From the NCBI RefSeq assembly GCF_009363075.1, contig NZ_CP045293.1:6369006-6433005 (forward strand): DNA of 64,000 nt. Direction: 5' to 3'. Source of the stretch: Paenibacillus guangzhouensis. Its GTDB lineage: Bacteria > Bacillota > Bacilli > Paenibacillales > Paenibacillaceae. Below, one piece after another: positions 1 through 64,000 of this stretch. Made by a program: the position numbers and the translations under genes. A model generated the notes under the pieces. It had not been told where the DNA came from, did no database searches, and was given only the letters and a program-made list of their open reading frames with translations. How positions within the stretch are numbered: the stretch's first letter is position 1; the number at the start of each line of letters is the position of its first letter.

Positions 1-4
1 ATTT

Positions 5-973
5 TTGAAATGGGATAGAGATAAAAACTCGGCTTGGAAAACTGTATTGAATCTGTTTAAAAATCCACAATTTTATTTTATTTTCGCAATTCTTCTTGCA
101 TTATGGGGGTTTGCAAATCCTTGGTTAGTTAGATCATACTTCCTTGGGGGAGTTGAAAATTATAGTGTACAGGAAGCAACTTATTCTGAGCAGGTAAAGT
201 CTCCTTCGAACGATAATCAGCCAGATACGCAAGATACTCCTTATCCAACACATAAAGAGTTGGGACCGATTGGTGACTGGTTAGGTGGGACGTCTACACC
301 CCTGCTGACACTAGCGGGGTTTTTAATGATTCTTGCTTCATTTATAGTTCAGCGTCAACAATTACTAAACTCTCAAAAAGAAGTTCATGAGCAAAAATAC
401 ACTTTAGGTAGGCAACGATTCGATAGTGTTTTTTTTAATATGGTTCAACTACATAACGAAATTGTTAAGTCAATGGAGTACACGGAACTAAAATACAACC
501 CACTTAACTATACAGATTTCCATAATAAAATCCCAGTACATAAGTCAGGTAAGGAAAGACTTATTGAATTGGTGAACGATAGTGGAATAGTTAGTAATAT
601 AGCAACAAAACAAGAATTAATGGATAAATTCGAGAAATTATATAACAAAAATGATGATTTATTAGGACACTATTTTAGAAATTTATACAATCTGATTAAA
701 ATTATTGATGAAAGTGAGGATATTATTAGATACAACGCAGATACAGGAGAACTTGATATGGATATGACAGATAGAGAAAGAAAGAGGTATATTAGAATAA
801 TAAGAGCTCAATTATCTTTTTCAGAGTTAATTCTTATCTTCTTCAATTCATTGACCGAAAATGGCAGAGAATTTAAAGAATTAATTGAAAAACATAAGCT
901 CCTAAATAACTTGAAAACGGAAAAGGTCCCAAAAGCAATGCGAGATATTATTGAGGACATGGGCCAACATTAA
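5..973 (+). CDS. Membrane protein with two N-terminal TM helices and a soluble C-terminal domain; possibly an abortive-infection-like island cargo protein. Probably 5'-truncated by the window edge
   Basis: Long ORF in AT-rich DNA. Hydrophobic segments FYFIFAILLALWGF and LLTLAGFLMILASFIV. The reading frame is open to position 5 (TTG), so the true start may lie upstream of the window. Confidence 0.4.
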   Translation: MKWDRDKNSAWKTVLNLFKNPQFYFIFAILLALWGFANPWLVRSYFLGGVENYSVQEATYSEQVKSPSNDNQPDTQDTPYPTHKELGPIGDWLGGTSTPLLTLAGFLMILASFIVQRQQLLNSQKEVHEQKYTLGRQRFDSVFFNMVQLHNEIVKSMEYTELKYNPLNYTDFHNKIPVHKSGKERLIELVNDSGIVSNIATKQELMDKFEKLYNKNDDLLGHYFRNLYNLIKIIDESEDIIRYNADTGELDMDMTDRERKRYIRIIRAQLSFSELILIFFNSLTENGREFKELIEKHKLLNNLKTEKVPKAMRDIIEDMGQH

Positions 974-1284
974 GTACAAATTCGTAGAAGGAATAGATAT
1001 ACAAGAATATTAAGCTATTAGAGTTAAGCACCCCAAGAGGTGCTTTTTATATATCCATGCAGGGGATGAGACACAAATAATGAATAATTTACCATAATTC
1101 TTTTGCGTAAATAAAATTTAATGGGATTTTCTCAGCTGAATTAATTGAATCAAATAACAATCGTATATTATTTGTTGAATCTGGTTTATCAAACCCAAGC
1201 TTATGTAAACAAGGAATATTAGATGAAAAACTAAAAATGATACTTAAACGATGTTTTTTTAAAAATGATTGAGGTGATCTAATT

Positions 1285-2562
1285 TTGGAATTCAACTTTA
1301 GAGAGCATGAAAGAAATATGATTAATACTAATTTTGAAAAATTGCTATTAAAATATTTCAATAAGACAGAGCACAAATGCTATAAACAGGACTGCAATAA
1401 AATTGCTATTGGTTCACATGCTATTTCAAGAAATATATCGCTTGCAAGTATTTCAGTAGATGGGAATATGAAGTATTTTAAATCAAAACGAAGTGGAAAA
1501 GAAAGTAAAACTTTAATATTGGACGATATTGGTATGTATGAGGCTAGTAAGTTTCAAGGATTTTGTTTGGAACATGATGGGGGATTTGAGTTTCTTGGTA
1601 AAAATTCTTATAAGTATAACGTCAAACAAATATTGATGCAATGTTATAGAAGTATATGTTATTCCTTGTTTAAGATCAAACCTTTAGCAGATCAATTTAA
1701 TAATGATTCATTTGATTTTGTTAGAGAACTTGTAATGAAGCCTTCTGTGATTGAGACATTGCTAACAGAAGTAGTTGCCGAATCTAACGATAGTATAGAA
1801 GTATTTACTGAAAAATTAGGGAAAGATAGAACCCTTATTGAATGTTTAAGGGGGAGATTGGAAGAACTTATAGATGAAGAAGTTCTTAGATTTTCCTATG
1901 AGTACGATAAATTTTATGACCTAAAACAAACATTGGAACAGACTCTAGAGATACTGGAAGAAACAAAAACAAACGAACCTTTGGTAAAGTTCGAAAGTTT
2001 GTCTGACCCGTTTGGGGTTGGATTTTTTTATAAACGAATTGATATGAACATTCCTGTGGCGTTGTTGAATCAACACTTAATAGACATTCGAGGAAATGCA
2101 ACTTTTCTCTTTTTCACTGTAATACCATATGAAGATGGTACAGAGATTTATTGGATATTTGATAATAAATACAGGCATGTGTTTTTGAATGAATGGGAAA
2201 AAATGCTTATGAATGAAATTGAGATAATCAACAGAATTGAAAGTAGTATGATGCATTGTGAACAATGGTTTATTGATCCTAAAGTTATAAATAGGATTCC
2301 TCCTGAACGATTGAAAATTATAACAGAAGATATTTATTTTATACATGAAAGAAATCCATTCAAAGATTATGATTTATCGATTTTTGATGAATTGCGTTTA
2401 AATTTGCTAGAGAATCTTGATGAACAAAAAAAACTACGTGAAAAAAATAAGATTAATTCTATAGCGACTCGTGAACCGAGTCATGTCAGAGATAAAAAGC
2501 TTAGAGAATCAGTCCTAAAATCACCATCAAAAATAATTGAAAGACAAATTCGCCAAACATGA
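1285..2562 (+). CDS. Hypothetical protein (425 aa), unknown function, island cargo
   Basis: Uninterrupted 425-aa ORF with AT-rich codon usage consistent with its neighbours. No recognisable catalytic motif. Confidence 0.45.
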   Translation: MEFNFREHERNMINTNFEKLLLKYFNKTEHKCYKQDCNKIAIGSHAISRNISLASISVDGNMKYFKSKRSGKESKTLILDDIGMYEASKFQGFCLEHDGGFEFLGKNSYKYNVKQILMQCYRSICYSLFKIKPLADQFNNDSFDFVRELVMKPSVIETLLTEVVAESNDSIEVFTEKLGKDRTLIECLRGRLEELIDEEVLRFSYEYDKFYDLKQTLEQTLEILEETKTNEPLVKFESLSDPFGVGFFYKRIDMNIPVALLNQHLIDIRGNATFLFFTVIPYEDGTEIYWIFDNKYRHVFLNEWEKMLMNEIEIINRIESSMMHCEQWFIDPKVINRIPPERLKIITEDIYFIHERNPFKDYDLSIFDELRLNLLENLDEQKKLREKNKINSIATREPSHVRDKKLRESVLKSPSKIIERQIRQT

Positions 2563-2639
2563 GGCTGTAAATTTCTTTGTGTAAACTCATAAGTTAAAAT
2601 GAATTAAACTAGGGGAAAGGTTGGTATTAAGAGAATGAC

Positions 2640-3219
2640 ACAAGTGGCACTGTTAGCACGACACCTCCATGGTCGAGGCGAAACTCATTCCCTCTTCCAG
2701 AAAGCCACATGGTCTATAGAAAAATAAAAGGGTTCATTGAAATAGGGTGATGCACCGCAAGAGCAAGCTTGCCGAACAGCTCGGATGGCATGAAAAGTAT
2801 TCAGGGAAGTTCGCTAAGGGCAAGATTCATTGTTCTTGTTCTTGTTGTAGGAAAAAGACGGGGGAAATGGGGTTCCCTAAGTTTGAACTAACCAAGCTGG
2901 AAAATAACATGGTTGAATGATTGTGGTTTTGGATAAGCTTGTTGAAAAGAAATAGATGTATTATGTTTGCTTAAACGGGTGCCAGACCGTTATAAGTGAA
3001 AAAAAATTGTGGGCTAGCCCACGGAGATGGTGCAATGTTTCGGTGGAGAAGAAAGCGGATCCAACGTAAGGCGGTCAACCTTTTTGGCGGTGGGTGATCG
3101 CTTTTTTCATTTGTATTATTACAACAACTATTTTAAGGGGCATTTAAGTGTCGAAGATCCTTTCTATAATGTCTTGGATATAAAAATAAGCCGCGCTGGA
3201 AGATCCGGCACAGCCTTGT
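2640..3219. other. ORF-free segment of about 580 bp, GC-richer than the flanking island DNA; candidate structured ncRNA or degenerate element remnant
   Basis: No ORF of 60 aa or longer except a low-complexity 72-aa frame. Local GC is visibly higher than in adjacent coding DNA. Lies immediately 3' of the integrase remnant. Confidence 0.2.
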
Positions 3220-3420
3220 CTAACCATTTCTCTTTTCTTTCTTAGGTGGCACCAATGAATCCAGTTTATTCGCTGCATCCCTGTCGGCTGATTGTAAGGC
3301 ATGGCCATAGATGTTCATTGTGGTAGAAATATTGGAGTGACCCAAGCGTTCCGATATGAGTTTGGCATGTACGCCTTTGTTGATCAATAAGGTAGCACTC
3401 GTGTGACGAAAGCCCCCCAA
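3220..3420 (-). pseudogene. C-terminal fragment of a tyrosine recombinase/phage integrase; the N-terminal roughly 300 aa are missing
   Basis: 66-aa ORF FRHTSATLLINKGVHAKLISERLGHSNISTTMNIYGH matches the catalytic C-terminal box of tyrosine recombinases (R...HxxR...Y). The gene is cut off at about 3420 by short direct repeats aaaggtcac(cc) and the start of dptF. Confidence 0.75.
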
Positions 3421-3537
3421 GAGCCCCCAAAGGTCACACGAAAGTCACCCAAAGGTCACCCTTTCGATAGTTTATAGGGTTGATTTGATGAGCCTTAAGC
3501 AGGGAAATCATGTATACTTAACGAATTGTAATAGTAC

Positions 3538-5352
3538 ATGTCGAAACTTTATAAGGAGGCTATCAGAGTGAGCGTGCAATCCTATTCCGGCTGCCTGGTA
3601 AGCACTTTGAAAAAATGTAAGCAATCTTCTAAAGAGGCTGTAGATAATTTGGAGTCTTTCGACTCCTTTAAAAAGTATATGCATATTTCAAGGACTGTCG
3701 AAACAGAGTTAGAAGAGATTATTGTAAAATCAAAAAATGCTGAGCAATCACAGCTTATATTAGTATGTGGCGGTGTTGGGGACGGCAAGTCGCACACACT
3801 TGCGTACTTAAAAAGCAAGTATTCTTTCCTAAGCACGACGGAGTTTTATATACATAATGATGCTACAGAAAGTTTTGATCCGCAGAAGACTTCGATTCAA
3901 ACCCTGGCGGAGTGCTTTAGAGACTTCTCAGATGAAGGATTGAAATCTGGAGCTATTAAGAAAGCAATTCTAGCAATAAATTTAGGAGCATTGAATAATT
4001 TTATTGACTCGGATTATGGAAGTCAATTCAGTCAATTGAAAAACTATGTGAACTCTAAGAAAATCCTTGAGTCCACAATAACCTCAAACAATTATGATCC
4101 TAATAGTCACTTTCAATTTGTCAATTTTAGTGATTATTATATGTTTGAATTAACTGAAACCGGAACAAAATCGGATTATTTATTCGGATTAATTAATAAA
4201 ATTACTGCTCCATTACAAGAAAACCCTTTTTACAAGAGCTATCAAAATAACTGCATTAATAACTGTGTGGTCGCCGAACAATGTCCAATTAAAAAAAATT
4301 ACGAGTTGATTGCGGAATCTAATATTCAGAATAAGGTTATTGATCTTATTGTAAAAGCCGTGATAAGTGAAAAGCTCATTGTCTCGTCAAGAGCATTTCT
4401 GAATTTTATTTACAATATTCTGGTTGCTCCCAATTATGAGAATTTGTCAGATGATTCGATTATGAAAGTAAATATGAATATCCAAATTAGCGAATATATT
4501 GAGCGACTATTGCCATTTTTGGTTTTTGCTCAACCGGATAGCTCAAATATAAACTATGCCTTGTCACATTTGAGCCCGACCAATTCGAGAAATGAACATA
4601 TTGATCAAGTATTAATTGATTTTAAAACTGTTGATGATAAGACCGATTTATTTCATAAATACCTCAATATTGACTCATTACCATACCTTTTTAGTCTAAT
4701 AAAAAAATATCAAAAAGATGAACAGCTAAAGTCACAATTGGAACGGGAAGTCGGTAAGTTGTTTGTTCATTTATCATATTTCCTAAATAAGGAACACTGG
4801 AATGTGTTTCATGATCCTGTTTTTGTTAAGTATGTATCATATCTTTACTGGTCAAATATCGGAAATACAGGAAAGTTAGCAAATCTATATAATATCGAAC
4901 TCAAAGAAGCTATTTATCGTTGGAACGGGAATGGGTTTGGTACTTATATAAGTCTCAATGTTGGGCAACCTCAGAATTCTTATAAAACTCTTCAGAAGCT
5001 TGAGATTCAACCTTTAATAAATAAAGATGTAGCGAGTTGTTCAGAGAATCAGCTGTCAAAGTTTCTATTAAAGATTCCTGTTGCATTTAAAGTGAAAAAC
5101 TCAGTTGGTTCAGCTGCTGTAGAACTAGACTATTCACTATATAAACTTGTTACAAAAATAGGTGAGGGTTATCGGCCAAATAAAAATGATAAACTACAAT
5201 TCATTAACTTCGTAGATTTTATTAATAAACTTAGTGAGTTAGGAAACGGACGTGAAGAAATTATTTTTGAGGAAGTTCACTCGGCAAGTAAAAGTAGATA
5301 TTCCTTGAGTTATGATAATATTTTCGAAAATTATACATTTACGGTGGTATAA
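3538..5352 (+). CDS. dptF: Phosphorothioate-dependent restriction protein DptF/DndF, a P-loop NTPase
   Basis: 604 aa with Walker A LVCGGVGDGKSHTL. First gene of a three-gene set whose sizes (604/463/1728 aa) and order match dptFGH. An alternative GTG start at 3568 sits behind AAGGAGG. Confidence 0.7.
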   Translation: MSKLYKEAIRVSVQSYSGCLVSTLKKCKQSSKEAVDNLESFDSFKKYMHISRTVETELEEIIVKSKNAEQSQLILVCGGVGDGKSHTLAYLKSKYSFLSTTEFYIHNDATESFDPQKTSIQTLAECFRDFSDEGLKSGAIKKAILAINLGALNNFIDSDYGSQFSQLKNYVNSKKILESTITSNNYDPNSHFQFVNFSDYYMFELTETGTKSDYLFGLINKITAPLQENPFYKSYQNNCINNCVVAEQCPIKKNYELIAESNIQNKVIDLIVKAVISEKLIVSSRAFLNFIYNILVAPNYENLSDDSIMKVNMNIQISEYIERLLPFLVFAQPDSSNINYALSHLSPTNSRNEHIDQVLIDFKTVDDKTDLFHKYLNIDSLPYLFSLIKKYQKDEQLKSQLEREVGKLFVHLSYFLNKEHWNVFHDPVFVKYVSYLYWSNIGNTGKLANLYNIELKEAIYRWNGNGFGTYISLNVGQPQNSYKTLQKLEIQPLINKDVASCSENQLSKFLLKIPVAFKVKNSVGSAAVELDYSLYKLVTKIGEGYRPNKNDKLQFINFVDFINKLSELGNGREEIIFEEVHSASKSRYSLSYDNIFENYTFTVV

Positions 5353-5355
5353 CAT

Positions 5356-6747
5356 ATGAGCTATCAACTGGACATTGATAAAATTAAGCAAAATTTTAAC
5401 TTCTACGAGGAAAAAATAAGACATAATCCCAGTAAAGTATCGAGATTTTTACCATATACCTCAAAAAAAAATGACGAAGATAAAGTAAAGGACTTTGCGA
5501 TGGTATTGGGGGAGTTTTTTCGTCTAGTTGAAAAGAAAAGAGCGGACGAAAACATCGTTTTTAGTGAGATTTTAGAAAAAATGCTAGCTAAGGTTACTTT
5601 CGATAAAGAGGGGGATAAAGAGTACTTCATTAACCTAGTTAATTCTATTTTTCAAACGGAAAACAATAAGACGTATATTTTCCATCCACATATTTACTTG
5701 TATCTAACTACTGATACTGAGACGAAGAAGATGGGACGGTTTCTATTTGATGTTCTGATTAATGAATCAAAACAAAAGGATATCGTTCTTCAAATAAATT
5801 TTGATACAACAGATGTTCTTTCAAAATTATTTGTTGAAGTATTACCCCAATTAGAGAGTTACCAAGACAATGAAAAGGCGACATATCATTGTGCAATACC
5901 TAATATTTCAACATTATTCACTAAAGATCTTAAATGGTTATTGGCACATCCAAACTTGTTTATACTTCATGTAGAGAAGCTATTGAAGTATTACTACTTT
6001 TTTTACGTATCCCAATTTTCGTTGTCATGTCAACGTTTTTTGACTGAAGAAGAACTTGAGATACAACCTATATACTTTAACCTGGAATGGGAGAGTACAT
6101 CTAGTAACAGGATAAGTTATGAAAATGGTTGGAAAAAAATTGAGGCCCCAATTTCGGTATTATTCTCACATATCAATTGCCTGGAGTTCTTAAACCACAA
6201 GAAACATTCCGATAGTGTTTATTTTTATAATGACATAGTAAGAAAATTAAAATCTGTAGACGCTTCAGGTCGTATGAAACTGTTAAGTGAATTGGAGAAA
6301 CTAATCAAGGACTATATGGATAAATTACCTGACACCAACTGGGAAGGTTTTAAATACAAGGATACTTATGATGATCCAGTGAAGAGCATGATTAATAAAT
6401 TATTCAGAGCAATAGATTACCAGTTTAATGATAGTACTCGTAAAAAACAATATATAATGTATCGGCAATGGTTTGTATCTTTTTGCCAAAGCAACTTTAT
6501 TAAGGTGAGAGGGCGGCTTGGGAAGACATTGAAGTTAACTCCAGAATACCTGTTATTCATTACTAATTTAATCATTAAAGATGAGCCAAAAATAAGATTG
6601 AAGAAATTGTTTGAAGGATTTAAGGAGAGAGGAATTGAATTTGATCGGGATTCACAGAACCAGATTATTAAGTATTTTGAGGCTATAAATATAATTGAGA
6701 AAAAAAGCGATAGTGGGGATGCAATCTATGTCAAATCCTTTTTATGA
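5356..6747 (+). CDS. dptG: Phosphorothioate-dependent restriction protein DptG/DndG
   Basis: 463-aa ORF starting 4 nt after the dptF stop. Identity rests on size and position between the dptF and dptH candidates. Confidence 0.65.
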   Translation: MSYQLDIDKIKQNFNFYEEKIRHNPSKVSRFLPYTSKKNDEDKVKDFAMVLGEFFRLVEKKRADENIVFSEILEKMLAKVTFDKEGDKEYFINLVNSIFQTENNKTYIFHPHIYLYLTTDTETKKMGRFLFDVLINESKQKDIVLQINFDTTDVLSKLFVEVLPQLESYQDNEKATYHCAIPNISTLFTKDLKWLLAHPNLFILHVEKLLKYYYFFYVSQFSLSCQRFLTEEELEIQPIYFNLEWESTSSNRISYENGWKKIEAPISVLFSHINCLEFLNHKKHSDSVYFYNDIVRKLKSVDASGRMKLLSELEKLIKDYMDKLPDTNWEGFKYKDTYDDPVKSMINKLFRAIDYQFNDSTRKKQYIMYRQWFVSFCQSNFIKVRGRLGKTLKLTPEYLLFITNLIIKDEPKIRLKKLFEGFKERGIEFDRDSQNQIIKYFEAINIIEKKSDSGDAIYVKSFL

Positions 6748-9700
6748 TTATCTTGCAAGGAAGGTGGATGAATATTTCTCCAGTACATTCCTTCTTCCTG
6801 GTGATAAATATCATATTTATTTTGATCGTGATGAGCATGTTTCAGTGTTGCTTACTCATTTAAACGCACTTAGCAACAGCGAAACGTTTCATGTCAAAGA
6901 TGAGAGCGGTCATATAGTTTACGAGACATTTTGTTTAAAATATTATGGTTCAAATTTAGTTGTGGGTTCGACGGTTAATGCAACACCGGACTATTTAACA
7001 AAGCTCCGTAATAGTGTTGGAACTGAAAGTAACGATATGCAGGAAACGTCATTTTTACTTATACATAATTCAAATTTAGATAGTTTGGTTCATGGTACAG
7101 ATTCTTTTTATAAGGAAGGCATGCCTTTTCATATTAAGGTAGTTGAAAAAGATATTAAACAATTGTTAGCCACAACTTCTCTTAACACAACTGAGAAAAG
7201 AATACTTGAATTCATTGTTTCTAATAAAAAAGTAATGCGCAGTCAATATGAGGAAACTACCCTTTTTGATTTTATTGATGTACTTGCGGTGCTAAATCGA
7301 TCTGAAATCTCAAATAGTGAGTATATGTCATTTGGGTTGTTCAAAGATAATGATATGGTGCTTCCTACATTAACTGATAAAGATTTCAAAGAACGACTTA
7401 AACTTAACCATGAGTTGTTTACTAAAGTTGATTCTGTCTACAAAAATGGAAATATTGACACCGAACTTGAAAAGTATTTTGATGATGAGGGAGTAGACTT
7501 ATTATCAAACCCAAACTGGGCAGAGACTGAGTTTAATCCCGTTTATATATCCAATCGTAATAAGCAGAATGATAAAGGACTTGAGTACGTTGAAGGAAAG
7601 AAAAAGACCCAAGATGGGCTGAACTTTTGGGAGAGGCCCGCGGGCGAAAGTAAGTCAAAACAAAGGACTCGAAGTTTTCTCATCTTTAATCCAGAAAAAA
7701 AACAAGAAATTAACCTTGAGTTGAACTTCAATGACAAAGTCTTCAACAAGCATGCCAAGTTGGAGACTAAGGTTATTGGTGTAACCACCGATACATATGG
7801 GTCCAAGTTGAAAGTTAAAATTAAGGTGAATGAAGTAGAAAGTAAATTTTTCAGAATAACCTACAAAACGGAGACCTCAAATAAGTTTGATTTTAGGTTT
7901 GCTGTAGTTGAAGTTAATGAATCATTTCTTGCGGGGATTCAAACTTCTTATACTGTTGTACCTACTAAAGAGCCATATCTCTTAATTAGTTCTGAGGAAA
8001 CCGAACTAATAGTGAACCCCTCTGAGAACGATGTCGAAACAAACATGATAACTCTTGATGGTAGGTCTGTTCCGCAGGTTAAGGTGACTACTGGTCAAAA
8101 AGTAATAATTAAAAAATCGCTAGATAGTGATAATGAAGAAGAAGCAATTCGCTTCAATATTTTGTTTAATGACACCTTAATTCCTTTTGCGGTTGAAGAT
8201 ATCGTTGAGCGCCCTGCGCCAATAACAGCATTTACAGTTTGGAAACAAAAGATGTTAAGACAAGAGCACTTCTATTATAAAATCGAAAACGAGAAAATGA
8301 AGATAATTTATGGAAATCGAGAAACTTTCGCACAGGGGGAATTTAAGAAAAGTTTGGAGCGGGAGTATGAGTTAATTCATTCTGATGGGCTCTATTTCCA
8401 TGAAGGCGTTATAGGGTTACTAAACAAAGAAATTGAGGTTCCCGATAGTATTAGAAGCTCTTATTCGAATCTAATTACTTATTTTAAAACAAAAAAATTG
8501 TTACCCAGTCTGGCATATATGGATGAGGAATATAAAAGCCTGGTCGAGGTCTACATATCCTCGTTCATTGATGAACTAGAGCAGCTAGAAAACGGACAGT
8601 TAACTCAAAAGAGTCGTAATATAGGTCTAGTTGGAACTATCGACCGGACGATAGGAGAAAAGGAATGGTTATTTAGTCCGTTGCATCCTATGAATCTTGT
8701 TTTTCAAATTGTATTAAACAAGTTGATAGCTGGGCAAGAACTTCAAGACGAATTGTTGAAAACGTTAAGGGGAACTTTTTTAATTCCTCATGTTCGATTT
8801 GGAAATGATAAGCTCTATAAGGTTACAGATCAATCAGACTCATACGAGTGGAACACCTATGTAGATAATGATCTACCTAGGTACGAAGGTAATAGGTCAT
8901 TCGTGAATAAATTAGTATATGAAAAGATTGAGGAGTTTATCGAGCACTTTAAGTATTTGTTTGACACTGATGAGCGTTCGCCCTTAAAAGTAAATGTAGT
9001 GAATATGGGGGATTGCCGTGAGATAACGCAAGGACTTTTAGAATTTTACAAGAGACAACTTAAAAAGAAGATAAGCAAAGAGAAGCTAGTACCTATTAAT
9101 ATAAATATTTATTCTGAAACTCCTGAGACAAATGTGTTTGAAGAAATTTCAGAATTATCAAAGGTTGAAGATATCGAGGAACGACTTGATCTAAAACTAT
9201 CTGTAGACGATTACTTAGCAGAAGAAGTAATTAATATTTTTCATGACAAGGTAACTTTTTTTTCGAAAGATGCCGCTAATGATAAGTACGAGTATAGTCA
9301 TGTTACTTTCTATCAAATGAAGAAAATTGAACAGATAGCCGACAGCAAGATGGTGGATATCCCAACGGGCCTATCCTTATTCGGACTGTCTTCAGGAGTA
9401 CCGTCTGCGTTTGTCAACGGAAATTATTTAACTGGGTTCGGCAGCAAATCTTTGCCGGATAGCAATAACTTAATTCATCGTCTCGCTCCGCGAATGAATG
9501 CTTTGTTAAGAGTTGCAAGGAACTTAAATAGCTACCAGGACGACTCGGCGGTAGTTACTGCGATATCTTCCGAAGGGAAACATATCCTTAATAAGATATA
9601 TGATTCAACTCACTGGGTTACATTCGTAGAACCTCGTGTAGACTTGAGTTTTTTTAAAAATGACACAAGAAATAACGATTTATTAGTTATTCACTATAAC

Positions 9701-11881
9701 GACCAATATACAACTTCTAACGCCTTGGATGCTATTACTGTAACTCGGCGATCGAAACAATACCAAGTACTTATTCAGGAATTTTTGGCTTCAAAAGGCG
9801 TACCTATTCAGGAAGATGTAACAATAAATATTATTAATCTTTTCAACGCACTAAATGGTAATTGGTTATTGCGTTTGCTTGCCCAGAATAATCATTTTCC
9901 AAAAGAAAAAATTAGTATTCTCTCTGCTGCTAAATTGGCACTAGCATTCCTATGGACTTCTGACATCATATGGATTCCGATTTCTATGGAGGAAGTGCTT
10001 AGGATCTCTGGTGGAACTGGACTTAAGCAAGCAGAGGGGTTATTCTCGGCGAAGAATTTACGTCAACATGGCTCGTATAGTGATGACTTACTTTTCATTG
10101 GAATTGAAACGTGTGATGGTAGCAACATTAAAGTCCATTTATGTCCAGTTGAAGTGAAAATCGGAGTTAATAGTAATGTTCAGGCTAAGGCCATTTCGCA
10201 AGTAAAGGAAACTCATCGACTTCTTTATGAATTTTTGACAGGGGATGCCCCATCGGCCATGATCTATCGCAACTTTTTCATCCAGTTGGCGTTGGCCAAC
10301 CTGGAGAAATTAACTATTTATGATGTTTGGCCGGAACAAAATTTTAGAAATAAAGTTGATTATGTAATTAAGGAACGGCTTTTGAATGATGAGTATATCC
10401 TTTCTAATGAATTTAAAGAAGTCTTAGGAGAAGGTCTTGTTATTTCCTTCAAGCGTGATCTCATCTTTGCAGAAGCAAAAAAAATTGATGATGTAATGTA
10501 CATCAGCTACCCGGAGAAGACTGGGTACAATTTCGTTACTACAAGCGTTGAAAATTTGAAAGCTGCACTGCACAATGGCCAGTCCAGCATCGATAAAAAT
10601 TTGCTTTTATCAAATTGTCATAATAAATCGGATGCGACTACTGTTATTTCTTACGTACACGATAGTAACGAGAGTATAACACCTATTTCTGAGGCTAATG
10701 TACATTCTCCTGTAGCTGAAGCTTTACCTTCTGATGAAGATAAGCCGTTAGAAATTTTATTTGGAACGAATGTAGAAAATGGTGATAATGTCACCTGGTT
10801 TCCAACTTCTACAAATAAAGTCCTTCATACGAATACAGGTATAATTGGAACAATGGGGACGGGGAAGACACAATTCACGAAATCACTTGTAGCTCAACTT
10901 AAAAAGAACTCTGGTCAAAATCTATATAAAACACCAATTAAGGTTTTGATTTTTGATTACAAAGGAGACTATATAAAAGATGATTTTGTGAAGTCAACAG
11001 GAGCTAAAATTTACGATTTATTTCATTTGCCATATAATCCTTTGTCTTTGTTTGTTACCCAACCGATAAAACCTTTATTACCGGTTCATACCAGCAGTAC
11101 TTTAACTGATACTATTTGCACTGCATTTAACCTTGGTCCCGTTCAGACAATAACCTTAAAAGATTTAATTATGGATGCGTATGCAAATAAAGGGATTTTA
11201 AAAACTGACTCGTCCACTTGGAATAAACCCGCTCCAACATTCAATGATTTGTTTGAGTTGTTTTCACAGAAAGATGGATTAAAGATAGACAGTTTGTACG
11301 CAGCACTAAAGGAATTATACGATACAGAAGTGTTCGAGCCTGATTCAACAAAAACAATTCCATTATTTGATTTAATTGAGGGAATAACTGTAATTAATTT
11401 GTCTGGCTACAACGATAGTATTCAGAATTTGGTTGTCGCAATTACTTTGGACAACTTCTACAATCAGATGCAGATGTCCGGGCATAGTAGGATACAAGGC
11501 AACATAAGAGAAATTACAAGAATGATATTGGTAGATGAAGCTGACAACTTCTTAAGTAAGGATTTTAAGGCAATTAAGAAAATCCTGAAGGAAGGCAGAG
11601 AATTTGGAGTAGGTACAATTCTTTCGACCCAATTTTTAAGTCATTTCTCAACGAACGATAACGATTATGCAAACTATATCTTAACTTGGGTCCTCCATAA
11701 TGTTTCGGAATTGAGTAGTAAAGAGATAAGAATGTTATTTAATACTCAGTCCAAGACCGAAGAAGAAAATATTATGAGTCAGATTAAAAAGTTAGAAAAG
11801 CATCATAGTGTGGTTAAGGGGATTGGCAAGGAACCGATACTGATGAGAGATAAAGCTTTTTGGGAGTTATTTAATTATTAA
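6728..11881 (+). CDS. dptH: Phosphorothioate-dependent restriction protein DptH/DndH, a large protein with a C-terminal FtsK/HerA-like ATPase
   Basis: Roughly 1720 aa. Near the C-terminus, Walker A IGTMGTGKTQFTKS and Walker B ILVDEADNF. Overlaps the dptG 3' end; start uncertain between 6695, 6719 and 6728. Confidence 0.8.
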   Translation: MSNPFYDYLARKVDEYFSSTFLLPGDKYHIYFDRDEHVSVLLTHLNALSNSETFHVKDESGHIVYETFCLKYYGSNLVVGSTVNATPDYLTKLRNSVGTESNDMQETSFLLIHNSNLDSLVHGTDSFYKEGMPFHIKVVEKDIKQLLATTSLNTTEKRILEFIVSNKKVMRSQYEETTLFDFIDVLAVLNRSEISNSEYMSFGLFKDNDMVLPTLTDKDFKERLKLNHELFTKVDSVYKNGNIDTELEKYFDDEGVDLLSNPNWAETEFNPVYISNRNKQNDKGLEYVEGKKKTQDGLNFWERPAGESKSKQRTRSFLIFNPEKKQEINLELNFNDKVFNKHAKLETKVIGVTTDTYGSKLKVKIKVNEVESKFFRITYKTETSNKFDFRFAVVEVNESFLAGIQTSYTVVPTKEPYLLISSEETELIVNPSENDVETNMITLDGRSVPQVKVTTGQKVIIKKSLDSDNEEEAIRFNILFNDTLIPFAVEDIVERPAPITAFTVWKQKMLRQEHFYYKIENEKMKIIYGNRETFAQGEFKKSLEREYELIHSDGLYFHEGVIGLLNKEIEVPDSIRSSYSNLITYFKTKKLLPSLAYMDEEYKSLVEVYISSFIDELEQLENGQLTQKSRNIGLVGTIDRTIGEKEWLFSPLHPMNLVFQIVLNKLIAGQELQDELLKTLRGTFLIPHVRFGNDKLYKVTDQSDSYEWNTYVDNDLPRYEGNRSFVNKLVYEKIEEFIEHFKYLFDTDERSPLKVNVVNMGDCREITQGLLEFYKRQLKKKISKEKLVPININIYSETPETNVFEEISELSKVEDIEERLDLKLSVDDYLAEEVINIFHDKVTFFSKDAANDKYEYSHVTFYQMKKIEQIADSKMVDIPTGLSLFGLSSGVPSAFVNGNYLTGFGSKSLPDSNNLIHRLAPRMNALLRVARNLNSYQDDSAVVTAISSEGKHILNKIYDSTHWVTFVEPRVDLSFFKNDTRNNDLLVIHYNDQYTTSNALDAITVTRRSKQYQVLIQEFLASKGVPIQEDVTINIINLFNALNGNWLLRLLAQNNHFPKEKISILSAAKLALAFLWTSDIIWIPISMEEVLRISGGTGLKQAEGLFSAKNLRQHGSYSDDLLFIGIETCDGSNIKVHLCPVEVKIGVNSNVQAKAISQVKETHRLLYEFLTGDAPSAMIYRNFFIQLALANLEKLTIYDVWPEQNFRNKVDYVIKERLLNDEYILSNEFKEVLGEGLVISFKRDLIFAEAKKIDDVMYISYPEKTGYNFVTTSVENLKAALHNGQSSIDKNLLLSNCHNKSDATTVISYVHDSNESITPISEANVHSPVAEALPSDEDKPLEILFGTNVENGDNVTWFPTSTNKVLHTNTGIIGTMGTGKTQFTKSLVAQLKKNSGQNLYKTPIKVLIFDYKGDYIKDDFVKSTGAKIYDLFHLPYNPLSLFVTQPIKPLLPVHTSSTLTDTICTAFNLGPVQTITLKDLIMDAYANKGILKTDSSTWNKPAPTFNDLFELFSQKDGLKIDSLYAALKELYDTEVFEPDSTKTIPLFDLIEGITVINLSGYNDSIQNLVVAITLDNFYNQMQMSGHSRIQGNIREITRMILVDEADNFLSKDFKAIKKILKEGREFGVGTILSTQFLSHFSTNDNDYANYILTWVLHNVSELSSKEIRMLFNTQSKTEEENIMSQIKKLEKHHSVVKGIGKEPILMRDKAFWELFNY

Positions 11882-11889
11882 TTTATTCA

Positions 11890-11920
11890 GGATGCCCTTT
11901 TTGGGCATCTTTTCTTTATT
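11890..11920 (+). terminator. Rho-independent terminator after dptH
   Basis: Hairpin gatgccc-ttttt-gggcatc followed by a T-rich tract. Confidence 0.6.
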
Positions 11921-12002
11921 GACCGCTAATGTTTAATTATGTACAATAGGATATAGAGACTTCCAAAATAGAATTACAAACTTCCAAATTCGGAGGGAAA
12001 AA

Positions 12003-13094
12003 ATGCAACAGCATCTTCCAATGTTCTATACATTTCCATCCATTCGTGGTATACAGGCAGGGCGGGAATATTACATAACCATGTGCCCGTTAAAACTAAT
12101 ACCAAGAATCTTCCTTTTTGACGAAGAGGATATTGATCCCACCGTAAGATCTCAGAGGGTTTTAAATAAAGCACGAGTACCTGAGATTGCTGAATATCTT
12201 ATTAATAATTGTAAGGATTACGTTTTTTCGGCCATTACCGCTTCAATTGATGGACTGGTAGATTTTGTACCTTTATCAGATGATCCTGTCAACTACAATA
12301 TTGGTATTATTAAAGTTCCTATGACATCAAAAATTGTAATTAATGACGGGCAGCATAGACGTGCAGCAATTGAGGCAGCCTTAAAAAAGAAGCCAGAACT
12401 TGGGGATGAAACGATCTCTGTTGTTTTCTTTCTAGACGAGGGCTTGAGAAGATCACAGCAAATGTTCGCAGATCTTAATCGCTATGCTATTCGACCCTCT
12501 GGCTCCCTAAATATCTTATACGATTACAGAGATCCAGTAGCTGAAATCGCTAGACAACTATCGTATGAACTAGATTTATTTGATGGACTGACTGAAATGG
12601 AAAAGACAACCATATCGAATAGATCAACAAAGCTATTTACGTTAAGTGGGTTGTATCGTGCTACCAATGAACTGATTAATAATAAGATTGACAAACCTTA
12701 TGAAGAGCTAAAAGAAATATCCTTCAAATATTGGGCAGTAGTCGGTAAACATATTAAGGAATGGAATAGTGTTAAGGAAGGCGTTGTAAAGGCTTCTGAA
12801 TTAAGAAAAGACTATATCAACGCTCATGCTATTACATTAGTAGCCTTGGGTAAGGTTGGTTATTGTTTATTAGATGAATTTCCTGATACCTGGGAAAAGG
12901 AACTGGAAAAGTTACAATTAGTTGAATGGTACCGTGGAAATAAGTATTGGGAAGGTCGCGTTACTGTTGGTGGGAAAATTTCCTTCTCGAGAAATAATCT
13001 CATTTTATTAACTAGTGCACTCAAAAAGGTACTAGGGATTCCGCTATCTACAGAAGAGCAAGAGGCGGAAAGATCTTTACAGTCAAGTAATTAG
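12003..13094 (+). CDS. dndB: DNA sulfur modification protein DndB (DGQHR domain)
   Basis: 363 aa with the diagnostic INDGQHRRAAIEAALKK motif. RBS GGAGGG precedes the ATG. Confidence 0.85.
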   Translation: MQQHLPMFYTFPSIRGIQAGREYYITMCPLKLIPRIFLFDEEDIDPTVRSQRVLNKARVPEIAEYLINNCKDYVFSAITASIDGLVDFVPLSDDPVNYNIGIIKVPMTSKIVINDGQHRRAAIEAALKKKPELGDETISVVFFLDEGLRRSQQMFADLNRYAIRPSGSLNILYDYRDPVAEIARQLSYELDLFDGLTEMEKTTISNRSTKLFTLSGLYRATNELINNKIDKPYEELKEISFKYWAVVGKHIKEWNSVKEGVVKASELRKDYINAHAITLVALGKVGYCLLDEFPDTWEKELEKLQLVEWYRGNKYWEGRVTVGGKISFSRNNLILLTSALKKVLGIPLSTEEQEAERSLQSSN

Positions 13095-13114
13095 TGTTTG
13101 ACGGAGGAGCTATA

Positions 13115-14614
13115 ATGAGCACAGCATTTAAAATAAATAAAGAATACCTACAGGAAATAAATGAACGAATTCAAGATTTGTATTTATCAGACCATATTCC
13201 TTGGATTGTGGGTTACAGTGGGGGCAAAGATTCCACGGCAACGTTGCAACTGGTTTGGAATGCCATAAAAACTTTACCAGAGGAAAAAAGAAATCACAAA
13301 GCTATACACGTCATAAGTACAGATACGCTTGTAGAACAACCAATTGTCGCGGCGTGGGTAAACAACTCTTTGAAAAAAATGAGAGAAACCGCTGTAGCAA
13401 TGGGTATGCCCGTTACTCCACATAGATTAACTCCAGATGTATCAAATTCTTTTTGGGTTAATTTAATAGGTCGGGGATATCCTGCGCCGCGGCCGACCTT
13501 TAGATGGTGTACAAGTCGTCTTAAGATTGATCCATCTAATAAATTTACAACGGACCTTGTTAAAGATTTTGGTGAAACAATTTTGGTTCTAGGAACGAGA
13601 AAAGCGGAAAGTACAAGACGGGCAGGAACCATGAATAAATACGAGAAGCATAGGATCAGAGAGTGGTTAAGTCCTAATGGCAGCTTGCAAAATTCGTGGG
13701 TATTTTCCCCAATTGAGGATTGGACGAGTGATGATGTGTGGTTGTACTTGATGCAGCATACAAATCCTTGGGGAATCTCCAACAAAGATTTGATGGCTAT
13801 GTATCGTGAGGCTACAAACGATAATGAGTGTCCATTAGTGGTAGATACTTCAACACCGAGCTGTGGGAATAGCAGGTTCGGTTGCTGGGTATGCACGTTG
13901 GTATCTTCGGATAAGTCGATGGAAGCCATGATTCAGAATGATGATGAGAAGGCTTGGATGGAGCCGCTTTTGAAGTTCCGTAATGAAGAAATTGGTATGC
14001 TAAATGAGAACGGGAGAATAGATGATCATGATAAGAGGGACTTCCGAAGAAAAGGGGGAGCGATTACTTTAAAAAGGAGCGGTACTGATGTAACTCCAGG
14101 TCCTTATCTTAAAAGTCATCGTGAACATTTACTTCGCCGGCTACTTGAAGTTCAAGAGGAAGTTCGTGAATTAATGCCGGAGGACATGGAAGGGCTAGAA
14201 CTTATCGCACTAGAGGAGATAAAAGAAATTCAAAGGATTTGGGTTCAGGATAAGGCGGAATTTGATGATGCTGTCCCGAAAATCTATCATGAAGTTACAG
14301 GAGCAATTTGGCCATTTAATGATAAATATAGCTCGTTTGGTCGAGAAGAGTGGAGTATTCTCGAGGAGATAACTGAAGGCAATCATGTCACTATGGATTT
14401 GTTCTCTTCACTGCTATATATGGAGGAGCAACATACCACTCTGAGGGGAAGAAAAGCTGTCCTCAGTGAGATCGAAAAACATATCAAAAGATGTTTTTAT
14501 GAGGATGCTCAAGATGCACTTGCGTTTAAGCAGAACCAAGTTGCACTTAGGGATAACGCTAATCCGGATGAGTTAGCCAGCCAACTTGAAATGGAGTCAG
14601 AAGATGATTATTAA
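13115..14614 (+). CDS. dndC: DNA phosphorothioation protein DndC (PAPS-reductase-like PP-loop ATP pyrophosphatase)
   Basis: PP-loop IVGYSGGKDSTATL. About 500 aa. The ATG at 13115 follows GGAGG; the ORF track begins at GTG 13094. Confidence 0.9.
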   Translation: MSTAFKINKEYLQEINERIQDLYLSDHIPWIVGYSGGKDSTATLQLVWNAIKTLPEEKRNHKAIHVISTDTLVEQPIVAAWVNNSLKKMRETAVAMGMPVTPHRLTPDVSNSFWVNLIGRGYPAPRPTFRWCTSRLKIDPSNKFTTDLVKDFGETILVLGTRKAESTRRAGTMNKYEKHRIREWLSPNGSLQNSWVFSPIEDWTSDDVWLYLMQHTNPWGISNKDLMAMYREATNDNECPLVVDTSTPSCGNSRFGCWVCTLVSSDKSMEAMIQNDDEKAWMEPLLKFRNEEIGMLNENGRIDDHDKRDFRRKGGAITLKRSGTDVTPGPYLKSHREHLLRRLLEVQEEVRELMPEDMEGLELIALEEIKEIQRIWVQDKAEFDDAVPKIYHEVTGAIWPFNDKYSSFGREEWSILEEITEGNHVTMDLFSSLLYMEEQHTTLRGRKAVLSEIEKHIKRCFYEDAQDALAFKQNQVALRDNANPDELASQLEMESEDDY

Positions 14615-16598
14615 ATCAATTAGTCTTTGCAACTTTGGTGTATACGCAGGGGTACAACAACTAAATCTAGCTCATGATGGGAAAGGGAAAGGCCAGGTCG
14701 TAACACTGGTTGGTGGACTGAATGGGCGAGGAAAGACCAGTATCCTTGAGGCTCTCCTGCTGGCCTTTTATGGAAATCGCTCTCCCAAAGTAAGGGAGAG
14801 TGGACGCAGTTATTCAAATTACTTGGCCGAATTAATTCATGGTCGTGGAGTTGAAGAACTGGAAAGTTGGGTGATACTTGAGCTAGAAGTTCCTCTGGAC
14901 AGCTCGGTAAGCAATATCAAACTAAAGCGTTCTTGGGGAAAAAAGAATGTACGGGTGACGGACTTCCTACAGGTATGGCGCGATGAACGAGAAGATCCAT
15001 ACCTAGCGGAGAATTGGGATAGCTACGTTGAAGAATTAATACCGTCCGCTATAGCAGAGCTATTCTTTTTTGATGGTGAACGGATAAGTACTCTGGCCGA
15101 ATCTGATGAAACAGTGGAATCATTGCGAAAAGCCATTCAAACGCTTCTAGGTATTGAGACTATTGATAGGCTTACAAAGGATTTGGAGCTTTTAATAAAA
15201 AGAAATAGAGCTGTTTCAGTAAATACTGAATTAAAAGATGAGTTACAGGAAATTAACGAGTACCTTCAGTCTATAGAGCTGAAATATAGTCATGTAAACC
15301 AGGAAAGAAGTAGTTTGAATTCGAAAATGCAATATATGACTCAGCAATTGGAGCTACTGAAAAAAGCATATGGTGAAGCTGGGGGAGGATACTTTGATAA
15401 TCAAGGTAAACTTCTTAAACGTCAAGGGGAGCTCCATATTGAATTAGATGAGCTAAAATTAAGTGTAGGCTCTGTTCTAGCGGGTGCTTTTCCTTTAATT
15501 CTTGTTGAAGACCAGGTTAGGAAGGTTAAACAAACTGCTAAACGCGATTTGGTAAACAATCAAGCCAAGGCATCTTTATCTTTCATTAAGAATATCTCTT
15601 CAGATATTATGTCGAGCATCAATATTCTAGAGATTGACAGTATCGAGAAAGATAAAGTACAACAGCTGATCTTATCGAAGATAGCCGGAGTGGAACAATC
15701 AGCAAAAGAGGATCCTCTATTTCCGGTCGGGCTTACGATGTCGAATCAACTGGATAATATATTGGGCCTTTTAAGCTTAGAAAAAACAAATGCCCGGGAA
15801 TTGATTAGTAGATATGAAGAGATTGATCACGAACTTTATCAAATAGAAAAGAATATGCCATCCGATCCGGATGTCGATGCTCTCAAGGATTTGCTAGAAA
15901 AGCAGAAAGAAACAGAGATGACCATAGGTGAGTACTCCAGGGCCATCTCTCAATATGACGAAGAGTTGAGATTGTTAAAAATTGAGGAGCAAAGGGCCAA
16001 GGAAAAGATCGTGAAGATGAGTACTTTGAAGGCCGAAGCAGACGAGACAGAGCGCATGATCAAATATGCCCTTCAGACTCAGCTGAAAATGAAAGTTTTT
16101 CGGGATCGATTAACAGAGCAGAAAGTAAATAAATTAGCGGAGTTTATTTATGAGGCGTTCAAATTATTAACCCATAAGAGCAGCTTGGTCTCGCAGGTAA
16201 CTGTAGACGCAGAGAATTTCAAAATAAAGCTTTATGATATAAGTGGTGCAGAAATTTCTAAGTTTAAACTGTCTAGCGGTGAGAGGCAAATGTTGGCTCT
16301 TGCGATTCTATGGGGGCTAGCAAAAGCATCTGGTAAAACATTGCCTGTTGTCATAGATACACCAATGGGGCGGCTGGATTCACTCCATCGGATTAACTTC
16401 GTAGGGAAGTACCTTCCTAATGCAAGCCATCAAGTTGTTGTGCTTTCCACGGATACTGAAATTGAAGGAAAGTACCTAAAGATGCTTTCGCCATATGTCG
16501 GCAAGAAGTATTTATTGATATACGATGAAACAAACCGGGCTACCGAGATCACCGAAGGATACTTGCTACCTGAAAATGAGATGGAGACACTTGTATGA
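14604..16598 (+). CDS. dndD: DNA phosphorothioation protein DndD (SMC-like ABC ATPase)
   Basis: N-terminal ISLCNFGVY...LVGGLNGRGKTSILEAL Walker A, long coiled-coil middle region, and C-terminal ABC signature-like LSSGERQMLALAIL with Walker B VVIDTPMGRLD. The ATG at 14604 follows GGAG. Confidence 0.85.
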   Translation: MIIKSISLCNFGVYAGVQQLNLAHDGKGKGQVVTLVGGLNGRGKTSILEALLLAFYGNRSPKVRESGRSYSNYLAELIHGRGVEELESWVILELEVPLDSSVSNIKLKRSWGKKNVRVTDFLQVWRDEREDPYLAENWDSYVEELIPSAIAELFFFDGERISTLAESDETVESLRKAIQTLLGIETIDRLTKDLELLIKRNRAVSVNTELKDELQEINEYLQSIELKYSHVNQERSSLNSKMQYMTQQLELLKKAYGEAGGGYFDNQGKLLKRQGELHIELDELKLSVGSVLAGAFPLILVEDQVRKVKQTAKRDLVNNQAKASLSFIKNISSDIMSSINILEIDSIEKDKVQQLILSKIAGVEQSAKEDPLFPVGLTMSNQLDNILGLLSLEKTNARELISRYEEIDHELYQIEKNMPSDPDVDALKDLLEKQKETEMTIGEYSRAISQYDEELRLLKIEEQRAKEKIVKMSTLKAEADETERMIKYALQTQLKMKVFRDRLTEQKVNKLAEFIYEAFKLLTHKSSLVSQVTVDAENFKIKLYDISGAEISKFKLSSGERQMLALAILWGLAKASGKTLPVVIDTPMGRLDSLHRINFVGKYLPNASHQVVVLSTDTEIEGKYLKMLSPYVGKKYLLIYDETNRATEITEGYLLPENEMETLV

Positions 16599-16981
16599 TT
16601 GTGAAACAAATTCGGCTTTCGAACAAAGCAAAAGAGCAGTTAATTCGACTAAAGGCGAAAACAGGTATCCAACAATGGAATATCTTATGCCGTTGGGCGC
16701 TCTGTCTATCAATAAAAGAACCAAACCCACCGATGGACATTGATTACCCAGCGGATAGCAACGTCGAAATGACTTGGCAGGTTTTTGGTGGAGAACATCA
16801 AGATATTTATGAGGCTCTAATTATTCAACGTTGTTTGGATGATGGTTTGGGAACTGATCCGAATGTGCTTGCAAAACAGTTTAGGTTACACTTACACAGA
16901 GGGATCGGACGACTCGCTGCACACGGTTCTAGGCTTAAAAAATCTACGGATCTATTAAAGGTAGGTTTAGGAAAATTCTAG
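16595..16981 (+). CDS. dndE: DNA phosphorothioation protein DndE
   Basis: 128-aa ORF whose ATG overlaps the dndD stop (ATGA). Size and position are typical of DndE. Confidence 0.7.
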   Translation: MIVKQIRLSNKAKEQLIRLKAKTGIQQWNILCRWALCLSIKEPNPPMDIDYPADSNVEMTWQVFGGEHQDIYEALIIQRCLDDGLGTDPNVLAKQFRLHLHRGIGRLAAHGSRLKKSTDLLKVGLGKF

Positions 16982-16993
16982 GAAAGAAGAGAT

Positions 16994-18121
16994 TTGATGA
17001 TGCCACTTTACCTTGACTTTAATGCAACAAGCCCTGTTCATGATGAAGTGTTAGAAGTGATGGTTGAAGCTTACAAGAATAATTTCGGAAACCCCGCCAG
17101 TAGGACGCATCATCACGGGCATCAAGCAAAACAACTAGTGGATAATTCACGCAAAAATATCGCTGCGGTTCTTGGGGTGGTCCCCAATGATATTATTTTT
17201 ACTAGTGGCGCTACTGAGAGCAATAATCTGTCCATTCTTGGGCTTGAGGAATTCGGTGTAAAACAAAATAAAAAGCACATTATATCTACAGTTATAGAGC
17301 ACAGTTCAATTTTGGAACCACTAGAGCATCTATCCAAAAAGGGCTTTAAGATTGACCTTGTTCCAGTGGATTCATCAGGAAGGGTTTCAGCTGAGGATAT
17401 TATAAACCGTGTTACAGACGATACCTTACTAGTTACTATTATGCATGCTAATAATGAAACTGGGATTATCCAACCCGTGAAAGAAATTGGCGATGCCCTG
17501 GTTGACCGTGACGTATTTTTTCATATTGATGCAGCTCAGACCTTTGGAAAGCTTGTTGATGAATTGCAAGAAGTAAAATACGATCTTTTAAGTATAACAG
17601 CTCATAAGATATATGGACCCCAGGGAATTGGTGCGCTTGTTTTTCGGAATAAAAAATATAAGCGTCCACCAATTACTCCATTGATGTATGGTGGGAAACA
17701 AGAAAAAGGACTAAGGCCGGGTACCTTGCCTGCTCCGTTAATTGCAGGGTTTGGTAAAGCAGCAGAGTTGATATTATCTAATTATTTAAATTGGGCCAAG
17801 GCTGAATTGATTATTAGACAAAGTATTATAGAACAGCTTAAAGAAGTAGAATATACTATAAACGGTGACATTTCCTTATGCTTACCGAATTGCATTAATA
17901 TCAGCTTCCCTGGAGTAGACTCGGAGGCGTTAATGTTATGTGTTAGACAAAAATTATCGTTATCAAATGGATCAGCATGCACCTCATCTGAATATAAACC
18001 AAGCCATGTTTTATCCTCAATGGGAGCACTAGCTGAAAACAGTGTAAGGATATCTTGGGGACCTTACTTAGAAAATGTTGATTTATCAGAAATGATACTT
18101 TTTATAAAAAAAATTATTTAG
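16994..18121 (+). CDS. dndA: Cysteine desulfurase of the NifS/IscS family, serving as DndA
   Basis: 375 aa with class V aminotransferase motifs (FTSGATESNNL and SITAHKIYGPQGIGAL, the PLP-lysine region). Directly downstream of dndE. Confidence 0.85.
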   Translation: MMMPLYLDFNATSPVHDEVLEVMVEAYKNNFGNPASRTHHHGHQAKQLVDNSRKNIAAVLGVVPNDIIFTSGATESNNLSILGLEEFGVKQNKKHIISTVIEHSSILEPLEHLSKKGFKIDLVPVDSSGRVSAEDIINRVTDDTLLVTIMHANNETGIIQPVKEIGDALVDRDVFFHIDAAQTFGKLVDELQEVKYDLLSITAHKIYGPQGIGALVFRNKKYKRPPITPLMYGGKQEKGLRPGTLPAPLIAGFGKAAELILSNYLNWAKAELIIRQSIIEQLKEVEYTINGDISLCLPNCINISFPGVDSEALMLCVRQKLSLSNGSACTSSEYKPSHVLSSMGALAENSVRISWGPYLENVDLSEMILFIKKII

Positions 18122-18124
18122 ATT

Positions 18125-18160
18125 AAAAAGAAGCTGTGACTTACATAACAGCTTCTTTTA
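18125..18160. terminator. Bidirectional Rho-independent terminator shared by dndA (+) and the convergent Toprim gene (-)
   Basis: Perfect inverted repeat aaaagaagctgt ... acagcttctttt. Confidence 0.65.
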
Positions 18161-18974
18161 CTAATGTTGAGAATAACTTTTCAAAATAACAAATAAGTTC
18201 AATAATCTTCGGATCTTGTTGAATTTTTTGATCAGAAATATAATCAGTGTCACTTATTATTACCTTGTTAGTTTTTCCTGGCTTTTTTAATTGTCCAGCA
18301 ATCCCTATGCTCATCTTTTGAGTATCGGACGAATGTTTTTTAGGTATGTATGAACTGTTTTTTTGTAAAAACGTCTCTATATCTGTGAATAGTGGCTCAT
18401 GATCTTTAATCATAAGGGGAAGTACAACATCTTCAAGTTTCCCCATCCCATCTCCTTTTTCAAAAATGTAACAACCCAAGAATAACTCTTTATTATTTTT
18501 CTCCTCATTACAGATAATATCTAAATTAGATATTTCTTTAATTAATGGGAGGGTTTTGCTATACTCTTCTTTAAAAATATTTACTACAGATTCAATTCCT
18601 TTGTCGTCTGCATCATTAGTAAAAACAAAGGAGATATTTGTGATTTCAGTATCAGTTGCTGGTACTTCTAGAATATCAAGGTACTTGCCTATTAAGTCCC
18701 GTACTCTATCGTGCTTAGTATTTCCTCCAACACTGTATAATAACACAATTATTTTATCCTTATAGAGTATATCCATAGGCAGTAGCGGGTAGTAATTTTG
18801 TAAATTTAATTGGTTTAAATCATGTTTTTCTATTGCGTTCTTGAAAATTGCATTTAGTGGATAAGGTGCTTTGCCTATTTTTTCTCCATAATTTCGAAAA
18901 TTCATAGTTCGTAAAACCCTGTATATAAAAGCGACGTCGTGGGGACCTTCACATAGAATTAATACTACTTTCAT
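18141..18974 (-). CDS. Toprim-domain protein, OLD/RloB/AbiLii/DUF4276-like; predicted nuclease partner of the upstream ATPase
   Basis: 277 aa. N-terminal MKVVLILCEGPHDVAFI fits the Toprim hhhhEG..D glutamate motif. FVFTNDADDKG supplies a DxD motif. Start overlaps the ATPase stop by 4 nt. Confidence 0.6.
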   Translation of the reverse strand: MKVVLILCEGPHDVAFIYRVLRTMNFRNYGEKIGKAPYPLNAIFKNAIEKHDLNQLNLQNYYPLLPMDILYKDKIIVLLYSVGGNTKHDRVRDLIGKYLDILEVPATDTEITNISFVFTNDADDKGIESVVNIFKEEYSKTLPLIKEISNLDIICNEEKNNKELFLGCYIFEKGDGMGKLEDVVLPLMIKDHEPLFTDIETFLQKNSSYIPKKHSSDTQKMSIGIAGQLKKPGKTNKVIISDTDYISDQKIQQDPKIIELICYFEKLFSTLVKEAVM

Positions 18975-21007
18975 AAGCCACCTCTAAGATCCAAGTCAAG
19001 ATTCTCAATCAGCCTTGCCAAACTAGGGCCAGAATAGTAATTTGAAGTTATTTGGCTGTTCTCATAGTTAAATCTATAAGCAGATATGAATGAATTAGTC
19101 AAACAGTTGTTAACCAAAGCATTAATGCATTCTTTGCTATGAGAGGTAACAAAAATCTGCACATTAAATATTTCAGCAAGCTCACCGATGAATTTAGAGA
19201 ATTCGACCAATAGGGAGTGGTGTAATGCATTCTCTAATTCATCAATGAATATTACTCCATTCTCAACTGCGGCAAATTGAAGAGATATGTGGAATATCCT
19301 CTGGAAACCTTCTCCAAAATTTGTGATATCCACTGCTGATTTGAAATTTTTATGGTTTACAAGGAAACGCTTCATCTCCCCTGCTAATTCTATATTTTCT
19401 ATTCCGCTGTCTAATCGTGAATTAATAAACTTAACTATACGTTCGATATTTCGAGTTTCTACACTTTTTTCATGTAATCTGATTAGTTCTTCCTGATTTT
19501 GCATTGAAAAGGGAGTTGTGTAGGTTGAGAAACATAATTGATGTATTTTATCATAGAAGATTTCATTTTCTTTCTCGATAAAAAGTCTTGATTGCGTAGT
19601 GAATGTTCTATCCTCTACGGTTGCTATTAAATTCAAAGAAGTGATATACGAGTTTTTATTTAGATTATTAATACTTTCTTCTTCTTTAACTAATTTTGTT
19701 GATATAGATTTACCTTCGAAGTTACCAGATATATTAATTTCATCAGGAATAACGGAAGAAAGCCATGAAAAATCTAACTCATCATGAAATTTTCCTCTTC
19801 TTCTAAATACATCATAGTAACCGAAAATATCATTTAATCGCGTAAGAAAGTAAAGGGCTTCTAAAAAACTAGACTTACCCGTATTATTGATTCCAGCAAT
19901 AATATTGATCTTATTCAAATTTTCTACTCTAAAGTTCCTGAAGAGTTTATAGTTTTCAATGTTTACAGAACAGAAATGATTTGTTACTTTTTCAATAAGT
20001 GTATTCTTTAACACTACAGTATTTTTACTAAAATCGTTGCCTGTTTGAGGAGATATACTAATTGCTTCAAGTAACTCTTGCTTATCTTTATAGTTTAAAG
20101 CTTTATCAACTGATTTAGTATTTTCCATATACAGAAGAGTTCTTTCGTCATCCAAAATTGAGCGAAGATTTCTTATATCGGTGTAGTTTTTGATTATACG
20201 TTCACCGGGAGAGTTATCACCGTTAGTGTTATCGTCTAAATCTTCTTCATCAATTGATAACCAATTAAACAATCGATTAAGGTTCTTACTATTACTTGCT
20301 TTTAAGTTTTCCTCATCCCATTCAATCCATGCTCTAAGATTCGGGCTTTTGATAATTTCTTCAAAAATTGTGTACATATCTGGTTTAAATTGCTCCCCGA
20401 ATTCGCAGATTCGGAACTGATCTATTAAACCTAAAGTTCTTAGTGCACGTTTAATAGTTCCTGATTTAATCCCTAGAGTATCTGCAACGTCCTTCTCATT
20501 TAGTTTTTTCTCATGAATTAAATAATGGAGATATTTTGCCTGATTCCAAGCAGGCCAGCTTTTTGTACCGCTTATATGTTTTAGGCCCATAATAATTTGA
20601 TAATTTTCAAGACTTTTTTCTGAATAGACCACGACTGGGATTGTAGAAAAAATGCTAGGATCTAGCCCTCCAATATCTAAACCAAGTTTATAACGTTCGT
20701 ATAAAACTTTTAATGTAGAGACACGACGATTACCTTCGATTACTTCATATTTGTCTTCTGATAAATTAGTTACCTGGATTAAATCTACAGGCAAATACCC
20801 ATTTTTTGTAAAACTCAGAAGCAAATCATCTATGTTTTCATTTTTGTTCCCTGTAACAAGAATTCTTGTTCTAGTTTGTAAAACAGGGTCAGTTATATCT
20901 TCAATTTTTTGTCCAAATTCAATCTCATGAACTAAGCGGAAATTTTTGGGATCTAGATATAGATTATCAATGTGGACTTCTTTGTGCTCATAAGCTTTAT
21001 CCATCAT
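18971..21007 (-). CDS. Fusion protein: N-terminal ParB/Srx-like domain, an HTH, and a C-terminal ABC-type ATPase (AAA_15/AAA_21, as in AbiLi, AriA and the OLD N-terminal half)
   Basis: 678 aa. ParB-like motifs LYLDPKNFRL and YEVIEGNRRVSTL. HTH-like IKSGTIKRALRTLGL. Walker A IIAGINNTGKSSFLEAL, Walker B VIFIDELENALH, H-loop IFVTSHS. Confidence 0.7.
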   Translation of the reverse strand: MMDKAYEHKEVHIDNLYLDPKNFRLVHEIEFGQKIEDITDPVLQTRTRILVTGNKNENIDDLLLSFTKNGYLPVDLIQVTNLSEDKYEVIEGNRRVSTLKVLYERYKLGLDIGGLDPSIFSTIPVVVYSEKSLENYQIIMGLKHISGTKSWPAWNQAKYLHYLIHEKKLNEKDVADTLGIKSGTIKRALRTLGLIDQFRICEFGEQFKPDMYTIFEEIIKSPNLRAWIEWDEENLKASNSKNLNRLFNWLSIDEEDLDDNTNGDNSPGERIIKNYTDIRNLRSILDDERTLLYMENTKSVDKALNYKDKQELLEAISISPQTGNDFSKNTVVLKNTLIEKVTNHFCSVNIENYKLFRNFRVENLNKINIIAGINNTGKSSFLEALYFLTRLNDIFGYYDVFRRRGKFHDELDFSWLSSVIPDEINISGNFEGKSISTKLVKEEESINNLNKNSYITSLNLIATVEDRTFTTQSRLFIEKENEIFYDKIHQLCFSTYTTPFSMQNQEELIRLHEKSVETRNIERIVKFINSRLDSGIENIELAGEMKRFLVNHKNFKSAVDITNFGEGFQRIFHISLQFAAVENGVIFIDELENALHHSLLVEFSKFIGELAEIFNVQIFVTSHSKECINALVNNCLTNSFISAYRFNYENSQITSNYYSGPSLARLIENLDLDLRGGL

Positions 21008-21652
21008 TAGGGTGCAACCCTCCTTTGTGATATTAATATAATAGTAGCATTTTCCATTCGGTTATGAAATGGATATATTCAATTATAGCCTTATATGATT
21101 AGAAATAACCCATAAAAACCAATATGTTTTATTGTTAGAATATAGGCTGAATATCTAGGAATCTTAAAGCCTTTACTTACTATAAAGCCTAATTATGTTA
21201 TTTTGTTGATGAATTATGTCAACAAACAATAAATCAATTTTGTTACGATGCATGTAGAAGGGTTAACTTATAGAATCTAAGCGATTCAATTCAATAAAAT
21301 ATTTACAATAACTCCATCGATCATTCAATTCACACCATTGTTAGTTTCAGGAAAATACTTTATCAACATAAACCAAAAGTATATATGAGAATTAATTTTA
21401 GAATAAGTGTCCTATTCATTATTTCAGAGCTACGTATACGAAAATCTCGTAATATTTTCACCCTGTTCCTCCACATATAAATAAGCGAAAATACGATCAG
21501 TGGCCAAGAACATCGAGGCACATGGGATGGGTTACTTCGCCTATTAAGTGTACCTATCCCAACTTATTCCTCAATGATCTTTCCACAGGAAGTTGCGGGG
21601 GCCGTTAAGGTCATCCGCATGATCCCAAATTATAGTGTAGGAGTAGATTGAG

Positions 21653-22822
21653 ATGGCGATCGTCCAAGTGAGATCCACGAATCCGCAGTTCTCGTATTTA
21701 ATTAAGAAAAATCCGAATTCCGGCATGATGCTTCGCTCGATCCGCAGAGGTATGACGTACGGATGGTACACCGATGACCAGACCTATAACGTTTATTTTA
21801 AAGACGCAGACAATGAAATTTCCTATAAACAGCATGAGCAGGAGAATTTCGAATATCTAAATGTATCGAGGTACAACACGCCGTTATTTCCTCTTAATGC
21901 TATTAATGAATTCTTCTCCGCGCCGCTTAAGGCACAAGACGAACGAGATGTAGAGGGTTATGAGCATACCTTCTTTATTAATATGATACATATCGAACTG
22001 ATCCGGTATATTGAGTTTTTCGAGAAACATTTGAAAGATTTCTCTTTCGAAATCACCCACCAGGCCCATAAGAGCTATTCGCTCACCGTTACGACGAAGG
22101 AGAGCCTGTATCAGCTGCTGCATGCGGTCAGTGTATTATGCTTATTCCTGTCCATGTTCGGCAACGAGTACATCGATATCTCGGACAGCATTCTAGATAA
22201 GTACATCAAGAGCATGAATGTGATTGATGCACCATTCTATATTCGTAGCCTGTTCGTACGGAACTTCTTGTCTTCAAGAGATCGGTTTCATAAATACAAG
22301 GCAGAGCTTGAGAAAACGGAGCGATATGACATTCAGTTCGCCTACGGAGGTACGGCACTGCAGCGAAGAAATTATATCGGAAGCGCACTGGCTTTTGACA
22401 AATCGATCTTGGATGTAGGGTGTGGAGAGGGATTCTATGCGCTCCCTTTTGCGGGGAAAATAGAAGGCAGCTACTATGCGGTGGATATCCATGAGGAGTC
22501 TCTGGAGAAGGTAAGGCGTAAAGCTGAGGCCAGGGAGATCGATAACATCGTCATATTCGGCTCGATCGATCAGTTCCTGGAAAGCTATAACGGAGAGCAA
22601 GTCGACGTGATTCTTACGGAGGTTATTGAACATATGAGCCAGAATGAGGCCAAACTGCTGATCCATCAAATCTCCGCGCATGTCGATTTTGACAGATTTA
22701 TTATCACGACGCCTAACGCCGATTTTAATATCTACTATGAGCTGAACGATTTCCGTCATGACGACCATAAGTGGGAAATGGGCGAGGAATCATTCCAGCA
22801 GTGGATGCGCGATGTGATTTAG
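21653..22822 (+). CDS. hen1: Hen1-like RNA 3'-terminal 2'-O-methyltransferase (class I SAM-dependent MTase with an N-terminal Hen1-type domain)
   Basis: 389 aa. SAM motif I ILDVGCGEGFYAL. Hen1-type metal motif VILTEVIEHM. Immediately upstream of pnkp. Confidence 0.65.
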   Translation: MAIVQVRSTNPQFSYLIKKNPNSGMMLRSIRRGMTYGWYTDDQTYNVYFKDADNEISYKQHEQENFEYLNVSRYNTPLFPLNAINEFFSAPLKAQDERDVEGYEHTFFINMIHIELIRYIEFFEKHLKDFSFEITHQAHKSYSLTVTTKESLYQLLHAVSVLCLFLSMFGNEYIDISDSILDKYIKSMNVIDAPFYIRSLFVRNFLSSRDRFHKYKAELEKTERYDIQFAYGGTALQRRNYIGSALAFDKSILDVGCGEGFYALPFAGKIEGSYYAVDIHEESLEKVRRKAEAREIDNIVIFGSIDQFLESYNGEQVDVILTEVIEHMSQNEAKLLIHQISAHVDFDRFIITTPNADFNIYYELNDFRHDDHKWEMGEESFQQWMRDVI

Positions 22823-22921
22823 GATACGAATCTGCATGCTGAATTTGTAGCCGTTGGCGATGGCGTCAACAATATCAAGACGACGCAGGGCGTCATACTT
22901 AAGAGAAGGGGGGCCTGAACC

Positions 22922-25507
22922 ATGGATATTCAAACGAAAATTCATACGATTTTCATGCTGATCGGGTCTACCGAATGCGGCAAAACGACGTTCGCCAAGG
23001 AAGTACTAATTCCCGGGTTGCGTTTTGAGGATGCCAGCCGGAATGTTAGGGGCAACGTTCAATATTTATCCTCAGACCAGATCCGCCAGGAGGTTCTTGG
23101 CTATGAATACGATAAGTATGACCAAGTGATGCTCGAGGCTAGCGAACAAGCTTTTCACCTGTTGTTTGAACGGTTGAAGATGGCAACGTCTTTTCCGATC
23201 AATGCAGAGTTTGTGGTCGTTGATACAACTGGGTTGTCGGAGGATTTCCGCGCAAAGGTGAAGGAAGTTGCGTTTCAGAACAATTACAACCTTGAGGTCA
23301 TTGTCTTCGATTATCGCAAACGGGAAGATTATTATGCCTCGGAGCGTTCGAAGAAATTGATTACGAATCACATTAACCGTCTGAAAAAAGAAGTTCTCGG
23401 TTCGTTATCTCGCGAAGGATACGGCAAGATTCATAAAGTGCGCGCCAAGGATTTTTATCTGCCCGAAGAAGGAAGAGCGAACCCAGAATACAACATTGTC
23501 ATCGAGGATTTGGATTCTTATTTATCGACTGTTCTGCCACAGGATCAGCAATATATCATCATTGGGGATGTCCACGAATGTGTGGATGATCTGAAAGGGC
23601 TGCTCCTCGACCACGGGTACAAGATGGATGCAGGCAAGCTGGTTGTAACAGATAAGCTGAAGCATACCAAGCTCATTCTCGTTGGGGACTGGATTGATAA
23701 AGGCAAACAGACGCAGGACATCGTTCAGTTTTTATATGATAACCAGGAGCACTTCTACTTCGTGCTAGGGAATCACGAGAACTTCGTCGACAAGTATATC
23801 AAAGGTGAAATAAAAGGCGTCGATCAAGAGTTGCTCCATACGTATTTTGATTCAACGCAAGTGTTATTGAACGATTCGGTGCTACTGGATAAATTCCAGC
23901 ACCTCGTGTCGATTTCCAAACCGTTCTATCGGTATGTAGGCGTCAACGGTTCGTCCTTCTATGTCACACATGCCCCGTGCCGGAATAAATACATCGGGAA
24001 GCTGGATACGAATTCTATTCGACATCAGCGGAACTTCCGAATCGATCGGGAGGCGCCATTGGAGGGTCAACTTGCATTTCTGCAGGAGGAAGCGGTCAGA
24101 AATCATCCGTATCACGTGTTCGGTCACGTTGCAGCCAAGCAGTCTTTCCAAATCGGCAACAAGCTTCACATCGACACGGGAAGCGTGCATGGTAACCTAT
24201 TAACTTCCGTCAGTATCTCGTATAAGCCGTTTATGAAGTCCCACAAATCCCACCAAGCGGTGATTACTGAGGAATTGCAGACTTTATTCAAGCAAGAGCG
24301 AAAGGTATCCATGCAAGACCTTGCAGAGGACGATATCCGCAGACTCCATTATTGCTCGCGACACAAAATCAATTTCATCTCAGGTACCATGTCCCCAGCG
24401 GATAAGGACGACGAGACGAATGAGTTGGAATCCTTAAAGTGTGGACTCGAATATTTCAAAGAACGCGATGTCCAGCAGGTTGTTCTGCAGCCGAAATATA
24501 TGGGTTCGAGATGCAATATTTATTTGCATAGAGATCCGGAGCAATGCTTCGCTGTCAGTCGCAACGGTTACAAAATCAATCATGTGGATTTATCGGAGAT
24601 CTACGGTGAGCTGCTGCAAAAGTTCGGTAGCTATATGGAAGAGCAGAAGATTGCCATGATGATTCTAGATGGAGAGCTTCTTCCGTGGATGGCGCTTGGC
24701 GAAGGACTGATCGAAAGACAGTTTAAGCCTATTGAAAAATCGCTGGAGACTGAGCTAACATTCCTACAGCAAAACGGTTTTGAGGAAGCCTTTCTTAAGC
24801 TTATGACTGAGTACGAGGCGAGTGGTTTTGAACAAGATCAACATCATACAGCCAAGTCTGTGTTAAGTGATAAGTACGGCTCAAGCGTATACCAAAACTA
24901 TAAGTACGCCCATGATATTCGGGGAACGTATGTCCCATTATCCGAGCACATGAAGGCTTATCAAACGTATAGAAGACAGTTGGAGCTATATGCGCAAGAC
25001 GAGGCTATGAAGTATAAACCGTTTGCCGTGTTGAAAATCGTATATGATGACGGGCAGGAAGAAGTTCCAGAATGGAAGACCAGCGAGATGTATGCTTTTC
25101 TCTCGGAAGATGAAGCGATCACATTGGATCTATCCGAGCCGGACGGCTTGGAGCGAGCTGAACGTTACTTCTCGAAGCTTACGACGGAGAACCATATGGA
25201 AGGGATCGTAATCAAACCGGAGATAAGGAACGGAAAAACGGTACCGTATATGAAAGTGCGTAATCCCGATTATTTGTCCATCATTTACGGATATGACTAC
25301 AAGTTCCCGCATAAATACCGTAAGCTGCTTAAACAAAAGAATGTCAATCCAAAGCTTCGTACTTCACTCAAGGAGTACCAATTGGGGATGCAAATGCTAG
25401 CGGTACCATTTGATGCAATTACGCCTGAGCATGAGGCTTATAAAGAGATCGCTGCTAATCTACTGTTCGAGGTTGCACAGGAGCGGGAGATCGATCCGCG
25501 TCTATAA
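22922..25507 (+). CDS. pnkp: Bacterial polynucleotide kinase-phosphatase (Pnkp): P-loop kinase, calcineurin-like phosphoesterase and adenylyltransferase/ligase domains
   Basis: 861 aa. Kinase P-loop GSTECGKTTF. Phosphoesterase motifs GDVHEC, GDWIDKG and GNHEN. Ligase motif I-like KYMGSR. Confidence 0.85.
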   Translation: MDIQTKIHTIFMLIGSTECGKTTFAKEVLIPGLRFEDASRNVRGNVQYLSSDQIRQEVLGYEYDKYDQVMLEASEQAFHLLFERLKMATSFPINAEFVVVDTTGLSEDFRAKVKEVAFQNNYNLEVIVFDYRKREDYYASERSKKLITNHINRLKKEVLGSLSREGYGKIHKVRAKDFYLPEEGRANPEYNIVIEDLDSYLSTVLPQDQQYIIIGDVHECVDDLKGLLLDHGYKMDAGKLVVTDKLKHTKLILVGDWIDKGKQTQDIVQFLYDNQEHFYFVLGNHENFVDKYIKGEIKGVDQELLHTYFDSTQVLLNDSVLLDKFQHLVSISKPFYRYVGVNGSSFYVTHAPCRNKYIGKLDTNSIRHQRNFRIDREAPLEGQLAFLQEEAVRNHPYHVFGHVAAKQSFQIGNKLHIDTGSVHGNLLTSVSISYKPFMKSHKSHQAVITEELQTLFKQERKVSMQDLAEDDIRRLHYCSRHKINFISGTMSPADKDDETNELESLKCGLEYFKERDVQQVVLQPKYMGSRCNIYLHRDPEQCFAVSRNGYKINHVDLSEIYGELLQKFGSYMEEQKIAMMILDGELLPWMALGEGLIERQFKPIEKSLETELTFLQQNGFEEAFLKLMTEYEASGFEQDQHHTAKSVLSDKYGSSVYQNYKYAHDIRGTYVPLSEHMKAYQTYRRQLELYAQDEAMKYKPFAVLKIVYDDGQEEVPEWKTSEMYAFLSEDEAITLDLSEPDGLERAERYFSKLTTENHMEGIVIKPEIRNGKTVPYMKVRNPDYLSIIYGYDYKFPHKYRKLLKQKNVNPKLRTSLKEYQLGMQMLAVPFDAITPEHEAYKEIAANLLFEVAQEREIDPRL

Positions 25508-25608
25508 CAGGGATGAGGTGTCTGACTTAGAGTCGGGCACCTTTCCTTTGTACAAAAGATGTGTAAATCTATAATTCTCCTATCTCTTATTTTTCGAAAC
25601 AAGTATAA
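25192..25608 (+). repeat. Direct repeat copy 1 (about 416 bp): the last 315 bp of pnkp plus 100 bp of downstream sequence
   Basis: Near-identical to 26765..27180, including the hairpin gtgtctgactTAgagtcgggcac and the tail ttttcgaaacaagtataat. Confidence 0.85.
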
Positions 25609-25634
25609 TGCTCAATACTTCAGACTTTAGTGAA

Positions 25635-25815
25635 GTGCAACACGCGGCCAATTTAGGCGGAGACTCGGACACGATTGCCTAGGGCCTGGCGGGGGTGTAT
25701 TGGGTATATAGCAAGATTCCATCGGTGTTGCTGATGGATTATTGATCAAAGATCGACTAGAAGAAGTCATTTCGTATCTGTATCGTTACGGACAGGAGAG
25801 AAAGCCCCCTTCATA
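25635..25815 (+). pseudogene. Remnant of the C-terminus of an ADP-ribosylglycohydrolase gene (premature stop plus frameshift)
   Basis: Translates as VQHAANLGGDSDTIA*GLAGVYW...IPS then, frame-shifted, LIKDRLEEVISYLYRY. This is homologous to the 3' end of the ARH gene at 35190-35362 (AANLGNDSDTIGAIAGGLAGIHWGYREIPS...LINERLNDIALRLYRS). Confidence 0.55.
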
Positions 25816-26019
25816 AGCATAGAAAAGAAGCTTCGGCAATCATACTCAACGATTGTCGAAGCTTCTTTGTTATGTTCCTATTCCTCAACCAAATACACAA
25901 TCTCCCGAATATCCTCGCTATTCAGTGCCTCCGCAACTCGCTCAATATGGCTGAAATTAATATTCACCCGCTTGCCATTAGCCAACTCGCTTAATGCGGC
26001 ATGTCTTACATCGGACAGC

Positions 26020-26223
26020 CTAGGAAGGTTCTCGTCTGTCCTTCCATTCATTTACTTCTCTAGGATCAATATCTAGAAGCTCGCAGATATGCAAAGCTAT
26101 GGTCACTGTGGGCGTTGTTATACCATGTTCGATGTTTTGGTAATGTTTCAATGAAACGTTAATAGCTCGACTTAGCTTTTCTTGACTAATACCTTTATGT
26201 TTTCTGGCTTCACTTAGATTCAA
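26020..26223 (-). CDS. XRE-family HTH regulator, apparently disrupted at its 3' end (C-terminal homology continues out of frame to about 25880)
   Basis: 67-aa ORF with HTH GISQEKLSRAINVSLKHYQNIE. DNA at 25880-26040 is homologous to the 3' end of the XRE gene at 41574-41700 but is not in the same frame. Confidence 0.5.
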   Translation of the reverse strand: MNLSEARKHKGISQEKLSRAINVSLKHYQNIEHGITTPTVTIALHICELLDIDPREVNEWKDRREPS

Positions 26224-26429
26224 AAGTAAACAACTCCTAGCTGGTTTTTACCATCGTAACAAAAGTGTGAAATTTAAATAACAAATTATTATTGGCAAAT
26301 TTTAATACGAGAATTATAATTACTAATTAAGTGAACTGTTAACTTGGAAAGAGGTGAGGATATGGTATCGATGTATGAATAAAATAGTTTTGTGGTCCTA
26401 AAGGAAATTTATTCAACTATTTACATGAG

Positions 26430-26738
26430 ATGTCATTGAATAGCAGACAAAATGAGGTGGCAGATATGAATGATACATTTAAAAAATACGAAGAAGCCAT
26501 CCAAGAAGAACACACACTAATGCAAAGAATCTGCCTGTGCAAAGAACTCATCAACGTTATACTAGAGTATATCTCCAACAAGGCAGATAATATTCATTTG
26601 CCTACTGCGGAGGACATTGTGACTGCCATCCATACGATGGGGCAGGATCTCGATACAGAGCTGCTTCATCTGCAGTTAGAAATGGGAGTCCTCGAGAGGG
26701 AGATTAAAAGCTTAAGGTTACAGAAAGAATACCTCTAG
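26430..26738 (+). CDS. Small conserved 102-aa protein of unknown function, divergently paired with the XRE gene; copy 1 of a three-member family in this window
   Basis: Close paralog of 41885..42193 (the YEEAIQEEHTLMQRI...IHLPTAEDIVT.IHTM...DTELLHLQLEM block is conserved). Confidence 0.6.
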   Translation: MSLNSRQNEVADMNDTFKKYEEAIQEEHTLMQRICLCKELINVILEYISNKADNIHLPTAEDIVTAIHTMGQDLDTELLHLQLEMGVLEREIKSLRLQKEYL

Positions 26739-26764
26739 ATGCCTCGATGCGTACGCTGGAGACT

Positions 26765-27180
26765 ATATGGAAGGGATCGTGATCAAACCGGAGATATGGA
26801 ATGGAAAAACGGTACCGTATATGAAAGTGCGGAATCCCGATTATTTGTCCATCATCTATGGATACGACTACAAGTTCCCGCATAAATACCGCAAGCTGCT
26901 CAAACAAAAGAATGTTAATTCAAAGCTTCGTACTTCATTCAAGGAGTACCAGTTGGGGATGCAAATGCTAGCAGTACCATTTGATGCAATTACGCCTGAG
27001 CATGAGGCTTATAAAGTGATCGCTGCTAATCTACTGTTCGAGGTAGCGCAGGAGCGGGAGATCGATCCGCGTCTATAACAGGGATGAGGTGTCTGACTTA
27101 GAGTCGGGCACTTTTCCTTTGTACAAAAGATGCGTAAATCTATAATTCTCCTATCTCTTATTTTTCGAAACAAGTATAAT
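26765..27180 (+). repeat. Direct repeat copy 2, containing a duplicated pnkp 3' fragment (ORF 26767..27078, 103 aa, a non-functional gene fragment)
   Basis: The 103-aa product is near-identical to the last 103 aa of Pnkp with a few substitutions (R>W, P>S, L>F, E>V). The downstream 100 bp are also duplicated. Confidence 0.85.
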
Positions 27181-27228
27181 ACAATTAATGGAATTGTTAT
27201 GATAGCATTGGGAAGCGAAGGAGTAGTT

Positions 27229-27784
27229 ATGTTAAATCAAGTTATGGAACAAAGCTTAAGCAAATTAATGACGAAGATTCTGCGGCACACACCGGAGGAT
27301 TTTGGAGTTCTCTTGGATCCTGAGGACAGTTCATGTCCGCTAGATTCGTTATTGGAAGCCCATTCAAGCACAGCCTAAGTGGTCGTTGGTTAAAATGGAA
27401 GATATAGAGCAGGTGGTCCGTAATTCAGAAAAGCAGCGTTTTGAAATCGAAGGCAGCCGCATCCGAGCAAGGTACGGTCATAGTCATGCCAAAGTCCAAT
27501 ATGCCCCGGGTGAGCCTCCGGCCATTCTATATCATGGAACGAATAAGAAGGCTCTTTCGTCGATCTTGAAGGAAGGGCTGCGACCGATGAGCCGGCAGTA
27601 TGTGCATTTGTCGGAAGGCACCCATTTTGCAACGCTGGCAGGGAGCCGCAGGGGAGAGCTTGTCATTCTCAAGGTAGACACCGCTCATGCCAAGCAGTTA
27701 GGAATTACATTCTACTACGCAGGGAACGAAGTATGGCTAGCTGACCGGGTGCCGCCTACAAGCTGCTCGGTCATGGAGCCCTAG
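27229..27784 (+). pseudogene. kptA: RNA 2'-phosphotransferase KptA/Tpt1 interrupted by a frameshift near 27370-27380
   Basis: N-terminal part LSKLMTKILRHTPEDFGVLLDPEDSSCPLDSLL lies in one frame and ends in a stop. The continuation KWSLVKMEDIEQVVRNSEKQRFEIEGSRIRARYGHS...HGT...RRGELVILKVD...VWLADRVP lies in the +1 frame. Together they align to Tpt1/KptA end to end. Confidence 0.7.
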
Positions 27785-27804
27785 GAAAAGGAGCAATTAT
27801 AATC

Positions 27805-28590
27805 ATGAATCATCCAATCATTGATATCGGTGTCAATTTGATGCATCGTTCGTTTCACCAAGATCGAGAGCAAGTGGTTGAAAGAGCGGCAGCGAATAAC
27901 GTTTCACCTCTTATCCTTACAGGAACGAGTCTAAGGAACAGCGTCGATGCGGCTCGATATGCAGGCCGTTACAAAGGAAAATTGTATTCTACAGCAGGAG
28001 TTCATCCGCATGATGCGAAGAGCTGCGACGATCGGACGATCGCGAAGCTCAGAGAATTGGCGGCGATGCCACAGGTTGTCGCAATTGGCGAGTGTGGTCT
28101 AGACTATAACCGGGACTTCTCGCCGCGGGATGTACAACGGAAATGGTTCGCTGAGCAAATTCAATTGGCGCTTGAGCTGAATATGCCGTTGTTTCTACAT
28201 GAGCGGGACGCATTCACGGATTTTACGGCGATGCTGAAGGAACATGCTGTACAGAAGGCAGTGGTACATTGCTTTACCGGGAATCTGAATGAACTGAAGA
28301 CATACCTGAATATGGGACTCTACATAGGCATTACAGGATGGATTTGCGATGAGCGGAGAGGGAAGCATCTGAGGGACCTGGTCCGCATCATCCCACTCGA
28401 CCGATTGATGATCGAGACGGATGCGCCGTTCTTAACCCCGCGCGATCTGAAGGAGAAGCCGGCAGACGGACGCAATGAGCCTGCATTCTTGCCGCATATT
28501 TTGGAAGCTGTAGCACGATGTACGGGTAAGACGGTAGAAGAGGTGGCGAAGGCTACGACGGAGACGGCCGTAGAGTTTTTCCGAATTTGA
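27805..28590 (+). CDS. tatD: TatD-family metal-dependent hydrolase/DNase
   Basis: 261 aa with TatD motifs GVHPHDA, AIGECGLDY, LFLHERDA, HCFTG and ETDAPFL. RBS AAAGGAG present. Confidence 0.85.
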   Translation: MNHPIIDIGVNLMHRSFHQDREQVVERAAANNVSPLILTGTSLRNSVDAARYAGRYKGKLYSTAGVHPHDAKSCDDRTIAKLRELAAMPQVVAIGECGLDYNRDFSPRDVQRKWFAEQIQLALELNMPLFLHERDAFTDFTAMLKEHAVQKAVVHCFTGNLNELKTYLNMGLYIGITGWICDERRGKHLRDLVRIIPLDRLMIETDAPFLTPRDLKEKPADGRNEPAFLPHILEAVARCTGKTVEEVAKATTETAVEFFRI

Positions 28591-28684
28591 TACATCTCAA
28601 TGAAAACAAGAAGCTCAAGCATCGGTTTCACAAGCCGACAGTTGAGCTTTTTTTCTATGTACGAATATTCGAATTTCATGATCC

Positions 28685-29545
28685 TTACGAAGATCGTTCC
28701 TCATTGACTGTAGCGGTAGCGACGCCATATCGCTCCAACGCTTTCGTTGACGCCTTTAGCATCCTTCTTTTTAAATAATCTCCCTCGATCACCCGAACAC
28801 GTTTCCCGAGAAAACGAATCTTGGAAAGCAAATACTTCATTTCATCTCCTAGCAGAGAGACTCTGATTCGATAGGTATCATGATCCAGATCATACTCGAC
28901 ACTTTTTTCGAAGCTGGAGAAGGCGTAGAGGATGCGGGACAACTCTTCGTTATACATTGGAATAATCTCGATGACCACTTCACTTTTGCGCGAATCCAAT
29001 GTGTTACCGATTTCCTGAAGGATGCTCTCTGCAACTGATTGTCGGATCGATTCTTCTGTAACCTCATGAATATGCTTCAGCCGGGTGCTCATAAAGGCGT
29101 TATATCTGGTGTGGTACCATAGCAAATACCATTCTCTCTTGACCATGGAATATTCCAGCTTATACGGAAAACCTGAATGGTCTGTTTTCAATCGTCCGCT
29201 CTTAATCTCGTAAGTGATGCGAATTCCCGTCTTATTCATAATGTGCCGACGTAGTGTGGGCAGGAGCGGGTGATACACCTGTTTCTCCAGACTGCGGGCT
29301 TTTTCAATCAAATGAGAGGAGGTATCCATCACTTGATCCGACGCAAGGATGGAACGTAACTTGTTCAACGTGTCTGCAGTGAAAGCCTCGGCAGCCGCAG
29401 GATGTTCAAGCATCGTCTTCAGCCATGCCCGTTCATGCGAGGTGACCATGAAGGTACCGGAATCCTCCAAACGTGAGATGATCTGGTGGTTAAATATTTT
29501 CTCGAACAGGTTCATAGTAGGCTTGAATCTCCTTCCACTCGGCAA
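28685..29545 (-). CDS. WYL-domain protein without an obvious N-terminal HTH (WYL plus a C-terminal extension)
   Basis: 286 aa. WYL signature KREWYLLWYHTRYNAFMSTRLKHIH. Start uncertain (TTG at 29545 or ATG at 29515). Confidence 0.7.
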   Translation of the reverse strand: MPSGRRFKPTMNLFEKIFNHQIISRLEDSGTFMVTSHERAWLKTMLEHPAAAEAFTADTLNKLRSILASDQVMDTSSHLIEKARSLEKQVYHPLLPTLRRHIMNKTGIRITYEIKSGRLKTDHSGFPYKLEYSMVKREWYLLWYHTRYNAFMSTRLKHIHEVTEESIRQSVAESILQEIGNTLDSRKSEVVIEIIPMYNEELSRILYAFSSFEKSVEYDLDHDTYRIRVSLLGDEMKYLLSKIRFLGKRVRVIEGDYLKRRMLKASTKALERYGVATATVNEERSS

Positions 29546-30812
29546 TCATTTCCCGCCGGAGCTGCATAGGCTCTAGAATCTCGCAGCTGGAACCGAAACT
29601 GCGCAGCCATGGCTTGATTTCGGTCGTCCCGTTCACGGTAATTTCGTAGATAAACGCATGTTCATCTTCGGAGACGATCTGTCCCCACTGTCCCTGCAGC
29701 ATGACTCGGTCCTTGACGAAGTTTGGTTCGGACCCACCCGGATTATAGAATTTAGCGCGTACCGTCACCGGTCGTCCCGTATCGATGAGCCAACTATACT
29801 GCATTTTGGCGGCAAGTTCGGTCTTCTTTTCTTCACACCATGCCTCGTCCACAGATTCATCCTCTTCGATTTGCGTGATCCCTTCGATACGGTATTTGCG
29901 GATTCCCTCTCTGCCATAGGCAAGCAAATACCATCTACCATACTGATGATCGTACACAATCTTAAGCGGGAGCGTCTTCTCGGTTTTGCCTTCCGTATCC
30001 CGTTCAAATAAGGGGTTGGTATTCTTGGAGGCATAGCTTTTCTCGGACTTCGGCGAGAAGTAGAGAAAACGGACCTTCCTACGGTGACGGATCGCATGCA
30101 GCAGCGTGAACAGATGCGCCTCATCCAATATGCGTGAGTGATAGTGATATTTATATAAAAATGGCTCGACGGCATGCTGCTCGACTTGATTGCGCAAGAG
30201 AAGCTTCTTCAGTCCGTCACGCAGCAGATAACCTTGAACAGAAGGCACCTGCGTATTCGCCATGACGTCGACAAAATCATACAAATCGATAAGCTCTTCA
30301 TCCGATAAGCTGCGAACCAAGTCATCCTGAATGCGATAACGGTAGGGGCGAGGTCCAGGCTCTTTCTTGATGACTCCGACCTCCTCCAAGTATTTGAGAT
30401 CGGACCGAATTGTCTTCTCATCAGGGAGTGGAAGATCCGAAGATAGGCTGTTGCAGCATACATCCAAGAGCTCCATTGCCGTCAGAGCCTGCTCATTCAT
30501 CGCACCTAGCAGCAGCGAGATTCGTTGACTTTCGGATTCCTTGACGGATTTGGCGCGGAACAGGAACAAGAGCAGTGGATCGGTGGTGTCATAGTAGCTG
30601 TACCGAATCGTCTCGGATAATTCCTTACTCTGTTCTTGAGGCAAAACCTGATGCAGCGAGCTGACGACTTCTTTGAGCCGTCGTATTGTTTTATCGAATG
30701 TGTGGACGGAAATGCCAAGCCGTTCTGCGAATTGCTGTCTACTGAAGGCACCGCTGGTCAACACAAGCATACGTAGGAATTGGATTTCTTTATCAAAACT
30801 TTCCTTAGCCAA
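29490..30812 (-). CDS. HTH-WYL transcriptional regulator (YafY/PafB-like)
   Basis: 440 aa. N-terminal HTH FAERLGISVHTFDKTIRRLKE. WYL signature YGRWYLLAYGREGIRKYRIEGI. Overlaps the downstream WYL gene by 56 nt. Confidence 0.7.
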   Translation of the reverse strand: MAKESFDKEIQFLRMLVLTSGAFSRQQFAERLGISVHTFDKTIRRLKEVVSSLHQVLPQEQSKELSETIRYSYYDTTDPLLLFLFRAKSVKESESQRISLLLGAMNEQALTAMELLDVCCNSLSSDLPLPDEKTIRSDLKYLEEVGVIKKEPGPRPYRYRIQDDLVRSLSDEELIDLYDFVDVMANTQVPSVQGYLLRDGLKKLLLRNQVEQHAVEPFLYKYHYHSRILDEAHLFTLLHAIRHRRKVRFLYFSPKSEKSYASKNTNPLFERDTEGKTEKTLPLKIVYDHQYGRWYLLAYGREGIRKYRIEGITQIEEDESVDEAWCEEKKTELAAKMQYSWLIDTGRPVTVRAKFYNPGGSEPNFVKDRVMLQGQWGQIVSEDEHAFIYEITVNGTTEIKPWLRSFGSSCEILEPMQLRREMIAEWKEIQAYYEPVRENI

Positions 30813-31105
30813 TGGGATCCCCCGTTCAAATGAAACATCTTATACTATTGTATCAGGGGAGATACTTGGGTGAAATGGAAAACTTTATGGGCAGTCGTAA
30901 TACTTTCGCCATGTTCGTTCGGGTTGAAATGAGCGATGATAGAACCTGTAAGACGCACGGAGCAAGGTGGTAAACGCCAGATGGCGTTTCATCATACATT
31001 GTTTCTTATTCGGACGGTCGTAACGAGGCGAGGATATCGAGGTATCCCGCAGTGCCGCGCATGGTATGTGACTGTATCCTGTACGGTCGGATCGGTAAGG
31101 AACCA

Positions 31106-31136
31106 ACATTTGGGGTTCGATTCCCCAATCGCCTGT
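31106..31136 (+). other. tRNA 3'-end-like fragment (T-arm plus acceptor 3' strand) in intergenic DNA; possible att-site remnant
   Basis: tgggg-TTCGATT-cccca-atcgcctg has a canonical T-stem-loop, but no complete cloverleaf could be built from the upstream sequence. Confidence 0.25.
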
Positions 31137-31441
31137 GGAGCGATTTTGGTAGCATACTCGACTTCCAATCGAGCGAAAATTATTCAAAAGACCAAAAGGA
31201 TAGAATCCCTAGCGGCTATTTTAAGCGCACTGCAGGAAGGCTTTGCAGTCCGTGGATACCGATGGAGCGAAATTTCTGGAAGTTCTCTTGGATGGAAGAA
31301 TAAGTAGTGCGGCTGAAGCAGGGTCACGCTCTTATTCCAAAATCCTTGCAAACGAAGGATGGATTGCTCCGCTAAAGCGAGATTCCGCCAGAACGCAGTG
31401 GGATTCTAAGTCCATTGGTCGAACTATTTAGGGGGTTAACA

Positions 31442-32560
31442 ATGATGATTACAAAAGTAACGATTCAAGCAGACGAACGCGGTTTGCTATTTGATAAAGG
31501 AAGTTATGTGAAAAAGCTGATGCCGGGGACGTATCGCTTTTCCATGTGGTCTAAATCCACCGTTGTGGTGATGAATATCGCTAAACCGTTCCATGTGGAC
31601 GGAAAAGATCTGAAGTTGTTCCTTCATGACGAGAATCTCGTGCGTGAGCTCGATATTGTGCGGGTGCAAGATCATGAATACGTTCTGCACTACGAGGACG
31701 GACAATACGTACAATTGCTTAAGCCTGGTACCTACGCCTATTGGAATATGCTTAAAAAACATACCTTTGTGCATGCGGATATCCGACAACCTGAATTGCC
31801 TGTCGAGGTTAATCGTTCAATTATATCGAAGCTTACTGCCAATGTGCAGTCCTACGAAATCGCGAGTTACGAATCCGGATTTTTGTTCTATGACCACGTT
31901 CTACAACGAGAGCTGTCTCCTGGTAAGTACTACTTCTGGAGAGGTCCAGTCTCGACAATGGTTAAGACGATTGACCTAAGACAGCAACAAATGGATCTGA
32001 TCGGCCAGGAAATCATGACAGAAGACAAAGTCACGCTGCGTTTGAATTTCGTCTGCCAGTACAAGATCGTGAATCCACTGCGCGCGCTAGAAATGAAGTC
32101 ATTCGACGACCAAATCCATATCCAGCTTCAGCTTGCGCTTCGGGAATATGTCGGGGCTCTAAAGTTGGACGATCTATTGAGACGCAAAGAGGACGTAGCG
32201 ACGTTCGTACTTACTCGACTGCGGGAGAAGGAGGAAGAGTTCGGCGTGCAATTTCTGAGTGCAGGGGTGAAAGATGTCGTCTTGCCGGGGGAAATGCGAG
32301 ATATCTTGAACACCGTCCTGCTCGCGGAGAAGAGGGCACAGGCGAATCTCATTACGCGTCGCGAAGAGACGGCCTCGACCCGAAGCCTGCTTAACACCGC
32401 GAAGCTGATGGACGAGAATCAGACGTTGTTCCGGTTGAAAGAGTTGGAATTCCTCGAGAAAATATGCGAGAAAGTCGGGTCCATCTCACTATCGGGCGGC
32501 GGGGATCTGTTGGAACGTCTGAGTGCACTTATTGGTGAGAGGAAGGCTACGAGCAAGTAG
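31442..32560 (+). CDS. SPFH/Band-7 (stomatin/flotillin-like) domain protein with an N-terminal triple beta-repeat
   Basis: C-terminal half carries the SPFH pattern (TEDKVTLRLNFVCQYKIVNP...KDVVLPGEMRDIL...AEKRAQANLI). The N-terminal half carries three repeats: KLMPGTYRFSMW, LLKPGTYAYWNM and LSPGKYYFWRGP. The ATG at 31442 follows AGGGGG. Confidence 0.75.
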   Translation: MMITKVTIQADERGLLFDKGSYVKKLMPGTYRFSMWSKSTVVVMNIAKPFHVDGKDLKLFLHDENLVRELDIVRVQDHEYVLHYEDGQYVQLLKPGTYAYWNMLKKHTFVHADIRQPELPVEVNRSIISKLTANVQSYEIASYESGFLFYDHVLQRELSPGKYYFWRGPVSTMVKTIDLRQQQMDLIGQEIMTEDKVTLRLNFVCQYKIVNPLRALEMKSFDDQIHIQLQLALREYVGALKLDDLLRRKEDVATFVLTRLREKEEEFGVQFLSAGVKDVVLPGEMRDILNTVLLAEKRAQANLITRREETASTRSLLNTAKLMDENQTLFRLKELEFLEKICEKVGSISLSGGGDLLERLSALIGERKATSK

Positions 32561-32605
32561 TGAACACCATGCGGATGAGATTTTCCGATCCGTGCTGAGA
32601 GAAAT

Positions 32606-34195
32606 ATGGGAAAAAGGGTGATAAAAACAATGGTTATTTTCTTCAATAAAGCAACACGGTCGCCTTGGGAAGGGAAGGCTTCCATTTACGCATATATTCG
32701 TGATCAAGGGGAACATGTTGGCGATTCCTTGCCGGATGACGAGGAATACTGGTCAGACAGTCCAATCAGGTGGGTAGCCGGCGGAATGGATGGAGCATTA
32801 GGGCATCATGCAGGGAGCAGTGACGTGCCAAATGAGGCGCACGAGCTTGCGAACCTATTGGCGAAGCACTCCAGGAAACCGAATAACTCAACGAGAAAAG
32901 AGCTTTATGCTAGAGTTGTGACGGCTCAAGTAGGGGGCATGATGGACGCCATCTTGGACGAGGTGCGCAAACATCCCGGCATCCAAGCAGGTGTTGTTTT
33001 CGACGAGGCCAGATGGTTCGTTGAGCATGCGGCACATCGTAATGTCGTTAAATTCGGAATTGCGCTTTTGGGACTCTTTCAGAACGAACAGGTTAAAGAA
33101 CTGCTTCTTACGCTTGGTAGACATGAAGAATTTACACTATATTCCGCAGTAGCGATTCAGAATGGGATGGAAGACAGTAACGAGGTTCTCTTTGAGCTAG
33201 CTCAACATGTCCATGGTTGGGGGAAGATAAATCTCGTCGAGAGACTCGAGCCGAATACAACAGAAATTAAAGATTGGCTGCTTCGACATGGCTGCCAAAA
33301 TAGTATCATGAACGAATATCTAGCCTGTATTTGTGCGAGAAATGGAGATTTGCGAGAGGCTCTCGTACCGGATCAGGTCGACCGAGAATTATTTGAAGGA
33401 GCGTCTACGATCATCGAAGCGTTGTTGTATGGCGGTCCTGCCGAGGATATCGATGATTATGAACATGCGCCACAGGTGCTATCTGATTACGTGAGGCTGT
33501 CCGGGGAAATGTGCTCAACCACCAAGCATCTATCTGTCATGTTGAACATTCGAGACTTCTTAGATCAGGATGAGGAGAAGTGGGAAGGGCGGATGTCAGC
33601 GGGATGGACAGCGCAGGCAAGAGGCGATATTCATGATGCTTGTCAATTCATCATTGGTGATTCCAAGTGGAGCAGCTTAATTATGGATGCGGTCAGCTCT
33701 AATGACTCACAGAACCGCTACTATGGCGTGGCTTGTGCGGAAAAGCTCGGCATGGATATTTGGGAGACGCTCTATAGCCAATTAGCTGTAAATCCGCTTC
33801 AAGACGCACATTACCTTCAGCTCATGAAATCGAATGATCCCGCTAGAATTCAGAAGTTGGTTCATTTTGCTACGGAACATTTGCCGCTGCCGCAGATTGC
33901 TACAGGCCCTGGGGATGAAATGGGATTCGGCAAAGAATATGAAGCGCATAGAAGCTTGGACACCATTCTGCAAAGCTTGGATTCGTTCGAGGGGATGGGC
34001 AAGGAGCTGATCCTTACCGGACTGAAAAGTCCTGTGATCCGGAATCGGAATATGGCGATCATGGCGCTAGAGGGGTGGAACGTTGCTTCTTGGGGAGATC
34101 AGCTTATAAAAGCAGTTATACATTTATCAGGTATAGAGCCCGATGATTCTGTAAAAGAGCGACTTCAACAGCTGCGGACGGAAAAAGAAGTATGA
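32606..34195 (+). CDS. Hypothetical protein (about 520 aa), predicted alpha-helical, unknown function
   Basis: Long uninterrupted ORF in the same orientation as the SPFH gene. Alternative start at 32630. No recognised motif. Confidence 0.45.
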   Translation: MGKRVIKTMVIFFNKATRSPWEGKASIYAYIRDQGEHVGDSLPDDEEYWSDSPIRWVAGGMDGALGHHAGSSDVPNEAHELANLLAKHSRKPNNSTRKELYARVVTAQVGGMMDAILDEVRKHPGIQAGVVFDEARWFVEHAAHRNVVKFGIALLGLFQNEQVKELLLTLGRHEEFTLYSAVAIQNGMEDSNEVLFELAQHVHGWGKINLVERLEPNTTEIKDWLLRHGCQNSIMNEYLACICARNGDLREALVPDQVDRELFEGASTIIEALLYGGPAEDIDDYEHAPQVLSDYVRLSGEMCSTTKHLSVMLNIRDFLDQDEEKWEGRMSAGWTAQARGDIHDACQFIIGDSKWSSLIMDAVSSNDSQNRYYGVACAEKLGMDIWETLYSQLAVNPLQDAHYLQLMKSNDPARIQKLVHFATEHLPLPQIATGPGDEMGFGKEYEAHRSLDTILQSLDSFEGMGKELILTGLKSPVIRNRNMAIMALEGWNVASWGDQLIKAVIHLSGIEPDDSVKERLQQLRTEKEV

Positions 34196-34475
34196 TTACC
34201 AAGGTTATTCCTATATAAAAACGCAAGCGCCGGGCTCCCCAGTCCGGCGCTTATGCTTATTTTCTTTTATAGAGTTTTTCCCATTTCTTGGTCACTTCTG
34301 CCCGAGTCCGTCGTTGGTCCCTCGGATTAGTTGAAGTTTCCCATTCGTGACGCCGTAAAGAAGAATTGGTTGCACGGAAGTAAGATATGAATCTACGGCT
34401 CCATCCAATCATCAAAGTATGGTACGATTTGGATAGTGAGCATTTTTAGTTCCACATAGGGATTGGATGGTGTCG

Positions 34476-35362
34476 TGATGAAAGATGATCCATTATTCAA
34501 TAGAATCAAAGGCGGACTATACGGCGTGGCTGTCGGCGATGCACTTGGAGGAACGACCGAGTTCATGCATCCTCGTGAGATTAAAGCCCAGTACGGCTAT
34601 TTAACAGAAATCATCGGAGGCGGCGTCTGGTAGCTGGAACCAGGGGAAGTAACCGATGATACCATGATGACGCTATGCGTCGCGGAGGGGATTCTGGAGA
34701 ACCGCTTAGATCCGATGGAACCGATTGGGCGCCGATTTTTGGCTTGGTATCATACGAAACCAAAGGATATTGGCAATACCATTCGCCATGTGTTCAAAAT
34801 TTATGAGGGAGATTGGTTCGAGGCGGCGTTTCTCTCGGATATGGATCTAGGTCAAAGCGGGGGAAATGGGTCCTTGATGCGCTGTCTTCCGGTGGCGCTG
34901 GCCTATACCGATCTGCATGATTTGGAACGCGTATCACGAATGCAATCGAAAATGACACATTATGACGAGCAGTGCAGCGAGGTGTGCGTCATCTATAATC
35001 GAATAGCCCGCAGGCTCCTGCATGGGGGAGTGTTAAAAGATGCGATTCTGTCTGAGGTGTCCGGAACGGAATATGAGGCGTTTATCAAGAAAGCGCCTGA
35101 TTGCGAACCGAGCGGGTATGTCGTGCATACGTTCCGCTGGGTGCTGCACATTCTGCTTCATGCTTCGAGCTTCAGCGAAGTCGTGCAACAAGCGGCTAAT
35201 CTGGGGAACGATTCCGATACGATCGGGGCCATCGCCGGTGGTCTTGCGGGAATCCATTGGGGGTACCGCGAAATTCCATCGACCTACTCTGATGTCATCC
35301 TGATCAACGAACGTCTGAACGACATTGCCTTGCGATTGTATCGATCACGAGTAGGGGGATAA
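34476..35362 (+). pseudogene. ADP-ribosylglycohydrolase (ARH/DraG family) interrupted by an in-frame TAG at 34631-34633
   Basis: N-terminal GLYGVAVGDALGGTTEF...GGGVW then TAG, then LEPGEVTDDTMM...GNGSLMR...GNDSDTIGAIAGGLAG. All family hallmarks lie in one frame on both sides of the stop. Confidence 0.7.
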
Positions 35363-35411
35363 GCTTCGATAGACTATTTAATGCTATAAAATGCATCCAC
35401 GGGAGGAGCAC

Positions 35412-36782
35412 ATGTCAAGAAAAGAGCAATTAATTCGAATTCGCAGGAAGCTGGAACTAGCGGCTCAAGCGGACCCAACGTACAACGTATTCGGATCCAG
35501 AGCGCATCGATATCAACTGAATGAGCCGCTAAGCCTTGCTGAAGTAGAACAGTTTGAGCGAGAGCACGGGATCACGCTGCCAGAGGACTATGTTGATTTT
35601 ATGACGGAGATCGGGAACGGCGGCGCGGGACCCTATTATGGCATACATCCGTTGGGCGCCAAGCAGGCTATTGAACTTGATCTTATTGGACAGCCGTCAC
35701 CTTTGAAACCGAGGAACGAATGGAGCGGGACGGGCTGGTCTGAAGATAAATTGGTTGACGATGCTATGGATGATGAAGAAGAGGAATATCCGGGTCTGCT
35801 GAATATCGGTGAGCAGGGCTGTAGTTATGAGACGATGCTGGTCATTACTGGGGAATATCGCGGTAAAGTGATCTATATCAACTTAGACAGCCAGAAGACG
35901 TTTTTTACATATGAGGCGAACTTTCTCGATTGGTATGAACGTTGGCTGAACGAGACGATTGCGGGGTATGAGAACTCGTGGTTCGGGATGCGTCGAGGCG
36001 GCGATGATCGAGCGTTAATGGAGTTGTACCGTTCGACTGAAGATGAGCGGATACACATCGAAGCGTTGGAAGGGATGCTCAAGCTGCCGCGTATTGCCGA
36101 TGAGACGGTGGACTTTCTCATACAGCAGTATCATGCGAATGATGGCGAGGTGCGCCGCTGGGCGCTTCAAGTGCTAGCGAAGATGCGGTTTAACGAAGCC
36201 GAGCCCCTCATTAGGGAAATGCTTCGCAGCCAGGACGGAACAAATCGACTGCTTGCATTGCAATTGATCAAATGGTACCTGCCTGAAGGCGATCGGCGAT
36301 TTACGGCGGAGTTGGTCAGCATGGTGGCGCTGGAGAACGGTGTGGAGGCATTCCGATTCTTAACCAATATTTTGCATGAAGCCGAAGTGAATATGTTGCC
36401 ACTGATGTTACCTTTCTTCAGTCATGGGGACAAGGACATTCGGATTCAGGCGCTATATCAGGCGGGGCATGCTCCTGTTCCAGAGAGAGTAGAGCAATTG
36501 CATCATTTCATCGCTGCTTTAGATGATCCGGAAATATATGTGCAGCTCATCGCGTTGCAGGCCTTGAGTGGCGTGACGGACGCACGGCTCCTTGAAGTTT
36601 TTGAGCAGCTGCTTGAGCGGCATAAGACGGATAAGGATTATATCCGATCGAACGTGAAGATTCTGCTCGAGGGATTCACGTTCAGCGATCTGGAGCAAGT
36701 GGAGCGGGAAATTCCTGATGCGTTGCGGCAGGTGAAGGGGATATTAAGGAAGAAAATGATGGAACACAAGAAATTCTTATAA
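35412..36782 (+). CDS. SMI1/KNR4 (SUKH-1) domain protein with C-terminal HEAT-like repeats
   Basis: LPEDYVDFMTEIGNGG is the SUKH signature. C-terminal repeats NDGEVRRWALQVLAKM, DKDIRIQALYQAG and DPEIYVQLIALQALS. The ATG at 35412 follows GGGAGGAG. Confidence 0.65.
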   Translation: MSRKEQLIRIRRKLELAAQADPTYNVFGSRAHRYQLNEPLSLAEVEQFEREHGITLPEDYVDFMTEIGNGGAGPYYGIHPLGAKQAIELDLIGQPSPLKPRNEWSGTGWSEDKLVDDAMDDEEEEYPGLLNIGEQGCSYETMLVITGEYRGKVIYINLDSQKTFFTYEANFLDWYERWLNETIAGYENSWFGMRRGGDDRALMELYRSTEDERIHIEALEGMLKLPRIADETVDFLIQQYHANDGEVRRWALQVLAKMRFNEAEPLIREMLRSQDGTNRLLALQLIKWYLPEGDRRFTAELVSMVALENGVEAFRFLTNILHEAEVNMLPLMLPFFSHGDKDIRIQALYQAGHAPVPERVEQLHHFIAALDDPEIYVQLIALQALSGVTDARLLEVFEQLLERHKTDKDYIRSNVKILLEGFTFSDLEQVEREIPDALRQVKGILRKKMMEHKKFL

Positions 36783-36793
36783 GCGCATGAAGA

Positions 36794-36840
36794 AAAGCGT
36801 TGATGATCATTGCAATGAACATTAACGCTTTTTTTTATTT
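36794..36840 (+). terminator. Rho-independent terminator
   Basis: Hairpin aagcgttgatg...cattaacgctt followed by T8. Confidence 0.6.
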
Positions 36841-37049
36841 TCAGATGTCATTCCTAAACCTAGGTTGGAAGTCTACTCACGAAGCCTTTATGGAAGAGTT
36901 AGCGCGCTTTGTGTGACAATCCGTCTTTTAATATTCTATTGGGCGGATTAAAATTAGGTGAGAGGGAAGACTCGCATGAATAATGAGTAGCATTTTTGAG
37001 AGCTTGTGGATTCAACTCAACAATAAAAAGCCAATGAAGCGGAATAGGT

Positions 37050-38699
37050 ATGGAGGCATCAAATATGAAACCAATCACAGAAGTTGCAGCACAATTGGGC
37101 CTGGAGCCCGATCAGCTTGAGCTATATGGAAAATGGAAAGCGAAGCTAACCGAGGATGTATGGGCATCCGTCTCTCAGCGGCCAGAAGGAAAGCTTATCC
37201 TTGTTACTGCTATGAATCCGACGCCGGCGGGAGAAGGCAAGACGCTGACAACGATCGGGCTCACGCAAGGATTGAATCGGATTGGACGGAAGGCGGCCGC
37301 CGCGCTGCGTGAGCCATCGCTCGGACCGTGTATGGGCATGAAGGGCGGCGCCACAGGCAGTGGCAAAGCCCAGATTGTGCCGGCCGAGGATATTAATCTG
37401 CACTTTACGGGCGATATCCATGCGATTACATCAGCGCACAATCTGTTGGCGGCACTCATTGATAATCATATTCACCAAGGAAACGCTCTACGTCTTGACC
37501 CGGCGCGCATCGTATGGAAACGGGCGCTCGATATGAACGATCGGCCGTTGCGCCAGATCATCATCGGCATCGGCGACAACAACGGCACTGTGCGTGAAGA
37601 CGGCTTCCTTATTTCAACCGCTTCGGAAGTGATGGCGGTATTGTGTTTAGCGGAAAATATGGCTGATTTGAGATCGCGGCTCGGCCGGATCGTCGTGGCG
37701 TATGACATGGACAGGCGGCCGGTGACGGCGGGTGAGTTCCGGGCGGTGGACGCGATGTGCACCCTGCTGAAGGATGCAATCCATCCGAATCTGGTACAGA
37801 CGCTCGAAGGCGACCCGGTGTTCGTTCACGGCGGTCCGTTCGCCAACATTGCCCACGGGTGCAACAGCATACGGGCAACTCGTCATGCGCTCAAACTGGC
37901 CGATTACGTCGTGACGGAAGCAGGATTCGGTGCCGATCTGGGCGCGGAAAAATTCATGAACATCAAGTGTCGTCTGGGAAGCCTGCATCCGGCGGCTGTG
38001 GTCATCGTCGCGACCGTGCGTGCGTTAAAATACAACGGCGGCGTATCGAAGCAGGAACTGTTGACGGAGAGTGCCGAGGCAATATGGTCCGGATTCGGCA
38101 ACTTACGGCGACATGTTGAGAACATGCGCGCCTTCGGCGTGCCGGTAATCGTCGCTATTAACCGCTTTGCTGCGGATACGGAGGCAGAGCTGGCGCAGGT
38201 TGCCGCTCTCTGCGCAGAGCTTGGCGTGAAGGCGATTGTCTCGGACGCTTGGGAACATGGCGGTGAAGGTTGCCGCGAGTTGGCGCAGGAAGTGGCCGCG
38301 TTGGCCGATGGATCGACGGTGGATACGTTCCAACTGCTCTATTCTGACGACATGTCGCTTACAGAGAAGATTGAGACGATCGTTACGCGCATCTATCGCG
38401 GAGCCGGAGTCAATTATCGCCCGGCTGCGAGGCGAGCACTGCAGGAACTGGAGCAGCTTGGCGTGCGCGACCTTCCCGTCTGCATGGCGAAGACGCCGTA
38501 TTCGTTTACAGACCGTCCCACCGTCCTCGGGGCGCCTGAGCAGTTTACGATTGAGGTGCAGGATGTCCGCTGGTCGGCCGGCGCAGGATTCGTCGTCGTG
38601 CTGACGGGGCAGGTGGTCACGATGCCAGGGTTGCCTGCGGAACCGGCAGCGTGGCGCATAAGGCTGGATGAGGCGGGACATATCGAAGGCTTGGACTGA
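37050..38699 (+). CDS. fhs: Formate--tetrahydrofolate ligase
   Basis: 549 aa with PTPAGEGKTLTTIGL and the typical family length. High-GC core gene. Confidence 0.95.
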   Translation: MEASNMKPITEVAAQLGLEPDQLELYGKWKAKLTEDVWASVSQRPEGKLILVTAMNPTPAGEGKTLTTIGLTQGLNRIGRKAAAALREPSLGPCMGMKGGATGSGKAQIVPAEDINLHFTGDIHAITSAHNLLAALIDNHIHQGNALRLDPARIVWKRALDMNDRPLRQIIIGIGDNNGTVREDGFLISTASEVMAVLCLAENMADLRSRLGRIVVAYDMDRRPVTAGEFRAVDAMCTLLKDAIHPNLVQTLEGDPVFVHGGPFANIAHGCNSIRATRHALKLADYVVTEAGFGADLGAEKFMNIKCRLGSLHPAAVVIVATVRALKYNGGVSKQELLTESAEAIWSGFGNLRRHVENMRAFGVPVIVAINRFAADTEAELAQVAALCAELGVKAIVSDAWEHGGEGCRELAQEVAALADGSTVDTFQLLYSDDMSLTEKIETIVTRIYRGAGVNYRPAARRALQELEQLGVRDLPVCMAKTPYSFTDRPTVLGAPEQFTIEVQDVRWSAGAGFVVVLTGQVVTMPGLPAEPAAWRIRLDEAGHIEGLD

Positions 38700-38804
38700 T
38701 TGCGGGGCATGACGGATCACCGCATACGCTTGCGGTCCAAGGTGATCCTATAGTCCTTTGTGGAAATACCACGCAGGCGAACCCAGGATTGAATGATTCC
38801 AACT

Positions 38805-39236
38805 TTAGTATAAAGAGGGACGAGATGGAATAACGGAGAAGATGATTATACCTTCCACAATGGAGTATAGATCCTGATGAGAATGATTTGGAAAACGATC
38901 TATGTTGGACAGAATGGAGTCCTTTGGCGGATGAATATGATAGGGCTCCGTTTCCGTTTGGTAACGTTTATCCTGATCATGGGGTTCGCTATGGTATTGA
39001 GCTTTTAATCGACCGCTCTCATCTTCCCAGTCGTAAAAGTACTTATCTATATAACCTGATTTATTCGTATATTCCGTAATGTAAAGCTTGGAATAATCAG
39101 TGAAGGTAATTGTTGCTCGTTGAGCATATATACTAGAAGTTATTCCTGATCGGTCCGTATTTCGTATTTCGCCTAAAATCCCGTGGCCCAGGTCGCGACG
39201 AATACGATCTAAATTACTTTTGGATTTACCGATCAC
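38805..39236 (-). CDS. Hypothetical 143-aa protein; possible toxin of a two-gene toxin-antitoxin-like pair (TumE/DUF6516-like is only a guess)
   Basis: Overlaps the upstream HTH gene by 11 nt. His-rich C-terminus (YHIHPPKD...HSHQD). Confidence 0.35.
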   Translation of the reverse strand: MIGKSKSNLDRIRRDLGHGILGEIRNTDRSGITSSIYAQRATITFTDYSKLYITEYTNKSGYIDKYFYDWEDESGRLKAQYHSEPHDQDKRYQTETEPYHIHPPKDSILSNIDRFPNHSHQDLYSIVEGIIIFSVIPSRPSLY

Positions 39237-39906
39237 CTGCGATCTCCTTCATGACATAACGCCATTCGTCAGCATCCCGCATCCATTTCCAGTCATGGGA
39301 AGATTCAGGATCGCCTAAACGAGCTACAACGTCCTCATATTTGCCACCATATTTCTCTTCAAAGGCTAGAATGACCTTGACTAGTGCTTTCATTCGTTCC
39401 ACTTCATCATAATCCGGCGCTAAAGATTTCTGGCTTTCGTATTCTTGAACGATTTCACGAAGAATTGTCTCTTTCCCATTAGGGGCTTTGTAGATAGCTG
39501 TGTCCGGGATTCGAGCTTGCTTATAAGAGGGCTTGTCATTCATCCCTTGGTAAGAAAGACGTTTTTCTCGAAGCCAGTTATTAATTGTCGTGATGGATAC
39601 ACCGAAGTATGTGCTCATTTGTCCCGTTGTATAATATGTTGGTTTGTCTAATTCTGATGCATATTGGAACGCTAAATCGAGGAGTTGGATCATTTCTATA
39701 GATAGATTACTCTGGTCAATATGATTATTGACATCACTCGTAGTAGAATGGGCAAAACGATGCTCTATTAATTCTGCTGGGCTAATCCGACTTAATAAAT
39801 TGTATAGGAGTTTAAAAGTGGCCAATCCGTACTGGGGATTACTCCGTATATCCCGAATAAACTCTTCCTCGACAAGTCTCCGATCCTCATAAGTAATCAT
39901 TAACAA
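39226..39906 (-). CDS. HTH-containing protein (226 aa), candidate antitoxin/regulator partner
   Basis: MerR/excisionase-like HTH TGQMSTYFGVSITTINNWLREKRL in the central region. Confidence 0.45.
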   Translation of the reverse strand: MLMITYEDRRLVEEEFIRDIRSNPQYGLATFKLLYNLLSRISPAELIEHRFAHSTTSDVNNHIDQSNLSIEMIQLLDLAFQYASELDKPTYYTTGQMSTYFGVSITTINNWLREKRLSYQGMNDKPSYKQARIPDTAIYKAPNGKETILREIVQEYESQKSLAPDYDEVERMKALVKVILAFEEKYGGKYEDVVARLGDPESSHDWKWMRDADEWRYVMKEIAGDR

Positions 39907-40099
39907 ATCACCTCACCCCCATATGATAACAGAATGACATCTTAACTACAAGTAAACTACAAGTAAACTGAAACAGAACTGAAAGTTATTATTAAATATA
40001 GTCAGACGGTGAGTGTTTTATTCATCACATCTTTGACAGTTTCGAAATTAGGAAAAGTCTATTATGATGAAATGAAGAGACCTGTAGAAAGGTTGAGGT

Positions 40100-41479
40100 G
40101 TGAAGTCCGTGAGCAAACAGTCAGATTTAAGTAAAGTATTGAACAGCCTCACGAAAGAACAATTAATCGATATCATTGAGCAAGTCGCTCAGGGTGATCA
40201 AATTATTGCAAACAAGCTCATCGTCAAGTACGGCGAAGTTCAATCTGGGCAAGAAATAATGCTGTGTAAGAAATTGATCAAATCCATCGTAGCGAGGTGT
40301 AAGGGGAGAGAAGGATTTATCCACTACCGAGAAACGTATGGATTTGTTCAAGAAATGATGGATGTACTCGAGAAAATCCATATTACGTCCGATGTATTGC
40401 TAGCATTAGATATTGCATTTCTAGTGCTGGGTGAAGCCGTAGAAGCTTTTCAATATGCAGATGATTCCAATGGAGAAATTGGATTTCTAGTACAAGAAGT
40501 CTTAAAACAGGTACGGAGGATGGTGCTTGAAAGAGAGACTGAGGATAATAGAGTAAATACTGCAATGTTCGATAGGATCTTGGTTCAATCTGATAGTGAG
40601 ATATTTAAGGGCTGGGAAGATTTCCGTATCGAACTTCTAGGAATATGCGCCGAGTTTACTGATAACGTTGTTCTTAGGGAGCGACTTCAAGTGAAGCTTC
40701 GGCATGTAATAACAGAGAAATCCGACGATGATTATATGGAGTATACCCAAGAGCAGCTGCTCCAGTTACTATTCATGCTCGTGACGGATTATGGTACAGA
40801 AGAGGAGAAGGATCAATTCATTCAAGAGCACATTCATTTTACCTTTTTCCGGGAGCGGGCCATCGACCAATACTTGGTGCAACACAATTACGATAAGGTA
40901 ATTGAATTGGCGTTGGTTGGAGAGGAACAAGACAAGCAATTTGCAGGATTAGTCCATCGGTGGAAGAAATCCAGATACTTAGCTTACCATAAGCTTTCAT
41001 TCAGGAAAGAGCAATGGGCGTTAGCTGAAGAAATGTTATTGGATGGGGACTTCGAATATTATCACGAATTGAAGTTATTGGCTGACAAGGATCAACCTCA
41101 TTATTACCAAGAGATTAAAGAAAAACTGAAGAAAACGCCGGGTTGGCGAAGCAAGGAGATCTATCTTAAGGTTATTGAGCTGGAAGAAGATATTGAGGAA
41201 ATGATGGATGTGGTTCGACACGACCCCAGCAGTATTGAGCATTATGCCGATAGACTGATAGATTCGCACAAAGATGAAGTGATCTTAATCTATGGCAATC
41301 ATATTGAAAACGCAGCGAGACAATCGAACAATCGAAAAGCTTATCAACAAGTATGTAAAATCATAAAACGATACAAAGCGATAGCAGGTAAGGATCGCTA
41401 TGATGAATTAGTGATGAAACTAAAAGAGCTACATGGAAATCGGCCAGCCTTTTTGGATGAACTGAGCAAGCTGAAATAA
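40100..41479 (+). CDS. Hypothetical protein (459 aa), low-GC accessory gene
   Basis: Uninterrupted ORF at about 40% GC, contrasting with the flanking roughly 60% GC core genes. Confidence 0.45.
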   Translation: MKSVSKQSDLSKVLNSLTKEQLIDIIEQVAQGDQIIANKLIVKYGEVQSGQEIMLCKKLIKSIVARCKGREGFIHYRETYGFVQEMMDVLEKIHITSDVLLALDIAFLVLGEAVEAFQYADDSNGEIGFLVQEVLKQVRRMVLERETEDNRVNTAMFDRILVQSDSEIFKGWEDFRIELLGICAEFTDNVVLRERLQVKLRHVITEKSDDDYMEYTQEQLLQLLFMLVTDYGTEEEKDQFIQEHIHFTFFRERAIDQYLVQHNYDKVIELALVGEEQDKQFAGLVHRWKKSRYLAYHKLSFRKEQWALAEEMLLDGDFEYYHELKLLADKDQPHYYQEIKEKLKKTPGWRSKEIYLKVIELEEDIEEMMDVVRHDPSSIEHYADRLIDSHKDEVILIYGNHIENAARQSNNRKAYQQVCKIIKRYKAIAGKDRYDELVMKLKELHGNRPAFLDELSKLK

Positions 41480-41573
41480 AAGTAAGAAGTAATTTGTCTT
41501 GAATATAAGGTTTTACAGAAAAGAAGCTTCAGTAATCATCTCGATGATTATGAAGCTTCTTCTATTTTGAGTT

Positions 41574-41855
41574 CTATTCCTCAACCAAATCAATAATCTC
41601 CCGAATATCCTCAATCTTCAGGGCCTCGGCAATTCGCTCAATATGGCTGAAATTTATATTCTCCCGCTTGCCATTTGACAATTCACTTAACGCCGCATGT
41701 CTCACATCAGACAATCTAGATAACTCGCGTAAGGAAATGTTATGTTGTTTGGTTAGTTCATTTATTTTAACAACGACTTTTCTAGCCATATAAAGAATCA
41801 CCTTCGAACAATGAATGTTGACTATACGCATTAACGTACCATATAATATGTTCAT
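41574..41855 (-). CDS. XRE-family HTH regulator (intact copy)
   Basis: 93 aa with HTH LRELSRLSDVRHAALSELSNG. Divergent from the small-protein paralog. Confidence 0.7.
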   Translation of the reverse strand: MNILYGTLMRIVNIHCSKVILYMARKVVVKINELTKQHNISLRELSRLSDVRHAALSELSNGKRENINFSHIERIAEALKIEDIREIIDLVEE

Positions 41856-41884
41856 AACTGGTACGTATATACGTACCGATAGAG

Positions 41885-42193
41885 GTGACAGCGATGCATG
41901 ATCTCCTTACCCAATACGAAGAAGCCATCCAAGAAGAACACACACTCATGCAAAGAATCAGCCTTTGCAAAGAAATCATCGACGTTATCCTAGAGTATAT
42001 CTCGAGTAAGGCAGATGTGATTCATTTACCTACGGCAGAGGACATCGTCACGACGATCCATACGATGGAGCAGAATCTTGATACGGAGCTGCTTCATTTG
42101 CAGCTAGAAATGTGCGTTCTGGAGCGCGCTCGGCGGAAGAAAGGAAAGTCTACGGAAGGGATCAGGGGGCTTGAAGTAACTTACAAACCATAA
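41885..42193 (+). CDS. Small conserved 102-aa protein, copy 2 of the family
   Basis: Paralog of 26430..26738. Confidence 0.6.
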   Translation: MTAMHDLLTQYEEAIQEEHTLMQRISLCKEIIDVILEYISSKADVIHLPTAEDIVTTIHTMEQNLDTELLHLQLEMCVLERARRKKGKSTEGIRGLEVTYKP

Positions 42194-42279
42194 ATTCTAT
42201 TTACCTCACCGCGTTAATCTGATAATATAAATCCAACATTGAAATGCGATGAAGAGAAGAGTAGATAACTTGATTCTTA

Positions 42280-42535
42280 CACAGAGAGCTCCGGCAGCTG
42301 GAAAGGGGCAAAGAATTCGTTATTGAAAAAAGACTCAGAGCAGCACGTCGGAACCTTTCCAGGAGATGATGTGCCAGGTGCTCCTGTTATCGAGCTAGAG
42401 TATAAGCATTACATCGTAATGCCGTACTTGAAGAGGTTAGTATGGTGACATACTAGCGAATTTAGGGTGGTACCACGGGAACATACAGATCTCGTCTCTA
42501 AGACTATACGTCTTGGAGGTGGGATCTTTTTTGTT
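42280..42535 (+). promoter_or_regulatory. T-box-like leader (tRNA-sensing riboswitch) upstream of asd
   Basis: Conserved T-box motif aatttAGGGTGGTACCaCGG at 42459-42478, followed by a hairpin and T-run ending 42532. An AGAGA-containing stem-I-like region sits upstream. The specifier codon was not determined. Confidence 0.45.
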
Positions 42536-42615
42536 GTGAACAAGCGTACACAGCACACATGCAGCATACGATACATCAACTATAATGTTCGAATAGGAAA
42601 GGATCTGAATTTCTT

Positions 42616-43701
42616 ATGGCAATGAAATTAAAAGCAGGTATTGTTGGCGGAACTGGAATGGTTGGACAGCGGTTTATCGAACTGTTGAATGGGCACCCTT
42701 GGTTTGAAGTAACGACGATCGCAGCAAGCGGCAGATCTGCAGGTAAAACCTATGAAGAATCTGTCCAAGGCAGATGGAAGCTCGCAACACCTATGCCTGA
42801 TGCGGTGAAAAATATTGTCGTGCTCGATGCATCGAAAGTAGAGGAAGTTGCGTCTCAAGTCGATTTCATCTTCTGTGCAGTCGATATGACGAAGTCTGAG
42901 ATTCAAGCATTAGAAGAAGCTTATGCGAGAACAGGTACCCCGGTCATCTCTAACAACTCAGCGCATCGTTGGACACCGGATATTCCAATGGTTATTCCGG
43001 AGATTAACCCACAGCATATTGAAGTGATCGCTGCGCAAAGAAAGCGTCTGGGGACTTCAACAGGCTTCATTGCGGTGAAACCGAACTGTTCGATTCAAAG
43101 TTATGTGCCAGCACTTCATGCACTGCTTGATTTCAAACCGACTCAGGTGGTGGCATCGACGTATCAAGCGATTTCAGGAGCGGGTAAGAACTTCACAGAC
43201 TGGCCTGAAATGCTGGATAACGTCATCCCTTATATTGGCGGCGAAGAAGAGAAGAGTGAGCAAGAGCCGCTGCGTATCTGGGGAAGTGTGAATAACGGTG
43301 AAATTGTAAAAGCAAGTTCACCGATCATTACAACACAATGTATCCGCGTTCCCGTTACAGATGGACACTTGGCAACGGTATTCGCGTCGTTCGAGAACAA
43401 GCCTGCGAAGGAAGAAATTCTTGCTCGCTGGTCGAACTTCAAAGGCCGTCCGCAGGAGCTCAGTCTACCAAGTGCACCGAAGCAGTTCATTACGTATTTT
43501 GAAGAAGACAACCGTCCACAGACGAAGCTGGATCGTGAGATTGAGCGCGGCATGGGGGTTTCCGTGGGACGATTGCGGGAGGACTCCATCTATGATTATA
43601 AATTTGTAGGACTATCCCACAACACATTGCGCGGCGCAGCAGGCGGCGCAGTTCTCATCGCGGAGCTTCTGAAGGCTGAAGGATATATTCAAGCGAAATA
43701 A
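42616..43701 (+). CDS. asd: Aspartate-semialdehyde dehydrogenase
   Basis: 361 aa with N-terminal GIVGGTGMVGQRF Rossmann motif and the typical asd length. Confidence 0.9.
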   Translation: MAMKLKAGIVGGTGMVGQRFIELLNGHPWFEVTTIAASGRSAGKTYEESVQGRWKLATPMPDAVKNIVVLDASKVEEVASQVDFIFCAVDMTKSEIQALEEAYARTGTPVISNNSAHRWTPDIPMVIPEINPQHIEVIAAQRKRLGTSTGFIAVKPNCSIQSYVPALHALLDFKPTQVVASTYQAISGAGKNFTDWPEMLDNVIPYIGGEEEKSEQEPLRIWGSVNNGEIVKASSPIITTQCIRVPVTDGHLATVFASFENKPAKEEILARWSNFKGRPQELSLPSAPKQFITYFEEDNRPQTKLDREIERGMGVSVGRLREDSIYDYKFVGLSHNTLRGAAGGAVLIAELLKAEGYIQAK

Positions 43702-43726
43702 GGTATCACATGGTCGAGAGTCTGTT

Positions 43727-43771
43727 AACCCGAGCGATTTCTGTAAAGTCGTTCGGGTTATTTAATTTTTC
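43727..43771 (+). terminator. Rho-independent terminator after asd
   Basis: aacccgagcgatttctgtaaagtcgttcgggtt followed by a T-rich tract. Confidence 0.6.
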
Positions 43772-43856
43772 AGTATCTATATACTGGAAATAATCTCTTG
43801 ATCTTATGTTAAAATGAATAGAGCTAGCCGATGTTATAGTAATATTTGATAGAGGG

Positions 43857-44489
43857 ATGAAGCGAGGGGATGAAGGAATGGATATGCACACGACAAGGCA
43901 ACGTATCCTGATCGAAGCAGAAAAACAATTTATAACGCTCGGGATCGCCAATGTCCAAATGAAAGATATAGCATCGGCCGTAAACATCAATCGAAGAACA
44001 CTCTATCGTTATTTCCCTACGAAAGATGAATTAGCATTTGAAATTGAAATCCTGGTGATGAAACAAATACAGGACTACCTTACGCTGGATATTGGGGATA
44101 CGACTGGCAAAACGGGTTTTGAAAAAGTAAAAGCGTACTTCTTTCAGGTTGATCTAGATAAAGTTAAAGAGCAGATCAAATTCACTGCCGAGTTCGACAG
44201 GTATTTTCAGGAGAGTTATCCGAATCCAGAGCTGGAACAATCGTTTATTGAAGCTATGAATCCCGATCGTGACCCGCTGTTTCATTATATTCGCGAAGGG
44301 GTGACAGACGGCTCCATTCGTAACGATCTGACGGTCGAAGAGCTGTATCACTTTATAAGCCACAGCTTTATCTCTCTTTTCCAACGTCTGATTCTGAGAG
44401 AGAACCACTTGAAGCATGAATACTGCGATAATATTGATTTTCGCAAATCTTTTCGGAATATTGTACTAAGTGGAATACAGCGCACATGA
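43857..44489 (+). CDS. TetR/AcrR-family transcriptional regulator
   Basis: N-terminal HTH ILIEAEKQFITLGIANVQMKDIASAVNINRRTLYRYF. Confidence 0.8.
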   Translation: MKRGDEGMDMHTTRQRILIEAEKQFITLGIANVQMKDIASAVNINRRTLYRYFPTKDELAFEIEILVMKQIQDYLTLDIGDTTGKTGFEKVKAYFFQVDLDKVKEQIKFTAEFDRYFQESYPNPELEQSFIEAMNPDRDPLFHYIREGVTDGSIRNDLTVEELYHFISHSFISLFQRLILRENHLKHEYCDNIDFRKSFRNIVLSGIQRT

Positions 44490-44546
44490 ATACCGGAGTT
44501 GATGGACTGCGGTGTCATGTGCGTTGTATCGGCGGTTATTCGATAA

Positions 44547-46127
44547 CTAAGGCGTTAGTACGACCCTGACAACACCGCAATATGGCGTAGCCCAGAAACT
44601 TCCGAATACGGATTCATCGCCATTTCGGGTGCGCGTGGGTACGAACTCGCCTGTCTCTGTCAGATAACCTTCCTCCACGGAAAGATAGTCGACGGGGGTC
44701 TGTACTAACGACATTTTCAGAGCATCCAACCATCCAGGTCCTGACCTAGGAACCATAAAGAGATGGAAGTTGCCGGCCAAGTAAAATTCTTGCGGTCCGG
44801 CTTCGATGATTAGCCCGTGTTTAGGTCGACCTTCAATCAACTGAGGATTACGGGCATGTCGATGGTCCTTGTTCTCGCTCGCCCCGCCCATATTGATAAA
44901 AGGCACTGCTCCGATGTAATGTTCGAATTCAAAACTCTGGTTCATTTGATAATCCTCTTCGACGACAGCATGAACTTTGCCTGTGCCTCGATACTTCTGA
45001 ATCAACGGCAATAAACTCATGACGCTGCGGAAACTCTCGGCGAATAATACGGCATCTTCCAGCAGATTGCCTTCCATATCCAGGATGCTGTCTACGCCAA
45101 AACAAAAATAACCGATCGCGTTGTAGTCAGCCAAAGCCCGGAGCATATTTCTCGCATTAAGCCCGTCTGGGCTGGATTCCGGAACAAATAAAGGATTGTC
45201 TGGCCGGTGATAGTCGTCGCACACAATCTTGTAGTCACTAAAATTAACAGAGTAAATATCCGGTGCGATCAGATCCAAATGAGGCGCCGCAAATTTCCAA
45301 ATGTCTATCGTGCTCCTAGCAGGCCCGCCGGCAGGATAGAATCCCGGAATCGGCCAACCCGGAAAAGAGAGCCAAGCATTGGTATACATAGGAATGTTAT
45401 ATACCGCGCGGCCTTCTGCGGCGATGTGATCGATATATTTGGCAATAGACCAAGCTGTGCAGAATTCCCCGCCCTCGACACCGAAAACTTCCTCCCAATT
45501 CCCTTGTTCTTTAGAACCGTTCTTCTGAAACACCTTCCAGACATTCCCTTCTTCAAGGCCCCTCACATGTTCGAGAAGTTCGGAGGGTACAGCCCCGGAT
45601 AATGCGGCATTTGCCTCAGGTCCATAATCCCTGTCACAGCCAAGAATGCCCGGTTCATTCTCTACTTGCACCGCAATAACCGTCTCCGTCTCGCTATCCT
45701 TTTCTTTCAGATAGCCCATCAAGGCTCGGAACGCTCTTGCATCCGCCTGAAGCGCTTCTTCACAAAAAGACGAAAGGATATTCATAGGGACGCCGTCACT
45801 GCGAAGCACCCTGAAAAACCGCTGTTTGTCTGTCTTGATCCAGCCGGGACAATAACGCATCTCGCCATTCTTCCAGGTTGCAAACCATAATACGATAAGG
45901 TGCAAGTCATTCTTCCGGCACTCCTCCAGCAACATGTCTACCGAAGAAAAATCAAATTGCCCCTCTATAGGCTCTACTTGTTCCCAATAGACCGGAGCTT
46001 CCAGCGTATTGCCTCCCAATGCCTTGACACCCGCAATAGCAGATGCCAATTCTTCCGCGTTATAGGCGCTGGAGTTTTTGGACTGGCCTCCCATTGGCAT
46101 GAATGGTTTTCCCTTTACTGTAAACAT
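44547..46127 (-). CDS. Glycoside hydrolase, GH35-like beta-galactosidase family
   Basis: KALGGNTLEAPVYWEQVEPIEGQFDFSSVD...LHLIVLWFATWKNGEMRYCPGWI resembles the GH35 TIM-barrel N-terminal region. Start taken at MFTVKG (ATG 46127) behind AGGAGAGG. Confidence 0.55.
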   Translation of the reverse strand: MFTVKGKPFMPMGGQSKNSSAYNAEELASAIAGVKALGGNTLEAPVYWEQVEPIEGQFDFSSVDMLLEECRKNDLHLIVLWFATWKNGEMRYCPGWIKTDKQRFFRVLRSDGVPMNILSSFCEEALQADARAFRALMGYLKEKDSETETVIAVQVENEPGILGCDRDYGPEANAALSGAVPSELLEHVRGLEEGNVWKVFQKNGSKEQGNWEEVFGVEGGEFCTAWSIAKYIDHIAAEGRAVYNIPMYTNAWLSFPGWPIPGFYPAGGPARSTIDIWKFAAPHLDLIAPDIYSVNFSDYKIVCDDYHRPDNPLFVPESSPDGLNARNMLRALADYNAIGYFCFGVDSILDMEGNLLEDAVLFAESFRSVMSLLPLIQKYRGTGKVHAVVEEDYQMNQSFEFEHYIGAVPFINMGGASENKDHRHARNPQLIEGRPKHGLIIEAGPQEFYLAGNFHLFMVPRSGPGWLDALKMSLVQTPVDYLSVEEGYLTETGEFVPTRTRNGDESVFGSFWATPYCGVVRVVLTP

Positions 46128-46164
46128 ACAATCCTCTCCTGTTCTTATATTTAAATGGGGTAGA

Positions 46165-47511
46165 TCACATACTTGCACTGATTTTCTTCTCGTCGTATTT
46201 AAGAAAAGCGAATAAGGATAAGAGGGCAACAAGGGCAGCGATGATGACGGATATTCGGATCCCGGAATCATCATGAATCGAATTCCCGATGGCTAGTATG
46301 GTGGGTAAGATAATTACGGATAAAGCGGTTCCAAATTTCGTTAGAAATGAGCGTACGCCAAAGTACAGCGCTTCTTTGTTTTCTCCGCTTGAACTGGCGT
46401 CATAGACGGCGCAATCCGCAACGATGGCATTCGGCAATATACCTGATATGGCCGAGGTAACCGCAGAGAGAAGAACGATGGGAATCAACTGTAAAAATCC
46501 GTTAAACGGTAACATCCCCATAAGCGAGATATAGATGAAAGAAACGAAAAGAGAAACGAACGATACGATCATCAGCTTCTTCTTGCCATACCTTTTACTT
46601 AATCGATTGACGAGTGGATACAGCAGGAACGAAACGACGCCGACGGCAGCCACAATCAGCCCGACATCCGTTTCCTTCTGCCGTGCGAGCACCGTAATGT
46701 AGTATACAAGGGATGATTGAAAGAAACTGTTCGTGAACCAATACCCTAGCTCGCTCATTAAGAAGAATCGGAAATCTCGATTTTGAAATATTGCTGTAAC
46801 GGATGCTTTGATGTCCAAGCTTGTCGCGTTTGTGGAACCATACAGATTCTCATTAATCGTATAGGCCGGTATGAGCATAAGGATCAATGCAATGGCTGCT
46901 AGTCCTGCAAAGGTCCACTGAATCGAAGCGGTTTTGGAAATATCGAAGACCGTCATCACGGTCTCCCAAATATTAGGGGCGAACGTTGCGATAATCAGAC
47001 CCAGAAACCAGGTAACCGAGATATACGTCGATAGATCGATTCGGTCTTCCGTGCTGCGGCCCAATTCGCTTAGCAGGGCAGTGTAGGGTATCACATAACA
47101 AGTAAAAGCAACAAAGTATAGAGGCAGGAGGATGAGGAGCCATATGGAATTGATGGTATGAATGCCGTTTTGAAAGGGAACGAAAAATATGCACACGAGC
47201 AAAATGGCGCAAGGCAGCGCGCTTCGTCTCATAAACGGCGTTCGTCTCCCAAGGCGGTGCCTGGTTCTATCGCTCATGTTCGCAATCCATAGGTCAGTCA
47301 CTGCATTGATCAACGTAGAGATTCCCATGATGACGCCAATAATCGTAACGCCCATAAACACACTATCTTGCGGGATCACCACATGTATGCCGGATTCTTC
47401 TGGAGGCAAATAAAAATAGATGAGCCATGTACCCATGATGCCGGCCAGAATCGACCAGCCTAACTGCCCAAGCGAGTAGAACACCCTGATCTTCCTTGGT
47501 AATTCCACCAT
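46165..47511 (-). CDS. Glycoside-pentoside-hexuronide (GPH) cation symporter, MelB-like MFS transporter
   Basis: 448 aa, about 12 hydrophobic segments, GPH-type N-terminus YSLGQLGWSILAGIMGTWLIYFY. Confidence 0.8.
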   Translation of the reverse strand: MVELPRKIRVFYSLGQLGWSILAGIMGTWLIYFYLPPEESGIHVVIPQDSVFMGVTIIGVIMGISTLINAVTDLWIANMSDRTRHRLGRRTPFMRRSALPCAILLVCIFFVPFQNGIHTINSIWLLILLPLYFVAFTCYVIPYTALLSELGRSTEDRIDLSTYISVTWFLGLIIATFAPNIWETVMTVFDISKTASIQWTFAGLAAIALILMLIPAYTINENLYGSTNATSLDIKASVTAIFQNRDFRFFLMSELGYWFTNSFFQSSLVYYITVLARQKETDVGLIVAAVGVVSFLLYPLVNRLSKRYGKKKLMIVSFVSLFVSFIYISLMGMLPFNGFLQLIPIVLLSAVTSAISGILPNAIVADCAVYDASSSGENKEALYFGVRSFLTKFGTALSVIILPTILAIGNSIHDDSGIRISVIIAALVALLSLFAFLKYDEKKISASM

Positions 47512-47672
47512 TGAAGCCCTCCTTTGCTATTGCTTTTACTTGAATGCCACACGTGTGGCATGTGGTAATTGTACAATATTGGAAATAATTGCGTCAATAT
47601 CCTTTCGCTCGCAAAAAAACCTCCGACAGCAGGTCTTGCCTGCGTATCGAAGGTTTTGTATTCATGATTACG

Positions 47673-50042
47673 CTATGGAGTGGTGTTCACTAAGATCTTA
47701 GCACCAGCCCAGTCTGCATGGTCATAATTGTTATTGACGCCTTTCGTGACGACGAGCTTAAGAATTTTGGCTCCGGTGATATCGACATCGATATGCTGTA
47801 CCGGTGAGCTGCCAGTCAATTCGCCACTGTCGTAGACCTTAATCCCATCGGCCCATACTTGGAATACGACAGAACCGTTGTCTCCGACTTCATCATCAAT
47901 CCCAACGTCGGCAATAAACTTGGCGAATTTGCCGCCAATGTAATAGGTGATGGCTGAATCGGCGTGCGTTCCAAGTCCTTTGTCATACGTGGTGCCATCG
48001 ATGGTGATTGCGTGCCCATCTCCGGAACCGGATTCTCCGTTGCTCTGATCTCGCTCAACAGGGCCCCAGCCGTTCTCCGCTTCAAGCCAATTGATATCGC
48101 TAAGGTAAGTATCTGTTGCGGGTGGAGCTGCATACACTTTGATCTGGCTTGTTGCCTGCTTATCTCCCTGTTCATGACCTCGATAATTATAATCTGTCTT
48201 GGCATGGATGTCGTATACCCCCGTAGTCGCACCGCTGGACACGGTCATATCCCATGTCGTGGTAATGGACTTCCCTGGAGGAAGGCTATGAAAGGAGGTT
48301 GGCGAAGTCGCGTTCACATTCCATCCGGTAGGCGTCTGTAACTGGATTTCGATTCTTTGAAGCGCTATTTTGCCGTTATTCGTAAATGTCGCCGTGACCT
48401 GGCCGGATTGACCTGCTTCAACCGTGGGATCTGCTGTGACTGTAAGATTGGTTGACGGCTGGGTCATGTTCGGCGTTCCAGGTTGGACTCTGAACATGAC
48501 AGCTCCATGGGACGGCACATCGGCGCTAATGGTGTTCGTTGCTGCACTCTCACTGTGCTCCCATAGGTCGCGCACGATATATACAGGTGCCTTCTTCAAG
48601 CCGAGCTCATCGATGTTCAAACTCATGGATGTTGCTGCCTGGCTCCGGTTAAAGAACAATACGGCCTTGTCACCGTTAGACAACGGCTTAACCCATACCT
48701 CATAGTCCCCGTCGTCACGTATTTTACTTCCCTGTACGCCTGCCGGGTCCTGATCGATGGCAATGACTTCTTTGTTCAGTAGGATCTTCTTCGTCGCATC
48801 CGACATTGCCGTAATATCGTTGCCTGCGATGAGAGGGGCAGCCATGATGCTCCACAAGCTGAAATGCGCACGGTACTCCGTATCCGTCATCCCGCCGTTG
48901 CCAACCTCGAGCATATCCGGATCATTCCAATGTCCCGGGCCTGCGTATTGGGCCAGCACGGAATTTTCGTCCAACAAGGTGGTCATGCTGTTCCATGTGT
49001 CGGTGATATCGCCGGTTGTACGCCAGAGATGTCCTACGGAAGGACCCCACAGCCATGGTTTATTGGCTCCCCATTCGCAAATGCTGAACATGATCTTACG
49101 CCCCGTCGCTTGCAGCGCATCTCGCATGGCTCCGTACTGTTGTGCCGATATAGCCGATCCGTCTTCCGGGTTGTAGAACTTGATCGTATTCTCGCCTTGC
49201 TGCAGCGTAACCTGAATCGGATAAGCAGCAGCCGTATCCCAGCCGCCGGAAGAAGACAGGCTGTATTTCTGTCCCGTCCCGCCGTTCACGCTGACGTACA
49301 GATTTCTGCTAGGGTCCCCATTTAGATAGTGGATAGTTAACGTATAAGTGCCTGCCGCCGACGCATTGATTTTGTTGATAATTAATTCACCGGAGTTATT
49401 GCCTATAAATCCGACCTTTGAGCCGGCTATTTTGGCGCCTCCGACGAGCGTATTGTCAGGCGATTCCGCTTCGTATGTCTTGGTGTTACCCCCATTGGAT
49501 ACCACAATCTTATCTAGATCTGGCGCATACGTAGAGAATCTCACATTATAGCAGAAGTCATATTTTAGATAGTCGACTTCCCATTCTGCGAATTTGGCCG
49601 CGTCTCTCTGTTCATTGCCTTGGCTCGCTGGAAGGCCCATGCATGTCTTCGTCCCGTTAGAGGAGTAAATGCCAAGCTTCAAGCCTTTGCTGTGAACGTA
49701 ATCCGCAACGCCTTTAATGCCGTCGGGGAATCTCGTAGGATCGGGCACGAGATCGCCGTTCGCATCCCTGGAACTGGTCATCCAGTTATCGTCGATATTG
49801 ATATATTCATAGCCTGCATCCTTCATGCCGTTCTCTACCATCGCATCTGCCATGGCCATGATCTTCCATTGGTCGATGTTGCCGCCGAACTTGTTCCAGC
49901 TGTTCCAACCCATCGGGGGCGTAAGCGCAAGTCCATCATCTAATGCATAGGCGGTGGGTGTCAGCTTGCTCATAACGCCGGTCTGCATCCATAGGGCACA
50001 TACCATTGCGACGGATAACAATAACATTCTGAACTTACGCAT
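47673..50042 (-). CDS. Secreted alpha-galactosidase (GH27) with C-terminal NPCBM/NEW2 carbohydrate-binding domain
   Basis: Signal peptide. GH27 core LDDGLALTPPMGWNSWNKFG...YEYINIDDNWM...LKYDFC. C-terminal NPCBM-like TIDGTTYDKGLGTHADSAITYYIGG. Start taken at MRKFRMLL (ATG 50042) behind GGAGG. Confidence 0.85.
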   Translation of the reverse strand: MRKFRMLLLSVAMVCALWMQTGVMSKLTPTAYALDDGLALTPPMGWNSWNKFGGNIDQWKIMAMADAMVENGMKDAGYEYINIDDNWMTSSRDANGDLVPDPTRFPDGIKGVADYVHSKGLKLGIYSSNGTKTCMGLPASQGNEQRDAAKFAEWEVDYLKYDFCYNVRFSTYAPDLDKIVVSNGGNTKTYEAESPDNTLVGGAKIAGSKVGFIGNNSGELIINKINASAAGTYTLTIHYLNGDPSRNLYVSVNGGTGQKYSLSSSGGWDTAAAYPIQVTLQQGENTIKFYNPEDGSAISAQQYGAMRDALQATGRKIMFSICEWGANKPWLWGPSVGHLWRTTGDITDTWNSMTTLLDENSVLAQYAGPGHWNDPDMLEVGNGGMTDTEYRAHFSLWSIMAAPLIAGNDITAMSDATKKILLNKEVIAIDQDPAGVQGSKIRDDGDYEVWVKPLSNGDKAVLFFNRSQAATSMSLNIDELGLKKAPVYIVRDLWEHSESAATNTISADVPSHGAVMFRVQPGTPNMTQPSTNLTVTADPTVEAGQSGQVTATFTNNGKIALQRIEIQLQTPTGWNVNATSPTSFHSLPPGKSITTTWDMTVSSGATTGVYDIHAKTDYNYRGHEQGDKQATSQIKVYAAPPATDTYLSDINWLEAENGWGPVERDQSNGESGSGDGHAITIDGTTYDKGLGTHADSAITYYIGGKFAKFIADVGIDDEVGDNGSVVFQVWADGIKVYDSGELTGSSPVQHIDVDITGAKILKLVVTKGVNNNYDHADWAGAKILVNTTP

Positions 50043-50634
50043 AAGAATACCTCCACATGATTTCATTCTGAATTATCGTTATTGCGTATGTAACGATTTT
50101 CTGTAATATCACCTGCCTTCCAAAATATCGGGGGATAAAATTCCATTTTAAGGGATAAAATTCAATCGTTTACATCGTATGCGATCGCCTATTTACGTAT
50201 GCGGTAAATTTTTGTTGCCACTAGATCTAAAAAAGTTGTGATCATCCCGAATGAGATCTATCCGAATGAGGCGATCAAGAGCGTCTGCTTTATCAAAAAT
50301 GTGATCACGCGTCACGCATCACAATGAGTTCCTATCACGGAGTGGTTCTAAACAAAATGGGGAGAGCGTTCACCTGTTAAACTCAGAGAAATGATCGCTC
50401 CTTAATAACGATCCTTAGTCTCTGATATGCCGTAAGATAGTGGAAGCACAAAGCAGACGCGTAGTGTGTTCGTGAGGATTGGTGCGGTGGCGATTGAAGA
50501 AGGTCGTGAAACCCCTAGCGCAGTAAAGTGACTTGTGTTATTTCATATAAATAGTAAAATGACTAGATATTTAATTTAATTTATGGTGAAAATCACGGCC
50601 ATACAATGACATCATCACAATGGAGGTTTACCTC

Positions 50635-51108
50635 ATGTTAATTAGAGAGATTGCAGAAAAAGATAACGAACAAGTAGAGTACCTTATTAGATCTTGTTTG
50701 ATGGAATTTGGAGCGAATAAGCCGGGGACGGCTTGGGCTGATCCGACATTAGGAGATTTTTATAATCTGTACAGTAATGAGGGTTCTAAATATTGGGTTG
50801 TTGAGGATAATAACAAAATAGTAGCTGGTTGTGGTGTTGGACCGGTTCATAGCTGGCCGGATATTTGTGAATTACAAAAGATGTATGCATTAAAAGAAAT
50901 GCGAGGTACAGGATTTTCAAGCGAGTTGCTGCGGATTGCCCTAGATTTTGCGAAAAAGCACTATAAAAAATGCTATCTTGAAACGCTTAGCAATATGGTC
51001 GCAGCCAATAAGTTTTACAAAAAGAATGGATTCATTCAATTAGATAAGCCGCTAAATGCAACGGAACACTTTGCTTGTGATGTATGGTATATGAAAACGT
51101 TAAAATGA
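50635..51108 (+). CDS. GNAT-family N-acetyltransferase
   Basis: Acetyl-CoA-binding region KMYALKEMRGTGFSSELL. The ATG at 50635 follows GGAGG. Confidence 0.8.
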   Translation: MLIREIAEKDNEQVEYLIRSCLMEFGANKPGTAWADPTLGDFYNLYSNEGSKYWVVEDNNKIVAGCGVGPVHSWPDICELQKMYALKEMRGTGFSSELLRIALDFAKKHYKKCYLETLSNMVAANKFYKKNGFIQLDKPLNATEHFACDVWYMKTLK

Positions 51109-51242
51109 TACTGAAGATGTATTGGTGGGAAATAGAAGAGGGGCGAACCCCTCTTTTTTGTTTTTATTATGCCTATTTCGGGTGATTTACACCTAGTCAA
51201 TATTCTAAAATTTTCAGGTGCGTCAAACTTCTGTAGATATTG

Positions 51243-51935
51243 TTATTCGAAAATCACTGGCAGCGATGAGGTGCTATGATCCAGCAACAACGAGCTGACA
51301 ATCAAAGACAATGTTTGCCTGTATGTTGCATGCGCAGATTGAACATCACCTAAATGTCCTCCCATGTAAAGATGAATGACGCCATGGAGCGAGGCCCAGA
51401 ATATGCGAACAACGGATACAGTGTCATATTGGTCGGGAATGAGACCTTGCTTCTGAGCATTGCTGATCACCGTCAATAATTGTAGCATGGCGGTTTCGGT
51501 ACCATTTAGGCTTTCCTCATCTGGTTTGAAATCTGCGAAAGCGCCTCCGAACATCAGTTTAAAATAACTAGAGTAACGTTGTCCGAATTGCCAAAAAGTT
51601 TCGCCTAAATTCAGCAAACACTGTGCCGGATCAGAAGCTTGCGGCGTCTCCTCGAACTCATTAGCGAGAAGCTTACAACCCTCCAGATACAATTGCTGAG
51701 CCAACCCCTCTTTATTGACAAACAAGCTATAAATGATTTTTGTCGAGCAATCCATTTTCTGCGCTACTTTACGCACCGTAACGGCTTCTGGGCCCTCTTC
51801 TTGCAAGAGTGATGCCGCAGCATCAACAACGAGCTTGCGGAGATTTTCAGTATTTTGTAAGCGAACTTCTTGGTAGGTTTTCAATTTATGTGAATTCACA
51901 TTGGAGGAAATATCTTGGCCGCTCATAGTCATCAC
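51243..51935 (-). CDS. TetR-family transcriptional regulator
   Basis: N-terminal HTH LVVDAAASLLQEEGPEAVTVRKVAQKMDCSTKIIYSLF. Confidence 0.75.
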   Translation of the reverse strand: MMTMSGQDISSNVNSHKLKTYQEVRLQNTENLRKLVVDAAASLLQEEGPEAVTVRKVAQKMDCSTKIIYSLFVNKEGLAQQLYLEGCKLLANEFEETPQASDPAQCLLNLGETFWQFGQRYSSYFKLMFGGAFADFKPDEESLNGTETAMLQLLTVISNAQKQGLIPDQYDTVSVVRIFWASLHGVIHLYMGGHLGDVQSAHATYRQTLSLIVSSLLLDHSTSSLPVIFE

Positions 51936-52200
51936 CTTCGGTTGTTTTCGTCAGGAAACAAAGTTTCTGACTCTCTTATTAGGGATTTTATTCAGTTGTC
52001 CGGCAGTTGTCAAATGTGACGTTGGATGTTCAAAGTTCATATTGACTTTCTAAAAAAGCGTGGTTACAATGAAATCTAACGGAAACAGTGTTACCAAACA
52101 ATGCGATGATTCTTAATTTTTTGGGGATTTCGGATTCTTCTAAGCTTACGGTAACAGTGTTACTATATTAAAACGTAGTACCTAAAAGGAGAATGACATT

Positions 52201-53025
52201 ATGAATATTCAAGGAAAATGGGCGCTTATCACGGGAGCTTCTTCCGGTATTGGAGAGCAATTCGCAAGACAACTGGCTAAACAAGGCAGCCATCTGGTAC
52301 TTGTGGCCCGATCGAAGGGCAAGCTTGAGAGTCTGGCATCAGAGCTCAGAAAGATGTATGGAATCAAAGCCGAGGTTATCTCTATGGATCTTTCGAAAGA
52401 GGGAGCTCCCAGCGAGTTATATCAGCAATGTCAACTTTTGAAAGTGGATATCGAACTGCTGGTCAACAATGCGGGCTTTGCTACACATGGATTGTTTGAA
52501 CAAGTGTCAGGTGAACGTCAACATGAGGAAGTGATGCTCAATGTCGCCGCTGTTGTAGATATGACCCACTTATTCTTGCCGGGTATGTTGCGCAAAAGCT
52601 CAGGTGCAGTAATCAATGTTGCTTCAACCGCCGGATTTCAACCGCTTCCCTATATGGCCGTATATGGGGCGACAAAAGCTTTCGTCTTGTCGTTTACTCA
52701 AGCGTTATGGTGGGAAAACCGCGACCGCGGTGTACAATTCTTCGCACTTTGTCCTGGTGCGACGGATACCAGTTTCTTTGATGTCGTAGGAACGGAAGAT
52801 GCCTCCGTCGGAAAGAAAGACACGCCGGAAAGAGTCGTAGAGATTGCACTGCGTGCCTTGGAGCAAGGGAAACTGTATGTTGTTCCCGGTATGCAGAATT
52901 ATATGGGGGCGCAGTTAGCGCGTTTTATTACACGAAAGCAAGGCCTTAAGCTTGTTGGGGGCATGCTTCGTCCACGCAATAGCTCCAGTAATAATAACAA
53001 ACCGGGTAATCAAAACGGCTTCTGA
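52201..53025 (+). CDS. Short-chain dehydrogenase/reductase (SDR)
   Basis: ALITGASSGIGEQFARQL Rossmann motif and the catalytic YGATKAF motif. Confidence 0.85.
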   Translation: MNIQGKWALITGASSGIGEQFARQLAKQGSHLVLVARSKGKLESLASELRKMYGIKAEVISMDLSKEGAPSELYQQCQLLKVDIELLVNNAGFATHGLFEQVSGERQHEEVMLNVAAVVDMTHLFLPGMLRKSSGAVINVASTAGFQPLPYMAVYGATKAFVLSFTQALWWENRDRGVQFFALCPGATDTSFFDVVGTEDASVGKKDTPERVVEIALRALEQGKLYVVPGMQNYMGAQLARFITRKQGLKLVGGMLRPRNSSSNNNKPGNQNGF

Positions 53026-53168
53026 CCATGGCTGAACTCGACATATCAACGCCGGGCCATTGCAGGAGTTGGAGAATCATCGCGCTCTTGGCTGAAGGGA
53101 AGCAATATTTCGGTAAAATCGTAGTACAAATCTAAAATTCTCGCTTACATTACAAAGGAGGCGCTCTA

Positions 53169-54332
53169 ATGCCCAATACAACAGTAAATCCCGATAAAGC
53201 TTCTAAAGGTCTGAATCATCCGAAACGCTCAGTGAGTAAAAAAATACGCAGATGGGGCTTATCATTGCTTGCAGTACTCCTTCTTGGCGTGCTTGTGTTC
53301 TTACTTGTACCTTCACCCGTCGTACCGGCTAAATGGATAGCACCTGCAGCACCCTCGTTCCAAGAAGCAGGTCCGTGGAAACAGAACAACAAACTCAGCT
53401 CGGCTGAGCTTGTTACGGATGCCCCTCATTTCCCAGAATTTATTACCTTTGATAAGGAAGGCCAGCTATATGCAGGAGATTCCGATGGGAAGATCTACAA
53501 GGTTCCTTTTGATGCAGTAGGCAATCCGCAACAGGCTCAAGTATTTGCAGATACCAAAGGAACGCCTAATGGGCTTAAATTTGACACGAGTGGAAATTTG
53601 ATCGTTACGGATATCCAGAGAGGGCTGCTGTCTATAGATTCATCCGGTAACATAGAGGTCCTGGCCGATCACGTTAACGGCGGACCGATTTACTTGGCCA
53701 ACGAGCTTGATATTGCTCAGGACGGCTCGATTTATTTTTCCGATACCTCAACCTATGGTCGGGTGATGTTCAAAGAAATGGCGGAGAACAAACCGCATGG
53801 ACGACTGTTGAAGTATGATCCAAAGACCAATCAGACGACAGTACTGTTAGATAATCTTTATTTTGCTAACGGGGTAGCCTTGTCTGCGGATGAAGATTTT
53901 GTGCTTGTGGCGGAATCGTATCATTATCAGTTGACCAGATACTGGCTCAAGGGTCCAAAGAAGGGGACATCTGATATTTTTGCAGACAATATTGCAGGCT
54001 TTCCAGACAATATTACACGCGATGAGCAAGGCCAGTTCTGGGTCGGTATCTTCACGACTCGTCTTGCCTTTGTGGATCAGATGCATAGCAATCCTTGGCT
54101 AGCCGGCAACATGGCCAAAATACCGCAGGCGCTGCTAAACGGGGCGAGCGCGCCGGTGAAGCACGGGCTTGTGGCGGAATACAGCCCGCAGGGGGAACTG
54201 ATGGACAGCTGGCATGATCCCAACGGTTCATTGTATGGCATAACCACGGCTGTAAGCCATCATGAATATTTATATATTGGAACGGCGCCGGGCGGTAGCC
54301 AAGGCGTGCATCGCGTACCTTTAACAAAATAA
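53169..54332 (+). CDS. Strictosidine-synthase-like/SMP-30-gluconolactonase-LRE (SGL) family beta-propeller protein with N-terminal membrane anchor
   Basis: N-terminal TM segment LSLLAVLLLGVLVFLLV and repeated propeller-blade-like segments (GTPNGLKFD, IYFSDTS, FANGVAL). Confidence 0.65.
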   Translation: MPNTTVNPDKASKGLNHPKRSVSKKIRRWGLSLLAVLLLGVLVFLLVPSPVVPAKWIAPAAPSFQEAGPWKQNNKLSSAELVTDAPHFPEFITFDKEGQLYAGDSDGKIYKVPFDAVGNPQQAQVFADTKGTPNGLKFDTSGNLIVTDIQRGLLSIDSSGNIEVLADHVNGGPIYLANELDIAQDGSIYFSDTSTYGRVMFKEMAENKPHGRLLKYDPKTNQTTVLLDNLYFANGVALSADEDFVLVAESYHYQLTRYWLKGPKKGTSDIFADNIAGFPDNITRDEQGQFWVGIFTTRLAFVDQMHSNPWLAGNMAKIPQALLNGASAPVKHGLVAEYSPQGELMDSWHDPNGSLYGITTAVSHHEYLYIGTAPGGSQGVHRVPLTK

Positions 54333-54398
54333 TGTTGGAATCTATGTTGGAATCTGGAGCAGTCTGGTACTGCTCTCAGCATATAAGGAGGCTACGTA

Positions 54399-54597
54399 AT
54401 GGAGCTTGATGATTTGGCGCTATCATGGAATACGAAGGAGAGTCTGGCCGGCAAAATAGCTTTGGTGACAGGTGCCAACAGCGGGATCGGGGCGTTGGAA
54501 TTTTCTCAAGCAGCTGGGTATTCCGAGGAAGAAATTCGTGCGTTTACTTCGAACATTCTGCCTTTACATCCCGATAATGTTGCAGAGGTGGCGCTTT
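54399..54597 (+). pseudogene. SDR gene fragment (N-terminus fused to a C-terminal piece by an internal deletion)
   Basis: KIALVTGANSGIGAL followed directly by C-terminal-like PDNVAEVALY. Only about 66 aa. Confidence 0.4.
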
Positions 54598-54750
54598 ATG
54601 GCAGATACGATCCACATGCCTACTAAAGAGGACTTGGTGACGGCCATCCATACCATGGGTTAGGATCTCGATCGGGAGCTGCTCCATTTGCAATTAGAGA
54701 TGGGCGTCTTTGCACATACGATTAAGAGTTTACAGAATCAGAGCCAAAAT
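54598..54750 (+). pseudogene. Degenerate copy 3 of the 102-aa small-protein family (C-terminal half only, internal stop)
   Basis: MADTIHMPTKEDLVTAIHTMG*DLDRELLHLQLEMGVFAHTIKSLQNQ aligns to residues about 50-100 of the 26430 and 41885 proteins. Confidence 0.45.
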
Positions 54751-54890
54751 AGATCGGCTTCTCAATTTTAACTTTTTCATAACTTTTTATCTCCGATCGC
54801 GAGATACAATGGAATGAACTGAGAAAAATTAGAAGAAATGTCGAATATGCGGCTGCGGTGCAGCGGTAGGCATTTCGTTCGGAGGAAACG

Positions 54891-55925
54891 ATGACCACGA
54901 ATCACAAATCTTCAGTACTGCGGCGGACGATCTGGATCTCCGCACTCGTGCTCGGCACGCTGCTGCTCGTTGTGGCAGGTTATCTCGGACATCTCTACTA
55001 TAAGGCGGATTCCGCGATTGAGAGGATGGCGGCACCGTCAGATGCAATGCAAGAGAAGGAAGAACAATCCCATGAAGTTGCTACGAATGAGAAGGCGATC
55101 CGTCCGTTCCTCATGCTGCTCGCCGGAATCGATAACCGGGAAGGAAGCGGGGGCACGCTGAATACCGATGTCCTGATGTTTATCAGCTACAACCCGGAGA
55201 CGCGCTCGGCGAGCATGATGTCGCTGCCGCGGGATCTGCTGATGAAGCCGAAAAATTTGCCTAATCGGAAGGCGAATTTCTACTATGCTTATTATGCGAT
55301 CAAGGATAAGGCAGCTGCCATTGCGAATACGAAACGGTTCTATAGCGATATGCTGGGATTGCCGATTGATTATATGGCACTGGTGAATTTCGATGCACTG
55401 CGTCAAACCGTGAACACGGTTGGTGGGCTCGAGATCGACGTTGATATGGATATGAAATACGTGGATACCGCGGATGGTACCCACATTGATCTTAAAAAAG
55501 GATTGCAGAAGCTGGATGGGCAGAAGACGCTCGACTTCGTTCGATACCGCAAATCCAATCGGGGGACGCAAGAGTCCTCCGACTTCGCGCGAGGTGAACG
55601 GCAGCAGCAAGTCATCAAGCAATTAACGGATAAATTGAGTGCTTTCCAAGGGATGACGCAGTGGGGAAAGGTCCTGGATATTATCGGGGACAACGTGAAG
55701 ACCGACATGCCGGCGAACGAGTTAAAACAATGGCTATTCAACTTCCCGACCTACTATCCGAAGACGATTCGCTCGTTGCATGTGGAGGCCGATTGGAAGA
55801 GTCCTTATGTCTACGCGAGCGAAGAGGATATGAAGCAAGCGCTCGCGGATCTGCGGGCGGAAGTTGGCGATAAGAAGGACAGCCCGATTCGTCTAGGCGA
55901 TGTGATGGGGCTGATGAAGAATTAA
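54891..55925 (+). CDS. LytR-CpsA-Psr (LCP) family cell-wall polymer transferase
   Basis: N-terminal TM anchor and LCP core LLAGIDNREGSGGTLNTDVLMFISYNPETRSASMMSLPRDL. Confidence 0.85.
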   Translation: MTTNHKSSVLRRTIWISALVLGTLLLVVAGYLGHLYYKADSAIERMAAPSDAMQEKEEQSHEVATNEKAIRPFLMLLAGIDNREGSGGTLNTDVLMFISYNPETRSASMMSLPRDLLMKPKNLPNRKANFYYAYYAIKDKAAAIANTKRFYSDMLGLPIDYMALVNFDALRQTVNTVGGLEIDVDMDMKYVDTADGTHIDLKKGLQKLDGQKTLDFVRYRKSNRGTQESSDFARGERQQQVIKQLTDKLSAFQGMTQWGKVLDIIGDNVKTDMPANELKQWLFNFPTYYPKTIRSLHVEADWKSPYVYASEEDMKQALADLRAEVGDKKDSPIRLGDVMGLMKN

Positions 55926-55961
55926 TGACATACTCGAACGAGCTGAGCGAGTAGCAACAAG

Positions 55962-55999
55962 AAACGTTAGCAAACCGTGTGGTCTGCTAACGTTTTTTC
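55962..55999. terminator. Bidirectional terminator between convergent genes; member of a repeated terminator family
   Basis: aacgttagca-aaccgtgtggtc-tgctaacgtt followed by a T-run; near-identical to 61058..61099. Confidence 0.65.
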
Positions 56000-56010
56000 A
56001 TTGCAAGGAT

Positions 56011-58194
56011 TTACTTGCGATATTCATTCATTTTGACGCGTCCGAGATCGACGCTAATCTGATATAGATAGTTCGGTTCGGTCTCGATATTAATAATGAG
56101 CTTATCGGCATCCAGATTGTCGGCCGTTAACGTGAAGTTGCCCCCGGCATCGCCTGTGACGGTCTGCGTCAGAAGTTGTTTCTGCTTCGGTGCAGGTCCA
56201 TTGACGAAGACGGTAACCGTGCGGTTCGCGATTTTCGAGAAGGTTCCTTTGAGAATCAACTGGTGATCGGAGGTGAAGGAGGCGCGGACCGTATAGTCGG
56301 GGAATCCTCCGTTTTTCTCGTTATCCGTGAAGATCGTGAATGCTTCCGGACGTCCATGTAGCTCGAACCCGTGCTCATAGAGATTTTTCAAAAAGGCGAC
56401 AGCCTCCGCGCGCGTTAGCTTCTCTTGCCCAGCAAAACCTTCGACGGTCGGTGCAGTTTTTCCAGTGGAAAAGCCCATGTTCAATAGATAGCGTATCGCG
56501 TCCTGACGATCGGCGTAGTTCCTGCCATTAAGGCTGGCTACGATGTAAGCTACTTCTTGACGGGTGATGGGGCGGTCTCGCAGCTTCTTGTTCTTAATTG
56601 CCTCCAGATCGACGTTGTAGGACCTTGCATATCGATAGTATTTGTCGCTCCATACTTCGATTTTGATCGGATGTTCTTGATCTAACTGTTGGAGTATTTT
56701 CGTATCCGCGTAGAGCTTGAACAACATCGCCAGAAATTCAGCTTCCGTTACTTCGTTATTCGGTCTGAAGGTTCCATCCGCATATCCGCTTGCCATCTGT
56801 CGCTGAACTCCCCATTGAATCGCCTCGCGGGCCCAATGGTTGCCGATATCCGTTAATGAGGTCGATGGTTTGACATTGACCTTCAGTTCGGCCGTCTTGC
56901 CCTCGTAACGGATCGTGATCTTCGCGATACCGGGTTGCAGTCCCTTGATCTTCCCGTTGCGAACGTCGATTAGCTGAGAAGAGGAGGTGTAAGAGAAGCC
57001 GGACTTCATCGAAAATTGTTCTCCGTTCTCCGTATATGCGCGTACCGCAGGCATTGCTATTTCGTCGCCTGCTTGCACAGTGATCTCCCGCGGTTCGATG
57101 GACAAGCCGCTTACACGGTCTTCCGTGCGCGAATCGATGCTGAAGAAGCGGGTCTGGTAGGAGATATCGGCCGGTGTGCCGTCCGTCTTCTTAAGACCGG
57201 TAATGTTGACCTTGAATACGTCGCCATTCTTCAATAATTGCACATCATCCGGACGGAAAGTAATCGCATAATTGTTCCCGTAATTGATCGTACTGATATT
57301 GAAATGGAGCTGTTCAATGTCCTTGTCTTGGGTACTCTGGTCAAAAGTCCAACGTCGCTGGTCTCCGAGGCGGATGAGCTCGACGCGAACATCGTCTAAT
57401 GCAGGCTCTTGAAAACGCTTCGGATTTAATTGAACGGACCAAGCATAATCGCTTTTGAAGGCCTCGAGTGGAAAAGCGCCTTGGTTCGGAAATAAGCTAT
57501 AGTTGTAATCGATCGTGTTGGTTCGGCTTTTATCTTGCACTTGCATGCTGCTATAAGATTTGTCTTGGTGCGCTGCTAATCCGAAGCCGATCTGCTGCAA
57601 TTGCGGATTCAGGATCCATCGGCGATGGCCGACGTTGTCGATGTTCTTGTCGTCCGAATCGTCCATGTAGGCACGAACGCTATCCACAAGTAGATTCGAA
57701 TCGAGCGAACGCGTCGTATAGTATAAGTTCGAAGAGGTTGTCGATCGATACCCTTTGTCATAGAAAGCTTTGTCCATATCGGACGGCTGTGATGGATAAT
57801 GACTGAGCCGGCCAAGCGTCGAGACGAGGACAGCGCCATACTGTGCCTGCTCGTTAAGGCTCGGATCAAGACGCAGATCGCCAGGCAACCCACTAATGAA
57901 GCGATAGAAATTCGTCGCGTCCAATCCTTGCTGAACATAAGCTTCATTTAATTTGCCTGCTCGGTAAGGGGAGGAGGTCAACGGTGTCTCATCAAAGACG
58001 GTTTGTCCTTTGCTGGACGGATTCATCCACTGGCTCCATTTATCTTTGATTTCCTGCTCGCTGCGTTCTGGAAGCAGACTGTCCACGGATTCCGCGAAAG
58101 CAGCAGGGGGATTCCATACGAAATAGAGCAAGCATACGGCGATAAAACTGATCATTTTGATACATCGTGGTGTTCTGTTAGACACATGTAGCAC
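56011..58194 (-). CDS. Cell-surface protein with CAP/SCP domain, Big_2-like domain and three C-terminal SLH repeats
   Basis: Signal peptide. CAP-like VGHRRWILNPQLQQIGFG. Big_2-like ITVQAGDEI...KITIRYEGKTAELKVNV. SLH repeats (GTFRPNNEVTEAEFLAMLFKL, ITRQEVAYIVASLNG, LTRAEAVAFLKNLYE). Confidence 0.7.
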   Translation of the reverse strand: MLHVSNRTPRCIKMISFIAVCLLYFVWNPPAAFAESVDSLLPERSEQEIKDKWSQWMNPSSKGQTVFDETPLTSSPYRAGKLNEAYVQQGLDATNFYRFISGLPGDLRLDPSLNEQAQYGAVLVSTLGRLSHYPSQPSDMDKAFYDKGYRSTTSSNLYYTTRSLDSNLLVDSVRAYMDDSDDKNIDNVGHRRWILNPQLQQIGFGLAAHQDKSYSSMQVQDKSRTNTIDYNYSLFPNQGAFPLEAFKSDYAWSVQLNPKRFQEPALDDVRVELIRLGDQRRWTFDQSTQDKDIEQLHFNISTINYGNNYAITFRPDDVQLLKNGDVFKVNITGLKKTDGTPADISYQTRFFSIDSRTEDRVSGLSIEPREITVQAGDEIAMPAVRAYTENGEQFSMKSGFSYTSSSQLIDVRNGKIKGLQPGIAKITIRYEGKTAELKVNVKPSTSLTDIGNHWAREAIQWGVQRQMASGYADGTFRPNNEVTEAEFLAMLFKLYADTKILQQLDQEHPIKIEVWSDKYYRYARSYNVDLEAIKNKKLRDRPITRQEVAYIVASLNGRNYADRQDAIRYLLNMGFSTGKTAPTVEGFAGQEKLTRAEAVAFLKNLYEHGFELHGRPEAFTIFTDNEKNGGFPDYTVRASFTSDHQLILKGTFSKIANRTVTVFVNGPAPKQKQLLTQTVTGDAGGNFTLTADNLDADKLIINIETEPNYLYQISVDLGRVKMNEYRK

Positions 58195-58377
58195 TCCTTA
58201 GCTGGTTAAAATATGGGAAATATTCTCATGATAGTCCCATACAAAATAGCATAGAGTGTGCTAGGGTTCAACAAAAATCGGCATATTTCCCATCTTCAAT
58301 AGATCATCGGCCTCACCCAAAAAGGGCGAACGCCCCCCAAATAAGAGGAACACTCACCCTTAAACTCATCGATATGC

Positions 58378-58417
58378 CTTACTCCGCCTTGACCAGAATC
58401 TTCACTTGATTCTTCTC
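58378..58417. repeat. 40-bp duplicate of the 3' end of the Zn-ADH gene at 61109..61148
   Basis: Exact shared sequence ccttactccgccttgaccagaatcttcacttgattcttctc. Confidence 0.7.
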
Positions 58418-58492
58418 TTTCAGTTGCTGAGCTCGACTGTTTTTTTGCTTCCGCTCTGGACCACGAGCTGGCCGAGGGCTCGACGAATGCGC

Positions 58493-59611
58493 CTAACCCT
58501 CAGTCTTCCTCGTCGAATAGCCAACCACCAACTCCCCAACCAAGTTGACCTTGGCAACGGAAGCTGGATTATTAATAAGCTGCATTATCTGCGTGATGCA
58601 TTCCTCGCCGAGCCGATGCTGCGGCTGCTGGATATGCGTAAATCGGAATCCCGCCTGGTTATAATAGTTGTCCGGATGGTCGAAGCAGACGACCGATAAA
58701 TCCTCAGGCACGCGCTTGCCGATCTGATCGCAGGCTTGTCGGATGAGCAGCGCAATGCTGTACTCCGTAGCCACGATGCCGGTCATGGCTGGATGCTCTT
58801 CGATGAAGGAGGCGATTTTGTCGATATCCTCTTGAAAATGGACATCGGAGCCCGGAATCACGGACTCGACGAAGCTGTATCGCAAGGAAGGATCCATGGA
58901 GACATGATTCGCAGCATGCGCTTGTACATAGCCCTGAATGCGCTCCTCGACGGTAGAGACGATATTGCTCGAAGTTACGATGCCGATATGCTTGTGGCCT
59001 AGATCGATCAAATGGGAGGTAAGTATTTCGGCCGATTCGGTATTGTTGGTTGTGATCGAAGATATCGGCAGGTTCTCAAGTGTACGATCGATCACGATCA
59101 GCGGGAACTTCCGCGATGCAAGCTCCAGAATGATCGGCGACAAATACTTCGAGGTGGAGGGGAGCAGCAGAATGCCGGCCACGTTCATTTGGATAAATTC
59201 TTGGATCAACTGTTCTTCCACCTGCATATGTCCCAGCGATTTCTTCACAATGACATGAGCGCGGGAGTCGCTAGCTTCCAAGATGCCGGATAGGATCTTG
59301 GTGCCGAACGTATCATTGAAATCGGTCATGATGCAGCCGATGAGCGGCAGATGGAAATGCTGAACCGCGGCAGGCGTAGTCTGTTTCGTATTCGAGATGA
59401 CGATCGTGCCTTGCTTAGGCTTCCTCGATATATATCCTTGTTTTTTCAGCTCATCTAATGCTCGCTTGACGGTAATGATGCTTACGTTGTATTCATCCGC
59501 TAATTCGTGTTCGAACGGGAGCTTATCTTGAATTTGATATTCTCCATGGATGATTTTCTCTTCGATGGCATCAAATACTTGTTGGTATAATAATTTTTTC
59601 AACAAATGCAC
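58493..59611 (-). CDS. Transcriptional regulator: GntR-type N-terminal HTH fused to a LacI/periplasmic-binding-protein-like sugar-binding domain
   Basis: HTH LPFEHELADEYNVSIITVKRALDELKKQGYI and a PBP-like C-terminal domain. Confidence 0.75.
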   Translation of the reverse strand: MHLLKKLLYQQVFDAIEEKIIHGEYQIQDKLPFEHELADEYNVSIITVKRALDELKKQGYISRKPKQGTIVISNTKQTTPAAVQHFHLPLIGCIMTDFNDTFGTKILSGILEASDSRAHVIVKKSLGHMQVEEQLIQEFIQMNVAGILLLPSTSKYLSPIILELASRKFPLIVIDRTLENLPISSITTNNTESAEILTSHLIDLGHKHIGIVTSSNIVSTVEERIQGYVQAHAANHVSMDPSLRYSFVESVIPGSDVHFQEDIDKIASFIEEHPAMTGIVATEYSIALLIRQACDQIGKRVPEDLSVVCFDHPDNYYNQAGFRFTHIQQPQHRLGEECITQIMQLINNPASVAKVNLVGELVVGYSTRKTEG

Positions 59612-59758
59612 CCACTAGTTTTAAATATATTTTTTATCATTAATTATATTTTAAGACGATCGGCAAGTAAATGAGAGGGGAGATTGACATCAAAAAACAT
59701 ACCCCGTACTATATAAATATATTATAAATAATAAAATATATTTATTGGTGGTGTACAT

Positions 59759-61051
59759 ATGATTATAAAAGATCGGAAGTTTATTCAAGCTGCGAAACAA
59801 GCTTTGTTAGACACGTTCCAAGATGAGAAAGTCGCTGGGATGTTTGAGAAATGCATGGAGAACACACTCGACACGACGATTAAAATCCAAGACGGCGAGA
59901 CATTTATTCTCACGGGCGACATCCCAGCCATGTGGTTGCGCGACTCGGTGTGCCAAGTTCGTCCATTCCTGCTATTCGCCAAAGATCATGCAGAAATTCA
60001 AGAGATGCTGCTCGGCCTAATTAAGAAGCAAGTAAAATTGATTGCGATGGATCCTTATGCGAATGCATTCAATGAATCGGCCAATGGTGCGGGGCATCAG
60101 AATGATAAGACGGAGATGTCACCGGCAGTATGGGAGAGAAAGTACGAAATCGATTCGCTCTGTTACCCGGTTCAGCTTGCGTATCTGATCTGGAAAATAA
60201 CGGGGCGTACGGAGCATTTTACGACGGAGTTCAAGCAATGCATCGATACGATCGTGACGTTGTGGAAAGTCGAACAGCATCATGAGGAGAAGTCGCCATA
60301 CCTGTTCGAGCGCGAGGATTGCGTGCCGACAGATACGTTAGTACGGAAAGGCAAAGGATCGCTGACGGGATATACGGGCATGACATGGTCCGGATTTAGA
60401 CCAAGCGACGATGCTTGCACGTATGGCTATCTTGTTCCTTCGAATATGTTCGCTGCGGTGGTGTTGAAGTATGCGGAAGAAATGCTATCCGCTTTCTATT
60501 CGGAAGAGCTTGCATTGCTGGAGCGTGTGCGCGAGCTGCGCACTCAGATCGAAGAGGGTATTGAGAAGCACGCGATCGTAACGGATGATTGCTACGGAGA
60601 GATGTATGCTTATGAAGTGGATGGCTTAGGTCATACGCTTCAGATGGATGATGCGAACGTGCCAAGTCTGATGGCGCTGCCATTCTTGAATTATTGCGAT
60701 CCGCAGGATGCGCGGTACCAGAATACCCGGAGATTCATTCTCAGCTCGAAGAATTCAACCTTTTTCAAAGGGAGAGAAGCGAATGGTGTAGGAAGCCCGC
60801 ATACGCCGAACAATTATGTATGGCCGATCGCGCTGTCTATTCAAGGGTTGACCAGTCAATTTGAATCCGAGAAAAGAGATATCGTTGCTACATTATTGCG
60901 TACAGACGCTGGTACAGGCTTAATGCATGAGTCTTTCAATGTCAATAATGCCAACGAATACACGAGAGAATGGTTCTCTTGGGCCAATATGATGTTCTGT
61001 GAGCTTGTACTTGATGTCGCAGGAATCAATATGCACAAATTCATCCGATAA
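59759..61051 (+). CDS. Glycoside hydrolase family 125 (metal-independent exo-alpha-1,6-mannosidase)
   Basis: DGETFILTGDIPAMWLRDSVCQVRPFL signature, about 430 aa. Confidence 0.8.
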   Translation: MIIKDRKFIQAAKQALLDTFQDEKVAGMFEKCMENTLDTTIKIQDGETFILTGDIPAMWLRDSVCQVRPFLLFAKDHAEIQEMLLGLIKKQVKLIAMDPYANAFNESANGAGHQNDKTEMSPAVWERKYEIDSLCYPVQLAYLIWKITGRTEHFTTEFKQCIDTIVTLWKVEQHHEEKSPYLFEREDCVPTDTLVRKGKGSLTGYTGMTWSGFRPSDDACTYGYLVPSNMFAAVVLKYAEEMLSAFYSEELALLERVRELRTQIEEGIEKHAIVTDDCYGEMYAYEVDGLGHTLQMDDANVPSLMALPFLNYCDPQDARYQNTRRFILSSKNSTFFKGREANGVGSPHTPNNYVWPIALSIQGLTSQFESEKRDIVATLLRTDAGTGLMHESFNVNNANEYTREWFSWANMMFCELVLDVAGINMHKFIR

Positions 61052-61057
61052 ACGCAA

Positions 61058-61099
61058 GAAACGTTAGCAAACCGTACAGGTCTGCTAACGTTTTTTTTG
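61058..61099. terminator. Bidirectional terminator, second copy of the repeated terminator family
   Basis: aacgttagca-aaccgtacaggtc-tgctaacgtt followed by T8. Confidence 0.65.
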
Positions 61100-61109
61100 C
61101 ATCAAACGC

Positions 61110-62168
61110 TTACTCCGCCTTGACCAGAATCTTCACTTGATTCTTCTCGCGAAGCAGCGCTTCAAATCCTTCCTCTACAACTTCATCGAGCTTAATCCGT
61201 TTGGTCACGAGCTTCTCAGCCGAGAAGTAGCCTTGCGCCATCAAGCTGATCACGGCAGGGAAGACGTTGCGGTAGCCGATAATTCCTTTGACGGTACGCT
61301 CCATCATGACAATGTTGTTCGGCATAATCGGTGCTTCCTTCTCGAAAATGCTGACGATCATCAATTCGCCGCCGATTTTCGTGGAGTTCAGCGCCTGCGT
61401 GAGGACAGGAGGGACCCCGGTCACTTCATAAGCAACGTCCGCGCCGCCGCCAGTACGCTTATGGATTTCCTTCACGACGTCATATTCTTTCGGATCGATG
61501 ACGATCGCGCCGAGCTCGGCTGCTTTTTGCTTCCGCTCAGGAGACAGCTCCACCGCATAGATTTCGGCAGCGCCCGAAGCTTTCAACGCTTCGATCACGA
61601 GCAGGCCGATTGGGCCGGCGCCGAAGACGACTGCTTTGTCGCCGACTTTCAGCTTGCTCTGGCGTACTGCATGGAGCGCCACGGCTGAGGGCTCAACGAG
61701 TGCACCTTGCTCATAGGAGATGCTGTCCGGAATTTTGTGAACCATATATTCTTCCGCTGCGACGTATTCGGAGAATCCGCCACCACCGCCCGCAAGACCA
61801 AGGAAGCCCATGGTGGAGCAGAGGTTATAGTAACCTGCCTTACATGCATCGCATGTGCCGCAGGCATAGATCGGTTCAACGACGACGCGGTCGCCGACTT
61901 TCACTCTGGATACGCCTTCACCAATCTCGACGACCTGTCCGGAAAATTCATGCCCCATGACGATCGGCGCTTTCTCTCCCGTAATCGGATGCGGAGTTCC
62001 CTCCGGAATGAAGATCGGTCCTGCTGTATATTCATGTAAGTCGCTGCCGCAAATGCCGCACCATTCGACTTTGATTTTCACTTTGCCAGGTAATGCCTTT
62101 GGTTCTTCAATTTGTTCTACACGCAAATCTTTGAGGCCGTGCCATCTGAGTGCTTTCACCTTGTTCAT
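61110..62168 (-). CDS. Zn-dependent medium-chain alcohol/polyol dehydrogenase (butanediol/threonine dehydrogenase-like)
   Basis: GICGSDLHEY zinc motif and GAGPIGLL NAD motif. Start taken at MNKVKALRW (ATG 62168) behind AAGGGG. Confidence 0.9.
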   Translation of the reverse strand: MNKVKALRWHGLKDLRVEQIEEPKALPGKVKIKVEWCGICGSDLHEYTAGPIFIPEGTPHPITGEKAPIVMGHEFSGQVVEIGEGVSRVKVGDRVVVEPIYACGTCDACKAGYYNLCSTMGFLGLAGGGGGFSEYVAAEEYMVHKIPDSISYEQGALVEPSAVALHAVRQSKLKVGDKAVVFGAGPIGLLVIEALKASGAAEIYAVELSPERKQKAAELGAIVIDPKEYDVVKEIHKRTGGGADVAYEVTGVPPVLTQALNSTKIGGELMIVSIFEKEAPIMPNNIVMMERTVKGIIGYRNVFPAVISLMAQGYFSAEKLVTKRIKLDEVVEEGFEALLREKNQVKILVKAE

Positions 62169-62403
62169 CCCCTTAGAAATGTTGAATTGCGAATTCATCT
62201 ATATTATTTTCGGAAATTCAATTATTTTCGGGAAACGTTTCCGACACCTACTATGTCACTAAATTGTCAAACTGTCAATGTTAAAAATGTTATTGACGCA
62301 AAATGGTGGCTCATGTATCTGATTCCAATCCGTTGTGTTATAATAAAAATATTGATAAATTACACAAACATTCGTGGAAACGATTTCGGAATAAAGTAGG
62401 GGC

Positions 62404-63441
62404 GTGCTAGCATTGGCGAAAGACAAAGTGACGATCGAGGATGTCGCTGCGCGAGCAGGGGTTGGGATTGCAACCGTATCGCGGGCGATTAACAATATGG
62501 GAGGCATCAGCTCGAAGACGAAAGCGAAGGTGATGGAGGCGGTCGAGGAGCTCGGCTTCATTCCGAATACGAACGCTCAGAACTTGAAGCTGCGGCAGAC
62601 GAAGCTGCTCGCGCTCGCCGTACCGGACATTCGCAACGCGTTCGTGCCTGAGATTGCTTATTCGGTCGAGCAGGCCGCGAAGCATTACGGTTATCGTGTG
62701 GTGCAGATCAATACGTTAGGGAATATTCATTCCGAGCTGGAGCTGCTGCGAGACATGAAGAAGCTGCATGTGGACGGGCTGATTATTCTGCCGCTGGCTT
62801 ACCCGGATACGCTGAAAGATCTCATCAACAAAGCCAAGCTGCCAATCTCGATCATTAACTATGGCAAAAAACTGGATCAAGACATCAAGGCGGACATCGT
62901 CAGCCTCGCGACGCAAGAGGGTAAGCTCGTGATGGAGCATCTGATCAGCATCGGCAGGACGCGTATCGGCTATGCTGGAGCACCGAAAGAGATCATTGAA
63001 GAACGGTTTTTCGCTTACGAGGATGCGCTAGAGCATTTTGACCGGTCGCTGGTCTATTTCGGCGACGATTTCTCCTTGCAGACGGGCGCGCGGGCGGCGG
63101 ATTATTTCGTGAACCTGACGCATATGCCGGATGCGATCTATGCTGGGAACGATATGGTCGCGATCGGACTGCTGAACCGGTTCAAGGAATTAGGCGTCCG
63201 TGTGCCGGAAGACATCGCGATCGTCGGCATCGATAACAACCTGTTATGCACGATCTCGACACCGAAGCTGAGCTCGGTCTCCATCATGGGGGCGGAAGTG
63301 GCCAAGGTAGCGACGGAGCTGCTGCTCCAGCGCATCCATGAACAGAAGAAAGGGCTCTATGAACGGATTCAGTTCGAACCAAGGCTTATCGTGCGAGAAT
63401 CTAGCTTGCCGCGAACACGTACAACGCAGCAGATCGATTGA
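62404..63441 (+). CDS. LacI-family transcriptional regulator
   Basis: N-terminal HTH VTIEDVAARAGVGIATVSRAINN and a PBP-type C-terminal domain. Confidence 0.85.
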   Translation: MLALAKDKVTIEDVAARAGVGIATVSRAINNMGGISSKTKAKVMEAVEELGFIPNTNAQNLKLRQTKLLALAVPDIRNAFVPEIAYSVEQAAKHYGYRVVQINTLGNIHSELELLRDMKKLHVDGLIILPLAYPDTLKDLINKAKLPISIINYGKKLDQDIKADIVSLATQEGKLVMEHLISIGRTRIGYAGAPKEIIEERFFAYEDALEHFDRSLVYFGDDFSLQTGARAADYFVNLTHMPDAIYAGNDMVAIGLLNRFKELGVRVPEDIAIVGIDNNLLCTISTPKLSSVSIMGAEVAKVATELLLQRIHEQKKGLYERIQFEPRLIVRESSLPRTRTTQQID

Positions 63442-63613
63442 GCGGAGCATGAACATTAAAGGGGCTGTTTCCTAAAGGAAAACGGCTTTTTTACTGTGTC
63501 TATGACGCTAACCTTAAAAAATTGAGAAAAAATTCAGAATTTCTTTGCCTTCGTCTTCATTTTTCAAGCGTAAGATGGAACTTAATCATTTACTTGCGGT
63601 TGGAGGGATGCAG

Positions 63614-64000
63614 ATGAGACTTTTGGAGATCGTATTGATTGCGATCAATTTTGGACTGTTGTTCTGGATGGTGACTGGGAACCGGAAGGTTGGGAAGTCA
63701 GCTGCGATACCGCTGGTGGTTGCCTTTGGTCTGGTGATTGCTCAGATCGCGGTAGAAGCCGCGCGATGGGAGATGATCCCGGCGTACCTGACGCCATTTG
63801 TATTAACAGCTTATCTCTATGCAGGTAGGCGGTCCAAAGGACGACGAAGTCTGGTGGCGTTCACGATCCAGATGGTATGCCTAACGCTGTATCTGATCGT
63901 GTCGATTGCCCCGCCTTGGCTGATGCCGGTATTCGCATTCGAGCGGCCGACAGGAAAGTACGCGGTCGGAACGTCTGTGTATCATTGGGTGGATGAACAA
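63614..64000 (+). CDS. Membrane protein, 3'-truncated by the window edge
   Basis: ATG at 63614. Several hydrophobic helices (LLEIVLIAINFGLLFWMV, IPLVVAFGLVIAQIAV). The frame stays open to the end of the window. Confidence 0.35.
   Translation, partial: MRLLEIVLIAINFGLLFWMVTGNRKVGKSAAIPLVVAFGLVIAQIAVEAARWEMIPAYLTPFVLTAYLYAGRRSKGRRSLVAFTIQMVCLTLYLIVSIAPPWLMPVFAFERPTGKYAVGTSVYHWVDEQ

Follow-up and report, generated by a model that had tools for sequence, protein, structure and literature searches.

A predicted Dnd phosphorothioate restriction-modification cluster in Paenibacillus guangzhouensis and a candidate operator upstream of dndB

Do the eight neighbouring genes at positions 3538-18121 of the analysed stretch of the Paenibacillus guangzhouensis chromosome (64 kb, hereafter the window) form an intact phosphorothioate restriction-modification system, and how did they arrive there? 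A sequence-only reading had proposed a complete, horizontally acquired system. Judged from its genes and signals, the region is predicted, with a probability of about 0.9, to be an intact, horizontally acquired Dnd system, organised in two co-directional transcription units, dptFGH and dndBCDE-dndA. A literature search on P. guangzhouensis found no experimental data on the organism.

The analysis of the cluster shows what its genes are and that they are intact, along with their catalytic motifs, the operon signals and the mobility of the cassette. Eight consecutive open reading frames (ORFs) lie on the + strand at exactly 3538-18121, in the proposed order dptF, dptG, dptH, dndB, dndC, dndD, dndE and a DndA-type desulfurase. 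According to NCBIfam, PADLOC and motif reading, all eight proteins match their profiles end to end, and frameshifts and internal stops are absent. The PADLOC models for DndF, DndG, DndH, DndB, DndC, DndD, DndE and DndA are likewise matched over their whole length. The profile search that the earlier reading had suggested for DndB/C/D/E and DptF/G/H was run, and all seven proteins exceeded their NCBIfam equivalog cut-offs; the eighth protein matches DndA best, at a score just below the cut-off. Each gene assignment made from the raw sequence was thus reproduced by curated profiles, and matches to solved structures and RefSeq names agree. All the named motifs (P-loop, DGQHR, SGGKDS, SMC-like ATPase, FtsK-like ATPase) were found on direct reading. 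The proposed gene extents hold as ORFs, with small corrections to five starts: RefSeq and the ribosome-binding sites place those of dptF, dptH, dndC, dndD and dndA later than in the maximal ORFs.

The restriction genes precede the modification genes on the same strand, as the sequence-only reading had it. The first, dptF (dndF; 3568-5352, +; maximal ORF from 3538), starts with a GTG at 3568 that has AAGGAGG 8 nt ahead. Its 594-aa product, a derived P-loop kinase-like component of the restriction complex, matches TIGR03238 at 268 bits (NCBIfam cut-off 50) and PADLOC DndF at 566 bits over 1-548 of 548. Direct reading places a Walker A/P-loop, GGVGDGKS, at residue 78 and an ND motif at 107, and the product is identical to RefSeq WP_193726670, named DptF. 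The DNA-binding subunit is encoded by dptG (dndG; 5356-6747, +; 463 aa), with 188 bits to TIGR03236 (cut-off 20), 449 bits to PADLOC DndG and 99 bits (E = 2.9e-27) to the DptG structure 7EXX; it is identical to WP_152396586, named DptG. The large multidomain subunit encoded by dptH (dndH; 6728-11881, +; maximal ORF from 6695) had been put at about 1720 aa with a C-terminal FtsK-like ATPase. It has 1717 aa, matches TIGR03237 at 719 bits (cut-off 620.65) and PADLOC DndH at 1940 bits over 1-1715 of 1715, and is identical to WP_193726671, named DptH. A PD-(D/E)xK nuclease motif (SDD...EVK, about 1130-1155) is followed by Walker A (GTMGTGKT, 1385) and Walker B (MILVDE, 1610), all in maximal-ORF numbering. 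Pfam places matches to DUF87 (HerA central domain) and TrwB_AAD_bind over residues 1365-1586, in the part of the protein that holds the Walker motifs, and the C-terminal HerA/FtsK-type domain matches its DptH counterpart 7ES4 at 422 bits.

In the modification unit, dndB (12003-13094, +; 363 aa) encodes a DGQHR protein of the ParB superfamily, predicted to regulate the operon negatively. Its product scores 472 bits with TIGR03233 (cut-off 328) and E = 1.4e-128 with Pfam DndB, shows on direct reading DGQHR at 115 and, in its N-terminal region, Cys28, and is 100% identical to the RefSeq DndB of P. guangzhouensis. The dndC product (13115-14614, +; 499 aa; maximal ORF from 13094) is a PP-loop ATP pyrophosphatase/sulfurtransferase with a cysteine cluster: TIGR03183 gives 640 bits (cut-off 290), and SGGKDS at 42 and cysteines at 139, 246, 257, 264 and 267, including CWVC, were read in maximal-ORF numbering. 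The SMC-like ATPase encoded by dndD (14604-16598, +; 664 aa; maximal ORF from 14586) matches TIGR03185 at 507 bits (cut-off 246), with Walker A GLNGRGKT at 44 and the signature LSSGE at 562 on direct reading. Lastly, dndE (16595-16981, +; 128 aa) encodes the small DNA-binding protein of the modification complex (TIGR03184, 123 bits, cut-off 72; Pfam DndE, E = 6e-42). These three products are identical to WP_152396589, WP_152396590 and WP_152396591, named DndC, DndD and DndE.

The base composition of the region had been described as far below that of the second half of the window, and this is the case, with 34-40% GC in the cluster vs 47%. The GC content is 0.343 for dptFGH, 0.398 for dndB-A, 0.353 for positions 1-21500 and 0.472 for positions 22000-64000. 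Abutting the cassette, and outside the system, lies a truncated tyrosine recombinase (integrase) gene (3220-3420, - strand), of which only the C-terminal catalytic end is left. Its translation, FRHTSATLLINKGVHAKLISERLGHSNISTTMNIYGH, matches Pfam PF00589 at 37.9 bits, covering only profile positions 132-169 of 172. At the nucleotide level, similarity to P. ehimensis and Paenibacillus sp. LHD-117, two further species of the genus, covers the eight-gene cassette alone (window 3537-18085), and the neighbours differ; the P. ehimensis cassette is flanked by RadC/DUF932 and GIY-YIG/transposase genes. Gene order, strand, the intergenic terminator and the ACTTCCA pair described below are shared, at 58-94% protein identity. 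In LHD-117, an additional gene for a 77-aa Xre-type HTH protein, on the opposite strand, separates dptH from dndB. Horizontal transfer is supported by the recurrence of the cassette between unrelated flanks and by the truncated integrase gene directly upstream of it, in line with the low GC content and the earlier proposal.

Adjacent modules do not always act together. A comparative study argues that DndFGH is commonly decoupled in function from the modification module (PMC10853773). DptFGH could then be a stand-alone counter-invader with its own sensing of invader DNA or nucleotides, and the marks made by DndBCDE-A would serve something else, for instance redox protection, epigenetic effects or a different nuclease. 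Homologues of dptF/G/H were found in only 3 of 80 diverse dndB loci (fetched flanks of up to 10 kb per side). Moreover, the dpt half has the lower GC content, and its proteins diverge faster between the Paenibacillus species (58-81% identity, vs 70-94% for the dnd half), as if the two halves were under different pressures. Against this, the eight genes move as a single block with unrelated flanks in three species of this lineage. Such block transfer is expected if the restriction genes are toxic whenever the modification genes are missing, a toxicity demonstrated in Salmonella (PMC11662687). Experiments also show that phosphorothioate represses the ATPase of DndFGH, a 2:2:1 complex that couples nicking to translocation (PMC11662687). 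Decoupling is thus considered unlikely in P. guangzhouensis, and a linked restriction-modification system is preferred.

The last gene (16997-18121, +) lies downstream of dndE and encodes a PLP-dependent cysteine desulfurase of 374 aa, with the PLP lysine (HK at 204) and the catalytic Cys329 (GSACTS) evident on direct reading. A general-purpose IscS/NifS enzyme could sit there by chance, with sulfur supplied by housekeeping IscS as in Salmonella and E. coli. The protein reaches 452 bits with DndA TIGR03235, 28 short of the cut-off of 480, bears the generic RefSeq name "cysteine desulfurase family protein" and scores slightly higher in PADLOC as SspA (420.8) than as DndA (406.7). Nevertheless, DndA beats the next NCBIfam match, IscS (357 bits), by 95 bits. 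S. lividans DndA (3VAX, 317 bits) is the best match among solved structures, ahead of E. coli IscS (284) and SspA (220). Furthermore, the gene begins 16 nt past dndE on the same strand with no intervening terminator, its GC content of 0.379 matches the low-GC island, and a homologue directly follows the dnd operon in 13 of 83 related loci, in Bacillota, Chloroflexota, Planctomycetota and archaea among others. A chance neighbour is therefore very improbable, and the assignment of a desulfurase in the DndA position stands.

A hairpin between dptH and dndB had been read as a possible boundary between transcription units. It is an intrinsic terminator (11889-11921, +), found by terminator scan, with a 9-bp G+C-rich hairpin at 11889-11911 followed by a T-tract. 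Its folding energy is -14.8 kcal/mol (z = -4.7), and none of 200 shuffles folds as well. An equivalent hairpin and T-run occupy the same gap in both relatives, loci L001 (P. ehimensis) and L003. A promoter-like site of the sigma-70 type for dndBCDE-dndA follows at 11919-11947 (+; TTGACC-17-TACAAT, 10 of 12 consensus matches), and P. ehimensis has the same hexamers with an 18-nt spacer. Since a terminator and then a promoter-like site lie in this gap, dptFGH and dndBCDE-dndA are supported as separate units. Past dndA, a hairpin at 18126-18159 (12-bp stem, -15.5 kcal/mol, z = -4.1), common to the convergent ends of dndA and a downstream minus-strand gene, is likely a bidirectional terminator. 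A silent or decaying remnant of an old island that no longer modifies or restricts DNA is hardly credible: the cluster adjoins the truncated integrase gene and non-coding debris of about 1 kb, but none of the eight ORFs is shortened relative to its profile, every catalytic motif is kept, ribosome-binding sites, promoter-like site and terminators are in place, and the orthologous cassettes preserve both the gene order and the open reading frames.

Downstream of the -10 box and ahead of the dndB ribosome-binding site lie two direct ACTTCCA boxes, a candidate operator (11959-11986, +; boxes at 11959-11965 and 11980-11986, 21 bp apart). A close ACTTCC pair occurs nowhere else in the 64-kb window. 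L001 and L003 have the pair with the same spacing despite differing surrounding sequence. In the sequences preceding dndB at 82 loci, ACTTCC shows the strongest enrichment of all 6-mers (54 observed vs 4.1 expected), and consecutive forward boxes are 21-22 nt apart in 19 of 21 cases. Its presence tracks DndB groupings in a quick neighbour-joining tree. These patterns suggest that the box is probably a clade-specific operator. DndB is an autorepressor in Salmonella (PMC4507180), and the P. guangzhouensis DndB is predicted to bind both boxes, probably holding down operon transcription; doubt has been voiced that DndB is only a transcription factor (PMC10853773). DndE, with its ribbon-helix-helix domains, could bind the boxes instead. 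In several loci the final box lies 3-6 nt ahead of the ribosome-binding site, with which it could pair weakly in the mRNA.

Among known systems, DndBCDE-DndFGH (DptBCDE-DptFGH) of Salmonella enterica Cerro 87 and E. coli B7A shares seven components at equivalog level, including the DptH and DptG matches to the E. coli/Salmonella structures 7ES4 and 7EXX. It also has separate restriction and modification units, with dndB opening the modification operon and short repeated boxes ahead of it (PMC4507180, PMC11662687). In contrast, P. guangzhouensis is a Gram-positive host with dptFGH upstream and co-directional. It encodes its own DndA-type desulfurase where Cerro 87 and B7A depend on housekeeping IscS, and its candidate operator is a direct repeat instead of the TACGN10CGTA palindrome. 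No dndI-like gene was detected, with DUF262/DUF1524 matches absent among the cluster and flanking proteins scanned. The dndABCDE system of S. lividans resembles the cluster in its dedicated DndA, its dndBCDE order and its genomic island (PMC6435447). In S. lividans-type loci, though, dndA is divergent and upstream of dndB, while here it follows dndE, as is normal for this clade, and dptFGH is attached. The divergent layout is the majority among 80 sampled loci, carries other boxes upstream (ACAAAC/GTATGTTTGT type), and is accompanied by dptFGH only in L010, within the fetched flanks. SspABCD-SspE/SspFGH and DndCDEA-PbeABCD also combine a cysteine desulfurase with a PAPS-reductase-like sulfurtransferase, and the DndD-like ATPase model PbeC fits the P. 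guangzhouensis DndD equally well in PADLOC. The Ssp class was rejected, as DndB and DndE, which define Dnd, are present and SspB, SspC and SspE had no matches in the cluster or its neighbours; nor did PbeA, PbeB and PbeD.

We infer every biochemical activity of the cluster from family membership and from what has been published on the Salmonella, E. coli and Streptomyces systems, and likewise infer the box-binding protein. DndA would take sulfur from L-cysteine and carry it as a persulfide on Cys329. DndC, with its PP-loop and Fe-S cluster, would then replace a non-bridging phosphate oxygen with sulfur together with DndD and DndE, within a short consensus sequence of the host DNA. DndB would repress the operon, probably via the two boxes. 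A complex of DptF, DptG and DptH, the domain architecture of which has been dissected for DndFGH (PMC10853773), would translocate on DNA powered by the HerA/FtsK-type ATPase of DptH and nick it with the PD-(D/E)xK nuclease. Phosphorothioate marks would suppress this ATPase, so that host DNA is spared and unmarked phage or plasmid DNA damaged.

The P. guangzhouensis Dnd cluster is an ordinary copy, a known system and a known instance, because seven of its eight genes already carry the names DptF/G/H and DndB/C/D/E in RefSeq. The ACTTCCA box pair upstream of dndB may be the one new element of the locus.

The region 3538-18121 consists of eight ORFs in succession, all on the + strand, which the sequence-only reading had recognised as a full phosphorothioate restriction-modification system. 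NCBIfam equivalog cut-offs served as the standard of identity, with Pfam and PADLOC models and PDB matches considered alongside. The gene assignments of that reading stood up to the profile check, with seven of the eight proteins above their cut-offs and the eighth having DndA as its best, sub-threshold match. DptF reached 268 bits (TIGR03238, cut-off 50), DptG 188 bits (TIGR03236, cut-off 20), and DptH 719 bits (TIGR03237, cut-off 620.65). Among the modification proteins, DndB scored 472 bits (TIGR03233, cut-off 328) and 258 bits with the DGQHR model TIGR03187, DndC 640 bits (TIGR03183, cut-off 290), DndD 507 bits with 1-649 of the 650 profile positions covered (TIGR03185, cut-off 246), and DndE 123 bits (TIGR03184, cut-off 72). 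Pfam matches in the cassette comprised DndB, DndE (E = 6e-42), PAPS_reduct (in DndC), AAA_23/SMC_N and Aminotran_5, and the C-terminus of DptH matched DUF87, the HerA central domain, and TrwB. The PADLOC models for DndF/G/H/B/C/D/E/A were covered essentially end to end, e.g., 1-1715 of 1715 positions for DndH at 1940 bits. Since E-values reach 1e-216 and lower, chance matches are of no concern. Solved structures agree with the curated profiles: the DptH C-terminal domain (PDB 7ES4) matched DptH with 422 bits, and DptG (7EXX) matched DptG with 99 bits. As judged from its sequence, the cassette is thus an ordinary, intact Dnd phosphorothioate restriction-modification system on a defence island of P. 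guangzhouensis.

All motifs named in the earlier reading were found in the translated proteins. DptF contains GGVGDGKS, DndB DGQHR at residue 115, DndC the PP-loop SGGKDS at 42, and DndD the Walker A motif GLNGRGKT and the signature LSSGE. The DptH C-terminus carries GTMGTGKT at 1385 (Walker A) and MILVDE at 1610 (Walker B); positions in DptH and DndC follow the numbering of the maximal ORFs. The placement of the DptH ATPase in the HerA/FtsK clade agrees with published domain definitions (PMC10853773). Further motifs were also present. DptF has the ND motif that belongs to the DndF P-loop kinase (PMC10853773), and DptH has a PD-(D/E)xK-type SDD...EVK at about 1130-1155, where domain definitions place the DndH nuclease (PMC10853773). 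DndC carries a cysteine cluster (Cys139, 246, 257, 264 and 267) of putative Fe-S ligands, and the desulfurase has its PLP lysine and catalytic Cys329.

The DndB sequence matches a RefSeq entry, 'DNA sulfur modification protein DndB [Paenibacillus guangzhouensis]', at 100% identity, and an exact look-up of its cassette neighbours returned the names DptF, DptG, DptH, DndC, DndD and DndE. Both the system type and the present instance were therefore already known. A search of the literature by species name found no work on phosphorothioate in P. guangzhouensis. RefSeq records and ribosome-binding sites put five starts on the + strand downstream of those of the maximal ORFs, namely dptF at 3568 (a GTG after AAGGAGG), dptH at 6728, dndC at 13115, dndD at 14604, and dndA at 16997. 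With these starts, dptF, dptG and dptH are all present, full length and contiguous at 3568-11881. The stop of dptH lies 121 nt from the start of dndB, within the 30 ORFs of dndBCDE in which surveys ask for DndFGH (PMC8569181).

Two related systems were considered, as PbeC and SspA were the nominal top PADLOC models for two of the proteins. DndD scored about level with PbeC models (573 bits) and DndD models (570 bits), but a scan of 14 proteins from the cluster and its flanks gave no match for PbeA, PbeB or PbeD, and a Pbe system (DndCDEA-PbeABCD) was rejected because its partner genes are absent. An Ssp system (SspABCD-SspE/FGH) was rejected for the same reason: the desulfurase gave the sole strong Ssp match in the cassette (SspA, 420.8 bits), DndC matched the SspD model weakly (34.7 bits against 605 for the DndC model), and SspB, SspC and SspE had no match among the cluster and flanking proteins scanned.

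The last gene of the Dnd cassette (16997-18121) is the only one with a generic RefSeq name ('cysteine desulfurase family protein'), as fits a DndA score below threshold. Its top NCBIfam match was DndA (TIGR03235, 452 bits), 28 under the cut-off of 480, followed by IscS with 357. The top PDB match was DndA of S. lividans (3VAX, 317 bits), with E. coli IscS (284) and SspA (220) scoring lower. A desulfurase homologue directly follows the dnd operon in 13 of 83 related loci among those listed, and the desulfurases found at that place in other dndBCDE-A loci share 37-77% identity with that of the window. Its position and its catalytic residues suit a DndA; the profile score stays short of the threshold. 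The practical point is that the putative downstream-type DndA lies just below the NCBIfam DndA threshold and is annotated generically; its counterparts in other dndBCDE-A loci may be likewise under-annotated.

The terminator proposed earlier between dptH and dndB was confirmed by folding. The gap contains a G+C-rich 9-bp hairpin with a T-tract (11889-11921, -14.8 kcal/mol, z = -4.7), followed by a promoter-like site, TTGACC-17-TACAAT (11919-11947). An equivalent hairpin occurs in the cassettes of both P. ehimensis and Paenibacillus sp. LHD-117, and the P. ehimensis cassette has identical promoter hexamers upstream of dndB. The two transcription units suggested from the raw sequence are therefore well supported. 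This organisation fits that of Salmonella, where dndBCDE and dndFGH(I) form separate operons (PMC11662687). The first gene of the second operon is dndB, which encodes a DGQHR-domain protein of the ParB superfamily; within the operon, the start of dndE overlaps the stop of dndD by 4 nt. A second hairpin (18126-18159, -15.5 kcal/mol, z = -4.1) probably terminates the dnd operon and also the downstream gene that converges on it. In the LHD-117 locus (L003), an additional 77-aa Xre-type HTH gene (9591-9824, - strand) lies between dptH and dndB. Neither the window nor P. ehimensis has this gene, which may encode an additional regulator.

The layout of the cassette was compared with 80 diverse dndB loci among the matches listed (L numbers below), one genome per species and taken from outside the closest Paenibacillus genomes. 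The loci were searched by tblastn with the eight cassette proteins, with fetched flanks of up to 10 kb per side. In the majority of the 80 listed loci, dndA is divergent and upstream of dndBCDE, as in S. lividans, whereas dndA of the window follows dndE. A minority shares the window's arrangement, with the desulfurase gene after the operon (L005-L008, L018, L035, L055, L069, L073 and L076), including four of the five listed loci nearest to the window DndB: L005-L008, from Symbiobacteriaceae, Cohnella, Anaerolineae and Dissulfurispiraceae. Homologues of dptF/G/H were found within the fetched flanks of only three of the 80 listed loci. Their scarcity agrees with published counts, by which numerous dnd clusters stand alone (PMC6435447, PMC8569181, PMC11662687). 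Together, the survey and these counts make the co-directional dptFGH-dndBCDE-dndA block one known-type arrangement among several and not a new architecture.

A close comparison was made separately with the loci of P. ehimensis (L001) and LHD-117. Both share the eight genes and their order with the window, at 58-94% protein identity, and their nucleotide similarity to the window is confined to 3537-18085, with different flanking genes. The eight genes hence move as a cassette. Across the Paenibacillus species, dptFGH diverges faster (58-81% identity for DptF/G/H) than DndB/C/D/E (70-94%). The restriction half (3568-11881) is also poorer in GC, at 0.343, than the modification half (12003-18121), at 0.398. 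The low GC content of the island relative to the second half of the window, noted in the sequence-only reading, is borne out by values of 0.353 for 1-21500 and 0.472 for 22000-64000. As GC is already low at position 1, the low-GC region starts beyond the left end of the window; on the right it ends, approximately and by composition, at 21.0-21.6 kb. A tyrosine recombinase remnant of the C-terminal 60-odd codons adjoins the cassette upstream (3220-3420, - strand). It was matched by Pfam PF00589 only at profile positions 132-169 of 172 and is thus a truncated integrase. No tRNA or tmRNA was found in a scan of the whole window, and a repeat search gave no convincing direct repeats on either side of the low-GC region. 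The sequence around the truncated gene, about 1 kb at 2560-3537, is mostly non-coding. Within it, positions 3425-3460 form a tandem repeat resembling AAAGGTCAC, and a Cys-rich ORF of 57 aa at 2747-2920 matched no family.

Other defence-type genes flank the cassette. On its left, an AbiC/AbiP-like abortive-infection protein (5-973, + strand) precedes a 425-aa ORF (1285-2562, + strand) with no Pfam, NCBIfam or PADLOC match, both at about 31% GC, which suggests that the low-GC defence island reaches past the left end of the window. On its right, a PDC-M38 candidate two-gene defence system (18141-21007, - strand) converges on dndA. Its products are an AAA_21/AbiLi-like ATPase of 678 aa, whose N-terminus gave a weak ParB-like match below cut-off (24.5 bits), and a 277-aa DUF3226 protein. 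The pair is outside the conserved cassette, both relatives having other genes at that place. Further along lies a Hen1-Pnkp RNA-repair pair (21653-25507, + strand), a defence-type neighbour. The 3' end of Pnkp is directly repeated over 300 nt (25191-25490 and 26762-27061, 94%), the copy encoding a 103-aa Pnkp C-terminal fragment, which is followed by an apparently N-terminally truncated RNA 2'-phosphotransferase (27386-27784, + strand). A TatD-family DNase (27805-28590, + strand) stands beside two adjacent WYL/WCX regulators (28685-30812, - strand), one of them HTH-WYL-WCX (29490-30812), and these resemble the regulators often found beside defence genes. Farther on, a T-box leader (42240-42502, + strand; Rfam RF00230, 99.1 bits against a gathering score of 93) lies upstream of an ORF at 42616-43701 and is consistent with a Bacillota host.

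By family membership, DndA would mobilise cysteine sulfur, and DndC (PP-loop, Fe-S), DndD (SMC-like ATPase) and DndE (DNA binding) would install Rp phosphorothioates at a short consensus, with DndB expected to repress the dnd operon (PMC6435447, PMC8569181, PMC4507180). Phosphorothioate represses the DndFGH ATPase, and host DNA is thereby spared (PMC11662687); the ATPase of DptFGH would be held down in the same way. The main dissenting view in print is that DndFGH commonly works uncoupled from modification and may detect invaders on its own. Nevertheless, all eight genes are tightly co-inherited in the Paenibacillus lineage, which argues for coupling of restriction and modification there. The main finding is mostly confirmatory, as curated models already cover the system type and the instance. 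It adds to the examples of Dnd travelling as a compact block of eight genes within a defence island, here in a soil bacterium that is Gram-positive.

In the dndB leader, downstream of the -10 box and ahead of the ribosome-binding site, two ACTTCCA boxes form a direct repeat with a 21-bp period (11959-11965 and 11980-11986). No other close ACTTCC pair exists anywhere in the 64-kb window, and the pair recurs with identical spacing in both Paenibacillus relatives amid differing surrounding sequence. When the 186 nt in front of dndB were compared with whole loci in an unbiased, strand-specific 6-mer test, ACTTCC was the top-ranked enriched 6-mer, with 54 copies observed against 4.1 expected, in 33 of the 82 loci listed. 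Successive forward copies were 21 nt (n = 11), 22 nt (n = 8) or 42-43 nt (n = 2) apart. The boxes occur in the window, L001, L003, L005-L010, L014, L015, L018, L020, L025, L026, L032, L033, L035, L038, L041, L043-L045, L048, L054, L058, L062, L064, L069, L073 and L076. When the 82 DndB proteins were placed on a quick neighbour-joining tree, all loci but those of a single large S. lividans-like clade had at least one forward ACTTCC box. Within that clade of 49 loci, 48 lacked the box on either strand and one had a single reverse copy. Nearly all box-less loci (e.g., L012, L017, L022, L024 and L029) have the divergent-dndA, S. lividans-like layout. Between dndA and dndB, the clade has repeated boxes of ACAAAC(A/G)T / GTATGTTTGT / TTGACAAAC instead, suggestive of another operator half-site. 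The ACTTCC half-site itself is arranged as inverted pairs, TGGAAGTCAA...TTGACTTCCA, in a mainly planctomycete sub-clade.

The simplest reading is that ACTTCCA is the operator half-site of the window's DndB branch, which spans Bacillota, Chloroflexota, Planctomycetota, methanogenic archaea and others. DndB of Salmonella binds TACGN10CGTA palindromes of its own promoter (PMC4507180). We give a probability of about one half to the broader proposal that phased ACTTCCA boxes are the operator of one large coherent DndB branch and that other branches use different half-sites, ACAAAC/GTATGTTTGT in the S. lividans-like clade and TACGN10CGTA in Salmonella. DndE, instead of DndB, could bind the boxes. 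Alternatively, the last box (CUUCC) could pair in the RNA with the Shine-Dalgarno GGAGG, which could hold for the last box of some loci. Pairing does not account for a 21-22 nt spacing of two or three boxes, for boxes that lie tens of nucleotides away from the extrapolated start, for the inverted arrangements or for the archaeal occurrence, and is therefore ranked below a DNA operator.

The ACTTCC boxes may be new as a candidate dndB operator; a full-text search for DndB and ACTTCC, in literature of incomplete coverage, gave only an unrelated PCR primer. They are a modest by-product of the analysis, but offer a cheap, testable handle on the control of modification levels and bear on the current dispute on whether DndB is a transcription factor. 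If the operator reading is true, comparative genomics would independently back the disputed role of DndB as a sequence-specific autorepressor. The specificity of DndB would then have been re-tuned several times, some lineages arranging the half-sites as direct repeats at a distance of two helical turns and others as inverted repeats.

Follow-up and report, generated by a model that had tools for sequence, protein, structure and literature searches.

A ParB-like/ABC ATPase and DUF3226 Toprim gene pair next to the dnd genes of Paenibacillus guangzhouensis, a probable anti-phage defence module of the candidate family PDC-M38

Two overlapping genes adjoin the dnd genes in a defence island of Paenibacillus guangzhouensis. 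From the sequence they had been predicted to be an undescribed ATPase-plus-Toprim defence system appended to the Dnd island, which raises the questions whether the system is indeed new, what its unusual ParB-like N-terminus may do and whether it is linked to Dnd in function. Both open reading frames were recovered in the window (the whole 64-kb stretch of DNA analysed) in exact agreement with this prediction, including their lengths and the ATGA overlap (Table 1). The module probably defends against phages, and PADLOC already lists exactly this fused architecture as the candidate PDC-M38.

Table 1. Features of the gene pair, in positions of the window
Feature	Position	Strand	Size or sequence	Description
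Gene A	18971..21007	-	678 aa	ParB-like N-domain, ParB-type HTH/helical domain, linker, OLD/AbiLi-type ABC ATPase
A residues about 1-131	20615..21007	-		ParB/Srx-superfamily N-domain
A residues about 132-257	20237..20614	-		Helical domain with ParB-type HTH (about 156-198)
A residues about 258-333	20009..20236	-		Acidic low-confidence linker, three helices, second disordered linker to the ATPase
A residues 334-678	18974..20008	-		ABC ATPase head, OLD/AbiLi/AAA_15-AAA_21 type
Gene B	18141..18974	-	277 aa	DUF3226, OLD-like Toprim nuclease candidate, PDC-M38B
ATGA stop/start overlap of A and B	18971..18974	-	4 nt; ...GGCTTATGAAAG...	
AT-rich intergenic region, A to divergent hen1	21008..21652	.	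645 bp	Presumably holds the promoter of A and B

Identity and layout of the gene pair

Protein A is 100% identical to an 'AAA family ATPase' of Paenibacillus guangzhouensis. When both proteins were run against PADLOC, A matched model PDLC04607 (PDC-M38A, 715 positions) with an E-value of 6.2e-224 over residues 6-309 and 333-676 of 678, and its N-terminus scanned alone (residues 6-309) gave an E-value of 5e-110. Protein B matched PDLC04615 (PDC-M38B) with an E-value of 1.2e-61, residues 2-267 falling on model positions 4-291 of 293. The genes are also arranged as in PDC-M38, in the same order, adjacent and on one strand, and both HMMs are matched end to end including the ParB-like N-terminus. 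Judged by sequence, the pair is an ordinary PDC-M38 member, from which structurally nothing differs. As PDC-M38A covers the N-terminus together with the ATPase, the assumption that the N-terminal extension sets protein A apart from catalogued families largely falls.

The designation as an undescribed system holds in part only. The fused architecture is present in PADLOC, but PDC-M38 is a computational candidate without published phenotype, mechanism or domain description. It is one of 145 'guilt-by-embedding' candidates, termed 'untested' by their authors, and was nominated since copies sit within BREX, DISARM or type I RM operons (Payne et al., bioRxiv 10.1101/2024.01.29.577857). HEC-01, a related ATPase-plus-Toprim candidate, showed no defence in the assays of the same study (bioRxiv 10.1101/2024.01.29.577857). 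Our literature search retrieved no paper naming 'PDC-M38' or 'DUF3226' in its text; PDC-M38 appears in a supplementary table only.

As predicted, the pair is convergent on dndA within an AT-rich defence island. The stop codon of dndA lies at 18121, leaving a spacer of 19 nt, and the GC content of the pair region is 31-33% versus 45-50% beyond 22 kb; the island at this low GC also houses AbiC/AbiP-like and Dnd genes. The ATGA overlap implies translational coupling of A and B, and related loci exhibit the same overlap or a near-abutting arrangement. A GGAGG ribosome binding site is located 8-12 nt in front of the ATG of A. The best sigma-70-like site on the minus strand reads TTGACA-16-TAACAT (21222..21195), but such sites are not in excess upstream of A (18 found versus 19.1 expected in shuffled sequences), so that the count lends no support to the promoter predicted at 21.0-21.6 kb. 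No terminator was found in the interval between dndA and B, the repeat search around the locus yielded short repeats at chance level only, and a tRNA gene as possible mark of an integration site is absent from the window.

Domain composition of the two proteins

The N-terminal extension of A, estimated at about 230 aa in the original prediction, measures about 333 aa and comprises an N-domain, an HTH/helical domain and a linker/helical region. Its homology to ParB is remote but consistent, in line with the predicted ParB-like domain and HTH. TIGR00180 matches residues 53-97 (E 1.9e-5), the PD-Lambda-5_A models match residues 8-104 (E 8.7e-11), and Pfam ParB_N was detected in 9 of 45 homologues of A, staying below the gathering threshold on A itself (15 versus 26.3 bits). 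The only PDB profile matches of the module were ParB 6t1f, Noc 7ng0 and the ParB-like nuclease 6ryk, at E-values of about 0.1, the ParB and Noc alignments being collinear across N-domain and HTH. Foldseek searches with the whole of A against the PDB were dominated by ABC ATPase heads; with a viral library, used to expose ParB matches, a dozen viral ParB/Spo0J proteins were found (E 6e-7 to 3e-4).

All motifs on which the prediction relied are present; they are no chance occurrences, being invariant or nearly so in the 45 homologues of A and 38 of B (30-47% identity) over which conservation was computed. In the N-domain these are LDPKNFR (18-24) and EGNRR (91-95), with the invariant residues L18-D19-P20-x-N22-x-R24 and E91-G92-N93-R94-R95. 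EGNRR, which we take to be the ParB 'GxxRR' phosphate-binding helix cap, comes after a hairpin in the AF2 model (E76-82/E85-90, then H92-106). The HTH is matched weakly by Pfam HTH_ParB (residues 156-197, E 0.09); it aligns collinearly with the HTH of 6t1f and 7ng0, and AF2 predicts helices there. It could equally serve autoregulation. The helical domain carries a further motif, G-x-K/R-H144-x-x-G147...W151, in which H144, G147 and W151 are invariant. Its segment G-L-K-H-I-S-G stands where canonical ParB has box III (ENxxR) and presumably corresponds to it, judging from the collinear alignment and the known ParB motifs. Since ENxxR is replaced here by G-x-K-H-x-x-G, CTPase chemistry should not be assumed.

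The AF2 model of A (pLDDT 86.1) contains disordered linkers near residues 258-266 and 316-330 (pLDDT <50 at model residues 257-265 and 315-329), with helices at 274-316 between them; the linker region still lies inside the PDC-M38A model, up to model position 313. Sequence and model together suggest a ParB/Srx-like N-domain, predicted to bind nucleotide, and a ParB-type HTH, flexibly tethered to an ABC ATPase head.

The ATPase assignment was confirmed, as the C-terminus of A matches Pfam AAA_21 (E 2.2e-19) and AAA_15 (E 7e-15) as well as PADLOC AbiLi (PDLC02336; E 1.7e-36, residues 347-669 on model positions 4-335 of 340). Lower-ranking PADLOC matches were AriA (E 4e-21) and NsnB (E 6e-19), and Foldseek returned the heads of PtuA, Rad50, SMC and GajA (E about 1e-10). 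The predicted motifs GINNTGKSS (372-380), VIFIDELE (585-592) and TSHS (621-624) provide Walker A (G372-INNTG-K378), Walker B (D589-E590) and the H-loop (H623), and a signature-like G565-E-G567-F-Q569-R570 is present too.

Protein B had been described as an OLD/RloB/AbiLii-like Toprim protein. The OLD-like Toprim fold and the motifs CEGPHD (8-13) and NDADDKG (120-126) stand, but B is not of the RloB/AbiLii type and matches DUF3226 only in Pfam. RloB/AbiLii and AriB/DUF4435 identities were both rejected, as PADLOC at E<=1 gave PDC-M38B models alone. C8-E9-G10-x-H12-D13, D121-x-D123-x-x-G126, G178-x-L180-E181, K220, N236 and D244 are invariant in the 38 homologues. The AlphaFold model of B is confident and resembles first PH0156 and then OLD-family Toprim nucleases, with matches to OLD, GajA, retron Ec67 and a small Toprim protein; the sequence of B retrieved nothing meaningful among PDB chains, the kinship being visible at fold level only. 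PH0156 (PDB 2p62; 16% identity), the founding DUF3226 structure, is an archaeal structural-genomics protein without assigned function. With E9 (and D13), D121xD123, E181 and K220, the modelled fold of B holds the E...D / DxD / E / K set typical of two-metal OLD nucleases, and nuclease activity is predicted.

Distribution and the neighbouring Dnd genes

Homologues with the fused architecture recur in defence-rich neighbourhoods. The best 120 of at least 400 homologues of A, with a coverage of 94-100%, derive from Firmicutes, Bacteroidota, Proteobacteria, Acidobacteriota, Cyanobacteria, Campylobacterota and Spirochaetes. A homologue of B follows directly 3' of A, adjacent and co-directional, in 30 of 31 long-form genome loci, and no third gene is conserved, each family accounting for at most 3 of the 103 flanking proteins. 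By these sequence comparisons, A and B appear to be inherited as a pair without need of a third gene. The neighbours of related loci vary and are rich in defence genes, among them BREX PglX/BrxC, HmaC, HsdR, RM methylases, HEPN, Mrr, AIPR, NERD and McrBC-like genes, besides TA pairs and integrases; at one related locus the two genes alone are inserted cleanly between housekeeping genes.

Carriage on mobile elements is a common hallmark of defence cassettes. It was not directly seen for the pair, with one partial match in 72,556 plasmids and none in 50,697 phages, and this counts against a defence reading. The same scarcity speaks against a role in DNA maintenance instead of immunity, in which ParB, an SMC/Rad50-like ATPase and a Toprim partner would act in segregation, repair or plasmid restriction of a mobile element in a Wadjet- or RecF/RecN-like manner. 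ParB proteins do load SMC complexes, the ATPase head is similar to Rad50, SMC and RecF, and JetD of Wadjet is a Toprim protein. However, the AF2 model of A lacks a long coiled-coil insert, the families matched best belong to the OLD-type defence ATPases (AbiLi, AriA, NsnB, PtuA, GajA), neither ParA nor parS nor a kleisin-like partner is conserved, and the distribution is patchy and accessory, in defence contexts. We consider DNA maintenance highly improbable.

The position of the pair could also point to a Dnd accessory, the ParB-like module reading phosphorothioate (PT) status, similar to DndB and SspE-type ParB/DUF262 domains, and aiming the Toprim nuclease at unmodified DNA in order to back or complement DndFGH. 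Besides the immediate vicinity of the dndA stop codon in the same low-GC island, it fits this possibility that ParB-superfamily domains sense PT or other modification in SspE and GmrSD (PMC12065111) and that Dnd neighbourhoods are known for recruiting extra nucleases (PMC10853773). However, when the DndA-H proteins of the window were searched by phmmer against all ORFs of 80 related loci, none of the loci contained a DndB-H homologue within 10 kb, and the sole DndA-like match was an IscS-type gene. Dnd genes are also absent from the annotated neighbourhoods of the closest homologues on long contigs (Priestia, Paenibacillus sp. yr247). Furthermore, the pair is encoded on the opposite strand with a GC content below that of the dnd genes (34-43%), suggesting a separate acquisition, and the N-module is neither DUF262 nor DndB-like, no NsnA, SspE or DndB model being matched. 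Dnd coupling was therefore rejected and the accessory role, already disfavoured, is in our opinion barely credible: the closeness to dndBCDEA-dndFGH is defence-island clustering, not a functional partnership, and the pair is not an appendage of Dnd in the sense first proposed.

A coupling to Hen1/Pnkp, the divergent neighbour, which would be attractive if B cut tRNA, was likewise rejected as a conserved link, because phmmer detected none in the 80 related loci.

Proposed mechanism and the exchangeable N-terminus

The reading we prefer, and regard as rather probable, is that the pair, as a PDC-M38 member, is a self-sufficient cassette of ATPase and nuclease that spreads horizontally and belongs to the OLD-ABC/Toprim class (AbiL, PARIS, Gabija, OLD). 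Protein A would oligomerise via its ABC heads, like GajA, AriA and PtuA, and keep B inactive. The ParB-like/HTH module would bind DNA and report an invader-specific DNA feature, and this binding may be gated by NTP at the invariant DPxNxR/EGNRR pocket. A changed ATPase cycle would release or activate B, which would cut nucleic acid (DNA, or tRNA as in PARIS), whereby the phage is stopped or the infection aborted. We infer here the trigger, the substrate of B (DNA versus RNA) and the interaction of A and B alike.

In AbiL (AbiLi and the RloB-type Toprim protein AbiLii) and RloAB, likewise, the two genes of one operon encode an OLD-type ABC ATPase and, behind it, a separate Toprim protein, but only the C-terminal ATPase domain of A matches AbiLi, over its full length, AbiLi lacks the 333-aa N-module, and the DUF3226 protein B has no RloB/AbiLii match at E<=1. 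Class 1/2 OLD nucleases and Gabija GajA carry ATPase and Toprim on a single chain, whereas A and B are encoded separately; GajA also depends on the GajB helicase, and the pair has no conserved helicase. PD-lambda-5 A subunit/ParB-methyltransferase and GmrSD/SspE-type ParB-nuclease fusions also place a ParB-like N-domain on a DNA-acting defence enzyme, but the partner is a methyltransferase or HNH nuclease, not an ABC ATPase, and the homology is limited to about 100 residues.

PARIS (AriA and AriB) likewise has an ABC ATPase controlling a separately encoded OLD-like Toprim effector, and the sequester-and-release logic proposed here is alike. The pair differs from it in the weaker AriA match (below AbiLi and PDC-M38A), in the missing AriB/DUF4435 homology of B and in the ParB-like module, the trigger presumably being DNA and not an Ocr-type protein. 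Alternatively it might be that the pair is a PARIS-like toxin-antitoxin/abortive-infection module, in which A sequesters toxic B until a phage protein, e.g. an anti-restriction protein, binds the ATPase, the N-module being an autorepressor or chromosome anchor and not a sensor. The relation of the ATPase to AriA and AbiLi would fit, PARIS operates in this way with AriB cleaving tRNA (PMC13064643, PMC12839542), and autoregulation is frequent for HTH-bearing parts of TA-like modules. Moreover, short-form PDC-M38 pairs without any N-module exist (L041, L080), and therefore the core can function without it. However, other members carry LRR or STAND-like N-termini, which are ligand or protein sensors and not repressors, the N-module alone pairs with Mrr-type nucleases, and the motifs by which it may bind nucleotide are invariant, a constraint not required in a simple repressor. 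In view of these features we hold the PARIS-like alternative to be unlikely.

A sensor role of the N-module is suggested by two observations new in this analysis. Proteins of about 370 aa exist that consist of the module alone, and at each of the 15 loci concerned an Mrr_cat nuclease comes next; the ATPase-DUF3226 core is found with an LRR, a STAND-like or no N-terminus. All three motifs of the N-module stay invariant whether it is fused or stands alone. The pairing with Mrr-type nucleases together with the variable N-termini of the core argues for the ParB-like module being a swappable DNA sensor of a nuclease effector. An analogy is offered by Menshen, in which ParB-DUF262 has been proposed as sensor, OLD-ABC as transducer and a nuclease, Toprim variants included, as effector (PMC12065111). 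NsnA (ParB-DUF262+ParBDB), NsnB (OLD-ABC+DUF3696) and NsnC (nuclease) provide the same three functions, some NsnC are Toprim proteins (DUF4276 or RloB), and sensor domains are polymorphic in Menshen and PDC-M38 alike. But Menshen has three genes, whereas here sensor and ATPase share one polypeptide without conserved third gene; NsnA carries DGxQR (DUF262), A the EGNRR of the canonical ParB/'ParB-like nuclease' type with no NsnA model matched; and NsnB matches A over the ATPase only, A lacking the DUF3696 tail and an inPIN domain.

A bolder version, which we rate as quite doubtful, takes the ParB-like module to be a genuine DNA clamp or switch, gated by NTP and recruited for innate-immune sensing. 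It would load onto a feature of the invading DNA, or read it, and would license the DUF3226 nuclease via the ABC ATPase and, independently, Mrr-type nucleases in a second, uncatalogued two-gene system. If true, it would define a 'ParB-sensor' superclass of restriction-like defences apart from the DUF262 lineage (GmrSD, SspE, Menshen).

For P. guangzhouensis, the preferred reading means that the island combines at least three defence layers independent of each other, i.e. AbiC/AbiP-like, Dnd modification with DndFGH, and PDC-M38, and is not an extended Dnd system. If validated, PDC-M38 would be a widespread two-gene defence with DNA sensing, energy transduction and killing packed into two proteins, and a function would be assigned to Pfam DUF3226 and PH0156. 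It would also offer a convenient minimal model of how ABC ATPases gate Toprim effectors in AbiL, PARIS, Gabija and Menshen, and the pairing of the N-module with Mrr as well as its replacement by LRR or STAND-like domains make the sensor-swapping hypothesis directly testable by domain swaps.

Gene pair and catalogue status

Protein A (678 aa; ParB-like N-terminal domain, helix-turn-helix (HTH), linker and ABC ATPase) and protein B (277 aa, a Toprim candidate) are encoded on the minus strand exactly where the original prediction had placed them. All motifs quoted there were found in the two proteins, as was the ATGA overlap of the genes, implying translational coupling. B and dndA are convergent with a stop-to-stop spacing of 19 nt. 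With a GC content of 31-33% the pair is the most AT-rich part of a low-GC island which ends at about 21.6 kb.

Residue 1 of each protein is encoded by the first ATG of its ORF, at 21007 for A and at 18974 for B. The alignments A1/A2 and both AlphaFold models begin one residue after the ATG and raw positions there are lower by 1. Across 45 full-length homologues of A, of which one is 82% and the others 35-47% identical, invariant residues are L18-D19-P20, N22, R24 and E91-G92-N93-R94-R95 in the N-domain, furthermore H144, G147, W151 and N155, and in the ATPase the Walker A residues N374, N375, G377 and K378, the signature-like G565, G567, Q569 and R570, Walker B D589-E590 and H623-S624. In B the same holds, across 38 homologues with 30-41% identity, for C8-E9-G10, H12-D13, D121, D123, G126, G178, L180, E181, K220, N236 and D244. 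The alignments show the ATPase motifs of A and the Toprim motifs of B to be intact, and strong selection acts on the motifs of both proteins.

The designation of the pair as undescribed was overstated. The PADLOC model PDLC04607 (PDC-M38A, 715 positions) matches A with E 6e-224. The N-terminal 335 residues alone match its positions 7-313 (E 5e-110), the ATPase part covers positions 372-715, and PDC-M38B matches B (E 1e-61). Because these models already exist, the architecture is not new to databases, though it is an uncharacterised candidate. [quoted passage not shown] We found no mention of 'PDC-M38' or 'DUF3226' in the paper texts searched, and a sequence search of the PDB detected no relative with a solved structure.

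Domains and folds of A and B

The AlphaFold model of A (pLDDT 86) consists of well-folded domains with disordered linkers between them, at about residues 258-266 and 316-330, indicating that the N-terminal 333 residues (N-module; ParB/Srx-like domain, ParB-type HTH and helical linker) form a tethered module and not an insert of the ATPase. NCBIfam parB_part matched residues 53-97 (E 1.9e-5), the N-termini of PADLOC PD-Lambda-5_A matched residues 8-104 (E 9e-11), and Pfam ParB_N was reached by nine of 45 homologues (E<0.01). A profile of the N-module alone gave only three matches to PDB sequences, namely ParB, a ParB-like nuclease and Noc, which were weak (E ~0.1), yet collinear across the GxxRR segment and the HTH. 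The model of whole A matched a dozen ParB/Spo0J/ParB-Srx proteins in a viral structure library (E 6e-7 to 3e-4), and since none of them carries an ATPase, it must be the N-module that accounts for the match. Over these independent tests the ParB character is remote but consistent. The segment G-L-K-H-I-S-G aligns at the position of ParB box III, and the pocket of the N-module is conserved, apparently not as a canonical CTPase site.

The C-terminal part of A, residues 334-678, is an ABC ATPase head (AAA_21 E 2e-19 and AAA_15 E 7e-15 in Pfam). In PADLOC the AbiLi model matched it over the whole length (E 1.7e-36), followed by AriA, NsnB, PtuA and GajA, and Foldseek returned the heads of PtuA, Rad50, SMC and GajA (E ~1e-10). 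B belongs to Pfam DUF3226 (33 bits, cut-off 27), and its AlphaFold model is confident (pLDDT 87.7, pTM 0.88). Fold matches of this model were PH0156, the founder structure of DUF3226 (score 15.8), the C-terminal region of a Class 2 OLD nuclease (9.0), a Class 1 OLD nuclease (7.6), Retron Ec67 (7.5), GajA (7.1) and a small Toprim protein (6.7). These matches and the invariant E9...D13, D121xD123, E181 and K220 support B as a putative OLD-like two-metal Toprim nuclease. An identity of B with RloB/AbiLii or AriB was ruled out by sequence, using the PADLOC models. Domain composition and folds of both proteins are established at the level of sequence and predicted structure.

Distribution and genomic neighbourhood

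A matches a Paenibacillus guangzhouensis database protein at 100% identity and has at least 400 homologues. The best 120 of these, from many phyla, align over 94-100% of the query and are 678-908 aa long, with almost all at 700-745 aa. Species-representative genomes yielded 448 relatives. Directly downstream of long-form A, an abutting or overlapping B homologue was present in 30 of 31 loci; locus comparison shows A and B to be inherited as a pair, with no third conserved gene. L020 is the exception: it has no B, and the ATPase gene is directly followed by one for a HEPN_Swt1-DUF499 protein. A HEPN_Swt1 plus DUF499 protein (about 1200-1300 aa; domains scanned for L020 only) was observed directly downstream in three gammaproteobacterial MAGs.

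Flanking genes are heterogeneous, the largest family making up three or fewer of 103 flanking proteins, and include PglX, BrxC, HmaC, HsdR, DNA methylases, HEPN proteins and integrases. According to annotation, the Priestia locus lies in an RM/Mrr/AIPR island, that of Paenibacillus sp. yr247 beside Vsr, C5 DNA methylase, NERD, DUF2357/PDDEXK_7 (McrBC-like) and DUF3323/DUF2399, that of Pseudomonas in a TA-rich island downstream of rpoD, and that of Mucilaginibacter is a clean two-gene insertion amid housekeeping genes. Among 72,556 plasmids and 50,697 phage records the pair was all but missing. We conclude that it is an accessory module of two genes, autonomous and moving horizontally, with defence-type surroundings. 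A role in maintenance or partition appears highly improbable.

The pair adjoins a complete Dnd locus, and a functional coupling to it had been raised as speculation. In 80 related loci no gene for a Dnd protein was found within 10 kb; the adjacency here reflects island clustering, and a Dnd-coupled function is highly unlikely. Hen1 or Pnkp were likewise found within 10 kb in none of the 80 loci. In the window these RNA-repair genes are divergent from A across a 645-bp intergenic region, and GC climbs across them, from 36% at 21-22 kb to values of about 45-46% past 22 kb, so they are host-like, not island-like. For the cysteine desulfurase of the Dnd locus the SspA model gave a slightly better match (E 1.4e-126) than the DndA model (E 2.7e-122), and DndD scored equally on PbeC models. 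Two overlapping WYL-domain ORFs may represent a frameshifted or duplicated regulator.

Positions of the genes in the window and of related loci
Feature	Position	Strand	Remark
AbiC/AbiP-like protein	5-973	+	left island edge; Pfam putAbiC E 2.6e-21, PADLOC AbiP E 2.6e-8
425-aa ORF	1285-2562	+	no Pfam or PADLOC match
Dnd locus	3538-18121	+	dndF-dndG-dndH-dndB-dndC-dndD-dndE-dndA
B	18141..18974	-	277 aa
A	18971..21007	-	678 aa
Hen1 and Pnkp	21653-25507	+	Hen1_N + methyltransferase, E 2e-109; kinase-phosphatase-ligase
QatD/TatD-like protein	27805-28590		E 1.4e-18
Two WYL-domain proteins	28685-29545, 29490-30812	-	adjacent, beside QatD/TatD-like gene
HEPN_Swt1/DUF499 protein	L020:12291-15959, L021:13223-16849, L022:13223-17116		directly downstream of the A/B locus
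Stand-alone N-module + partner	L039:9914-11947, L040:9959-11790, L046:9965-12000, L057:9983-11906
Same, further 11 loci	L042, L043, L045, L047-L049, L052-L054, L056, L061
ATPases with alternative N-terminus	L030:9296-11949, L032:8621-11913		PDC-M38-type; each followed by DUF3226 gene
Mrr_cat fragment, Pseudomonas citronellolis	L082:9558-9866 / L083:552-860		102 aa

Alternative N-termini and a possible mechanism

In 15 genome loci the N-module occurs as a stand-alone protein of 357-409 aa (PDC-M38A positions ~3-360, E ~1e-50), in 15 of 15 cases immediately followed by a gene for a 244-361-aa partner. Fourteen of these partners cluster together, and four of five scanned contain an Mrr_cat PD-(D/E)XK nuclease (best E 2e-14). 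Hosts are Alphaproteobacteria, Bacteroidota, Verrucomicrobiota, Actinomycetota, Omnitrophota and one Aenigmatarchaeota MAG. No PADLOC system recognises this uncatalogued pair, possibly a type IV-like module for restriction. Fused and stand-alone forms share all three N-module motifs without variation. When 1.84 billion representatives were searched exhaustively with a profile, 345 clusters (E<=1e-30) emerged, in two length classes, ~680-745 and ~355-390 aa. Conversely, the ATPase plus DUF3226 core carries an LRR N-terminus at L030 (LRR_4 E 1.6e-34) and a STAND/AAA_16/ATPase_2-like NTPase at L032; L041 and L080 have short cores without N-terminal domain. As the N-module is swappable on the ATPase and can directly partner another nuclease, its behaviour is that of a sensing or targeting domain, in parallel to Menshen, for which a ParB-DUF262 sensor, an OLD-ABC transducer and a nuclease effector are proposed (PMC12065111). 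In Pseudomonas citronellolis an Mrr_cat fragment lies immediately upstream of a PDC-M38A homologue; it recalls the pairing of N-module and Mrr_cat and could be left over from an exchange between the two systems.

A would oligomerise through its ABC heads and restrain B. The ParB-like/HTH module would bind DNA, possibly nucleotide-gated, and detect a feature of the invader, the ATPase would pass this signal on by releasing or activating B, and B would cut DNA, or tRNA in the manner of AriB. Alternatively, the pair might be a PARIS-like, protein-triggered TA module with the N-module as mere repressor or anchor; we consider this reading rather unlikely.

By membership the pair belongs to PDC-M38, and by mechanism class to the OLD-ABC-plus-Toprim systems. 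AbiL is closest in the ATPase but differs, as B lacks the identity of its RloB partner. OLD and GajA are closest in the nuclease fold of B, whereas the ATPase-Toprim fusion and the helicase of Gabija/OLD are missing. Menshen is closest in logic, but its DUF262, DUF3696 and third gene are absent. PARIS is defined by AriB, which the pair lacks. The interpretation in the original prediction holds in part: its domain assignments and defence hypothesis were reasonable, the label 'undescribed' went too far, and a coupling to Dnd lacks support. With a sensor-swap hypothesis that is open to experiment, the pair represents a compact candidate for validation.

What the first reader, a model, noticed from the sequence alone, without database searches (positions are those of the whole stretch)
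25192..27180. 416-bp direct duplication of the pnkp 3' end brackets a 1.15-kb inserted cassette
The last 315 bp of pnkp and 100 bp of its downstream region occur twice, at 25192-25608 and 26765-27180, differing only by a few point changes. Between the copies lie an ADP-ribosylglycohydrolase 3' remnant, a disrupted XRE gene and a 102-aa small-protein gene. This structure is a signature of an insertion or recombination event that duplicated the target. The second copy supplies the sequence immediately upstream of kptA. The point differences (R>W, P>S, L>F, E>V in the duplicated peptide) imply the event is not very recent
Basis: seen in the sequence. Interest (0 to 1): 0.6.

Follow-up and report, generated by a model that had tools for sequence, protein, structure and literature searches.

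The report
Recombination scar: displaced pnkp 3′ end
In a Paenibacillus RNA-repair operon the tail of the pnkp gene occurs twice around a 1.15-kb patchwork insert; this is a real but fairly ordinary scar of an old recombination event that pushed one gene end downstream, not a mobile element or a new system.

Summary
The repeat is real. Copy A is 25171-25611 and copy B is 26743-27182. They lie 1571 bp apart, and the 416-bp core has 20 substitutions and no indels. A metagenome contig from a strain 2-3% diverged (L034) carries both novel junctions, so this is not a mis-assembly, and the event predates that strain split.

The window is Paenibacillus guangzhouensis. Relatives have hen1-pnkp-kptA-tatD-(ARH) with WYL regulators. 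Copy B plus kptA is that native arrangement. Copy A completes the intact pnkp.

The insert is a mosaic:
- a decayed ARH 3' remnant;
- a 5'-truncated HTH_26 gene;
- an intact HTH_3 gene and a 90-aa gene with divergent promoters.

It has no recombinase, no terminal inverted repeats and no tRNA.

A/B differences are 13 synonymous to 4 non-synonymous (dN/dS 0.07), which does not fit neutral decay of a fresh duplicate. In P. periandrae (L023) an independent event has the same topology around McrBC-like cargo, and there the two copies are clearly not sisters.

Best reading (0.58): 3'-end displacement by incoming homologous DNA, joined by homology at one end and illegitimately at the other, as at rhs and T6SS loci. 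An in-situ duplication with gene conversion remains possible. Interest is modest.

The parts
21653..22822 (+). hen1 (RNA 3'-end 2'-O-methyltransferase). Conserved partner gene upstream of pnkp and possible homology anchor.
   Evidence: Pfam Hen1_N 2e-109 plus methyltransferase domains. Present upstream of pnkp in 32 of the 33 relatives (all but L028, where pnkp is 5'-truncated).
22922..25507 (+). Intact pnkp (861 aa: kinase, phosphatase, ligase). Its last 337 bp belong to repeat copy A.
   Evidence: Pfam AAA_33, Metallophos and PNKP_ligase. 100% identical to the P. guangzhouensis protein P0001.
25171..25611 (+). Repeat copy A: pnkp codons ~751-861, the stop codon, the intrinsic terminator (25515-25543) and the conserved -10 box TATAATGC.
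   Evidence: Alignments and self-BLAST; terminator scan; comparison with relatives.
25612..25816 (+). ADP-ribosylglycohydrolase 3' remnant (GGDSDT motif) with an in-frame stop and a frameshift. Junction J1 with copy A lies at 25611/25612.
   Evidence: Translations. tblastn places the intact ARH gene downstream of kptA/tatD in L005, L006, L009 and L013. L034 carries a different 10-nt deletion here, so the segment is decaying neutrally.
25818..25874 (.). 24-nt-arm hairpin, probably a bidirectional terminator. This is where homology to the paralogous module at 41517 begins.
   Evidence: Inverted-repeat searches; paralogue alignment; 0 differences from L034.
25878..26051 (-). 5'-truncated HTH_26 (XRE-like) gene. 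It is 83% identical to the intact 71-aa paralogue at 41574-41789, and the homology stops at about 26023.
   Evidence: A 2-nt deletion in L034 shows it is a pseudogene.
26020..26223 (-). Intact-looking 67-aa HTH_3 regulator gene (TTG start, AGGAG ribosome-binding site).
   Evidence: Pfam HTH_3 1e-12. Called as a gene in L034; 4 nt and 1 aa differences from it. Minus-strand promoter 26342-26313 matches 11 of 12 consensus positions.
26292..26342 (.). Divergent near-consensus promoters in the AT-rich spacer: plus strand TTGGCA-17-TATAAT, minus strand TTAACA-18-TATAAT.
   Evidence: Promoter scan.
26466..26738 (+). 90-aa protein of unknown function, from a family seen only in Paenibacillus. A paralogue lies at 41885-42193 and a fragment at 54600-54708.
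   Evidence: No Pfam, PHROG or PADLOC match. 19 homologues were found; the five that carry a source name are all Paenibacillus. 98% identical in L034. Paralogues found.
26739..26766 (+). Junction J2 and the eroded left edge of copy B. pnkp homology resumes at about 26743, with 3 substitutions and a 1-nt deletion within 28 nt.
   Evidence: The cluster is significant (4 changes against 0.47 expected, P=0.0014). This stretch is 100% identical in L034.
26743..27182 (+). Repeat copy B: the displaced pnkp 3' end. It contains an open 103-aa ORF (26767-27078), the terminator (27086-27114) and the -10 box TATAATAC, in native continuity with kptA.
   Evidence: Pfam PNKP_ligase profile positions 281-352 of 377 only. 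It matches the last ~100 residues of solved Pnkp ligase and Rnl chains.
27229..27784 (+). kptA/tpt1 (RNA 2'-phosphotransferase), split by one extra base in a C run at about 27358-27361.
   Evidence: Pfam PTS_2-RNA. tblastn with the intact L004 and L028 KptA shows a switch from frame +1 to +2. The gene is intact in L037.
27805..28590 (+). tatD-family nuclease gene, downstream member of the conserved operon.
   Evidence: Pfam TatD_DNase 1.5e-74; synteny in relatives.
28685..30812 (-). Two WYL-domain regulator genes (286 aa and 440 aa) that close the conserved island.
   Evidence: Pfam WYL, WCX and HTH_11. Found close to the operon in 17 of the 33 relatives.

Best explanation
This is a 3'-end displacement scar.

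The ancestral locus was hen1-pnkp-[terminator-promoter]-kptA-tatD. DNA from a related pnkp island, taken up from another strain or present as an ectopic copy, recombined with it. One end was anchored by homology inside hen1/pnkp. The other, non-homologous end was joined illegitimately inside pnkp at about codon 751. This could have happened by homology-facilitated illegitimate recombination, or by one-ended homologous repair of a break completed by end joining.

The incoming piece brought three things:
- its own pnkp 3' end, terminator and -10 box (copy A);
- debris from the far end of its own island (the ARH 3' remnant);
- a small HTH/small-protein module.

The resident pnkp 3' end (copy B) was pushed 1.57 kb downstream. 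It stayed attached to kptA and kept kptA's native upstream region.

What is shown: the anatomy, both junctions, the native context of copy B, the age of the event, and the absence of mobile-element machinery.

What is inferred: that the two copies have separate allelic origins, and the recombination pathway.

Functionally the structure is mostly inert:
- pnkp stays intact;
- kptA-tatD keep their own promoter region;
- copy B is a relic that covers only the last quarter of the ligase domain, so it cannot be a ligase;
- only the HTH_3 gene and the 90-aa gene look like live cargo.

The direct repeats have since allowed some gene conversion, and they could mediate loss of the cassette.
For: 1. Native order. 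In relatives pnkp is followed directly by the terminator, the TATAAT box, AATTAATGG and kptA-tatD. Copy B has exactly this arrangement. Copy A breaks off after TATAATGC into an ARH fragment, and in relatives ARH lies downstream of kptA or tatD.

2. Selection signature. There are 13 synonymous and 4 non-synonymous differences, dS 0.226, dN 0.017. P=2e-6 if neutral and P=3e-4 if one copy were neutral throughout. About 6 derived changes fall on each copy. Of 7 changes private to copy B, only 2 are non-synonymous (P=0.0065). At three sites copy B keeps the outgroup state while A, L034 and L037 share a derived state.

3. Independent parallel. In L023 the intact pnkp is followed by 4.7 kb of cargo (a DUF2357/PD-(D/E)XK McrC-like gene and an AAA_5-like gene), then an orphan pnkp 3' end, then kptA. 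The orphan's non-coding tail differs from the intact gene's tail at 24 of 57 positions, but from L028's at only 8 of 55. The two copies are therefore not sisters.

4. No mobile-element features. There is no transposase or integrase gene, no terminal inverted repeats, no tRNA, and no phage or plasmid similarity.

5. Junction footprint. A significant cluster of changes lies at copy B's left edge, and it was already present in the ancestor shared with L034. L023's orphan is also eroded at its left edge.

6. Published precedent. The same topology and mechanism have been proposed for orphan 3' ends at rhs and T6SS effector loci (PMC5361080).

7. Setting. The locus abuts a Dnd / PDC-M38 defence island with 31-40% GC, a region of high gene turnover.
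Against: - No close relative with an empty site or a donor arrangement was found. The nearest full-length Pnkp is only 88% identical, so neither the donor nor the crossover point in pnkp can be shown.
- Site patterns among A, B, L034 and L037 are reticulate. B and L037 share two derived states. In the non-coding tail A equals B, against L034 equal to L037, at about five sites. That means gene conversion or population recombination has blurred the history, and it could also lower the apparent dN/dS.
- The ARH remnant comes from the same kind of island, which an in-situ rearrangement would also explain.
- The donor must already have lost kptA, tatD and the 5' part of ARH, or the event involved several template switches. 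Either way more than one step is needed.
- The counts are small (17 coding differences).
Confidence: 0.58

Rival explanations
1. In-situ rearrangement. An unequal or illegitimate crossover between sister chromosomes tandemly duplicated the segment from the pnkp 3' end through kptA-tatD-ARH-HTH-small. Later deletions removed kptA-tatD-5'ARH from the first unit and ARH-HTH-small from the second. Gene conversion from copy A has kept copy B gene-like.
For: - The ARH remnant is the island's own downstream gene in relatives.
- A and B agree against L034 and L037 in the non-coding tail.
- L034's repeat is A-type at 7 of 8 informative sites yet has the B-type left junction. This suggests homogenisation of the copies in that strain, so conversion does occur.
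Against: - It needs at least three events.
- The differences that remain after conversion should be recent and neutral in B, so rich in non-synonymous changes. They are mostly synonymous.
- B keeps ancestral states that A, L034 and L037 have lost.
- In the parallel L023 case an in-situ origin is rejected outright.
- No trace of ARH-HTH-small is found downstream of tatD in the window.
Confidence: 0.22
2. The 1.56-kb unit (repeat plus cassette) is an excisable, circularising or amplifiable module. It enters pnkp loci by Campbell-type single crossover through its own copy of the pnkp 3' end, with no dedicated recombinase.
For: - L034 is exactly one unit, with identical 29-nt ends (unit length 1562 bp). 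Its single repeat has copy B's left junction and copy A's right junction, as expected for a circle or for the middle repeat of a tandem array.
- Integration of such a circle would give repeat-cassette-repeat in one homologous step.
Against: - L034's ends coincide, to within a few bases, with the left homology boundary. That is what an assembly-graph branch point (a collapsed repeat) produces. A circle would be opened at an arbitrary point.
- The unit encodes no replication or transfer function.
- It was seen in one lineage only.
- The circle would itself need two illegitimate joints to arise.
- L023's cargo and breakpoints are different.
Confidence: 0.08
3. Copy B is not just a relic. Its open 103-aa ORF (ATG 26767, with GGAG 5 nt upstream, co-oriented behind the small-protein gene) is expressed as a free C-terminal Pnkp ligase sub-domain. 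It modulates the Pnkp-Hen1 complex, which would explain purifying selection on it.
For: - The ORF is intact.
- Changes private to copy B are biased towards synonymous (P=0.0065).
- The 28 nt just upstream of the ATG are much more mutated than the ORF.
Against: - Two of the B-private changes (L816F, E842V) replace residues that are L in 68 of 119 and E in 86 of 119 full-length Pnkp homologues (L in 18 of 19 and E in all 19 nearest relatives).
- The L023 orphan is shorter, internally deleted and frameshifted, so no such ORF is conserved.
- Short PNKP_ligase ORFs in other genomes are pieces of broken genes or deletion relics.
- An open 312-nt frame after about 2-3% neutral divergence is not unusual.
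Confidence: 0.05
4. A mobile element (IS or transposon with a target-site duplication, or an integrase-driven island whose att sites overlap the pnkp 3' end) inserted here and later decayed.
For: The insert is bracketed by direct repeats. Prophages that integrate into gene 3' ends carry a replacement gene end (own knowledge: e14 and phage 21 in icd).
Against: - The duplication is over 416 bp, far longer than any transposase target-site duplication.
- There are no terminal inverted repeats.
- No transposase or integrase gene, or remnant of one, appears in any frame.
- There is no tRNA and no phage or plasmid similarity.
- The cassette is only 1.15 kb, made of island debris plus a paralogue of a chromosomal module.
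- L023's 4.7-kb cargo also lacks a recombinase.
Confidence: 0.03
5. Assembly artefact: a falsely duplicated or mis-joined repeat.
For: None beyond the general risk. The kptA frameshift lies in a homopolymer run, which hints that the assembly may contain indel errors.
Against: - The copies differ at 20 positions.
- The genome contig is 6.9 Mb.
- Both novel junctions recur in L034, and repeat-to-kptA recurs in L037, in independent samples.
Confidence: 0.01

Closest known systems
C-terminal (3'-end) displacement at rhs, CDI and T6SS effector loci, producing orphan 3' ends. Proposed to occur by homology-facilitated illegitimate recombination (Kirchberger et al. 2017, PMC5361080, which cites Jackson et al. 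2009).
   Same: An intact gene is followed, in the same orientation, by new DNA and then an orphaned 3' fragment of the same gene. The conserved 5' part acts as the homology anchor. No recombinase is involved. In L023 the copies are not sisters, which is the same argument those authors used against duplication.
   Different: At rhs and T6SS loci the displaced 3' ends encode different toxin domains, and retained immunity genes give a selective rationale. Here the two ends encode nearly the same peptide, nothing obviously useful is retained, and the gene is an RNA-repair enzyme. Only one orphan is present, not an array.
Homology-facilitated illegitimate recombination during natural transformation (de Vries & Wackernagel 2002; Prudhomme et al. 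2002; Meier & Wackernagel 2003; all as cited in PMC5361080).
   Same: There is one homologous anchor and one illegitimate joint, and foreign DNA is inserted next to a conserved gene without a dedicated recombinase.
   Different: The experimental events usually delete recipient DNA rather than duplicate it. Microhomology at the illegitimate joint cannot be checked here because the donor is unknown. The transformability of P. guangzhouensis is unknown.
Prophage or island integration into the 3' end of a protein gene, where the element supplies a substitute gene end (e14 and phage 21 in E. coli icd; own knowledge, not checked here).
   Same: The gene's 3' end is duplicated. The copy that completes the gene differs from the displaced one mostly by synonymous changes.
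   Different: Those cases need an integrase and have a short identical core at attL and attR. Neither is present here.
Bacterial Pnkp-Hen1 RNA repair system (PMC3675462; related Pnkp1-Rnl-Hen1 complex, PMC4411300).
   Same: The host locus encodes Hen1 (Hen1_N plus methyltransferase) and a three-domain Pnkp. The duplicated piece aligns to the last ~100 residues of solved Pnkp ligase and Rnl chains.
   Different: The finding concerns a rearrangement of the locus, not the system itself. The gene order here is hen1 then pnkp, with kptA, tatD, (ARH) and two WYL regulators attached.

Membership tests
3'-end displacement scar (rhs / T6SS-type orphan 3' end) | An intact gene followed in the same orientation by a partial 3' copy of itself, with unrelated DNA between them. 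| tested here: met
   Intact pnkp at 22922-25507, cassette at 25612-26742, orphan at 26743-27182. L023 has the same layout.
3'-end displacement scar (rhs / T6SS-type orphan 3' end) | The resident and orphan 3' ends have different allelic origins, that is, they are not sister copies made in situ. | tested here: inconclusive
   Window: dN/dS of 0.07, balanced derived changes, and ancestral states kept by copy B all favour separate origins. But the site patterns are reticulate, and the tail suggests gene conversion. L023: the feature is clearly met (24/57 against 8/55 tail differences).
3'-end displacement scar (rhs / T6SS-type orphan 3' end) | The orphan keeps the ancestral downstream context. 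| tested here: met
   Copy B continues into the terminator, TATAAT, AATTAATGG and kptA, as in L004, L005, L014, L028 and L030.
3'-end displacement scar (rhs / T6SS-type orphan 3' end) | Microhomology at the illegitimate joint, and an identifiable donor. | not testable with these tools
   No donor-like or empty-site relative exists in the collections. The nearest Pnkp is 88% identical, and the one metagenome scan gave only L037.
Transposable element with target-site duplication | A short target-site duplication (a few bp), terminal inverted repeats, and a transposase gene. | tested here: not met
   The repeat is over 416 bp. There are no terminal inverted repeats at 25612 / 26742 and no transposase domain.
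Integrase-mediated genomic island or prophage (attL/attR) | A tyrosine or serine recombinase gene next to one repeat, an identical att core, and often a tRNA or gene 3'-end target. | tested here: not met
   No recombinase, no tRNA, no phage or plasmid similarity. The repeats differ throughout, with no identical core standing out.
Diversity-generating retroelement (template and variable repeats at a gene's 3' end) | Mismatches confined to adenines of the template repeat, and a reverse transcriptase gene nearby. | tested here: not met
   The differences are mostly transitions of all types, largely at third codon positions. No reverse transcriptase gene lies among the ORFs from 21 to 31 kb.
Pnkp-Hen1 RNA repair operon (host locus) | Hen1 with an N-terminal Hen1_N domain plus a methyltransferase, and Pnkp with kinase, metallophosphoesterase and ligase modules, encoded side by side. 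| tested here: met
   Pfam hits. The pnkp 3' region matches PDB chains 3TY5, 4DRF and 4XRP. Enzyme activity was not tested.

The most novel reading that the evidence does not exclude
The repeat-flanked 1.56-kb unit is a recombinase-free 'homology-hitchhiking' cassette. It loops out as a circle by recombination between the two pnkp 3' copies and can re-enter any related pnkp locus by a single crossover. The pnkp 3' end would then act as a portable attachment site for shuffling small cargo (here the HTH_3 and 90-aa genes; McrBC-like genes in P. periandrae) at the edge of defence islands. The circularly permuted metagenome contig L034 would be a direct observation of the circle or of an amplified array.
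Probability: 0.07. Interest if true: 0.6.

Novelty: new member of a known kind. Interest (0 to 1): 0.3.

Why it matters
The finding gives a clean, well-bounded example, with an independent parallel in another species. It shows that gene-end displacement by one-sided homologous recombination is not limited to polymorphic-toxin loci such as rhs, CDI and T6SS. It also reshapes ordinary operons next to defence islands, in this case the Pnkp-Hen1 RNA-repair operon.

For annotation, it warns against three mistakes:
- calling the 103-aa ORF a gene;
- reading repeat divergence as the age of the event;
- treating circular-looking metagenome contigs such as L034 as plasmids or viruses.

It does not reveal a new molecular system.

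Tried and rejected
- **Exact look-ups.** Looking up the window's Pnkp and the 102-aa ORF found nothing on record.
- **Closer relatives.** The nearest full-length Pnkp is 88% identical. The single metagenome scan with a lineage-specific 19-mer returned only L037, which starts inside the repeat, so its upstream context is unknown.
- **Diversity-generating retroelement.** Rejected: the mismatches are not adenine-specific and there is no reverse transcriptase.
- **Transposon, integrase or phage origin.** Rejected.
- **Known RNA family in the region.** None found.
- **Stand-alone pnkp C-terminal ORFs as common duplication scars.** The five cases on long contigs are split pnkp genes (Paenibacillus sp. 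P26, P. macerans, L044) or deletion relics (P. stellifer, Paenibacillus sp. N3.4). Among the 34 loci only the window and L023 carry a second fragment.
- **W769R in the intact pnkp as evidence of loss of function.** Softened. Trp is universal in the 19 nearest relatives but occurs in only 62 of 119 homologues.
- **A clean tree for the four repeat copies.** Not obtainable, because the site patterns conflict.
- **Function of the 90-aa protein.** No Pfam, PHROG or PADLOC match.

Full report
**1. Observation**

The window contains two direct copies of the pnkp 3' end.
- The gap-free core is 25196-25611 and 26767-27182, offset by 1571 bp. It has 17 substitutions in the 312-bp coding part and 3 in the 104-bp non-coding tail.
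- Homology continues about 25 nt further left, to 25171 / 26743. In that stretch copy B has three more substitutions and a 1-nt deletion.
- The right edge is sharp. Both copies end with a TATAAT box plus two bases. Copy A then reads TCAATACTTC... and copy B reads AATTAATGG....
- Each copy contains the pnkp stop codon and an intrinsic terminator (25515-25543, 27086-27114).

**2. Source and native gene order**

The Pnkp protein is 100% identical to that of Paenibacillus guangzhouensis, on a 6.9-Mb contig. The next best homologue is only 88% identical.

I fetched 33 related loci. They show a conserved island: hen1-pnkp-kptA-tatD-(ADP-ribosylglycohydrolase), often with two WYL regulator genes on the opposite strand nearby.

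In L004, L005, L014, L028 and L030 the pnkp stop is followed by a hairpin terminator, a conserved TATAAT box, then (G/A)ATTAATG and kptA. Copy B has exactly this continuity, so copy B plus kptA-tatD is the ancestral arrangement. Copy A is continuous with the intact pnkp and breaks off right after TATAATGC.

**3. The cassette (25612-26742) is a mosaic**

- **ARH remnant, 25612-25816.** It keeps the GGDSDT motif but has an in-frame stop and a frameshift. In relatives the intact ARH gene lies downstream of kptA or tatD, not next to pnkp.
- **Hairpin (25818-25874) and a 5'-truncated HTH_26 gene.** This piece is 83% identical to an intact module elsewhere in the window: a 71-aa HTH_26 gene at 41574-41789 and a divergent small-protein gene at 41885-42193. 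P. selenitireducens (L036) has the same layout of a large protein of unknown function followed by HTH_26 and the small protein. I infer from this that the 41.5-kb copy is the native one.
- **A different, intact-looking 67-aa HTH_3 gene (26223-26020).** It replaces the 5' end of the HTH_26 gene at about 26023. The AT-rich spacer beyond it has two divergent promoters, each matching 11 of 12 consensus positions.
- **The small-protein gene.** It most likely starts at ATG 26466 and encodes 90 aa. Its 19-member family matches no Pfam, PHROG or PADLOC model; the five members that carry a source name are all Paenibacillus. A third fragment lies at 54600-54708.

There is no transposase, integrase or reverse transcriptase, no terminal inverted repeats, no tRNA, no Rfam hit and no phage or plasmid similarity.

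**4. Independent confirmation and age**

L034 is a 1591-bp contig from JGI metagenome 3300002855 and is 95.9% identical to window 25171-26767.
- It consists of exactly one unit: repeat, ARH remnant, HTH genes, small protein.
- Its first and last 29 nt are identical, giving a unit length of 1562 bp.
- Its single repeat has copy B's left junction, with the odd 28-nt stretch 100% identical. It also has copy A's right junction into ARH.

Both novel joints therefore exist in an independent sample, which rules out mis-assembly of the junctions.

Between the window and L034, the HTH_3 gene (4 nt, 1 aa) and the small-protein gene (5 nt, 2 aa) are intact. The ARH and HTH_26 remnants carry different indels in the two strains, as expected for pseudogenes. 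Overall cassette divergence is 2-3%. The event is thus older than the split of these two strains.

L034's ends coincide with the repeat's left homology boundary, and its repeat is A-type at 7 of 8 informative sites. The most economical reading is a chromosomal repeat whose two copies were homogenised in that strain and collapsed by the assembler. A circle or a tandem array cannot be excluded.

L037 is a second metagenome contig, 91.7% identical. It covers part of the repeat, then kptA and tatD, with kptA intact. It starts inside the repeat, so its upstream context is unknown.

**5. Were the copies made in place, or are they two alleles?**

Evidence for two alleles:
- The coding differences are 13 synonymous and 4 non-synonymous (dS 0.226, dN 0.017, ratio 0.07). 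The probability of so few non-synonymous changes is 2e-6 if both copies were neutral, and 3e-4 if one copy had been neutral throughout.
- Polarised against 19 relatives, about six derived changes fall on each copy. W769R is derived in the intact gene. L816F and E842V are derived in copy B.
- Of about seven changes private to copy B, only two are non-synonymous (P=0.0065).
- Copy B keeps the outgroup state at three sites where A, L034 and L037 share a derived state. It is the most divergent of the four copies (17, 26 and 24 differences, against 17-19 among the others).

Together these point to B having spent most of its separate history inside a working pnkp gene, so that A and B are alleles brought together by recombination.

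Evidence that blurs this:
- The site patterns are reticulate. B and L037 share two derived states.
- In the non-coding tail, A and B agree with each other against L034 and L037.

Gene conversion or population recombination has therefore acted, and the inference is not clean.

**6. An independent parallel in P. periandrae (L023)**

In L023 the intact pnkp is followed by a diverged terminator and then 4.7 kb of cargo. The cargo comprises an unknown 233-aa protein, an AAA_5-like protein and a DUF2357 + PD-(D/E)XK protein, which together resemble McrBC. After the cargo come an orphan pnkp 3' end, the native spacer and kptA.
- The breakpoints differ from those in the window, and the orphan is eroded by internal deletions at its left edge.
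- The orphan's non-coding tail differs from the intact gene's tail at 24 of 57 positions, but from the P. piri allele (L028) at only 8 of 55.
- In the coding part the two copies (8 differences) are no closer to each other than each is to L030 (7 and 5).

In L023 an in-situ duplication is rejected. The intact gene's end arrived together with the cargo.

Among the 34 loci only these two carry a second pnkp fragment. Short PNKP_ligase ORFs elsewhere are split genes or deletion relics.

**7. Mechanism**

The topology is: intact gene, new DNA, then an orphan 3' end still joined to its old downstream neighbour, with no recombinase. This is the 'C-terminal displacement' pattern described for rhs and T6SS effector loci. 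[quoted passage not shown]

One-ended homologous repair of a break in pnkp, completed by end joining, would give the same product. It would also account for the significant cluster of changes at copy B's left edge (4 changes against 0.47 expected, P=0.0014). That cluster was already present in the ancestor shared with L034.

The pathway is inferred, not shown. The donor must already have lost kptA, tatD and the 5' part of ARH, or the event involved template switches.

**8. Consequences**

- pnkp stays intact.
- kptA-tatD keep their native upstream region.
- Copy A's duplicate of the -10 box now faces a dead ARH fragment.
- Copy B covers only profile positions 281-352 of 377 of the PNKP_ligase domain and aligns to the last ~100 residues of solved ligase chains. 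From general knowledge of nucleotidyltransferases, this region lies downstream of the adenylylated lysine, so copy B cannot act as a ligase.
- The repeats can support gene conversion and loss of the cassette.

**9. Context**

The 21 kb to the left is AT-rich (31-40% GC against 46-50% elsewhere). It encodes an AbiC-like protein, DndFGH plus DndB/C/D/A, and the candidate system PDC-M38. The locus therefore sits at the edge of a defence island.

The RNA-repair island itself is decaying in many relatives: frameshifted hen1 or pnkp in L030 and L028, kptA lost in L001, and relics in L040 and L043. In the window kptA is split by one extra base in a C run, while it is intact in L037. This could be a real frameshift or a homopolymer sequencing error.

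**10. Verdict**

The structure is a new example of a known kind of recombination scar, with modest interest (0.3).

The most novel reading that is not excluded is a recombinase-free cassette that circularises and re-enters pnkp loci through its own copy of the pnkp 3' end. I put that at about 7%.

Noticed in passing
window 27229-27784 (frameshift at ~27358-27361): kptA/tpt1 is split into two frames by one extra base in a C run (GAAGCCCATT here, GAAG-TCATT in L037). It is intact in L037 and in L004 and L028. This is either a strain-specific pseudogene or a homopolymer sequencing error. kptA is also frameshifted in L023, the other locus with a displaced pnkp end.
   Followed up: partly
window 25226 (pnkp codon 769): The intact pnkp has Arg where all 19 nearest relatives, copy B and L034 have Trp. 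Across 119 homologues Trp is present in only 52%, so the functional meaning is unclear.
   Followed up: yes
window 1-21007: An AT-rich (31-40% GC) defence island lies directly upstream of hen1. It encodes an AbiC-like protein (5-973), DndF/G/H (3538-11881), DndB/C/D (12003-16598), DndA/SspA-like cysteine desulfurase (16994-18121), and the candidate system PDC-M38 B and A (18141-21007, minus strand). No dndE was looked for.
   Followed up: partly
window 41517-42193 and 54600-54708: These are paralogues of the cassette's HTH_26 and small-protein module. One is an intact copy next to a 459-aa protein of unknown function, with the same three-gene layout in P. selenitireducens (L036). The other is a 109-bp fragment in an intergenic region. 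The small-protein family (about 90-100 aa, 19 members) has no known domain; its five named members are all Paenibacillus. It is usually paired with a divergent XRE-type gene.
   Followed up: partly
L034 1-1591: This metagenome contig has identical 29-nt ends and equals one repeat-plus-cassette unit (1562 bp). It looks circular, but its ends sit at the repeat boundary, which suggests a collapsed chromosomal repeat. Such contigs could be mistaken for small plasmids or viruses.
   Followed up: partly
L023 12826-17089: The cargo inserted between pnkp and the orphan pnkp end in P. periandrae comprises a 233-aa unknown protein, a 683-aa AAA_5-like protein and a 525-aa DUF2357 + PD-(D/E)XK protein. 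It is a probable McrBC-like restriction module. A similar MrcB_N/AAA_5 plus DUF2357/PDDEXK_7 pair lies next to the hen1/pnkp relic in P. stellifer (L040).
   Followed up: partly
L042 7132-8909; L006 and L009 ~12600-14900: P. macerans and P. oralis have about 2.3 kb between pnkp and kptA. In L042 this is MscL, a nitroreductase and an Rrf2 regulator, all on the opposite strand. There is no duplicated pnkp end. The pnkp-kptA spacer is therefore a recurrent insertion point, and insertions do not always leave a scar.
   Followed up: partly
window 25560-25611 / 27131-27182, and the pnkp-kptA spacers of L004, L005, L014, L028 and L030: The conserved kptA upstream region has a perfect TATAAT box but no recognisable -35 element. 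Two WYL-domain regulators lie close to the operon in about half of the relatives. The promoter may be activator-dependent. This was not tested.
   Followed up: no
L012 12770-12957: Short repeats of 25-30 nt spaced 50 bp apart (TCTAACGGCGGCC.../GCC.AATAG.GGC...CCGCCGTTAGAA) fill the pnkp-kptA spacer of a Bacillota MAG. They look like a REP- or MITE-like palindromic element.
   Followed up: no
L030, L028, L001, L024, L040, L043: The hen1-pnkp-kptA-tatD island is often decayed in relatives. Examples are frameshifted hen1 and pnkp (L030), 5'-truncated pnkp (L028), kptA lost and tatD truncated (L001), an internal tatD deletion (L024), and bare pnkp C-terminal relics (L040, L043).
   Followed up: partly
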